Shown here one piece after another: positions 1 to 46,293 of a stretch of 46,293 bases of DNA (the first letter of the stretch is position 1; the number at the start of each line of letters is the position of its first letter). Source of the stretch: an uncultured Gemmatimonadaceae bacterium (GTDB taxonomy: Bacteria > Latescibacterota > UBA2968 > UBA8231). The notes under the pieces were generated by a model. The model ran no database searches. It was given only the letters and a program-made list of their open reading frames with translations, and had not been told where the DNA came from. Both the position numbers and the translations under genes were made by a program. The DNA is taken from positions 1 through 46,293 of the forward strand of contig CALFPI010000701.1 of NCBI GenBank assembly GCA_937919035.1. The letters run 5' to 3'.

Positions 1-662
1 GTGGATGTTTTCCCCGTACTCGTCCATCACCTCTCGGCTCAACAACTGTCCCGTGTAACTGCTCTGCCAGCCGCCGCCGGAGATATCGTCGACCATCTCC
101 TGGCCGATGTAATCCCACACGTCCCGGTTCATTTTTTCGCCCTCCGGCTCCACTTCGGCGAAGAAATCGTCGACATCGAGGCAGAGGAGGGAGTCGAGGT
201 CCGGACAGTCCCACTGCAGGCGGTTCAGCATCCGGAGGTGCTGCCGAGTGGACACAAGGGCCCGCGCGTGCGTGTCATTGAGGATGTAGCGCGCCCGCTG
301 ATATGGCGTGTCGTCATCGATGGGCAGGTACGCGCAACCGGCCTTCAGGATGCCGAGAAGGGTCACGCAGATGTCGTAGGTGTGGTCGAGCAGGAAACCG
401 ACGACCGTACCCGTGGGAAAACCCCGGCTGATGAGGAAGCGGGCCAGTCGATTGGATGCTGCGTCCAGTTCCTGGTAGGTCCAGGTCTCGCCGCCGTCGA
501 CCACGGCGACCCCGTCCGGGAAGCGGCGTGCCGTCTGCTGAAAGACCTGGTGCACCGTACAGTCCCGTGGATAGTCGGAGCTGTGGTCGTTCAGCGAGCG
601 GACCGTGTTGATCAGCGTTTCGCGCTCCGCCGATGACTCGAGCAGATCGAAGTCCCCGATAT

Positions 663-666
<4 letters not shown>
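1..666 (-). CDS. Nonribosomal peptide synthetase, N-terminal fragment starting directly with an adenylation domain; the 3' end lies beyond the window start
   Basis: My translation of the reverse complement of 1-666 is open throughout: (M/L)NIGDFDLLESSAERETLINTVRSLNDHSSDYPRDCTVHQVFQQTARRFPDGVAVVDGGETWTYQELDAASNRLARFL (A1 region) ... LLGILKAGCAYLPID (A2) ... VWDYIGQEMVDDISGGGWQSSYTGQLLSREVMDEYGENIH. It is absent from the ORF track because it has no stop in the window. The first start codon after the in-frame stop at 733-735 is TTG at 666-664, overlapping the upstream TGA as TTGA. AGAGGAAAG lies 7-8 nt upstream. Confidence 0.8.
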
Positions 667-13115
<12,449 letters not shown>

Positions 13116-13178
13116 TGATGCTCTCTCGTTCCGTCTGCAAACTGTAGGCTGAGTTCGGTCCCGTTGGTTTCCTGGCGG

Positions 13179-14909
13179 CTAGTCGTCGTCCAGAAGATCG
13201 AATTCCTCCAATGTCATCGGCACGATATCGCCTGCGCCAACGTGCACCGCCGACGTGGACGCCTGCGGGAGTTCTCCGCTGTGCGAATGCAGGTCGTGTG
13301 TCGGCGACGGCTCAAACCGACATGCCGCCTGGAGCTCGGTTAGCCTCTCCGGCAGGAGTTCTCCCGCAGATCTTCCCTGGAGCCGGTCCCTGATCCCCTG
13401 GTTGAAGGCAGTCAGAAAGCGTTTGATCTGGGCTCTGGACATGCCCTTGCGCTCGAGGTAGAAAAGGCTCCACATCTCAAAACCGTTCTGTGGCAGCCAC
13501 GTGGAATTTTTGATATCGCAGAAAAGGTCATCGACGATTTTGCTGGCCGTCGCCGAGTTCATGGTCCTGTGAGACCAGTTGAAGGAGGACCCCGTGATCC
13601 CGTACTCGTGGCGACTTTCCCAGATCGGCGTGACCGGATCGCAGTACCAGCACTGCGCGCGGTAATAGTCCGGTGCAGTCGTCTCGATCAACTCCACGGT
13701 CTCCTTCACCGTCTGCTCGGTCTCCCCCGGATACCCGATGATCAGATTGCAGTGCGTCGAGATTCCCACCTGTTTCAACAGCGGAATTGCTTTCAGGTAA
13801 TCCTTCCGGCGGGCGCTCTTGTTCATCTTCTCCAGCATGCTGTCGCTGCCAGACTCAATCCCAAGAAAGACGCCCTCGCATCCTGCGGCGGCCATCAACT
13901 CGATGGCCTCCTCATCACCGTGGTCACTGCGATAGAAGGAATTCCATCTGAACCCATAGTCATTGCGAATCATCATGCGCAGCAGGTCTTTGAACCGGGC
14001 CTTCGGGACGTTGAATGTGTCGTCGATAAATGTCAACGTCGTTATGCCGCCGATCTCCCGAATGGCATTGAGCTCCTGCTCGACGAGATCGACAGAGAGA
14101 TACTTGTACTTGCCGGCGCGCTGTGGAAACCCGCAGAAGGCGCAGGAAAAGGGACAGGATTTCGCCGTGCGCAAGGTGACGAATTCGCCGTGGACGGCTG
14201 CGGGGAATAGTGCGTAGTCCACCATGTTCTGCTCAAGGGGATTGTCCTCGATCGACCCCTCGGTCACGACGTAGGTGCCGTTCTCCTTGAAGGCAATGTT
14301 GTCGATTCCGCGCCAGTCCCCGCCATCTTTCAGACAGGACAGTATTTGGCACAGGGCGGTCTCGCCTTCGGCATTGATCACGTAGAAATCGGCATCCATG
14401 TACTCGAATACTTGCGTGACCGAGGACATCTCTTCGGTGCTGCACTGGCTGGAGATGTAAGGGCCGCCGACGATGATTTTCGTCGTCTGATTGTGTTCGC
14501 GAATGAACTGGATGAGCTCGAGGATGGGGTGGATGGAGACGTACAGAGTCGTTGTGATGGCTACCGCCAGAAGGTCGTCGCTGAGGAGCTTTGCTCTCAG
14601 CAGTTCTTTCTCTTGCTGAAACAGGTTGACGTAGTCGAAGCTGTGACCGTGACGGTGAAGGTGGGTGCCGAGATAGGCTAGGGTTGGCCAGAAGAAGTCT
14701 GTATTGTGATAAGGCACGTCGCCCACCGACTTGTTGCCCGAAAACTTGGAGAGGGCACCCAGAGCGTGGAGCGGCCTGCCCTCATATTCGACGAAGGCGA
14801 GGTTCAGATCCCTGAATGCACCAGAATCCTCACCCATGGAGCGGACCATCTCCACGTAACTCTCAAAATCCGATTCGTTGAAGCCGATGAGGAGGCAGTC
14901 TGTCACCAA
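13179..14909 (-). CDS. Cobalamin-binding (class B) radical SAM enzyme, probable methyltransferase
   Basis: 576-aa ORF. The N-terminal Rossmann-like B12-type region includes LLAVAITTTLYVSIHPILELIQFIREHNQTTKIIVGGPYIS. Radical SAM triad CPFSCAFC (C252, C256, C259). GIESGSDSMLEKMNK and NLIIGYPGET core motifs. The start is TTG 14909 or the adjacent GTG 14906, with AAGGGA 6-9 nt upstream. Confidence 0.9.
   Translation of the reverse strand: MVTDCLLIGFNESDFESYVEMVRSMGEDSGAFRDLNLAFVEYEGRPLHALGALSKFSGNKSVGDVPYHNTDFFWPTLAYLGTHLHRHGHSFDYVNLFQQEKELLRAKLLSDDLLAVAITTTLYVSIHPILELIQFIREHNQTTKIIVGGPYISSQCSTEEMSSVTQVFEYMDADFYVINAEGETALCQILSCLKDGGDWRGIDNIAFKENGTYVVTEGSIEDNPLEQNMVDYALFPAAVHGEFVTLRTAKSCPFSCAFCGFPQRAGKYKYLSVDLVEQELNAIREIGGITTLTFIDDTFNVPKARFKDLLRMMIRNDYGFRWNSFYRSDHGDEEAIELMAAAGCEGVFLGIESGSDSMLEKMNKSARRKDYLKAIPLLKQVGISTHCNLIIGYPGETEQTVKETVELIETTAPDYYRAQCWYCDPVTPIWESRHEYGITGSSFNWSHRTMNSATASKIVDDLFCDIKNSTWLPQNGFEMWSLFYLERKGMSRAQIKRFLTAFNQGIRDRLQGRSAGELLPERLTELQAACRFEPSPTHDLHSHSGELPQASTSAVHVGAGDIVPMTLEEFDLLDDD
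14133..14156 (-). other. Radical SAM CxxxCxxC [4Fe-4S] motif
   Basis: The reverse complement reads TGT CCC TTT TCC TGC GCC TTC TGC, which is C P F S C A F C. Confidence 0.95.
14295..14909 (-). other. B12-binding-like N-terminal domain of the radical SAM protein
   Basis: aa ~1-205. An alternating beta/alpha pattern ending KIIVGGPYIS, typical of class B radical SAM N-domains (assigned from memory of the family). Confidence 0.65.
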
Positions 14910-15055
14910 ATTTTCCCTTCTGAAGAGGCCGTCCCAGGATTGTTGTCAGGCGGCGGGCCAAAATATGTCAGCGTAACCGGCCGATCGCGCCAAGTCACCC
15001 AGTTTCGTTTTTGCAGATCCGGCAAAGCGTGTCGCCAATGCCCACGCCGCGGGCT

Positions 15056-18000
15056 TCAGTCTTCCAGAAGCGCCCGTTCCTCGGCCGTCATTTCGAGGAT
15101 CCCGTCATGATCGCGGGCAGGGAGCGCAAGGGCCTCGTGGTTGGTGCCTTGGGTTGCTTTTGGGAGGTCTCGACCACGAGCTCTGGCCACTTTGGCCAGA
15201 CTCTCAACCGTTGGGTTGCGGAACACATCCATCAGCTGGAGAGCAATTCCGGATTCACGATGCAGCACAGCAATGAATCTAATCGCTTTCAGGCTGTGTC
15301 CACCCAATTCGAAGAAATCATCATGGCTACCAATTCGCGTCGCGCCGAGGATCTCCTGCCAGACACGGGTGATGGCCTTCTCGATCTCGTCTGCCGGTGG
15401 GACGTAGACAGCGGAACGCGCGGCGGCGTCGATATCGGGTTTGGGCAGCGCCTTGCGGTCCACCTTTTGGTTCGAAGTAAGCGGCAGGGAGTCGAGGTGG
15501 AGGAAGAGCGACGGCAACATATAGTCGGGCAACCGCCGCCGGGCCCAGTCACGCAGTTCCCGCGGGGGAACTGCCTCTCCCACCAGATACGCAACGAGGT
15601 GTCTTGCGCCACTTTCGTCCCCGGTGGCGACGACCGCCGCCTGACGAATCCCCGGGTGGGTGGTGAGAACCGCTTCCACTTCGCCAGTCTCGATGCGAAA
15701 ACCGCGAATCTTGACCTGATGATCACTGCGACGGAGAAACTCGATATTGCCGTCGGGGCGGTAGCGGGCGACATCGCCTGTCTGGTAGAGCCGATCACCG
15801 GCCGTGGCAGAAAACGGATGACGGATGAATTTCTCTGCCGTCAGTTCGGCGCGACCGTGATAGCTGTGCGCCAGGCCGTCCCCGCCAATGTAGAGGTCGC
15901 CGGGGACACCCACGGGAACCGGCCGGAGGTCGCGATCGAGAATATAGATCTCGGTGTTGGCAATGGGGCGCCCGATCGGCACGACATCCTCGTCCGCCGC
16001 GGCGACAGCCTGCTCTTCGTCCACCCGGTACATCGTGGACCAGATGGTGGTTTCTGTCGGCCCGTACATGTTCCACAGTTCCCCCCCCCTGCCCAGCAGC
16101 CTGTCGGCAAGTTTGCCGGGCAGGGCCTCTCCCCCGCAGAGGATTTTCAGGCCGGGACTTCCGCGCCAGCCCGCGTCGAGCAGCATACGCCAGGTTGATG
16201 GCGTCGCCTGCATCGCGGTGATGTCCGCGGATTCGAACAGCGCCCGCAACTGGGCCGCGTCCGTCGCGGCCAACTGGGATGCCAGGACAATGCGCGCTCC
16301 TTTGACCAGGGGCAAAAAAAGCTCCAGGGCGGCGATATCGAAGGAGATCGTCGTCACCGCGAGCAGGACATCGGCCGCACAAAGCCCCGGTGCACGAGCC
16401 ATGGACCAGAGGAAGTTTACCAGGGCCCGATGCGGGATCACGACGCCCTTCGGCTGTCCGGTAGATCCCGAGGTGTAGATCGCGTAACAGGCAAGGGTGG
16501 GCTCAACATGCACGGCGGGCCTGATGGCGGAAAGTCGCCGGATGGCGTGCCGCTCCCGATCCAGCAGGATCAACCCAAATCTCTCCGTCTTGCCCTCCCT
16601 CTCCAGAGTCGCCCAGAGTGCGGCTGTGGTGAGCAGGGATGTCACCCCCGCGTCACACAGGATGTCGTGGATACGCGCCGCGGGGTAGTGCGGATCGAGG
16701 GGTACATAGGCTGCTCCCGCCTTGAGGATGGCGAGCAGGGCGACCATCATGTCCGCGTTCCGGTCGATGCACAGTCCGACAAAGTCGCCTGTGCGAACCT
16801 CGCATTCGACGAGGTAGTGCGCCAGTCGGTTCGACTCTTCCTCGAGTTGTCCGTAGGTCAGACTGCGATCCTCGGCCACAACGGCGACCTGGTCGCGGAA
16901 ACTGTGTGCACTTTCGTCAATGAGATCGACGATGGTTCGCTCCCGCGGATAGTCCATCCGCGTTGCGTTCCAGGTGTGCAACAGGGCCTCTTCCTCTGAC
17001 GCCGTCAGGTAGTCGAGTTGAGAAATGGGCCTGACCGGCTCCGCCAGAATGCTATCGATGAGTCTGGCGAAATGCCCCGCCATCCTCTGCATCCGATCTG
17101 CGCAGAACAGATCCGTGTTGTATTCCAGATTCACCCAGATCTCATCGCCCATGTCCTTGCAGCAAAGGGTGATGTCCACCTTGCTCGTCCCGGTGTGGTC
17201 AGCGAGCAGGCTGGAGCGGACGCCCTCAAAGGTCGGCGCCGCGTCATCCTGGTTCTGCAGGATCATCATGACATCGAAGACCGGCGACCGGCTCAGGTCC
17301 CGCTCGACGTTGAGATCGTCGACCAGACGGTCAAAGGGGTACTCCTGGTGTTCGAAGGCCTCCAGGCAGGCCCGTCTCACCTGCGCCAGAAAGTCGATGA
17401 ACGGCAGGCTGCCGCGGGGGAAGGTGCGGATCGGGAGCGTGTTCAGGTAGAGCCCGATCTGGTCCTGCAGATCGGGATGCGGCCGTCCCGCTACCGGGCT
17501 GCCGACGACCATGTCCTGCGCACCTGTGTAGCGGTACAGCAGGACCTTCAGGGCCGTCAGCAGGACCATATAGAGGCTGGCCTGGTGCTCCCGCGTCAAT
17601 TGTCGAAGCCCTGCGCTTCGGTCTGCTCCGAGTGAAAAGAGGATCTCCTTGCCCTTGAATGTCTGCGTCGGCGGACGGGCAGCGTCCGTTGGGAGATCGA
17701 GTACGGGCAACTCACCACCGAGTCGCTGCCGCCAGTAGTCCCGGTGCACTGCGGCGGCGCTCGACGCGAGTTGCTGCCTCTGCCACGCCGCATAGTCGCG
17801 GTACTGGATGGGCAGCTCGGCTGCAGGCGAAGGAACTCCACGTTTCTGTGCGTTATAGGCGGACGCGAGCTCCCGAAAGAGGATCCCAATACTGATCCCA
17901 TCTGAAATGATGTGGTGCATCGTACACAGCAGCACGTGGCGCAGCGGCCCCATCCTCACAAGTCGCGTGCGGAACAAGGGTCCCGCCTGCAGGTCAAAAA

Positions 18001-18526
18001 CGTGGGACGACTCGGCCAATGCCATTGCGCGTGCCTCGTCCGCCGGGTCCTGGCGGTCCGCGATATCCACCACGGGAAGTCTGTGCCGGCCCGGATCACC
18101 CACGATCTGCCCTGGCTCTCCATCCACGGTCGTGAATGTCGTGCGCAGCGACTCGTGTCTGTCAACGACCTGCTGGATCGCCCTCTCAAGGAAGCCGCTA
18201 TCCAATTCGCCTTCCAGCTGCAGATGCAGTGGAATATTGTAGGCGGACGAGCCTGCATCCATCTGCGACAGGATCCAGAGGCGCTGTTGCGCGTTTGACA
18301 GGGCGTAGTGACTGGCGACGGGAATCGATGGGATGCGGGACAGACCCTTGGCGGATCCGGTTCCAGCCTGCAGAGCCTCGATGATCTCGCTCTTGCGCTG
18401 GCGGATGGCGCTTCTGAGCTCTGCGGTCATGGTCCCAGTGGGCGCCGAGTAACGAAGCCCGTCGTTCTCCTCCCAGAGCCGTATTCCCTGTTGCTGGAGA
18501 CGGGAGAGGAGTTCTGAAGTCGTCAT
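15056..18526 (-). CDS. Nonribosomal peptide synthetase, docking-C-A(Gly)-T single module
   Basis: The ORF track gives 15056..18580. I place the start at ATG 18526-18524 (MTTSELLSRLQQQGIRLWEE...), 1 nt after the upstream PKS stop TGA (18530-18528), with GGAGGGAG upstream. The 18-codon extension overlaps the PKS and has no domain content. Confidence 0.93.
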   Translation of the reverse strand: MTTSELLSRLQQQGIRLWEENDGLRYSAPTGTMTAELRSAIRQRKSEIIEALQAGTGSAKGLSRIPSIPVASHYALSNAQQRLWILSQMDAGSSAYNIPLHLQLEGELDSGFLERAIQQVVDRHESLRTTFTTVDGEPGQIVGDPGRHRLPVVDIADRQDPADEARAMALAESSHVFDLQAGPLFRTRLVRMGPLRHVLLCTMHHIISDGISIGILFRELASAYNAQKRGVPSPAAELPIQYRDYAAWQRQQLASSAAAVHRDYWRQRLGGELPVLDLPTDAARPPTQTFKGKEILFSLGADRSAGLRQLTREHQASLYMVLLTALKVLLYRYTGAQDMVVGSPVAGRPHPDLQDQIGLYLNTLPIRTFPRGSLPFIDFLAQVRRACLEAFEHQEYPFDRLVDDLNVERDLSRSPVFDVMMILQNQDDAAPTFEGVRSSLLADHTGTSKVDITLCCKDMGDEIWVNLEYNTDLFCADRMQRMAGHFARLIDSILAEPVRPISQLDYLTASEEEALLHTWNATRMDYPRERTIVDLIDESAHSFRDQVAVVAEDRSLTYGQLEEESNRLAHYLVECEVRTGDFVGLCIDRNADMMVALLAILKAGAAYVPLDPHYPAARIHDILCDAGVTSLLTTAALWATLEREGKTERFGLILLDRERHAIRRLSAIRPAVHVEPTLACYAIYTSGSTGQPKGVVIPHRALVNFLWSMARAPGLCAADVLLAVTTISFDIAALELFLPLVKGARIVLASQLAATDAAQLRALFESADITAMQATPSTWRMLLDAGWRGSPGLKILCGGEALPGKLADRLLGRGGELWNMYGPTETTIWSTMYRVDEEQAVAAADEDVVPIGRPIANTEIYILDRDLRPVPVGVPGDLYIGGDGLAHSYHGRAELTAEKFIRHPFSATAGDRLYQTGDVARYRPDGNIEFLRRSDHQVKIRGFRIETGEVEAVLTTHPGIRQAAVVATGDESGARHLVAYLVGEAVPPRELRDWARRRLPDYMLPSLFLHLDSLPLTSNQKVDRKALPKPDIDAAARSAVYVPPADEIEKAITRVWQEILGATRIGSHDDFFELGGHSLKAIRFIAVLHRESGIALQLMDVFRNPTVESLAKVARARGRDLPKATQGTNHEALALPARDHDGILEMTAEERALLED
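15191..15397 (-). other. Thiolation domain
   Basis: FFELGGHSLKAIRF, followed by a 44-aa tail ending ILEMTAEERALLED. Confidence 0.85.
15443..16939 (-). other. Adenylation domain, Gly code
   Basis: A3 CYAIYTSGSTGQPKG (checked at 16441-16480), FDIAALELF, MQATPS, LCGGEA, NMYGPTETTIWS, A10 NQKVDR. Code DILQLGMIWK has one mismatch to the Gly signature DILQLGLIWK. Confidence 0.8.
17006..18313 (-). other. Condensation domain (LCL-like)
   Basis: SNAQQRLWILSQ, DRHESLRTTF, HHIISDGIS. Confidence 0.85.
18365..18526 (-). other. TubC-like N-terminal beta-hairpin docking domain
   Basis: TSELLSRLQQQGIRLWEENDGLRYSAPTGTMTAELRSAIRQRKSEIIEAL aligns residue for residue with the N-terminus of the 1502-aa NRPS. 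Confidence 0.7.
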
Positions 18527-18527
18527 A

Positions 18528-21500
18528 TCAGATGACTCCCTCCTCTGTTTCAGTCCCGGTCGCGGGGCGCACGCCATCATTGAGCGAGTTGTCGATTTCC
18601 CGCGCCAACTGCCTCACGGTAGCGGCATCGAAGATGGCGCTGAAAGGAAGCTTGACACCGAATTTCCCATGGATCTCGGAGATGACCTGAGCAGCCAGCA
18701 GGGAGTCCCCGTTCAGCTCGAAGAAGCTGTCGTCCCGACGAATCGAGGCAGTGCCCAGCAGGTCTCGCCAGATACGGGCAACGCCTTTCTCCGATTCCGT
18801 TGACAGGTCAGAGTCGACGTCAGCGACATCTTCTGTCCAGACCGCCGCGCCTGGCTCGGATCCTCCGGGCGCCTCGACGCGTCGCTGCCCCGTGCTGTCA
18901 TCGTTGTCGGCCTCGAGGGCGACGATGGAAGCGAAGGAGCGGCCACTGCCAGCTCGTTGAGAAGCCAACCCGATCAATTCCTGGGAGGCGCCAAAAGTAA
19001 ATACGATCTTACCGATATGCCGGCCCCGCGCCATGTACTGGAACCCCTCGCTCGGGTCGGCCGCCGGAAAGGCGCGCAGGGGCAATGGGGGAAGCTCGCC
19101 GGCACCCACATGTGTCATGAGGTCCCGCCAGTTCGCGGCGAACTGCGGCAGATCGGGTCCGACATCCACCGCCGCAAACGTGAGTTGGCGTTCGAAGGGG
19201 CGCATGTCGAGCGCCGCATTGGCGAAAATTGCGCGCTTTCCGAGTTCGATAAAGCGACCGTAGCGGGCCAGCACCGACAGCGATTCGGCGGTGAACTCCT
19301 GCCCCAGGGAGTTCAGCACAACGTCGACACCGACGTTGTCCGTTGCCGCCATGATCTGCTTGCCAAAGCCGGGCTGGCGAGAATCGGCCACATGCCGAAC
19401 CCCGACAGATCGCAGGTAGTCCCGCTTCTGATCCGTACCAGCCGTGGCCAGGACGTCAGCGCCCAGCAGTCTGGCCACGTGCACGGCCGCCAGGCCGACG
19501 CCGCCCGCTGCCGAGTGGATGAGAACCCGCTCGCCCCCAACCAGTCGTCCGGGCCCCGTGAGCGAATGCCAGGCGGTCATGTAAGCAGCGGGGATCGTCG
19601 CTGCCTGCTCCATGGTGAGCGCCTTGGGTTTGTGCGCGACTGCCTGAACAGCAGCCGTAGCAAAAGCCCGGTAGCATCCATTCGTGAATGCCAGCACTTC
19701 GTCGCCGGCGTTGAAGCCCTCGACACCGGGCCCGCAGCGCCGCACGATCCCGGCGCACTCCAGACCATAAGGGAAGCGCAACGCACCGCCATGAGGGAGC
19801 ATGTCGAGAGAGTAGAGCACTTCGATGAAGTTGAGGCCCGCGGCTTTGACCTCGATTTCGACTTCGCCTTCGGCTGGCTCCCGGCGTGGCTCAGGGGCAA
19901 GAAAGAACGTCGACAGGCTGCCTCGCCGCGCCAAGGTGAGCGCCACGTTTTCGGGACGGCTCTGTCGACGGATCGGCCGCATCGCATATCCTTCGATGTC
20001 GACCAACACCCGTCCGTCAGGATCGACGACGGTGATGTCGTATGAGATGGCGCCGTCGTCGCTGCGCAGTTCGCGAATGTGGCTGAACACATGTGCGGGA
20101 ATTCTGCCGTAGATCCGGATGGTCCGGTAACAGAAGGGAACCGACCCTGCGTCTTGTTTGACTTTCAGGAAGCCCGTCGCATTGTCGAGCAGGGCGGGAT
20201 GGAGGCAGAGTTGATCGAGTTCTCCCAGGTATTTCTGCGGCAGCCGGAATTCTCCGATGGCCTGGTGCTCGCCGAAATCGGCCCGTACCAGATTGTGCCA
20301 GTGAGGGCCAAAGGCCGACATGGATGCCTCGAATGCCTGCCGTTCGGAGAATTCCTGATCGCATGCCTGTGCAATCCGAGTGACGTTCACAGTCTCCGGC
20401 GCGTGGCTGGCCTCGCGATGCCCCGTCGCTGCCCGGATTTCACCGCGTGTGTGCTCGACCCAGGCATCGTTTTGAGCCGGCCCGATCCGGCTCAGAATCG
20501 AAAAATCCCACCCGTGGCCCTGCCTCTGTAGAACTGTCCGGACATCTCTTGATTGGCCGCGGTCCATGGCCAGGGGCTGCAGGAAGTAGACGTCCCTCAG
20601 CTCTGTTGGCTCGTCCTCGAGCGCTTCCCAGGCGGCGGCCCACGCCATTTCGAGATAGGCGGTACCCGGGAGGACCTTCCTGCCCAGGACCTCATGTTCA
20701 TCCAGGACCCAGTCCGAGTCGGGGGATACGGCCCCCTGCAGATAGAGGACGTCATCGGAAAGGCGCACGACGCGATCGAACCAGGGGTGTTCGGGGTGGC
20801 CCTCGGCGGGGGGCTCCTGCAATCCGTCGGGTGCCACCACAACCTGCGCGGGGAAGGGGTTCTCAAGAATCCGTGCGAATGCTCTGATCCCCGCATCGTG
20901 CATGCCCGGGCGCGCAATCTGCTCCCTGATGGCGCGTTTCTGGGCAAGATCACCCCGCGCCTTGCTGATCATTCCGAGTTCCTGCCAGAACCCCCATGTG
21001 ATCGAGCCGACGCGCGTGTCGAAGGTCCGGTTCGCAGCGTGGGCATACGCATCCAGGAAGGCATTGGCCGACGCATAATCTACCTGGCCGATGACGGGGG
21101 CGATGGAACTCATCGACGAGCAGAGGAGCAGGAACGACGGCTTGAACTCCTCGAGGAGGTCATCGAGCGCCGCCGCTGCGTGTATTTTCGGTGCAAACGT
21201 TCGCGCGACATCCTGCCTGCTCTTCTGGCTGAGGAAGCCTTGGCCCAGTTCTCCAGCTGCATGCACGATGCCATCCAGCGCGCCGTGGGTCGCACGTATG
21301 TGGAGACGGAGACGCTCCATGTCGTCGGCCGCCGCGGCGTCGGCGCGGAGATACTCGACAGTGCTCCCTCTCTGCTCGATCGCGCCGATCCGTCGGATGC
21401 TCCGGCAGACTGTTTGCCCATCATCATCTCGACCCGGTTGCTGCGCCGCGCCTGGTTGCTTGCGGGCGACGATGAGGCCCGCCGTCGTCGCACTCCGTGC

Positions 21501-24500
21501 GCTAGCCGACCGGGGGAACGTCTGCCCATCTAGGGCTGCCATCTCGAGTGCTTTGTCCCACTGGTCGAGGCTGAGAATGGGCGTTTCCGTACGAAGATCG
21601 GTATCGTTGTAAACCCACCAGCCTTCGGTGAGACCCCAGATCATATCGTCCACGCGCGATCGACTCACGGTCTCGACGAGGCAGAGAACGCCCCCCGGTA
21701 CGAGCACCCTCGTCAGGTGACGCAGCGTGGCCCGAATGTCGGGCGTGGCGTGCACGACGTTATAGCCGAGAACCATATCGTACGACGCTTCCGTGAAGCC
21801 CTGGTCGAGCGGATTTCGCGAGATGTCGAGTACCTGGAAGCGCACGTTCTGGTAGCCACGCTTGCCTGCCTCTTGCTCGGCACGGGTCACGAAGGATCTG
21901 CCAAGATCCGTGAAGGTGTACTCCACGGCGACACCCCTGGTGGCTTCGAGCACGACCTGCGTGAGTCCACCCGTGCCACCGCCCACCTCCAGTATGCGCA
22001 GGGGTCCGGCTCCCTCGACCTGCGCAGCTTCGCGTATCAGGCTGGCCACGGCATGGTTGTAGACCTGATCGTTGGTGTAGGAAGGAAGGCCCGCAAAATG
22101 TTCGGTGAAGAGCCGGTCCGTCCCGTCCGGGTACAGGACCTCAAGAGGGCTCACCCGTCCGCTCAAGACGTCGGCATAGCTGCGGGCGCAGTGGCTCAGC
22201 ATCGCGCCGATGCCGGCATAAGGGCTGTGGTGCTCCGTCAACTTGAGCAGGACCGAGTCCATAGGATCTGGCGTCGTTGTGGAGAACCGCAGCTTGCCCT
22301 CTTCCTCACGCACAAAGCCGTCCTCAAGCAGAATGGTGAGGAGGCTGTCGAAGAAACGCTCGAATCTGGGCAGGACAGACAGGCGCGTCTGCCATTCTTC
22401 TCGACTCCACATCTCTTGATCGTCGACCAGGGGCCCAAAGAGACAGTGGAACACCAGGCTCGCCGCCAGTGTATCGATCGCTGCCGCCAGGTCGGGCAGC
22501 TGGTCGAGGGTCCGCAGGTCCAATCGCTGCGCCGTCTCCTGTTCCAGTTGTTCCACACGCTCAACAAGGCCATTGGTGTGGAACGCGACCCAGCGAGAAG
22601 GGCTGTCAACAGGGCCAGATGCCTCCGCCCGCAGGAGCGTCTCCCACTGCTCTCTAGCCGGAAACGCCGAGCGGCCCGTCAGCAGAATCCGGCACGGCGC
22701 CTGTTGGCTGATGTATTCGGCAAAAGCCAGTCCCATGGAACCGAGGCCCCCGGTGATCAGATACGTCCCTGCCGCCTTGATCGCGGTGGAGGCAACCGGT
22801 TCGGGAAGATGCAGGGGCGTCCATGAGCGGGTCCAGCGGTCGCCGTCCCTCCACGCGACCGGACCTGGGGAGTCTGCGCGCAGGATCTCGCACTGAATCT
22901 GCCCGATGAGCTGTGCGGGAGGGCCCGTGTCCAGATCGACGTGTCGACAGATGAGGCCCGGGAACTCGAGGGGTATGACCGCCGCGATACCGGACAGGGC
23001 CGCATGGATCGGCGCCACCTCCTCCCGTCCCGTGACATCATAACAGGGGGGGCTGCAGATCAGCCATCTGCCGCCAGGGTTGATGAACCTGCGAGTCAGC
23101 GACTGGGTGAGGTCGAGGAGGCTGTAGAATCCCAGGTCCAGAGCCCGTCCCGATCGAGCCGCATCCGACAGGCTCCATAGGTGGAGGACCAGATCGGGAG
23201 CCTCGTCATACTGCTCGACGAGTGACACGTAATCCTCGGGGGCATCCGGACGTATCGTGAACCGCCCATCCCCGAGTGCTGCAAAACGCTCTCCGGGCTG
23301 GACGGAACGCACGGTGGTCCCCGCTTGCACCAGCGCATCCCGCAGCGCGGGCTCCAGCTCGCCGCCGTCGTGGAACACCAGGCAGCTGCCTGGCAGCCAG
23401 GTGTCGGCGGCGTGTCCTTTCTCCTTGCGCCAGGACGGTGCATAGAACCAGCCGTCCAGGTCCGCGGCGGCGTGTTGCTCCCGTACGGGCGCGTCGGAAT
23501 CGCTCGACGCTGATCCTGGCATGTCGACCCAGTGGCGCTCCCGCGCAAACGGGTATCCCGGGAGGGCGATACGCGGCGCTTGCTCGCCTTCTCCATAGCC
23601 CTGCCAATCGATGTCCACCCCCTGGGTCCAGAGCTGACCGACGGCCTGCGACAACGTCTGCTGATCGGTCGCCTCCTGGCGCGGGTGCGGCAGAGACGCA
23701 ATGAGCGCCATGTCCCTCGACAGGCGCACGTTCATCTTCGTCAGGGTGTTGCCAGGCCCTACCTCCAGCAATACGCTGCAATCCTGCTCGACCAGGTACT
23801 GGACGCTGGCACAGAAGAGCACGGGTTTCCGTACATGCCCGGTCCAATAGGAGGGGTCCAATGCCTGCTGCCTGCTCAGCGGCTGGCCCGTAGTGTTGGA
23901 GATAATGGGAATCCTGGGCGCCGAGAGTGAGACGCTGCGCATCACCTCCTCGAAGGGCCCCAGCATGGGTTCCATCAGGCGGGAGTGGAACGCGTGGGAC
24001 GTCGCCAGCCGCCTGCCGAACACGCCCTCGTCGATCAGCCGTTTCTCCAAAGCCTCGATCTCGCCCACCGATCCAGAAACAACGACCTGCTCGGGTCCGT
24101 TGACGGCAGCCAGGTCGAGCTGCGACGACAGGCGCGTCACCACGTCCTGCTGTGCAAGTGGCAGGGCGAACATGGCGCCGGCGGGCATGGACTGCATCAG
24201 TCGGCCGCGGGCAAGGACGATGCGAATCCCGTCTTCCAGGCTGAAGACGCCCGACAGACAGGCCGCCACATACTCGCCCAGGCTGTGTCCGACGAGGAAG
24301 TCCGGTTCGAGTCCCCAGTGCATCCAGAGTCTGGCCAGGGAGAATTCAACACAGAACAGCGCCGGTTGCGCCGAGTCCGTTCGCGCCAGGCTTTGCCTCG
24401 CCGCCTCGTCGCCGGCGGTGACAGACCACAAGGCATCGGTGGGTGCCTGTTGTCGAACCAGATCGAGACAGTGGCCCAGCTCCGCGCGGAAAAAGGACTC

Positions 24501-26135
24501 CGATTCATAGAGCTCCGCCACCATGCCAGGATGTTGCGAGCCCTGGCCGGGGAACATGAACGCCACGACACGGCTGCGGTTTGGAATTCCGCTGCGAGTC
24601 CGGGGTGACCGAAGTCCGCCTACGATCTCACCCACCGTCCGGCCACAGACAAAATCCCGCTGCGCGAAAGCCCTGCGGCCCGTCTGCAGCGTGCGGGCTA
24701 CAGATGACGGATTCAACCCAGGGTTGGCCTCCAGATGGTCGGCCAGAAGCTTTCTGGATTGCTCCAGTTCCGCTTCCGTGCGGGCAGACAGCGGCACAAC
24801 GCAGAATGGACGGCTGGCGGCTGGCGTTTCGAGGCTGGGCGCCTGCTCGAGCACAACATGGGCGTTGGTCCCGCCAATCCCGAAGGAGCTGACCCCGGCG
24901 CGGCGACGGCCATCCGTCTGGGGCCATGGGCACAGACGGTTGTTGACGAAGAACGGGCCGTTCTGGAAGTCGATCTCCGGGTTGGGTGATTCGAAGTGGA
25001 GCGTCGGTGGAATGTGCCCATGTTCCAGGGCCAGGACTGCCTTCATGAGGCCGGCGACGCCTGCCGCTTCGTCCAGGTGGCCGATATTCGTCTTAACCGA
25101 CCCGAGGGCGCAGGAGTGCTTCCGTCCGCTGCTGCCGAAGGCTCTTGACAGCGCTTCAATCTCGATGGGATCTCCCACTTGCGTGCCGGTCCCGTGCGTC
25201 TCGATGTACTGGATCGAGTCGGCGCCGATGCCGGCCAGAGACAGCGCCTCGGCGATGGCACTCGCCTGTCCTGAGGCACTGGGCGCAGTGTAACCTGCCT
25301 TGTCGGCCCCGTCGTTGTTGATCGCCGAACCGAGGATCACAGCGCGGATGGCATCGCCGTCGGTCAATGCGTCTTCGAGGCGGCGAAGCACGACGGCACC
25401 GACGCCATTGCCATTGACCGTCCCGCCGGCCCGGGCGTCGAAGGCACGGCAGTGACCGTCGGGGGATGCAATGGAGTTCTCCTGATAGAGGTAGCCCTGC
25501 TCCTGGGGCAGTTGAATCGATGCGCCTCCAGCCAGCGCCATATCGCACTCGAAGTCGAGCAGGGCCTGAGATGCCATATGCACGGCAACAAGCGAGGACG
25601 AACACGCGGTGTTCACGCTCATGCTCGGTCCCTTCAGGTTCAGCTTGTACGACACGCGCGTCGACAGGTAATCGTTGCTGTTGCCCATCAGGAATTGCAG
25701 ATAACTGACCGAGGCTGGGAGATTCGGGTTGCGGAACAGGTTGAACAACAGGTAGGTGCTCAATCCGCATCCGGCGTAGACGCCGATCCGTCCGTCAAAG
25801 TGTTCGGGAACATGGCCCGCGCTTTCGAGCGCGTGCCAGGAGCATTCGAGAAAGAGGCGCTGCTGTGGGTCGGTGATCTCCGCCTCGCGCGGTGTCATGC
25901 CGAAGAACGAGGCGTCGAAGAACTCGACTCCGTCCAGGTAGCCGTTGGCTGCTACGTACGCGGGATCCCGGATCAGTTGCTGGGACACGCCCGCCAGCTC
26001 CAGCTCCGCCGACGTGAAGGACCGAATCGCCTCCACGCCTTGCTCGAGAAGTCGCCAGAACGCGTCAACGTCCCGGGCACCGGGGAATCGTCCCGCCATG
26101 CCAACGATAGCGATGTGGTTCTTGCCGTCATCCAT
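18528..26135 (-). CDS. Type I polyketide synthase, KS-AT-KR(split by MT)-DH-ER-ACP
   Basis: 2535-aa ORF with ATG start at 26135-26133, 15 nt after the upstream TAG. All domain motifs are listed in the sub-features. Confidence 0.95.
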   Translation of the reverse strand: MDDGKNHIAIVGMAGRFPGARDVDAFWRLLEQGVEAIRSFTSAELELAGVSQQLIRDPAYVAANGYLDGVEFFDASFFGMTPREAEITDPQQRLFLECSWHALESAGHVPEHFDGRIGVYAGCGLSTYLLFNLFRNPNLPASVSYLQFLMGNSNDYLSTRVSYKLNLKGPSMSVNTACSSSLVAVHMASQALLDFECDMALAGGASIQLPQEQGYLYQENSIASPDGHCRAFDARAGGTVNGNGVGAVVLRRLEDALTDGDAIRAVILGSAINNDGADKAGYTAPSASGQASAIAEALSLAGIGADSIQYIETHGTGTQVGDPIEIEALSRAFGSSGRKHSCALGSVKTNIGHLDEAAGVAGLMKAVLALEHGHIPPTLHFESPNPEIDFQNGPFFVNNRLCPWPQTDGRRRAGVSSFGIGGTNAHVVLEQAPSLETPAASRPFCVVPLSARTEAELEQSRKLLADHLEANPGLNPSSVARTLQTGRRAFAQRDFVCGRTVGEIVGGLRSPRTRSGIPNRSRVVAFMFPGQGSQHPGMVAELYESESFFRAELGHCLDLVRQQAPTDALWSVTAGDEAARQSLARTDSAQPALFCVEFSLARLWMHWGLEPDFLVGHSLGEYVAACLSGVFSLEDGIRIVLARGRLMQSMPAGAMFALPLAQQDVVTRLSSQLDLAAVNGPEQVVVSGSVGEIEALEKRLIDEGVFGRRLATSHAFHSRLMEPMLGPFEEVMRSVSLSAPRIPIISNTTGQPLSRQQALDPSYWTGHVRKPVLFCASVQYLVEQDCSVLLEVGPGNTLTKMNVRLSRDMALIASLPHPRQEATDQQTLSQAVGQLWTQGVDIDWQGYGEGEQAPRIALPGYPFARERHWVDMPGSASSDSDAPVREQHAAADLDGWFYAPSWRKEKGHAADTWLPGSCLVFHDGGELEPALRDALVQAGTTVRSVQPGERFAALGDGRFTIRPDAPEDYVSLVEQYDEAPDLVLHLWSLSDAARSGRALDLGFYSLLDLTQSLTRRFINPGGRWLICSPPCYDVTGREEVAPIHAALSGIAAVIPLEFPGLICRHVDLDTGPPAQLIGQIQCEILRADSPGPVAWRDGDRWTRSWTPLHLPEPVASTAIKAAGTYLITGGLGSMGLAFAEYISQQAPCRILLTGRSAFPAREQWETLLRAEASGPVDSPSRWVAFHTNGLVERVEQLEQETAQRLDLRTLDQLPDLAAAIDTLAASLVFHCLFGPLVDDQEMWSREEWQTRLSVLPRFERFFDSLLTILLEDGFVREEEGKLRFSTTTPDPMDSVLLKLTEHHSPYAGIGAMLSHCARSYADVLSGRVSPLEVLYPDGTDRLFTEHFAGLPSYTNDQVYNHAVASLIREAAQVEGAGPLRILEVGGGTGGLTQVVLEATRGVAVEYTFTDLGRSFVTRAEQEAGKRGYQNVRFQVLDISRNPLDQGFTEASYDMVLGYNVVHATPDIRATLRHLTRVLVPGGVLCLVETVSRSRVDDMIWGLTEGWWVYNDTDLRTETPILSLDQWDKALEMAALDGQTFPRSASARSATTAGLIVARKQPGAAQQPGRDDDGQTVCRSIRRIGAIEQRGSTVEYLRADAAAADDMERLRLHIRATHGALDGIVHAAGELGQGFLSQKSRQDVARTFAPKIHAAAALDDLLEEFKPSFLLLCSSMSSIAPVIGQVDYASANAFLDAYAHAANRTFDTRVGSITWGFWQELGMISKARGDLAQKRAIREQIARPGMHDAGIRAFARILENPFPAQVVVAPDGLQEPPAEGHPEHPWFDRVVRLSDDVLYLQGAVSPDSDWVLDEHEVLGRKVLPGTAYLEMAWAAAWEALEDEPTELRDVYFLQPLAMDRGQSRDVRTVLQRQGHGWDFSILSRIGPAQNDAWVEHTRGEIRAATGHREASHAPETVNVTRIAQACDQEFSERQAFEASMSAFGPHWHNLVRADFGEHQAIGEFRLPQKYLGELDQLCLHPALLDNATGFLKVKQDAGSVPFCYRTIRIYGRIPAHVFSHIRELRSDDGAISYDITVVDPDGRVLVDIEGYAMRPIRRQSRPENVALTLARRGSLSTFFLAPEPRREPAEGEVEIEVKAAGLNFIEVLYSLDMLPHGGALRFPYGLECAGIVRRCGPGVEGFNAGDEVLAFTNGCYRAFATAAVQAVAHKPKALTMEQAATIPAAYMTAWHSLTGPGRLVGGERVLIHSAAGGVGLAAVHVARLLGADVLATAGTDQKRDYLRSVGVRHVADSRQPGFGKQIMAATDNVGVDVVLNSLGQEFTAESLSVLARYGRFIELGKRAIFANAALDMRPFERQLTFAAVDVGPDLPQFAANWRDLMTHVGAGELPPLPLRAFPAADPSEGFQYMARGRHIGKIVFTFGASQELIGLASQRAGSGRSFASIVALEADNDDSTGQRRVEAPGGSEPGAAVWTEDVADVDSDLSTESEKGVARIWRDLLGTASIRRDDSFFELNGDSLLAAQVISEIHGKFGVKLPFSAIFDAATVRQLAREIDNSLNDGVRPATGTETEEGVI
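18591..18803 (-). other. Acyl carrier protein domain
   Basis: FFELNGDSLLAAQVISEI (Ser2478). The C-terminal tail ends GTETEEGVI. Confidence 0.88.
18996..19943 (-). other. Enoylreductase domain (MDR type)
   Basis: EVEIEVKAAGLNF, PYGLECAG, ERVLIHSAAGGVGLAAVHVARLLGA (NADPH-binding motif). Confidence 0.85.
19971..20798 (-). other. Dehydratase domain located after the KR
   Basis: HPWFDRVV, LDEHEVLGRKVLPGTAYLEMA (HxxxGxxxxP; His1814 codon at 20694-20696), FGPHW, LHPALLDNATG. Confidence 0.8.
20811..21380 (-). other. Remainder of the KR catalytic subdomain
   Basis: VEYLRADAAAADD, LDGIVHAAGELGQG, LLLCSSMSS, QVDYASANAFLD (catalytic Tyr1687 codon at 21075-21077). Confidence 0.85.
21381..22679 (-). other. 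SAM-dependent methyltransferase domain inserted inside the KR catalytic subdomain
   Basis: About 430 aa between LLTGRSAFP and GSTVEYLRADA. Motif I LRILEVGGGTGGLT (checked at 21961-21998), YNVVHATPD, GGVLCLVE. Confidence 0.85.
22680..23459 (-). other. KR structural subdomain plus the first beta-alpha-beta of the KR catalytic subdomain
   Basis: WFYAPSWRK...LHLWSL...GFYSLLDLTQSL...HVDLD, then GTYLITGGLGSMGLAFAEYISQQAPCRILLTGRS (Thr1124 codon checked at 22764-22766). Confidence 0.8.
23691..24569 (-). other. Acyltransferase domain, malonyl-type
   Basis: FMFPGQGSQ, GHSLGE (Ser618), SHAFHS (the HAFH motif is associated with malonyl-CoA specificity). Confidence 0.88.
24840..26117 (-). other. Ketosynthase domain (Cys-His-His intact)
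   Basis: IAIVGMAGRFPGA, NTACSSS (Cys178 codon checked at 25602-25604), ETHGTGT, KTNIGHLDEAAG. Confidence 0.93.
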
Positions 26136-26150
26136 GCAGTTGATCTCGCC

Positions 26151-29100
26151 CTATCCTCGCCGACGCTGCCGAGATCGTCGGCGCAGTTCGGCTCTGCCGG
26201 TGGCCTCTCGACCGATGTCGGCGACCTCCCCGGACGGTCCACCTGCGATGTGTGCCGCCAGGGAGACAACGGTGGGAAACTCATAGAAAGAGAGGATGGA
26301 AAGGTCCATCCCATGCTCCTGCTGCAGGTGCCGGTGCACGCTGACGATCGACATTGAATGCGCCCCGAGGTCGAAGAAATTGGCATCGCGACTCACCTGG
26401 TCAACACCGAGAACACGCGCGAACGCGGCGGCAATGATCATCTCTGTACTGTTGGCAGCTGCCACATAGTTGTCGGCGGGATCGTCGAGATCTTCGGGGG
26501 CAGGCAGACTGCGGCGGTCGAGCTTGCCGTTGATGGTGAGGGGAAACGCATCGAGAAAGACAAAGTGCGATGGGATCATGTACTCCGGCAGACTGGCAGC
26601 CAGGAAACGGCGCAGGTCGCCGGCGACTGCCGGTTGTTGCGTCACAGCCAGGCAGTAGGCCAGGAGCCGGGAGTCCGTTCCACGCTCGTCGGCCACGACA
26701 ACCGCCGCACGGACGGAAGAATGCGCAGCGAGACGTGTTTCGATCTCACCCAGTTCGACACGAAAGCCGCGGATCTGGACCTGGGAGTCGATCCGTCCCA
26801 GGTACTCGATGTCGCCGTCGGGGAGAAACCGCGCCAGGTCACCGGAACGGTAGAGCCGCTGCTGGCCAGCGGCGAAGAACGGATCGACAGCGAATTTCTC
26901 CTGCGTCAATTCTTCCCGGCGAAGATAGCCCTGAGCTACGCCTTTGCCTGCGACCCAGATTTCCCCCGGGACGCCAAGGGGGGAGGGATTGCCGAAGGGG
27001 TCGACGATGTAGAGGCGAAGATCGGGGAGCGGTGCACCAATGAGACTCCCGCTCCGATCGAGGTCACGGAGGCGGATCGGTCGATACGTCACATGGACCG
27101 TGGTCTCCGTGATGCCATACATATTGACCAACGTCGGACTGGTGTCGCCGCGGTGTTCGAACCACGGACGCAGGCGTTCATAATCGAGCGCTTCGCCCCC
27201 GAAGATGACGTAGCGCAGCGCGAGGGTGTGCCTGGATTCTGCGTCGACATCGGCGGCGATCAACTGCTGGAAGGCCGAGGGCGTCTGGTTGAGGACCGTC
27301 ACCTTGTTGCGCTCGAGTAGCTCGAGCAAGTCCACCGGGGAGCGGCTCAACTGCTGCGGCAGGACGACCAACCGTCCCCCATAGAGCAGAGCTCCCCAGA
27401 TTTCCCACACCGAGAAGTCGAACGAATAGGAATGGAAGAGCGTCCACGTGTCGGTCTCGTCGAAGGCAAACCAGTTCTCCGTCGAACGGAAGAGCCGTGT
27501 TACGTTCGCGTGCGTGACGATCACCCCCTTGGGCTGTCCTGTGGATCCCGATGTGTAGATGACGTAGGCAGGATCGTGTGCCCCTGACCCGCATCCGAGG
27601 TTGCCCGAGGCGCATTCCCGGATCGAAGCTGCATCAAGATCAAGGTCGACGACCTGCACCGATGCCCCCAGGCCGAGCCGTTCTGCCCGGCCGGCGCCGG
27701 TGACGATATGGCCGATCTGTGCATCCCGGATCATGAACGCGACGCGTTCGTCCGGATACATCGGATCGAGCGGTACGTAGGCCGCCCCGGCCTTCAGGAT
27801 TGCGAGGATCGAAACCACGACCTCCATCGAGCGCTCCAGATAGAGTCCGACCAGGTCTCCGGACTGTATGCCCTGCCCGATGAGGCACCGCGCCAGCTGA
27901 TTCGACTGCTCGTTCAGCTCCCGATATGTGAGCGGCGGCTGTTGCGCGGATTCGACGGCCTCAACAAGGGCCGTGTGGTCGGGGGTCTGGCTGGCCTGCC
28001 GTTCGAACCATGCTGTGAGCGACTCCGGTGCCCCGGACATGTCGACGGCGGCATTGCGCCACCCCAGTACCTGCGCTCTTTCGGCCGGCGGGAGGATGTC
28101 GATCTCGGCGATACGCTGTGTCGAGTTCTGCAGCAGGCCCTTGACGACCTGCGCGAAATGTCGCGTGATCCTGTCCACACGCTCCTGCAGAAACAGATCC
28201 GAGTTGTAGGTGATATCGAGTCGCAGGCCGGATCCGACTTCCTGGAAATTGAAGCTGAGATCGAACTTGCTCATGTCGTAGTCATCGACGAAGGGCGACA
28301 GCACGATCTCTGGCAGAGAGAGTTCGTATGACTCGACATTCTGCAGTGTGACCGTCACATCGTAGAGCGGGGAGCGACTCATGTCGCGCCGCAGATTCAA
28401 CTCGTCGATCAGGCGATCCGCCGGATACATCTGCTGCTCGAGGCACGCCGTCACTTGCTCCGAGGCCCGGGAGACCAGCTCCAGCAAAGTGCTCTCTGGT
28501 TCGACGTGCATGCGGAAGGGCAGCGTATTGATGAAGAATCCGATCAGCTCTTCCAGGTCCACATGCGCGCGCCCGGCTGTCGGCAGCCCGATCGTGATAT
28601 CCTGCTCACCGGTGTAGCGGTAGAGGAGCACGTTGACGCAGGTGATGAGCGTCATGAACAGGCTCGCCCCGTGCTCCCTGTTGAAGGCGCGCAGCCCGTC
28701 GGCAGTCTCAGCATCCAGCATGTGAGTCACGGACCGCCCGCGATAGGTCTTGACCGGCGGCCGTGGTTCGTCGGTTGGCAGATTCAGGACCGCCGCAGGG
28801 ACGGAGAATTGGGAAAGCCAGAAGGTCCGTGCAGGTTCGTCCTGGCCGGTGGCCAGACGCTGATTCTGCCAGACGGCATAATCCTTGTATTGAACGCGAA
28901 GATCTCGCAGCGCCGGACGCAGGCCCCGCCGGAACGCGTCGTAGAGCACGCCGACTTCCCGCACGAGCACACCCATGCTCCAGTCGTCAGCGATGATGTG
29001 ATGCATGTTGAACAGGAGCACGTGGCGCCCCTCGGCCAGCTTCAGGATCGACATGCGTACGAGCGGCCCCCGCGCCAGATCGAAGGGTTCACGCGCGTGC

Positions 29101-32100
29101 AAATGTGCCAGCTCCCGTGCCTGAGCGTCCGGATCCTCCACAGAGGTCAGGTCGACAAATTCGGGACCTAGGTGCAGGTGCTCGTCGATGGTCTGCCTGG
29201 GGTCGTCGTCGACGATGACGAACCGAGTGCGCAGGGACTCGTGCCGTTGGGCCAATTCCTGCAACGCCTGGCCGAGTGCCACGCGGTCGAGGGAGCCTTC
29301 CAGCAGCAGTGAGACGGGCATGTTGTAGGCACTCGAGGTCGCCTCGAGTTGCGCCAGGATCCACAGCCGACGCTGGGCATGGGAGAGCGGGTAGTGGTCT
29401 GCGGGCGCGGCGGACGCAATCGGCTTGTAGGTCGTGGCATCCAGTCCTTCCACATGCGTCGCCAGTTGCTCGATGGTCGGCAGACTGAAGAGGTCACGCA
29501 GGGGGATCTCCACGCCGAATTCCCGGTGGATCCGGCTGGCGACTTGAGTGGCCTTCAGACTGTGCCCTCCCAGGTCGAAGAAGTTGGCGCCGATGTCGGG
29601 TGTTTCGATGTCCAGCACGAGCGTCCAGATTTCAGCCAACCTGCGCTCCGTAGCCGTTCGGGGCGCGCGGTGGCCGTCCGCCTTGGCCTGTTGCGCCCCG
29701 GCGGGCTCAGGAAGCGCGGTGCGGTCGATTTTCCCCGCCGGCGTCAGGGGCATCCTCGAGAGCAGGACGAAATCCGACGGGACCATGTACGCCGGCACCT
29801 TTGTGCGCAGGAGCTCGCGCAGCTGGGGAATGATCCTCTGGGCCAGCCTCTGCTGCAGAGGATTGTTGGCCCAGTGACTGTCGGGTCTGATCTCCGCCGG
29901 ACCGGGCATGGAGTATACGGGCGTCGCTACCCCCGTCTCGGTGCGGACGAAGAGGGCGTCCAGTCTGCCATCTTCATCCGCTCCCGCCATGCTGAGTTGC
30001 ACCTGATAGGGTAGATCTCGTGAGATCGACCACAGATCCTCCGGATCCAGACCCGCCACGGCCGAATCCCCCGCCGCGTCGATCAAAGCGGCCTTGTCCG
30101 GATACACGAGATGGCTGCGCATCAGGGCCAGGGCCCGCACATCCGACGCGACCCGTGCGTTGCAGATATTGCGCACGGCCAGCAGAGGTGGGCGCTCCGC
30201 CCGAAGAACCGCCGCAATCCCTTCGGCGCTGTATGGATGCTGTTCCCAGTCCTGCCACAAGGTCTTCGGGACTTGCGCAGGCGATCCATCGAGATGGATC
30301 AGGACATCGTAGCGGAACCGGGTCATCTCATTGAGACTCTTGCCGCGTTTGGGCAGGATCTCCACATGGCTTATGCGGGCAAAGCGGTCCTTCAGCGAAA
30401 GGAAAAACCCGGGGTCGATCGACATCTCCTGTTCGGCTTCCACCCTCTGCTGTGTGCGCCGCAACAGATCTGCCGTGGCCTGGTCGTTGCCAGCCTTGTA
30501 GAGCTGCACCGAGGCGTGGAAGACCTCGAGCAGGCAAGCGCTGCGAACGTCACCGACGAAGATGGCACCGCCCTGGTGCAGGACCGGCAGCAGCGCACCC
30601 AGAACCTGGGTGAAGTACTGGATGCCGGGAAAATACTGCACCACGGATGGCAGGATCACCGTGTCGAAGGCGGCCGGGGCGAATCCGGACAGGTCGTGAG
30701 CCGGCCGCTGCTGGAGTTCCGCCTCTGCCAGCCCGGGTACCGCTTCCTGGAGATCCGACCTGGCCCGAAGTCCAATCAACTGGTCGATGGCCACCCTTGA
30801 AAGATCCATCCCCGTGTAGGATCTGCAGTGCGGCAAGAGCGGAAACATGACGAGACCGGTGCCACATCCGACTTCCAGAACCCGTCCCGGCCGCAGCGAC
30901 CGGACGCGCTCGACGGTGTAGTCGACATACTCTCTCATGTCCTGAACAGGCAAGGGTGCGCCCGTGTAATTGCTGTCCCAGCCGATCGTGTTGAACGTCG
31001 GGTCGCCATCTGTGACGGTGTTCTGGTAACTGTTTTCGTGCAGCTCCTGCCACAGTTGGACCTGTTCGTTGCGCAGAGCGGCAAGCGCCTCGCGTGTCTG
31101 TGTCGACGACAGGTTGGGCACGAAATAGGCGGCCAACCGCCTGTCACCATCCTCGTCCTCATGAACGCAAACAGCCGTCTCGCGCACCGCAGGATGATCG
31201 GCCAGCAGCGACTCAATCTCGCCCAGTTCGATCCGGAAGCCTCTCACTTTGACCTGCGTGTCCAGACGCTCGACATATTCGAGATTGCCGTCGGCTCGCC
31301 AGAATCCACGGTCGCCCGTACGGTACAGAACCTTGTGGGTGGCCGCATCCGCACCAGCGGGAACGTGGGGGTTGGGTACGAAACATTCCCGGGTCCGCTC
31401 TTCGTCGTTCCAGTAGCCCTCCCCCACCCCGATGCCGGATACACAGATCTCCCCGGGCACGCCGATTGGCACGAGGTTGAGGTGCGAATCGACAACGTAG
31501 TGGTTCATATTCGGAATCGGCTTCCCGATTGGAACGCTGCGCCCGTCGGCGGGAAGTTTGTCGACGACGACGAACTGGCACGTATCGTCGGAGGCTTCGG
31601 TGGGGCCATATGCATTCACCAGGCGGATGCCGGGATAGGTATCCAGCCACAGGTTGACGAGAGAGACCGTGACGGCCTCTCCCGTCACCATGGCGCACTG
31701 CAGATGCGGCAAGGAGCGCTCGTCGGCCCTCATTCCTCTGGCGTGCTCCAGCAGGCCCTGCAACAGAACCGGGACGAGCTCGATCAACGTGATGCCCTCC
31801 CGCTTGATCAGGTCGAAGAGCCGGGCCGGGTCGCAGACGGTTTCGAAATCGGCCACCACCGTTCGTGCCCCCTTGAGGACCGGGCCGAGGAACTGCCAGA
31901 TCGAAATATCCGACGACGCCGGAGCGCTCTGCAGAAATGCCGTGTCGGGTTCGAATCCCAGAAGCTCGAACTCACCGAAAATGTGGTTCACCGCACCATC
32001 GTGACGAACCATCGCCCCCTTCGGTTTGCCCGTCGAGCCGGACGTGTAGATCATGTATGCAAGGTCGCCGCTCGTGTTGACCTGGTCCGGATTCTGCGAG

Positions 32101-35100
32101 GGCCATGCGCACATGGACTCGTCATCCAGTAGCACGATGTGCGGGATTTTTTCTTCGCGCATCGCCAGTTCGTGCTCCTGGAGGAGCCCCGAGGTCGTGA
32201 TCAAGTGGGCTACCTGGCTGTCCTGAAGCATGTAACGGATCCGGTCCGCCGGATACTGCGCGTCGATCGGCAGGAAGGCCCCACCCGCTTTGAGAACGCC
32301 GAGCATGGATGCGAGAAAGTCGATGTTCCGGGGTTCGAGGATCGCGACGAATTGATTCGGTTGCAGATTGCTGGCGCGCAATGACCAGGCGATCCGATTT
32401 GCCCTGACATTCAAGTCGGCGTAGCGGAGGCTGTTGCCGCCGTGGACGGCCGCCGTACGATCCGGATGATCCCGGGCGATCTGCTCGAACAAGGCGTGGA
32501 GTGGGCGCTCCACCGGGTACGACCGGCGGGGTCCGGAAAACTCCACCAGCAATCGGCGCTCTGCGCTGGCGTCGAGCAGTGGGAAATCGGCAAGCCGTTG
32601 TGAGTCGTCCTCGGCAACTCCCCGCAGGAGCGTCGTAAGATGCTCTGCCATGCATTTTATGGTGGATTCGTCAAACAGATCGGTGCTGAACTCGAACACC
32701 CCGAGCAGCCCCCCCTCAGTCTCCCACATATCCAGCACAATATCAAATTGTGCTGTCGTGCGTTGAAGATCCAGTACCGAAAAGGAGAGATCTGGAATCT
32801 CAAGTCTGTCTTCGGGCGCGTTCTGCAGAGCGAACATGACCTGAAAGAGGGGGTTACGACTCAGGTCACGTTCCGGCTGCAGATCGTCAACGATCTTTTC
32901 AAAGGGGTAGTCCTGGTTGGCGAAGGCATCGAGGCAGGCCTTCCGGACGCGTCCAACGAGCTCGCCGAAGGACGGATTCCCCGAGAGATCGGTCCGCAGG
33001 GCCAGCGTATTGACGAAGAATCCGATGAGTGGTTCCAGTTCGTCGCGATTGCGATTGGCCACGGGGGAACCGACGATGATGTCCTCCTGCGCCGTGTAGC
33101 GATAGAGCAGGAGGTTGAAGGCTGCTTGCAGCACCATGAACATCGTCGCGTCCAGGCGCCGGCAAAGCTGGGTGAGGCGCTGTGTCGTGTTCGCGTCCAC
33201 CTCGAAACGGAAGGAGCTTCCGCGGAAGGACTGGGATGGGGGCCGGGATCGATCGGTGGGAAGTTTCAACTCCGTCGGGAAGCCACTCAGTTGCCGTCGC
33301 CAGTAGGACAGTTGGTTGCCCGCCGGGTCGCCTTCGAACCACTTCTTCTGCCATCTCGAGAAGTCGGCATATTGAATCGGCAGCTGGGCCAGCAGCGCCG
33401 GTTCGCCCGTCGTGAAGTGCCTGTAGTGGGCGACCAGTTCGCGCACGAGCACACCCAGCGACCAGCCGTCCGAAACGATGTGGTGCATCGTGACGAGAAG
33501 GACGTACTCCTCGGTGCCGGTGACAAGCAATCGGGCCCGCAGCAGGGGGGCCTTGGTGAGATCGAAGACGATACGCGCCTCCGCGTGGGCCCTGCGGATG
33601 AGTTCCCCTTCCAGGTCATCGACGTGACGCAGGTCGGCGACGGGAATCTGGATCTCGATCCCGTCGTCAAGATGTGCCAGAGCCCGTCCATCCACCTCTT
33701 CGAAGGAGACTCGCAGGGCCTCGTGCCTGGCCACCACAGCGGTCAAACTCCGCTCCAGGGCGGCTACATCCAGGGGTCCGGTGATGCGGTGGGCGAAGGC
33801 GATATTGTAGTACGGATTGTCGGGCTCGAGGCGATCGAGGAACCAGAGCCGCTCCTGGGCGAAGGAGAGTTCGTCCGCCTGTCCTGGCTGCCGCTGAATG
33901 GCGGCGATCTCACCTTGTGAGGTCTCCCTCTTCTGACCATGGAGTTGATCGATGCGCGCACTCAGATCCCGGATCGTCGAGTAGCGGAACAGATCGTGGA
34001 TCGGCAGGTCGAGTCCGTACTGCCGCCGGATCCGAGAGATGACCTGCGTCGCCAGCAGCGAATTTCCACCGATGTCGAAAAAGCTGTCGGCCGTGCTGCC
34101 CGCATCGCGGCCGAGCACCTCCCGCCACAACTCCCACAGCTTCTGTTCCGTGTCGCTTGCCGGTGCCGCCGGCGGCGTCTGTAGGGCCGACGTTGAGGGC
34201 ACGGGAAGTCTGGCGCGGTCCACCTTGCCGTTTGCACTCAGAGGCAGCGCGTCGAGGATGGTCAGGGAGGCGGGTGTCAGGTGCGCCGGAAGTTTCTGGT
34301 CGATGTATATCCGCAGTGCTTCGACCAACTCGGCGTCCGTCGGCCGTGGACGGTCGGTGTCCTGTCCTCTGACGACGTAGGCGGCCAGCTCCTTCTGGCC
34401 GAAATCCTGACGAGCGACAACGACGCACGCACGCAGGCCCGGATGCTGCACCAGCACCGCTTCGACCTCTCCGGGCTCGATGCGGAAGCCCCGGATCTTC
34501 ACCTGGTCATCCAATCTTCCGATGAATTCGATGCTGCCATCTTCCAGATGACGGACCAGGTCGCCCGTCCGGTACAGAGGATCGTCGGCTCGGCTCGAAA
34601 AGGGGTTGCGAATCAGTTTCTGCCGATTCAGCTCCGGTTGATTTTTGTACCCGAGAAACAGTCCGTCGCCGCCGACCAGGAGTTCACCGGTAACGCCTGG
34701 GGGAACCAACCGCAGATTCCGGTCGACGATGAAGACGCGGGTGTTGGCGATCGGACGCCCGATGGGAATCGAGCGATCTGTCCAGTCTTCCCGAGGGATG
34801 GTAAAACAGCAGGTGAAGGTCGTGTTTTCCGTGGGGCCGTAGCCGTTGATCAGGCGGGTCTCGGGCAAGGCCTCCAGCGCCTTCTGCACGTGCGGCACCG
34901 AGAGCACGTCGCCGCCCGCCAGCAACTGGCGGAGTCCCCGCAAGTCGTCGATGCGCTCGTCCACCATCAGGTTGAACAGACCGGACGTGAGCCAGAGGGT
35001 TGTGACCCCGTGGCTCCTGATCTGTTCTCCCAGCTGGTCCAGGGACAAGGCTTGTGGTGGCGGCATGACGAGCGTGCCGCCGTTGAGCAGAGGTCCCCAG

Positions 35101-37277
35101 ATCTCCAGTGTCGACGCATCGAAGGTCACGGGAGCAAACTGAAGAAAGACCTCCGTTTCGGAGAACGCCATGAAGTCGGTCTCTCGTACCAGGCGAACGA
35201 CTGCACGGTGCGGAATCTGGGCGCCCTTGGGCGATCCTGTCGAGCCCGAGGTATACATGATGTAGGCGACCTGATCGGCCGGCGTATGAAGTTCGGGATG
35301 GGCAGCGCCATCGACGCATGCGTCCAAGCTGTCGCACAAGATCTCAACCTGCCCATCGGAGGCGGCCTCTGCGACCCGCGGACGCGTCTCGGAATCCGTC
35401 ACCACGAGGCCAATCTCCGCGTCGTCCAACATGAATTGGAGGCGCTCACGGGGATACTCCGGGTCGAGTGGCACATAGGCGCCGCCCGATTTGAGAATCG
35501 CGAGAATTGCTGCGATCAGGTCGAAGCAGCGTCGAAGGCAGATCCCGACGGGCATGCCCGGGGTCACACCACGGGCACGCAGGATGTGGGCGATCCGATT
35601 GGCCCGATCGTTCAACTGGCGGTAGGTCAAAGATTGCGCATCGGAGACCAACGCGAGCGCATCAGGATGCTGCGCCGCTTGCTCCTCAAAGAGGCTGTGG
35701 ATGGAGCGCTCCCTTGGATAGGGAATCGATCTCCCGCTCCACCGAGAGATCGCGCTTTCATCCTCTTTCGCCAGCAGCCGGAGCTCGTCCAGCCGGGCAT
35801 CGGGAGACTCGGCGATGGCATGAAGCATCTGCTGGAAGCAGTCGCAGTAGCGGCGGGCGGTTGCGGGCCGGAACAGGTCGCTGCTGTATTCGAGAAGTCC
35901 GCTCAGCGTATCGTTTCTGTTCTCGATCAGCAGTGTCAGATCATGTTTCGAAGTGACGCCGTCCATCTCGAGAGGGGTGACGTGGAGACCCGGGAGATCG
36001 ATCGCTGCGGGCGGATCCTCCTGGTAGCCGAAGACGACCTGGAAGATCGGCGTGTGGCTCGGATTCCGGTCCGGATTCAGTTTCTCGACCAGCTTCTCAA
36101 AGGGCAGGTGTTGGTGCGCATAGGCATCGGCCAGGGTGCGCTTCACGCGAGCCAGGAACTCCCGAAACGTAGGATTCCCGGAGAGCTGGCAGCGTAACGG
36201 CAGGGTGTTGACGAAGAACCCGACCAACGGTTCGAGCTCTCGCCGCGTGCGGCCCGCAACCGGTGAGCCGATGACGATATCGTCCTGCCCGCTGATCCGG
36301 TACAGAAAGGCGGAAAAGGCTGCCAGCAGGACCATGAAACGAGTCGACTCGGCCCTTCGAGCCAGGTCGCGCAGTTGGGCCGAAAGAGCTGGGCTGATTT
36401 CGAAGGGCACCGTAGCGCCACGCGAAGATCGGACGGGCGGCCGGTGATGATCGGCGGGCAGGTCGAGGACCGCCGGTGCGTGTTCCAGTTGCCTGACCCA
36501 GTAGGAGAGCTCGGGCTCGAGGCCGCCCTCCTCTGCGGTCTGCCGCTGCCACCAGGCGTAATCCGCATACTGGAGCGAACGTTCCCGCAGCGGCAGCGGG
36601 GCTGCCGAGGTCAGCGTTCTATACAGCTCTTCCAGTTCTCTGACGATGATCGCCATCGACCAGCCGTCGGCGACGATATGATGAATTGTCAGGAGCAGAA
36701 CATGGCGATCCGGATCGAGCCGGAGCACCCGACCGCGGATGACGGGACCGGTTCGCAGGTCGAAGGGCTCGTCGAATTCTCTGGCAGCTCTGCGGCGGGC
36801 CTCGTCCAACTTGGGTTCCGGCAGATGACTAAGGTCCTCGAGCGGCAGATCCAAAGCCCGCTCGGTCCCGATCTGCTGCACCGGAACCCCCTCAGAGACG
36901 TCGAACGTTGTGCGCAGCGTTTCATGACGCCCGACGATTTCGTCGAGGGCCTGCTTCAACGCCTCGAGCCGAAGATTGCCGGTGAGGATGAGTGCCGCGG
37001 GGATATTGTAGGCCGCGTCACTTCGATCCATTTCGTGGAGCACCCACAGCCTCTCCTGTGCGAAGGAAAGGGGTAGATCGCGGTCGCGAGCGACGGGAAC
37101 CAGGCCGTCCTCGGCACGCGCCCGGGAGCCCTGGCCGCGCCCCGATCTCGCCAGCAACCTGCTGATTGCCAGCTGCCTCTTTTCAGGCGAAAGTCGCTCG
37201 AGTCGGGCGTGGAGCTCGGGGGTCAGGTCCGGGGCCCCGAGGGCGCCGTCGAAATCCGGTTCTGTAGAACTCGACAT
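26151..37277 (-). CDS. Nonribosomal peptide synthetase, three modules: C-A-T, C-A(MT)-T, C-A-T
   Basis: 3708-aa ORF with ATG start at 37277-37275, 8 nt after the upstream TAA. Three HHxxxD motifs, three A3 motifs, three carrier motifs, and one embedded MT. Confidence 0.95.
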   Translation of the reverse strand: MSSSTEPDFDGALGAPDLTPELHARLERLSPEKRQLAISRLLARSGRGQGSRARAEDGLVPVARDRDLPLSFAQERLWVLHEMDRSDAAYNIPAALILTGNLRLEALKQALDEIVGRHETLRTTFDVSEGVPVQQIGTERALDLPLEDLSHLPEPKLDEARRRAAREFDEPFDLRTGPVIRGRVLRLDPDRHVLLLTIHHIVADGWSMAIIVRELEELYRTLTSAAPLPLRERSLQYADYAWWQRQTAEEGGLEPELSYWVRQLEHAPAVLDLPADHHRPPVRSSRGATVPFEISPALSAQLRDLARRAESTRFMVLLAAFSAFLYRISGQDDIVIGSPVAGRTRRELEPLVGFFVNTLPLRCQLSGNPTFREFLARVKRTLADAYAHQHLPFEKLVEKLNPDRNPSHTPIFQVVFGYQEDPPAAIDLPGLHVTPLEMDGVTSKHDLTLLIENRNDTLSGLLEYSSDLFRPATARRYCDCFQQMLHAIAESPDARLDELRLLAKEDESAISRWSGRSIPYPRERSIHSLFEEQAAQHPDALALVSDAQSLTYRQLNDRANRIAHILRARGVTPGMPVGICLRRCFDLIAAILAILKSGGAYVPLDPEYPRERLQFMLDDAEIGLVVTDSETRPRVAEAASDGQVEILCDSLDACVDGAAHPELHTPADQVAYIMYTSGSTGSPKGAQIPHRAVVRLVRETDFMAFSETEVFLQFAPVTFDASTLEIWGPLLNGGTLVMPPPQALSLDQLGEQIRSHGVTTLWLTSGLFNLMVDERIDDLRGLRQLLAGGDVLSVPHVQKALEALPETRLINGYGPTENTTFTCCFTIPREDWTDRSIPIGRPIANTRVFIVDRNLRLVPPGVTGELLVGGDGLFLGYKNQPELNRQKLIRNPFSSRADDPLYRTGDLVRHLEDGSIEFIGRLDDQVKIRGFRIEPGEVEAVLVQHPGLRACVVVARQDFGQKELAAYVVRGQDTDRPRPTDAELVEALRIYIDQKLPAHLTPASLTILDALPLSANGKVDRARLPVPSTSALQTPPAAPASDTEQKLWELWREVLGRDAGSTADSFFDIGGNSLLATQVISRIRRQYGLDLPIHDLFRYSTIRDLSARIDQLHGQKRETSQGEIAAIQRQPGQADELSFAQERLWFLDRLEPDNPYYNIAFAHRITGPLDVAALERSLTAVVARHEALRVSFEEVDGRALAHLDDGIEIQIPVADLRHVDDLEGELIRRAHAEARIVFDLTKAPLLRARLLVTGTEEYVLLVTMHHIVSDGWSLGVLVRELVAHYRHFTTGEPALLAQLPIQYADFSRWQKKWFEGDPAGNQLSYWRRQLSGFPTELKLPTDRSRPPSQSFRGSSFRFEVDANTTQRLTQLCRRLDATMFMVLQAAFNLLLYRYTAQEDIIVGSPVANRNRDELEPLIGFFVNTLALRTDLSGNPSFGELVGRVRKACLDAFANQDYPFEKIVDDLQPERDLSRNPLFQVMFALQNAPEDRLEIPDLSFSVLDLQRTTAQFDIVLDMWETEGGLLGVFEFSTDLFDESTIKCMAEHLTTLLRGVAEDDSQRLADFPLLDASAERRLLVEFSGPRRSYPVERPLHALFEQIARDHPDRTAAVHGGNSLRYADLNVRANRIAWSLRASNLQPNQFVAILEPRNIDFLASMLGVLKAGGAFLPIDAQYPADRIRYMLQDSQVAHLITTSGLLQEHELAMREEKIPHIVLLDDESMCAWPSQNPDQVNTSGDLAYMIYTSGSTGKPKGAMVRHDGAVNHIFGEFELLGFEPDTAFLQSAPASSDISIWQFLGPVLKGARTVVADFETVCDPARLFDLIKREGITLIELVPVLLQGLLEHARGMRADERSLPHLQCAMVTGEAVTVSLVNLWLDTYPGIRLVNAYGPTEASDDTCQFVVVDKLPADGRSVPIGKPIPNMNHYVVDSHLNLVPIGVPGEICVSGIGVGEGYWNDEERTRECFVPNPHVPAGADAATHKVLYRTGDRGFWRADGNLEYVERLDTQVKVRGFRIELGEIESLLADHPAVRETAVCVHEDEDGDRRLAAYFVPNLSSTQTREALAALRNEQVQLWQELHENSYQNTVTDGDPTFNTIGWDSNYTGAPLPVQDMREYVDYTVERVRSLRPGRVLEVGCGTGLVMFPLLPHCRSYTGMDLSRVAIDQLIGLRARSDLQEAVPGLAEAELQQRPAHDLSGFAPAAFDTVILPSVVQYFPGIQYFTQVLGALLPVLHQGGAIFVGDVRSACLLEVFHASVQLYKAGNDQATADLLRRTQQRVEAEQEMSIDPGFFLSLKDRFARISHVEILPKRGKSLNEMTRFRYDVLIHLDGSPAQVPKTLWQDWEQHPYSAEGIAAVLRAERPPLLAVRNICNARVASDVRALALMRSHLVYPDKAALIDAAGDSAVAGLDPEDLWSISRDLPYQVQLSMAGADEDGRLDALFVRTETGVATPVYSMPGPAEIRPDSHWANNPLQQRLAQRIIPQLRELLRTKVPAYMVPSDFVLLSRMPLTPAGKIDRTALPEPAGAQQAKADGHRAPRTATERRLAEIWTLVLDIETPDIGANFFDLGGHSLKATQVASRIHREFGVEIPLRDLFSLPTIEQLATHVEGLDATTYKPIASAAPADHYPLSHAQRRLWILAQLEATSSAYNMPVSLLLEGSLDRVALGQALQELAQRHESLRTRFVIVDDDPRQTIDEHLHLGPEFVDLTSVEDPDAQARELAHLHAREPFDLARGPLVRMSILKLAEGRHVLLFNMHHIIADDWSMGVLVREVGVLYDAFRRGLRPALRDLRVQYKDYAVWQNQRLATGQDEPARTFWLSQFSVPAAVLNLPTDEPRPPVKTYRGRSVTHMLDAETADGLRAFNREHGASLFMTLITCVNVLLYRYTGEQDITIGLPTAGRAHVDLEELIGFFINTLPFRMHVEPESTLLELVSRASEQVTACLEQQMYPADRLIDELNLRRDMSRSPLYDVTVTLQNVESYELSLPEIVLSPFVDDYDMSKFDLSFNFQEVGSGLRLDITYNSDLFLQERVDRITRHFAQVVKGLLQNSTQRIAEIDILPPAERAQVLGWRNAAVDMSGAPESLTAWFERQASQTPDHTALVEAVESAQQPPLTYRELNEQSNQLARCLIGQGIQSGDLVGLYLERSMEVVVSILAILKAGAAYVPLDPMYPDERVAFMIRDAQIGHIVTGAGRAERLGLGASVQVVDLDLDAASIRECASGNLGCGSGAHDPAYVIYTSGSTGQPKGVIVTHANVTRLFRSTENWFAFDETDTWTLFHSYSFDFSVWEIWGALLYGGRLVVLPQQLSRSPVDLLELLERNKVTVLNQTPSAFQQLIAADVDAESRHTLALRYVIFGGEALDYERLRPWFEHRGDTSPTLVNMYGITETTVHVTYRPIRLRDLDRSGSLIGAPLPDLRLYIVDPFGNPSPLGVPGEIWVAGKGVAQGYLRREELTQEKFAVDPFFAAGQQRLYRSGDLARFLPDGDIEYLGRIDSQVQIRGFRVELGEIETRLAAHSSVRAAVVVADERGTDSRLLAYCLAVTQQPAVAGDLRRFLAASLPEYMIPSHFVFLDAFPLTINGKLDRRSLPAPEDLDDPADNYVAAANSTEMIIAAAFARVLGVDQVSRDANFFDLGAHSMSIVSVHRHLQQEHGMDLSILSFYEFPTVVSLAAHIAGGPSGEVADIGREATGRAELRRRSRQRRRG
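26244..26450 (-). other. Thiolation domain T3 (hands over to the downstream KS)
   Basis: FFDLGAHSMSIVSV, followed by a tail ending ELRRRSRQRRRG. Confidence 0.8.
26502..28022 (-). other. Adenylation domain A3, Thr code
   Basis: A3 PAYVIYTSGSTGQPKG, FDFSVWEIW, LNQTPS, IFGGEA, NMYGITETTVHV, A10 NGKLDR. Code DFWNIGMVHK matches the Thr signature exactly. Confidence 0.85.
28098..29399 (-). other. Condensation domain C3 (LCL-like)
   Basis: LSHAQRRLWILAQ, QRHESLRTRF, active-site variant HHIIADDWS. Confidence 0.85.
29454..29657 (-). other. Thiolation domain T2
   Basis: FFDLGGHSLKATQV. Confidence 0.85.
29703..32501 (-). other. Adenylation domain A2 interrupted by a methyltransferase, substrate unassigned
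   Basis: A3 LAYMIYTSGSTGKPKG, SDISIWQF, MVTGEA, NAYGPTEASDD, A8 ERLDTQVKVRGFRIELGEIE, about 470 aa, then A9 VPAYMVP and A10 AGKIDR. Code DIWEMTADDK. Confidence 0.85.
29823..31100 (-). other. Methyltransferase domain embedded between A8 and A9 (N-MT-like)
   Basis: NTIGWDSNYTGAPLPVQDMREYVDYTVERV, then motif I VLEVGCGTGL (checked at 30852-30881). Confidence 0.85.
32583..33878 (-). other. Condensation domain C2 (LCL-like)
   Basis: LSFAQERLWFLDR, ARHEALRVSF, HHIVSDGWS. Confidence 0.85.
33954..34154 (-). other. Thiolation domain T1
   Basis: FFDIGGNSLLATQV. Confidence 0.85.
34203..35705 (-). other. Adenylation domain A1, Val-like code
   Basis: A3 VAYIMYTSGSTGSPKG, FDASTLEIW, NGYGPTENTTFT, A10 NGKVDR. 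Code DALWLGGTFK has two mismatches to the Val signature DAFWIGGTFK. Confidence 0.75.
35778..37082 (-). other. Condensation domain C1 (LCL-like)
   Basis: LSFAQERLWVLHE, GRHETLRTTF, HHIVADGWS. Confidence 0.85.
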
Positions 37278-37285
37278 GTCTCGAT

Positions 37286-40200
37286 TTACCGACGCAGGTC
37301 CCGGAGTTGTCGACGATGGAGCTGGTCTCTGGCTTCTTCTTCCGTCATGGTCTCGACTTCGGACAGAATGTCCTCCAGATCGTCATCCTCCTCGTTGACT
37401 CCGAGTCCAGCCTGGCGCTCGACGGCCAACGCCAACTCCTCGACCGTGGCCTTGTCAAACAGAATGCCTACGGGCAGTTCCACATGCAGATCCTCGGCGA
37501 TACGGCCAATTGCCTGGGCAGCCAGCAGGGAATGGCCCCCCAGTCGAAAGAAGTTGTCGTGGATTCCGATACGATCCAGACCCAGCAGCTGAGACCAGAT
37601 CGACACCAGCCGCTGCTCGACCGTTGTTCGGGGAGCCACGTATTCCAGGTCGACGCTCTCCCGCGCCAGCCGCAGTGCGGCGAGAGCGCTGCGGTCGACT
37701 TTGCCGTTTCGGGTGAGGGGGAGTTCGTCGATCGGCACGTAAAAGGTCGGGACCATGGCCTCGGAGAGGCGCGCCGCAAGGTGCGCTCGCAGGTCCTCGC
37801 TCTCCACCGCTGTGTCCGCTACGTAGTAGGCAGCCAGGACGGGTTCGGATCGCTTCTGATCCTTGCCATTTTCGTCGTAACCGATTTCGGCCAGCATGCG
37901 CCGGACTTCGTCGACATCGATCCTGTCATCGAGTTCCTCGAGGGCGGCGTCGCGTTTTTTGTGTCCCATGCGGACGTCCCAGGCATAGGGCATGGCATAG
38001 TTATGGTAACGGCGTTCCTTCTGGTGGATGTAGATCCCGACATCGTTGATCCTGCAGTTGGTAGAGCGTCCGGTGTCGGATGGTCTCACCCACGGAAGCT
38101 TGCTGTCCAGATAGGCGTAGACTTCATCCAGGTCGACATCACAGTAGCGATAGAAGTCGAGGATCCGGACCGTCTCGAAGGTCTGGTCGTCCTTGAAGGC
38201 CGTCACGTCGAGCCGTCGTGACACCTCGTCGTCGAGCCGGTGATAGACCTTGCGGGCTTCCTTGATGAACCGGTCGACCGTCTCGGCACGAAAATCGTCG
38301 GACCGGTAGAAGTTTGACAGTCTCGTCTCGAACTGCTGTCCGCGACTCAGGCCGGTAACGATGCACGGAATGCCCTCACTGCGAGCGAGGTTCATGCTGA
38401 GGGTGTAAAGAGTCTTGAAACAGCCATTGCACACATTGCTGTGTCTTGTCAGGCTGTCGGCAAAGATCGCATTCATGTGAGGCGTTGTGCCGAAGACGTG
38501 GTCGACACCGAGAGCCTCGACGACGCGGCTGATGTTGTCCTTCGCCTGCTCGGATATGTATCCGTTGTCCAGAGTGTAGGCGAGAATCCTCAGGTCCATG
38601 TCGACGAGTCTGGCCAAGGCATAGGTGCTGTCCTTGCCGCCGCTGAACAACACGATGCAGTCGTATTTTCCCGTCGAACTCTCGCGGGCGCCGCGGAGGA
38701 TCGACTCGAGTTCGCCCATGGCCGTGAAGTAAGGAGCCACCTTGTGCCGGTACTGCTCGTAGGCTCGGCACTGGTTGCAGTGCCCGCGCTCGTCGAAGGT
38801 CGTTCCGGGATAGTTGGAAGCGAGTCCACACTGCACGCAGTGGTCGAGGTCACGTGAATCGTCATGGGTGGTGCTCATCTGGACGACATCCACGACGCAT
38901 TCGCGCACGCTGTCGTGGGCGCTGAGCTGGGCTTCGATCTCCCCCAGTTCGACTCGAACACCGCGGATCTTCACCTGCCGATCGACACGGCCACAGTACT
39001 CCATGACGCCTTCGTTGCGCCATCGTGCCAGATCTCCGGTGCGGTACATGCGGGCTCCGGGCACAAAGGGGTCCGGCGAGAAACGCTCCTGAGTCAGGTC
39101 CTGCCGGTGGAGGTAGCCCCTGGCGACGCCGTCACCGGAGATATACATCTCGCCAACGGCCCCCGGCGGAACCGGAATGTGGTTGTCGTCCAACAGGTAG
39201 ATCCGCGCATTGTCCGCAGGCACGCCGATCGGCACGGAGGCGGCCGTATCCATTGCCGGGTCGTAGCGGTGAATCATGCAGCCTACCGTCGCCTCCGTCG
39301 GGCCGTACTCATTGTAGATCTCGATGTTGCCGCCGAAGGCCTCGTGGATCCTGCGAGCGAGATCGGTCTTCAGATCCTCGCCTCCCACGATCAGTTTTCT
39401 CACCCTCGAGTCCTTCAAATCGAGGTCCTTGATGAGTGCCAGGTGGGCTGGTGTGAGCTTCACGATGTCCGCAGTCTTGTCCTGAAAGACCTGCAGGATC
39501 GTCGGCACCCGGTTCTCGTCCTGCTCGCCGTAGACGATGATCCGGCCACCCGAGATCAGCGGCGTGAACAGGGAGGTAACGGTCAGATCGAAGGAGACCG
39601 AGGTGTAGAGCGGGAAATCCATCCTCTTCCCGGCGACGTATTTCTTCGCCCACCAGACATAATTGGTCAGCCCACCGTGTTCCACGATGACGCCCTTCGG
39701 CTCGCCCGTGGAGCCGGATGTATAGATCACATAGGCCGGGTCTGAAGTCTCGATGGCACAATCCAGGTTATCCGTCGCGCCAGCCAGGGCGGCGCCGTCG
39801 GAGACGTCCAGCATGCGCCCCTGGTATGCGGCCAGACCGGGGCGGCGGCCGAGTGCATCGGCACGGGTCAGCAGCAGATCCAGGCGGCTGCCTGCCAGGA
39901 TTTGACCGATGCGACCGTCCGGATAGGAGGCGTCGATGGGGAGATAGGCGGCGCCGGCCTTCATGATGCCCAGCAGACCGACGAGCAGGTCGATGGAGCG
40001 CTCGAGCATGACCCCTACGATGGCTCCTCGGCCGACGCCGTGGGACTGCAGCAGCCGCCCCATGCGGTTGGCGCGGCCGTTGAGCTCGCGGTACGTCGCC
40101 GTACTGCCTTCATAGACGATCGCGACGTCATCCGGGGTCTGCTCAACCTGGCGTTCAAAGAGACGCGTCACGGTGACCGATCTCGGGTAATCGACACGCG

Positions 40201-41794
40201 TGTCATTGCGCGCGATGAGGAGGCAATCCCGCGTGGACGGCTCGAGGATCTCCAGGTCCAGAACCGGCCTGCTCGGATCCCGGACAGCCGCCGCAAGGAA
40301 AGTCGTGTACATGGCGACGATCCGTTCGATCGTCTCGGGGTCGTAGAGGGTCCGATTGTACTCCAGATCGCCTCGCAGGCCGCCTTCCTTCGTCTCCTCC
40401 ATGACGAGGGTCAAATCAAAAGTCGCCCCGGGAGTGAACTGCCGGTCATCACGCGGGAGTATCTCCATCCCGGGAAAATCCGGCGGCGCAATCGGTACGT
40501 TCTGGAAGAGGAACGCGACCTGGAAGAGCGGGTTGTGAGCGAGGCTGCGCTCGGGCTGCAGCTCGTCCACAAGCTTTTCGAAGGGCAGGTCCTGGTGCTC
40601 ATAAGCCTCAGCGGAACTGGCGCGGACCTGAGCCACGAGTCGGCGAAACGTCGGATTCTCCGACAGGTCGCTGCGAAGTACCAAGGTGTTGACGAAACAC
40701 CCGACGACGGACTCGATCTCTTGCCGTCTTCGTCCCGCGATCGGATAGCCAACCACGATATCCTTGAGACCGTTGATCCTTGAAAGCAGAGCGGCATACG
40801 CAGCCAACAGCGTCATGAACAGGGTCGCATTCTCCCCCTCGCCGAGTGCCCTCAGCTGCGCAGTCAGTTGCCGTCCGACGGCAAGCGGGACCTTGGCTCC
40901 CTCGTAACGGTAGAATGCAGGCCTGGGTCTGTCCGCCGGCAGTGTGAACAGATCCGGTGCCCCTTGCAGGACGCTCCGCCAGTAGGCGAGATCGCGCTCC
41001 AGCTTCTCTCCGGCGATCGTTTTGTGTTGCCAGCGGGAAAAGTCCGCATACTGGATTTCGGGCTCAGGCAACAGTTGGGGCGTTCCCTGGTCAAGGGCCC
41101 TGTAGAGATCGGACATTTCGTGGAGCAGAATGCCGATGGACCAGCCGTCGGACACGATGTGGTGAGTGGTCAGCAGTAGAACGTGGTCCGCCCGATCGAG
41201 GCGCAGGAGCACGACGCGCACCAGAGCATCGGCGGCCAGGTCAAAGGGCGCCGTCGCCTCCGCCTGTATCCGGTCGTGGAGGAAGCGCTCCTTTTCGGCC
41301 TTGTCCCAAGAGGAGCAGTCGATCAATTCGAGGCCGGAGGGACCGCCTGGGCGCACGATCGCTACGGGCTTGCCCGCACGAATGGGAAAGTTCGTACGCA
41401 GCACCTGGTGACGCCGCAGGATCTCGGCGATGCTCTTATCCAGGGCTTCGACGTTCAGCGGCCCACGGAAACGGATCTGTACAGGAGAATTAAATACGGC
41501 AGACCGACTCTCCAACTGATCGAGGAACCACATCCGCTGCTGAGCGAAGGACAGGGGGGGTGGTCCGTCATCAGACGTCGCCGTGATGCTCTCAGAGGCC
41601 GTGGCGCCAGCCTGGCGGAGAAACTCAAGGATCTCACCTTTGCGCGCCGCAATCTGTTCGCGTACGGCCGCCGTCACGGTGCCCTCGGGCGCGTCGACGA
41701 CGAGTCGGTCGCCACGGACCTCGATGGCCACGTCGAGCCGGCGGAGGCTGGAGAGAAACTCGTCGATGGGCCTGCTCTTCGTGTCGTTCGTCAA
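37286..41794 (-). CDS. Nonribosomal peptide synthetase, docking-C-A(Asn, interrupted by a zinc-ribbon/PP-loop domain)-T
   Basis: 1502-aa ORF. The TTG start at 41794-41792 overlaps the upstream TGA (TTGA), with GAGAGAAG 8-9 nt upstream. No ATG or GTG is available before the docking-domain residues. Confidence 0.93.
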   Translation of the reverse strand: MTNDTKSRPIDEFLSSLRRLDVAIEVRGDRLVVDAPEGTVTAAVREQIAARKGEILEFLRQAGATASESITATSDDGPPPLSFAQQRMWFLDQLESRSAVFNSPVQIRFRGPLNVEALDKSIAEILRRHQVLRTNFPIRAGKPVAIVRPGGPSGLELIDCSSWDKAEKERFLHDRIQAEATAPFDLAADALVRVVLLRLDRADHVLLLTTHHIVSDGWSIGILLHEMSDLYRALDQGTPQLLPEPEIQYADFSRWQHKTIAGEKLERDLAYWRSVLQGAPDLFTLPADRPRPAFYRYEGAKVPLAVGRQLTAQLRALGEGENATLFMTLLAAYAALLSRINGLKDIVVGYPIAGRRRQEIESVVGCFVNTLVLRSDLSENPTFRRLVAQVRASSAEAYEHQDLPFEKLVDELQPERSLAHNPLFQVAFLFQNVPIAPPDFPGMEILPRDDRQFTPGATFDLTLVMEETKEGGLRGDLEYNRTLYDPETIERIVAMYTTFLAAAVRDPSRPVLDLEILEPSTRDCLLIARNDTRVDYPRSVTVTRLFERQVEQTPDDVAIVYEGSTATYRELNGRANRMGRLLQSHGVGRGAIVGVMLERSIDLLVGLLGIMKAGAAYLPIDASYPDGRIGQILAGSRLDLLLTRADALGRRPGLAAYQGRMLDVSDGAALAGATDNLDCAIETSDPAYVIYTSGSTGEPKGVIVEHGGLTNYVWWAKKYVAGKRMDFPLYTSVSFDLTVTSLFTPLISGGRIIVYGEQDENRVPTILQVFQDKTADIVKLTPAHLALIKDLDLKDSRVRKLIVGGEDLKTDLARRIHEAFGGNIEIYNEYGPTEATVGCMIHRYDPAMDTAASVPIGVPADNARIYLLDDNHIPVPPGAVGEMYISGDGVARGYLHRQDLTQERFSPDPFVPGARMYRTGDLARWRNEGVMEYCGRVDRQVKIRGVRVELGEIEAQLSAHDSVRECVVDVVQMSTTHDDSRDLDHCVQCGLASNYPGTTFDERGHCNQCRAYEQYRHKVAPYFTAMGELESILRGARESSTGKYDCIVLFSGGKDSTYALARLVDMDLRILAYTLDNGYISEQAKDNISRVVEALGVDHVFGTTPHMNAIFADSLTRHSNVCNGCFKTLYTLSMNLARSEGIPCIVTGLSRGQQFETRLSNFYRSDDFRAETVDRFIKEARKVYHRLDDEVSRRLDVTAFKDDQTFETVRILDFYRYCDVDLDEVYAYLDSKLPWVRPSDTGRSTNCRINDVGIYIHQKERRYHNYAMPYAWDVRMGHKKRDAALEELDDRIDVDEVRRMLAEIGYDENGKDQKRSEPVLAAYYVADTAVESEDLRAHLAARLSEAMVPTFYVPIDELPLTRNGKVDRSALAALRLARESVDLEYVAPRTTVEQRLVSIWSQLLGLDRIGIHDNFFRLGGHSLLAAQAIGRIAEDLHVELPVGILFDKATVEELALAVERQAGLGVNEEDDDLEDILSEVETMTEEEARDQLHRRQLRDLRR
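37421..37633 (-). other. Thiolation domain
   Basis: FFRLGGHSLLAAQA, followed by the acidic/helical tail EEDDDLEDILSEVETMTEEEARDQLHRRQLRDLRR. Confidence 0.85.
37685..37843 (-). other. Adenylation domain, C-terminal part (A9-A10)
   Basis: PVLAAYYVAD ... LSEAMVPTFYVPIDELPLTRNGKVDR. Confidence 0.85.
37844..38878 (-). other. Inserted zinc-ribbon + PP-loop ATP-pyrophosphatase-like domain (aa ~973-1317)
   Basis: CVQC-x16-CNQC (first Cys codon checked at 38837-38839), YDCIVLFSGGKDSTYAL (SGGKDS checked at 38627-38644), CNGC at aa 1122-1125, and single Cys residues at aa 1144, 1218 and 1247. Confidence 0.85.
38879..40174 (-). other. Adenylation domain, N-terminal part through motif A8, Asn code
   Basis: A3 PAYVIYTSGSTGEPKG, FDLTVTSLF, VKLTPAH, LIVGGED, NEYGPTEATVGC, A8 GRVDRQVKIRGVRVELGEIE. 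Code DLTKIGEVGK (the K comes from NGKVDR in the C-terminal part). Confidence 0.85.
40250..41563 (-). other. Condensation domain (LCL-like, acyl/ketide donor)
   Basis: LSFAQQRMWFLDQ, RRHQVLRTNF, HHIVSDGWS. Confidence 0.85.
41615..41773 (-). other. TubC-like N-terminal beta-hairpin docking domain
   Basis: IDEFLSSLRRLDVAIEVRGDRLVVDAPEGTVTAAVREQIAARKGEILEFL. Confidence 0.7.
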
Positions 41795-44700
41795 ATTTCA
41801 AACTTCTCTCGTTGTTCACCTGCGTTGGGGGGCGTGGCTTCCTGCCGAGACGCCCAGCGGATCGTGTCGATGTTGTCCGCCATCTCGCGGAGGGTTGGGT
41901 GATTGAAGAAACTCGGCATCGGCAGGTCGACACCCAATTGCTCGCGGACCCGCGAGATGACCTGCGTCGCCAGCAGCGAGTGCCCACCCAGCTGAAAGAA
42001 GTCGTCGTCGGAACCGATGCGGCGGATGCCGAGAGAGTTCTCCCATATTCCGGCAACGGCCCTTTCCGTCGCCGTCTCGGGGTCTTTGAATTCGGTGGCC
42101 AGGACGGGGCGTTCATGCAGGGAACCGACCCGGCCCGTGATGGCGACGACATCGGGTGAGAATTCCCGTTCCCATTCCAGGCGCGAGTGGAAATCTCGGG
42201 TCGATACGACGACCTGAGGAAGATTCAAAGCCAGGATCTGTTCGAAAACCTCGATGCCCTCTGCGCTGGTGATACCGGTGTCGAGGATCTGGTTTCTCAT
42301 CCCCGCCAGCGTTGCGGGCACTTCGGTTTCAGCGGCCATGCCGATTTCTTTCCAGGTATCCCAGTTGACGGAGCGGATCCACGGTTCGGCCGTTGCGTTG
42401 CGGCGGGCGAAGGAGTCCAGGAATATATTCGCTGCCGCGTAGTCTGCCTGGCCGAATTCCCCCAGCACGGCGCTGGTAGAGGAGCAGAGAAGCAGAAAAT
42501 CGATCGCCCGCGCCCGGAAGATCTCCTCGAGGACGAGCGTGCCTTTCACCTTGGGTTCCAGGACGCCGTCGCATTGCTGGCGGTCTCTGTTCTGGATGAC
42601 GCCACCCCCCGCCACTCCTGCGGCGTGAACCACGCCCCGGATCTTGCCGTGGGCCTCTTCCGCCTTGCGGATCACAGTCTCCATCTGCTCCAGATCGGCG
42701 ACATCCGCGGCGTAGTAGTCGACGCGTGTTCCACAAGAGCGCAGTTGCTGGAGTCGTGCAAGTTTCCGCCGGTGTGAGTCCGTTGCCGGGTCGGCATCTT
42801 CGCTGGTGGACAGGTCGGTTCTGCCCACAAGGACCAGATTCGCCCGGGCCGTCTGGGCCAGATAGCGGGACAGGACAAAGCCGATGCCCCCCAGGCCACC
42901 AGTCACCAGATAGGTTGCGCCCTGCCGGATGCGTCCGGGTGTCTGGGGGGTCGTGGGAAGGTCGACCCGATCGAAGACGCGGGCCCACCGATACCCGTGG
43001 CGGAGCGCGACCGACGTGTCGGCATCGCAGCTGCACTCCTGCCACAGTGCTTCGATCAATGCCTCGTCCGTGAGTGCCTCCGCTCGTGGTACGTCCAGGT
43101 CAATATTCCTGCACTTGAATCCGGCATATTCCTTGGGAATGACTGCCACGGGGCCCAGAACCGTCGCCCACATGGCCGCGGCGGGCGTCTCACCGAGAAC
43201 GCTGAAGATGTTTGACGTCGTATTGTGGATCCGCGGCGTCGCCCTCGGCGTTTCAGCGCCCAGTGCCTGTGCCAGGGAAAGCAGGCTGTAGAACCCCCGG
43301 TTCAGGACCGCTCCCATATCCGGGGGCAGGGAGTGAGGATCTCGGGTTTCGAGAGACCACAGGTGCAGGATATCGGAGGGCGAAAAGCCTTGCTCCCGAA
43401 GCGCCACAAGCAGATCCACATAACCGGCGGGTGCCCCCGGCTGCATGGCAAAGTGGGTCGTGTCGAGTTGCTGAAAGTGGTCGCTGATGGCGACCGTAAC
43501 GACACGGGCTCCGGTCGACCGGAGTCTCTTGGCGATCTGTTCACCCAGTCCCATCTCGTCCAGCAACAGCAGCCAGCAAGTTTGCGCCAGGTCGCCAGAT
43601 GCGCTGTGTCGCAGCTGCTTCCAGGTAGGACACCAAAACCACTGGTTCAGAGGATCGCGCCCGAGACCGAGTCGGCTGCCTGCCGACGAGGAGGGCGGGT
43701 CGATCCAGTAGCGGTTTCTCTGGAAGGGATAGGTGGGCAGGGGGATCCGACGTCGGCGTTCACGCGCAAAAAATCCGTCCCAATCGACGGCAACACCCGC
43801 AAGCCACAGGCGCCCGAGCGTGTCCAGCAGGAACTGCTGGTCTGTCTCATTGCCCTCGCCGGGAACCAGCGACGGCAGGATCGGCTGCTCCGCTTCGCGC
43901 GCCGGGTTGGCCCGGGCGAAGGCATTGAGCGTCTTGCCCGGCCCAACCTCAAGCAGGGCGTATTCAGCCCCTTTCAGCAGGACCGAAAGTCCGTCGCCGA
44001 AGCGGACGGGCTCGCGCAGGTGTCTGGCCCAGTACGAGGGATCGGCCGCCTGCGCCGCGGTGATCCAGTCTCCGGTGACGTTCGACACGAAGGGGATGCT
44101 GGCCGCATGCAGGTCCATCCTGGAAAGAGTTTGCAGGAACGGTTCCAGGATTGGCGCCATCATTCGGGAATGGAATGCGTGCGACGTACGAAGCGGTCGG
44201 CTCGGGATCTGCTCCGCCGCCAGCCTGCCTGCAAGCGCCTGGATGGCACGATCGCTGCCCGAAACGGTCAGTGCCCTGGGGCCATTCTGCAGCGCAAGAT
44301 CCAGATCACTGCCAAGGTATGGGGCCAATTCCTCTTCCGTCATGGCCACGGCGAGCATGGAGCCGCCGGGGAGTTGCTGCATCAGGCGTGCCCGCGCACT
44401 GACGATCTGCAGTGCCTGTTCCAATGAGAAGACGCCGGCCAGGCAAGCGGCGACGTATTCACCGATGCTGTGCCCAATCATCGCGGCAGGTCGAACGCCC
44501 CAGCTCATCCACAATTGTGCCAGGCTGTACTCCACCGCGAAGAGCGCCGGTTGTGTCAGGCGAGTCTGGCGCAGGGCCGCTTCGGCCTGCTCGTGGTCGG
44601 CGCCATCGGGGAAGAGAGCCCTGCGAAGATCCTGGTCGATGAGAGGCGCGAGAATGTCTGCACACCGATCGAGGTGTGCACGGAATACCGGCTCGGATTC

Positions 44701-46293
44701 GTACAAGCCGCGCCCCATGTCCACGTATTGCGAGCCCTGTCCGGGAAACATGAAAATGACGGGTCGCTCGGAGGATGGACAACTGCCAGACTGTCCCGTG
44801 TCCGTGGCTGGATCCTTGAGGACCGCCAACAACTCGCCCGTCGTGCGGGCGGTGGTGAAAAAACGCTCGGCGAAAGCGCGTCTGCCCAGAGCCAGAGTTG
44901 CGGCAAGATCGCCGGGATGCACGGCCGGGGTCTCCACGAGGTGGTGCGACAGCCGCGCTTTGACCTCTCGCAGAGCCCCGGCAGAGCGGGCGGACAGGAC
45001 ATAGGGAAGGCATGGACGGGTATCTGACGTGGTCTCCAGCGCCGGCGCTTCCTCCAGGATCACATGGGCGTTGGTACCGCCAATCCCGAAGGCGCTGACA
45101 CCGGCTCGCCGCGGAAATCCGTCGGGGCGCCGCCAGGCTGTCAGTTCGGTGGTGACGTAAAAGGGGCTTTTGTCAAAGTCGATCCGCGGGTTGGGGCGGC
45201 CGAAGTGGAGGCTGGGAGGGATCTTTCCGTGACGCAGGCAGAGGACCGCCTTCAGAAATCCCGCAATTCCCGCTGCTGCGTCCAGGTGTCCCATGTTGGT
45301 CTTCACCGATCCGATGGCGCACGATCTGGCGGGACGTCCGGCATGAACTCGGGCGAGCGCGGCGATTTCGATCGGATCCCCCAACGACGTCCCGGTCCCG
45401 TGCGTCTCGATGTAACCGATGCTTTCCGGCGCCACGGCGGCCGCCGTCAGGGCCGCCTGGATAACGTCCGCTTGACCGTTCTCGCTTGGCGCAGTGTAGC
45501 CGATCTTCTCGGCGCCATCGTTGTTGATCGCACTGCCCTTCACCACCGCGAGAATCGTGTCGCCATCGGCCATGGCGTCGTCGAGCGACTTCAGCAAGAC
45601 GGCGCCGGCACCACTGCCGCCCACCATCCCGTCTGCGTCGGCATCGAAGGCGCGGCAGTGCCCGTCGGAGGAGAAGACCATGCCCTCCCTATGGAGATAC
45701 CCCCTGACTTGCGGGAAGCTGAGCGTTACGCCGCCAGCGAGAGCCACGTCGCAACGGCCTTCTGCGATCGACTGGCAGGCGATGGCGATGGCAACCAGTG
45801 ATGTGGAACAGGCGGTCTGCACATTGAGACTGGGTCCGCTGAGATTCAGCTTGTAGGAAACTCGCGTGGCGAGGTAGTCCTTGTCGCTGGCGAGAAGGAG
45901 CTGGAACCGGTCGACCGATTCAACCAGATCCTGATTGGGGTAAATGTTATTGAGGATGTAGCTGTTGGCCCCACAGCCGGCGAAAACGCCGATGCGACCG
46001 GAGTACCTCCACGGATCGCAGCCGGCACGCTCAAAGGCCTCCCATGAACATTCGAGGAAGATGCGGTGCTGCGGGTCGAGCAGTTCCGCCTCGCGCGGCG
46101 TGAAGTTGAAGAAGTCGGCATCAAACTGGTCAGCCTCCGCAATGATCGCGTTGGCCTTCACGTATCGCGGGTCCGCAAGCAACGCGGCATCGACGCCGGC
46201 GTCGATGAGTTCCTCGTCGGAGAAGAATGTGACCGACTCCACGCCATCGCAAAGATTCCGCCAGAAGGCATCAGGGCTCGGCGCACCTGGAAA
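41791..46293 (-). CDS. Type I polyketide synthase, KS-AT-KR-carrier; the 5' end lies beyond the window
   Basis: The ORF track starts at M 46242, but the frame stays open to 46293. The reverse complement of 46243-46293 reads FPGAPSPDAFWRNLCDGV, which is the normal KS N-terminus, so the gene is 5'-truncated by the window edge. Confidence 0.93.
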   Translation of the reverse strand, partial: FPGAPSPDAFWRNLCDGVESVTFFSDEELIDAGVDAALLADPRYVKANAIIAEADQFDADFFNFTPREAELLDPQHRIFLECSWEAFERAGCDPWRYSGRIGVFAGCGANSYILNNIYPNQDLVESVDRFQLLLASDKDYLATRVSYKLNLSGPSLNVQTACSTSLVAIAIACQSIAEGRCDVALAGGVTLSFPQVRGYLHREGMVFSSDGHCRAFDADADGMVGGSGAGAVLLKSLDDAMADGDTILAVVKGSAINNDGAEKIGYTAPSENGQADVIQAALTAAAVAPESIGYIETHGTGTSLGDPIEIAALARVHAGRPARSCAIGSVKTNMGHLDAAAGIAGFLKAVLCLRHGKIPPSLHFGRPNPRIDFDKSPFYVTTELTAWRRPDGFPRRAGVSAFGIGGTNAHVILEEAPALETTSDTRPCLPYVLSARSAGALREVKARLSHHLVETPAVHPGDLAATLALGRRAFAERFFTTARTTGELLAVLKDPATDTGQSGSCPSSERPVIFMFPGQGSQYVDMGRGLYESEPVFRAHLDRCADILAPLIDQDLRRALFPDGADHEQAEAALRQTRLTQPALFAVEYSLAQLWMSWGVRPAAMIGHSIGEYVAACLAGVFSLEQALQIVSARARLMQQLPGGSMLAVAMTEEELAPYLGSDLDLALQNGPRALTVSGSDRAIQALAGRLAAEQIPSRPLRTSHAFHSRMMAPILEPFLQTLSRMDLHAASIPFVSNVTGDWITAAQAADPSYWARHLREPVRFGDGLSVLLKGAEYALLEVGPGKTLNAFARANPAREAEQPILPSLVPGEGNETDQQFLLDTLGRLWLAGVAVDWDGFFARERRRRIPLPTYPFQRNRYWIDPPSSSAGSRLGLGRDPLNQWFWCPTWKQLRHSASGDLAQTCWLLLLDEMGLGEQIAKRLRSTGARVVTVAISDHFQQLDTTHFAMQPGAPAGYVDLLVALREQGFSPSDILHLWSLETRDPHSLPPDMGAVLNRGFYSLLSLAQALGAETPRATPRIHNTTSNIFSVLGETPAAAMWATVLGPVAVIPKEYAGFKCRNIDLDVPRAEALTDEALIEALWQECSCDADTSVALRHGYRWARVFDRVDLPTTPQTPGRIRQGATYLVTGGLGGIGFVLSRYLAQTARANLVLVGRTDLSTSEDADPATDSHRRKLARLQQLRSCGTRVDYYAADVADLEQMETVIRKAEEAHGKIRGVVHAAGVAGGGVIQNRDRQQCDGVLEPKVKGTLVLEEIFRARAIDFLLLCSSTSAVLGEFGQADYAAANIFLDSFARRNATAEPWIRSVNWDTWKEIGMAAETEVPATLAGMRNQILDTGITSAEGIEVFEQILALNLPQVVVSTRDFHSRLEWEREFSPDVVAITGRVGSLHERPVLATEFKDPETATERAVAGIWENSLGIRRIGSDDDFFQLGGHSLLATQVISRVREQLGVDLPMPSFFNHPTLREMADNIDTIRWASRQEATPPNAGEQREKFEI
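41869..42075 (-). other. Carrier protein domain
   Basis: FFQLGGHSLLATQV (a PCP-like GGHSL motif). The tail ends NAGEQREKFEI. Confidence 0.85.
42208..43647 (-). other. Ketoreductase (structural + catalytic subdomains, uninterrupted)
   Basis: WFWCPTWKQ...LHLWSL...NIDLD, GATYLVTGGLGGIGFVLS, VVHAAGVAGGG, LLLCSSTSA, QADYAAANIFLD. Confidence 0.85.
43873..44763 (-). other. Acyltransferase domain, malonyl-type
   Basis: FMFPGQGSQ, GHSIGE, SHAFHS. Confidence 0.88.
45043..46293 (-). other. Ketosynthase domain (partial at the window edge; Cys-His-His intact)
   Basis: QTACSTS (Cys codon checked at 45808-45810), ETHGTGT, KTNMGHLDAAAG. Confidence 0.92.

Follow-up and report, generated by a model that had tools for sequence, protein, structure and literature searches.

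An Asn-code adenylation (A) domain of a 1502-aa nonribosomal peptide synthetase (NRPS), encoded in a stretch of 46,293 nucleotides (the window), is interrupted by a 345-aa PP-loop domain that very probably belongs to the AMDH type (asparagine aminomutase/dehydratase), a kind first seen in AlbIV and CysH. By analogy with CysH, its most likely function would be the ATP-dependent conversion of tethered Asn to beta-cyanoalanine and/or isoasparagine; the insert is a further example of a known device, not new chemistry. When aligned with the AMDH domain of CysH, as given in the source data accompanying PMC7966384, the insert displays 55% identity and 72% positives over 329 aa (E 7e-144), while the two host A domains are 50% identical and share the code DLTKIGEVGK. 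The first-pass annotation had treated a PP-loop domain interrupting an A domain as undescribed, and had named prior characterization of this exact architecture as grounds for giving up that claim; as the CysH AMDH domain has been characterized, and a homolog of it is carried by AlbIV of the albicidin pathway, the assertion of novelty was mistaken on its own terms (PMC7966384; PMC8949500).

Host Module and Insertion Site

Pfam profiles delineate TubC_N (aa 10-61), Condensation (aa 80-524), and AMP-binding (aa 546-895) domains in the NRPS, followed in the C-terminal part by AMP-binding_C (aa 1312-1365) and PP-binding (aa 1394-1456) domains (Table 1). The motifs give DLTKIGEVGK as Stachelhaus code, which denotes Asn, and the insert falls between A8 and A9 (LSEAMVP, aa 1343-1349), which lie 388 aa apart; in an uninterrupted paralog with the same code, namely the third A domain of a 4150-aa gene (about nt 2304-3794), the corresponding gap is 52 aa. 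More precisely, the insertion point is the hairpin between the ...ECVVDVVQ and VLAAYYV strands of the A subdomain, a position distinct from that of the methyltransferase insert of the neighboring gene, which sits after the equivalent RLAAYFV strand. AF2 modeling of aa 900-1502 predicts the insert to be an independent fold bordered by A-subdomain strands 963-971 and 1319-1326. Re-reading of the sequence bore out the first-pass coordinates (aa 973-1317 correspond exactly to nt 37844-38878), the motif spacing in both the interrupted domain and the paralog, the positions of the CxxC, SGGKDS, CNGC, and lone Cys residues, the Asn code, and the separate insertion point.

Table 1. Features of the interrupted module and of its neighboring genes, in window coordinates.
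Feature	Residues	Position	Strand	Basis
NRPS gene, dock-C-A(interrupted)-T	1502 aa	37286..41794	minus	ORF list, translation, Pfam
A-domain core and first part of C-terminal subdomain	aa 546-972	38879..40159	minus	Pfam, motifs, code
A8 motif GRVDRQVKIRGVRVELGEIE	aa 935-954	38933-38992	minus	motif reading
AMDH-type insert, PP-loop domain with NASAT-like fold	aa 973-1317 (345 aa)	37844..38878	minus	CysH homology, TIGR03573, AF2, Foldseek
Zn-ribbon tetracysteine CVQC-x16-(GH)CNQC	aa 986-1009	38768..38839	minus	motif and alignment
PP-loop SGGKDS, ATP pyrophosphatase signature	aa 1051-1056	38627..38644	minus	motif and alignment
CxGC (CNGC), candidate metal/Fe-S ligands	aa 1122-1125	38420..38431	minus	invariant in both alignments
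Cys1247 in GRSTNC motif, candidate third ligand of CXXC-C triad	aa 1247	38054..38056	minus	C275 (insert numbering) invariant
A C-terminal subdomain remainder: LAAYYV strand, A9, A10 NGKVDR	aa 1318-1368	37691..37843	minus	Pfam, motifs
Thiolation (carrier) domain	aa 1394-1456	37427..37615	minus	Pfam PP-binding, E 2.2e-14
PKS module KS-AT-KR-ACP, C-terminal part of 4189-aa protein, upstream		41791..46242	minus	Pfam; gene length from contig ERZ1283785
Three-module NRPS, downstream		26151..37277	minus	Pfam, codes

Conserved Motifs and Predicted Fold

Pfam and NCBIfam profiles detect a PP-loop domain in the insert, which is thus no chance feature, and the first-pass reading of a PP-loop enzyme that bears a Zn ribbon of four cysteines at its N terminus is supported. 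The ribbon comprises CVQC at aa 986 and CNQC at aa 1006, separated by 16 residues; its cysteines (C14/C17/C34/C37, insert numbering) are all invariant in one alignment (A1), and in a second (A2) C17/C34/C37 are invariant and C14 is nearly so (90% or more). The PP-loop is contained in YDCIVLFSGGKDSTYAL (aa 1044-1060), and its residues S79, G81, K82, D83, and S84 (insert numbering) are invariant in 58 sequences. CNGC follows at aa 1122, 71 aa past S1051 of the PP-loop, and lone Cys residues occur at aa 1144, 1218, and 1247; Cys 1046, 1144, and 1218 are not conserved in the family alignment. The three invariant cysteines, i.e., those of CxGC together with Cys1247, resemble the [4Fe-4S] CXXC-C motif of LarE/TtuA and are candidates for a comparable site, and CxGC aligns with the CxxC of the [4Fe-4S] enzyme LarE (8cnz). 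Every family-invariant residue is present in the insert, so that PP-loop, Zn ribbon, and Cys triad are complete; with invariant positions in the PP-loop, in the Zn ribbon, and at many other sites, selection acts on the domain, which is intact in the 1502-aa NRPS.

The AF2 model of the insert, the alignment for which left out the CysH sequence, has a pLDDT of 92.2 and a pTM of 0.91. Its best Foldseek match is 8WEX, an N-acetyl-sugar amidotransferase (NASAT), at E 7e-11 and TM 0.62 over 360-371 aligned columns with 16-18% identity, followed by TtuA, NcsA, LarE, and YcfA at TM 0.40 or lower. Likewise, TIGR03573 matches the insert at 115.6 bits (E 3.1e-33) over profile positions 3-321 of 344, a score below the curated NCBIfam cut-off of 203.2 bits, such that the insert lies outside the family threshold. 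The kinship with the WbpG/WbuX/PseA amidotransferases, of which WbpG and PseA had been named at first pass, thus gained support from profile and fold alike, and the insert is confidently predicted to be an independently folding PP-loop domain closest to the NASAT fold. Membership in the QueC, LarE, and ThiI families was dropped, as the scores were far under the cut-offs and only the N-terminal Rossmann part was covered (LarE TIGR00268, 26.5 bits, cut-off 150; ThiI PF02568, 16.5 bits, cut-off 20.5; QueC TIGR00364, 23.5 bits, cut-off 150.3; QueC PF06508, 27.1 bits, profile positions 2-76 of 210). The Pfam and NCBIfam profiles likewise gave no match that would point to an inserted methyltransferase, KR, or oxidase, and these readings were dropped; the first-pass statement that the insert is not a methyltransferase therefore stands.

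Assembly Integrity and Distribution

Were the contig an assembly chimera, its junctions would lie at about 37844 and 38878, where a PP-loop gene of other origin would have been joined artificially to the NRPS, and the slightly lower overall GC content of the insert (0.579 vs. 0.617-0.636 elsewhere in the gene) could be read in that way. Nevertheless, the identical 1502-aa protein is found on five contigs of independent assemblies, which argues that the insert is not chimeric. The three places shown derive from three ENA assemblies, to which the window is 99.97-99.995% identical and with which it is collinear over both insert boundaries, the two points at which a breakpoint check had been advised; moreover, the GC3 of the insert (0.765) is within the flank range (0.735-0.803). 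As the same architecture also recurs in all 81 fetched loci, with relatives in many other genomes, a chimera is exceedingly improbable and was rejected.

The family is very widespread, relatives being encoded in at least 591 species genomes from phyla including Acidobacteriota, Cyanobacteria, Planctomycetota, Chloroflexota, Bacteroidota, and Actinomycetota, among others. An A core lies directly upstream of the relative in 81/81 fetched loci, all with the host code DLTK[IVL]GE[VI]G, an Asn code, and the A-subdomain remainder and T domain follow downstream in 78/81; Xanthomonas is absent among the best 80 loci listed in the genome scan. A cluster homologous to that of the window occurs in Acidobacteria. 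In a protein search with the 345-aa insert, the matches listed (up to 603 aa) were NRPS fragments only, among them P0018, which derives from a long-read NRPS broken by frameshifts. These observations are in keeping with the report that AMDH homologs are numerous and reside, in every case, within Asn-specific A domains; beyond albicidin and cystobactamid, none was tied to a known metabolite in 2021 (PMC7966384), and no later report linking further homologs to metabolites was found in the literature searched.

Proposed Function and Alternative Explanations

The functional assignment draws chiefly on CysH, the AMDH domain of which was demonstrated, in vitro, to turn Asn on the T domain into beta-cyano-Ala (-18 Da; +96 instead of +114), whereas CysH without the domain effected Asn loading only (PMC7966384). 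Deletion of AMDH abolished both isoasparagine and cyano-Ala congeners, a genetic demonstration that the domain is needed for isoasparagine formation, and SGGKD was designated the conserved "core region 1" (PMC7966384). In the window, the host A domain would, judging from its code, adenylate L-Asn and load the adjacent T domain, which would carry the residue for modification by the insert. The PP-loop domain, inserted into the hairpin between A8 and A9 of the mobile A subdomain, would bind ATP at SGGKDS, and tethered Asn may then be activated at its side-chain carboxamide oxygen as an O-AMP imidate, as the chemistry of NASAT and QueC suggests. The albicidin authors reportedly proposed phosphorylation in place of adenylation. 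Loss of AMP would furnish beta-cyano-L-alanyl-S-T with a net change of -18 Da, as shown for CysH; alternatively, the same domain may turn Asn into isoasparagine, so that the chain would continue through the former side-chain carbonyl, in which case a succinimide-type acyl swap would be a likelier route than a genuine 2,3-amine shift. Among the three products put forward at first pass, the nitrile is supported by what the CysH homolog makes, and the thioamide and amidine receive no support from it. Isoasparagine, the second known AMDH outcome, was absent from that annotation.

The gene neighborhood bears on which product is formed. An upstream KS-AT-KR-ACP module would deliver an acyl chain to the C domain, such that the modified residue would become N-acylated, and the residue would then be handed on to the Val module of the downstream NRPS, the codes of which denote Val, DIWEMTADD (Dab-like, methyltransferase-interrupted), and Thr. 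The sole tailoring gene seen in the window encodes a B12 radical-SAM methyltransferase; neither a CysJ-type beta-hydroxylase nor a CysQ-type O-methyltransferase is encoded there, nor was a CysB homolog seen. As CysH without CysJ shifts towards dehydration, the absence of the CysJ and CysQ types favors beta-cyanoalanine, which may be regarded as the product with roughly even chances, isoasparagine or a mixture ranking next. The gene cluster continues past both window ends, however, one further contig (ERZ1283785 k141_187280) being 116 kb long, and a hydroxylase or O-methyltransferase could thus be encoded outside the window.

Other reaction outcomes are far less probable. Were the insert to act as the NASATs do, an amide carbonyl (of the Asn side chain or of the new N-acyl amide) would be adenylated and AMP displaced by ammonia to give an amidine, just as WbpG/WbuX/PseA accomplish on acetamido sugars; the match to nearly the whole of TIGR03573, the top rank of 8WEX, and the presence of the NASAT tetracysteine and PP-loop all speak for such a reaction. 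Yet the TIGR03573 score is well under its cut-off, the CysH domain, at 55% identity to the insert, produces a shift of -18 Da rather than -1 Da, with no amidine congeners reported (PMC7966384), and the window is devoid of a glutaminase or HisH/HisF-like ammonia-delivery gene, rendering amidotransfer quite unlikely. Scarcely credible, too, is thioamidation in the manner of TtuA/Ncs6/LarE/CtaC, wherein a CXXC-C-bound [4Fe-4S] cluster would carry sulfide to the adenylated amide: even though CxGC and Cys1247 are invariant, the former aligns with the CxxC of LarE, in which a CXXC-C motif supplies the cluster ligands (PMC9283937), the sulfur transferases are the next structural neighbors after NASAT, and purified CysH is dark brown (PMC7966384), the enzyme yields a nitrile in vitro (PMC7966384), and no linker of a cystobactamid or albicidin is known to contain sulfur. 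Furthermore, the LarE, ThiI, and QueC profile scores and the low TM values to TtuA/NcsA/LarE/YcfA argue against it, and there is no sulfur-carrier or desulfurase gene in the window.

It is similarly doubtful that the insert is an inactive relic or a structural or docking element, for instance one that recruits tailoring enzymes as suggested for AMDH-CysQ. A scaffolding role is suggested by the finding that deletion of the cystobactamid AMDH also abolished O-methylation by CysQ (PMC7966384), but the retention of every family-invariant residue and the highly confident AF2 model weigh against a relic.

Implications

Such inserts are better annotated as AMDH domains. For the module, beta-cyanoalanine or isoasparagine is to be predicted in place of Asn, which alters the structure expected for the orphan product of this PKS-NRPS line. 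Among natural products, nitrile warheads are rare. Testable handles on the AMDH mechanism are provided by the NASAT-like fold, by the Zn ribbon, and by the CXXC-C triad of invariant cysteines, although they leave the feature in the window itself no new kind of system. The invariant triad, together with the brown color of CysH, hints at a cofactor, for the role of which a simple adenylate-and-eliminate scheme offers no account. Speculatively, and with rather low probability, AMDH domains may be NASAT-fold PP-loop enzymes with a LarE/TtuA-like CXXC-C site (Fe-S or another metal), wherein dehydration and the isoasparagine swap would be metal-assisted; if so, the in-line module could yield an unseen product, e.g., a nitrile-bearing or beta-linked polyketide-peptide residue, either being likelier than a thioamide or amidine. 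In the literature searched, no later paper was found that resolves the AMDH mechanism or connects AMDH domains with NASAT or with a CXXC-C motif, nor was anything joining amidotransferases to interrupted adenylation, or N-acetyl-sugar amidotransferases to nonribosomal systems.

Comparison with Known Systems

Among PP-loop enzymes, QueC (7-cyano-7-deazaguanine synthase) uses ATP in turning an amide into a nitrile. Its likeness to the insert is limited to a weak PF06508 match over the N-terminal 75 residues (the Rossmann/PP-loop part), and, unlike the insert, QueC has another metal site, is free-standing, and acts on a nucleobase. The [4Fe-4S] sulfur transferases TtuA, Ncs6/NcsA, and LarE (T. 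maritima, M. maripaludis) resemble the insert in having a PP-loop, a CxxC some 70 residues on, and a distal Cys, to which TtuA adds an N-terminal Zn finger, but AMDH domains are without known sulfur chemistry. The NASATs (TIGR03573: WbuX, WbpG, and PseA; LpNASAT, 8WEX; PMC10607449) are the best full-length profile and fold match, and the tetracysteine motif CxxCxn[GN]xCxxC, which binds Zn in 8WEX (PMC10607449), is present in the insert along with SGGKDS. Both groups presumably activate an amide oxygen with ATP; however, NASATs are free-standing enzymes of sugar/O-antigen metabolism that add ammonia to give amidines, whereas the insert forms part of an NRPS A domain encoded in a PKS-NRPS cluster. 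A search for NASAT relatives with an 81-aa piece of 8WEX listed fragments of 142 aa or less, two of which reached the CxGC region; where AMDH domains have the invariant CxGC, these two have HPFQPF at about the same distance past the PP-loop, as counted by hand without alignment.

The closest counterparts remain the two founding examples, in which the insert has been described as an alpha-ANH-like domain of the PP-loop superfamily (PMC8949500). AlbIV (NRPS-2*, Xanthomonas albilineans; Cociancich et al., 2015, as relayed in PMC7966384 and PMC8949500) activates Asn and carries a homologous SGGKD ATP-binding insert that is the proposed maker of beta-cyano-L-alanine; in these accounts it is a stand-alone protein, in contrast to the 1502-aa NRPS, and the nitrile is its only known outcome. 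CysH (cystobactamid, Cystobacter velatus Cbv34; Gross et al., 2021; PMC7966384) shares with the 1502-aa NRPS the A8-A9 insertion site and the Asn code, as well as the succession of Zn ribbon, SGGKDS, CNGC, and GRSTNC followed by the A-subdomain remainder and T domain. Nevertheless, CysH is a stand-alone A-AMDH-T protein that works with CysJ (beta-hydroxylase) and CysQ (O-methyltransferase), with CysB conveying its product to a pABA oligomer line, while the NRPS described herein is an in-line dock-C-A-T module of a PKS-NRPS line. Given that the products of the stand-alone systems are transferred in trans, the timing of the modification and its substrate (Asn with a free amine or N-acylated Asn) could differ in the in-line module.

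Architecture of the Interrupted Adenylation Domain

What the first-pass annotation had seen in the sequence of the 1502-aa NRPS is borne out in full: motifs A8 and A9 lie 388 aa apart, every cysteine motif, lone cysteine and PP-loop residue of the insert stands where it had been placed, and the host Stachelhaus code is DLTKIGEVGK. The uninterrupted paralog, the third A domain of the 4150-aa gene (~nt 2304-3794), has the identical code and an A8-A9 gap of just 52 aa. The insertion point is a hairpin with strands ECVVDVVQ and VLAAYYV on either side, and it differs from that of the methyltransferase insert (Methyltransf_11/12, aa 2133-2240) in the neighboring 3708-aa protein (26151-37277, minus strand), which comes after the equivalent strand, RLAAYFV.

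Domains and motifs of the 1502-aa NRPS
Feature	Position	Strand	Source
NRPS gene, 1502 aa	37286-41794	minus	translation
TubC_N docking domain	aa 10-61		Pfam
Condensation	aa 80-524		Pfam
AMP-binding	aa 546-895		Pfam
A8 motif	aa 935-954		
Insert	aa 973-1317 (nt 37844-38878)		
CVQC	aa 986		
CNQC	aa 1006		
QueC, weak match	aa 1046-1120		Pfam
SGGKDS	aa 1051-1056		
CNGC	aa 1122		
Lone Cys	aa 1144, 1218, 1247		
AMP-binding_C	aa 1312-1365		Pfam
A9 motif	aa 1343-1349		
PP-binding	aa 1394-1456		Pfam

The suggestion that the insert is an assembly chimera, with breakpoints at its boundaries, is refuted: five contigs carry a gene for the identical 1502-aa protein (the three sites listed belong to three ENA assemblies), the window is collinear with those assemblies through both boundaries at 99.97-99.995% identity, and the GC3 of the insert (0.765) falls inside the range of its flanks (0.735-0.803). 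Long ORFs overlapping the insert in other frames or on the other strand, at 37307-38221 (plus), 38376-38831 (minus), and 38864-39745 (plus), are typical of GC-rich coding DNA and were treated as non-genes.

Fold and Family of the Insert

The N-acetyl sugar amidotransferase (NASAT) profile TIGR03573 (WbuX; NCBIfam) matches the insert over profile positions 3-321 of 344 (E 3.1e-33), at 115.6 bits against a curated cut-off of 203.2, while LarE, QueC, and similar profiles reach 17-27 bits over its N-terminal Rossmann/PP-loop part only. A confident AlphaFold2 model from 58 sequences (pLDDT 92.2, pTM 0.91) finds its best PDB match in 8WEX, a Legionella NASAT (E 7e-11, TM 0.62, 360-371 columns), followed by YcfA, TtuA, NcsA, and LarE, all at TM 0.40 or below. 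NASATs are defined by SGGxDS and a Zn-binding CxxCxn[GN]xCxxC motif (PMC10607449), both also found in the insert; given these profile, fold, and motif matches, its earlier description as a NASAT-like Zn ribbon plus PP-loop was right. In a model of aa 900-1502 (pLDDT 86.3), strands 963-971 and 1319-1326 lie on either side of the insert, consistent with an A subdomain that closes around an independently folded insert adjoining the T domain.

In an alignment of 58 family members, every Zn-ribbon cysteine is invariant except the first (C986), which is at least 90% conserved; the CxGC motif (1122/1125) and C1247 are strictly invariant, and C1046, C1144, and C1218 are not conserved. The CxGC lies 71 residues past the PP-loop and is aligned by profile search with the CxxC of [4Fe-4S] LarE (8cnz/8cp4); two NASAT fragments instead read HPFQPF at roughly that distance (hand count, unaligned). 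In LarE the three cluster ligands come from a CXXC-C motif, and the TtuA cluster is likewise held by three cysteines (PMC9283937). The CysH protein of cystobactamid biosynthesis is dark brown, and the motif check reported for it concerned radical-SAM CxxxCxxC only (PMC7966384). Given the invariant cysteines, the likeness to LarE and TtuA, and brown CysH, an Fe-S or other metal site in the domain is plausible, a point not made in the searchable literature on AMDH.

Distribution and Genomic Context

Relatives are encoded in at least 591 genomes (scan of one genome per species), those listed including Acidobacteriota, Cyanobacteria, Planctomycetota, Verrucomicrobiota, Chloroflexota, Bacteroidota, Actinomycetota, Nitrospirota, and Proteobacteria. 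All 81 loci examined have an A core directly upstream and the host code DLTK[IVL]GE[VI]G; the A-subdomain remainder and a T domain follow in 78, and two of the other three reach the contig end within ~120 bases of the match. None of the 81 exceeds 65% identity, which places the window's organism outside the species representatives. The window's cluster has a collinear homolog in L031, from an Acidobacteria sp. RBC033 MAG (contig MAG033_14, 276-20999): identity is 49% for the PKS, 45% for the AMDH module, and 45% over 3300 aa for the following three-module NRPS, and the downstream A codes of L031 are, as in the window, Val, Dab-like, and Thr. This likeness points to a related, perhaps acidobacterial, source for the window.

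Most loci of other genomes (L001-L081, e.g., L010 3020-20156) share one conserved cluster type, unlike the window's, with a fatty-acyl-AMP-ligase-like gene, C-A(Asn,AMDH)-T, an acyl-CoA dehydrogenase (46/81), and a HupE/UreJ-like membrane protein (38/81), the last of which hints at metal handling. The next module carries the code DS[AV]xIAEVW, of unassigned specificity, in ~38 of 48 long loci, and the whole seems to be an orphan lipopeptide cluster distributed over many phyla. In L010 (12841-20156) the second A domain (DSACIAEVW) is split by a 462-aa glycosyltransferase-like ORF (EryCIII_C/UDPGT), the order being C-A-core, this ORF, then an ORF that opens with the rest of the A subdomain, followed by T and C. 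Homologs 53-70% identical occupy the same place in L009, L016, L017, L020, L022, L024, L034, and L047, and weaker ones (25-39%) lie elsewhere in seven further loci; the arrangement in L010 is possibly a further type of split or interrupted A domain.

All genes of the window are on the minus strand, and consecutive megasynthase ORFs, each counted from the earliest start codon available, share 53 nt (18528-18580) and 4 nt (41791-41794; ATGA/TTGA-type), which fits a single long operon with translational coupling. In the 3708-aa protein the second A domain (aa ~1596-2610) has the code DIWEMTADD, which resembles a 2,4-diaminobutyrate code. The 4150-aa NRPS (C-A-T-C-A-T-E-C-A-T-C) ends in a C domain, with a TGA stop at 663-665 and, overlapping it in a different frame, a TTG at 664-666. 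This second frame (1-666, minus strand) begins straight away with a C-A linker and the N-terminal part of an A domain, and continues past the window end; the last module therefore appears split C|A over two proteins without a docking domain. No thioesterase was seen within the window. The one tailoring gene seen there, inside the assembly-line operon, encodes a 576-aa B12-binding radical-SAM enzyme (13179-14909, minus strand) scoring 706.5 bits against TIGR04479 (PhpK-family radical SAM methyltransferase; cut-off 600).

Proposed Chemistry and Comparison With Known Systems

The presumption that a PP-loop insert in an A domain was undescribed did not hold, as this exact architecture has been characterized in CysH. 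The Asn modules of AlbIV (albicidin) and CysH bear an unusual insert named AMDH by Gross et al. (2021), with SGGKD as a conserved core motif in AlbIV too (PMC7966384), and termed an alpha-ANH-like domain in a 2022 review (PMC8949500). Aligned over 329 aa with the CysH AMDH (sequence from the source data of PMC7966384; E 7e-144), the insert shows 55% identity and 72% similarity, every motif falling in register, and the host A domains are 50% identical. The insert is thus an AMDH domain, real and correctly described, of a kind already known.

Albicidin contains beta-cyanoalanine and cystobactamids isoasparagine; the CysH AMDH dehydrates carrier-bound Asn and is also required for its isomerization, the outcome depending on prior beta-hydroxylation by CysJ (PMC7966384). 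Asn-loaded CysH shifts from +114 to +96 Da, indicating beta-cyano-Ala, a shift not seen in AMDH-less CysH, and AMDH deletion abolishes every isoAsn and cyano-Ala congener (PMC7966384). By analogy with NASAT and QueC chemistry, the PP-loop would adenylate the Asn side-chain carboxamide oxygen, and loss of AMP would yield the nitrile. Adenylation of this kind has been ascribed both to NASATs, acting on acetamido groups, and to QueC, in its amide-to-nitrile step. For isoAsn, thioester and amide may instead exchange through a succinimide-type intermediate step, which would account for beta-hydroxy-Asn becoming alpha-hydroxy-isoAsn with neither substituent moved.

The amidine and thioamide products also proposed earlier are disfavored. 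NASAT-like amidine formation is at odds with the CysH mass data and lacks an ammonia-delivery partner in the window, and thioamidation would draw on a likeness to sulfur transferases that is weak, with no known sulfur-containing product. That the insert is an inactive relic is likewise disfavored by the complete conservation of its invariant residues. The nitrile, by analogy with CysH, is the more likely product of the window's module, because no CysJ- or CysQ-like enzyme is encoded within the window (the cluster runs past both ends) and because of the cysJ deletion phenotype. The cystobactamid cluster, too, encodes a cobalamin radical-SAM methyltransferase, CysS. New here are the setting, an in-line module in an orphan PKS-NRPS line that has a homolog in Acidobacteria, how widespread the family is, and the structural clues to how it works.
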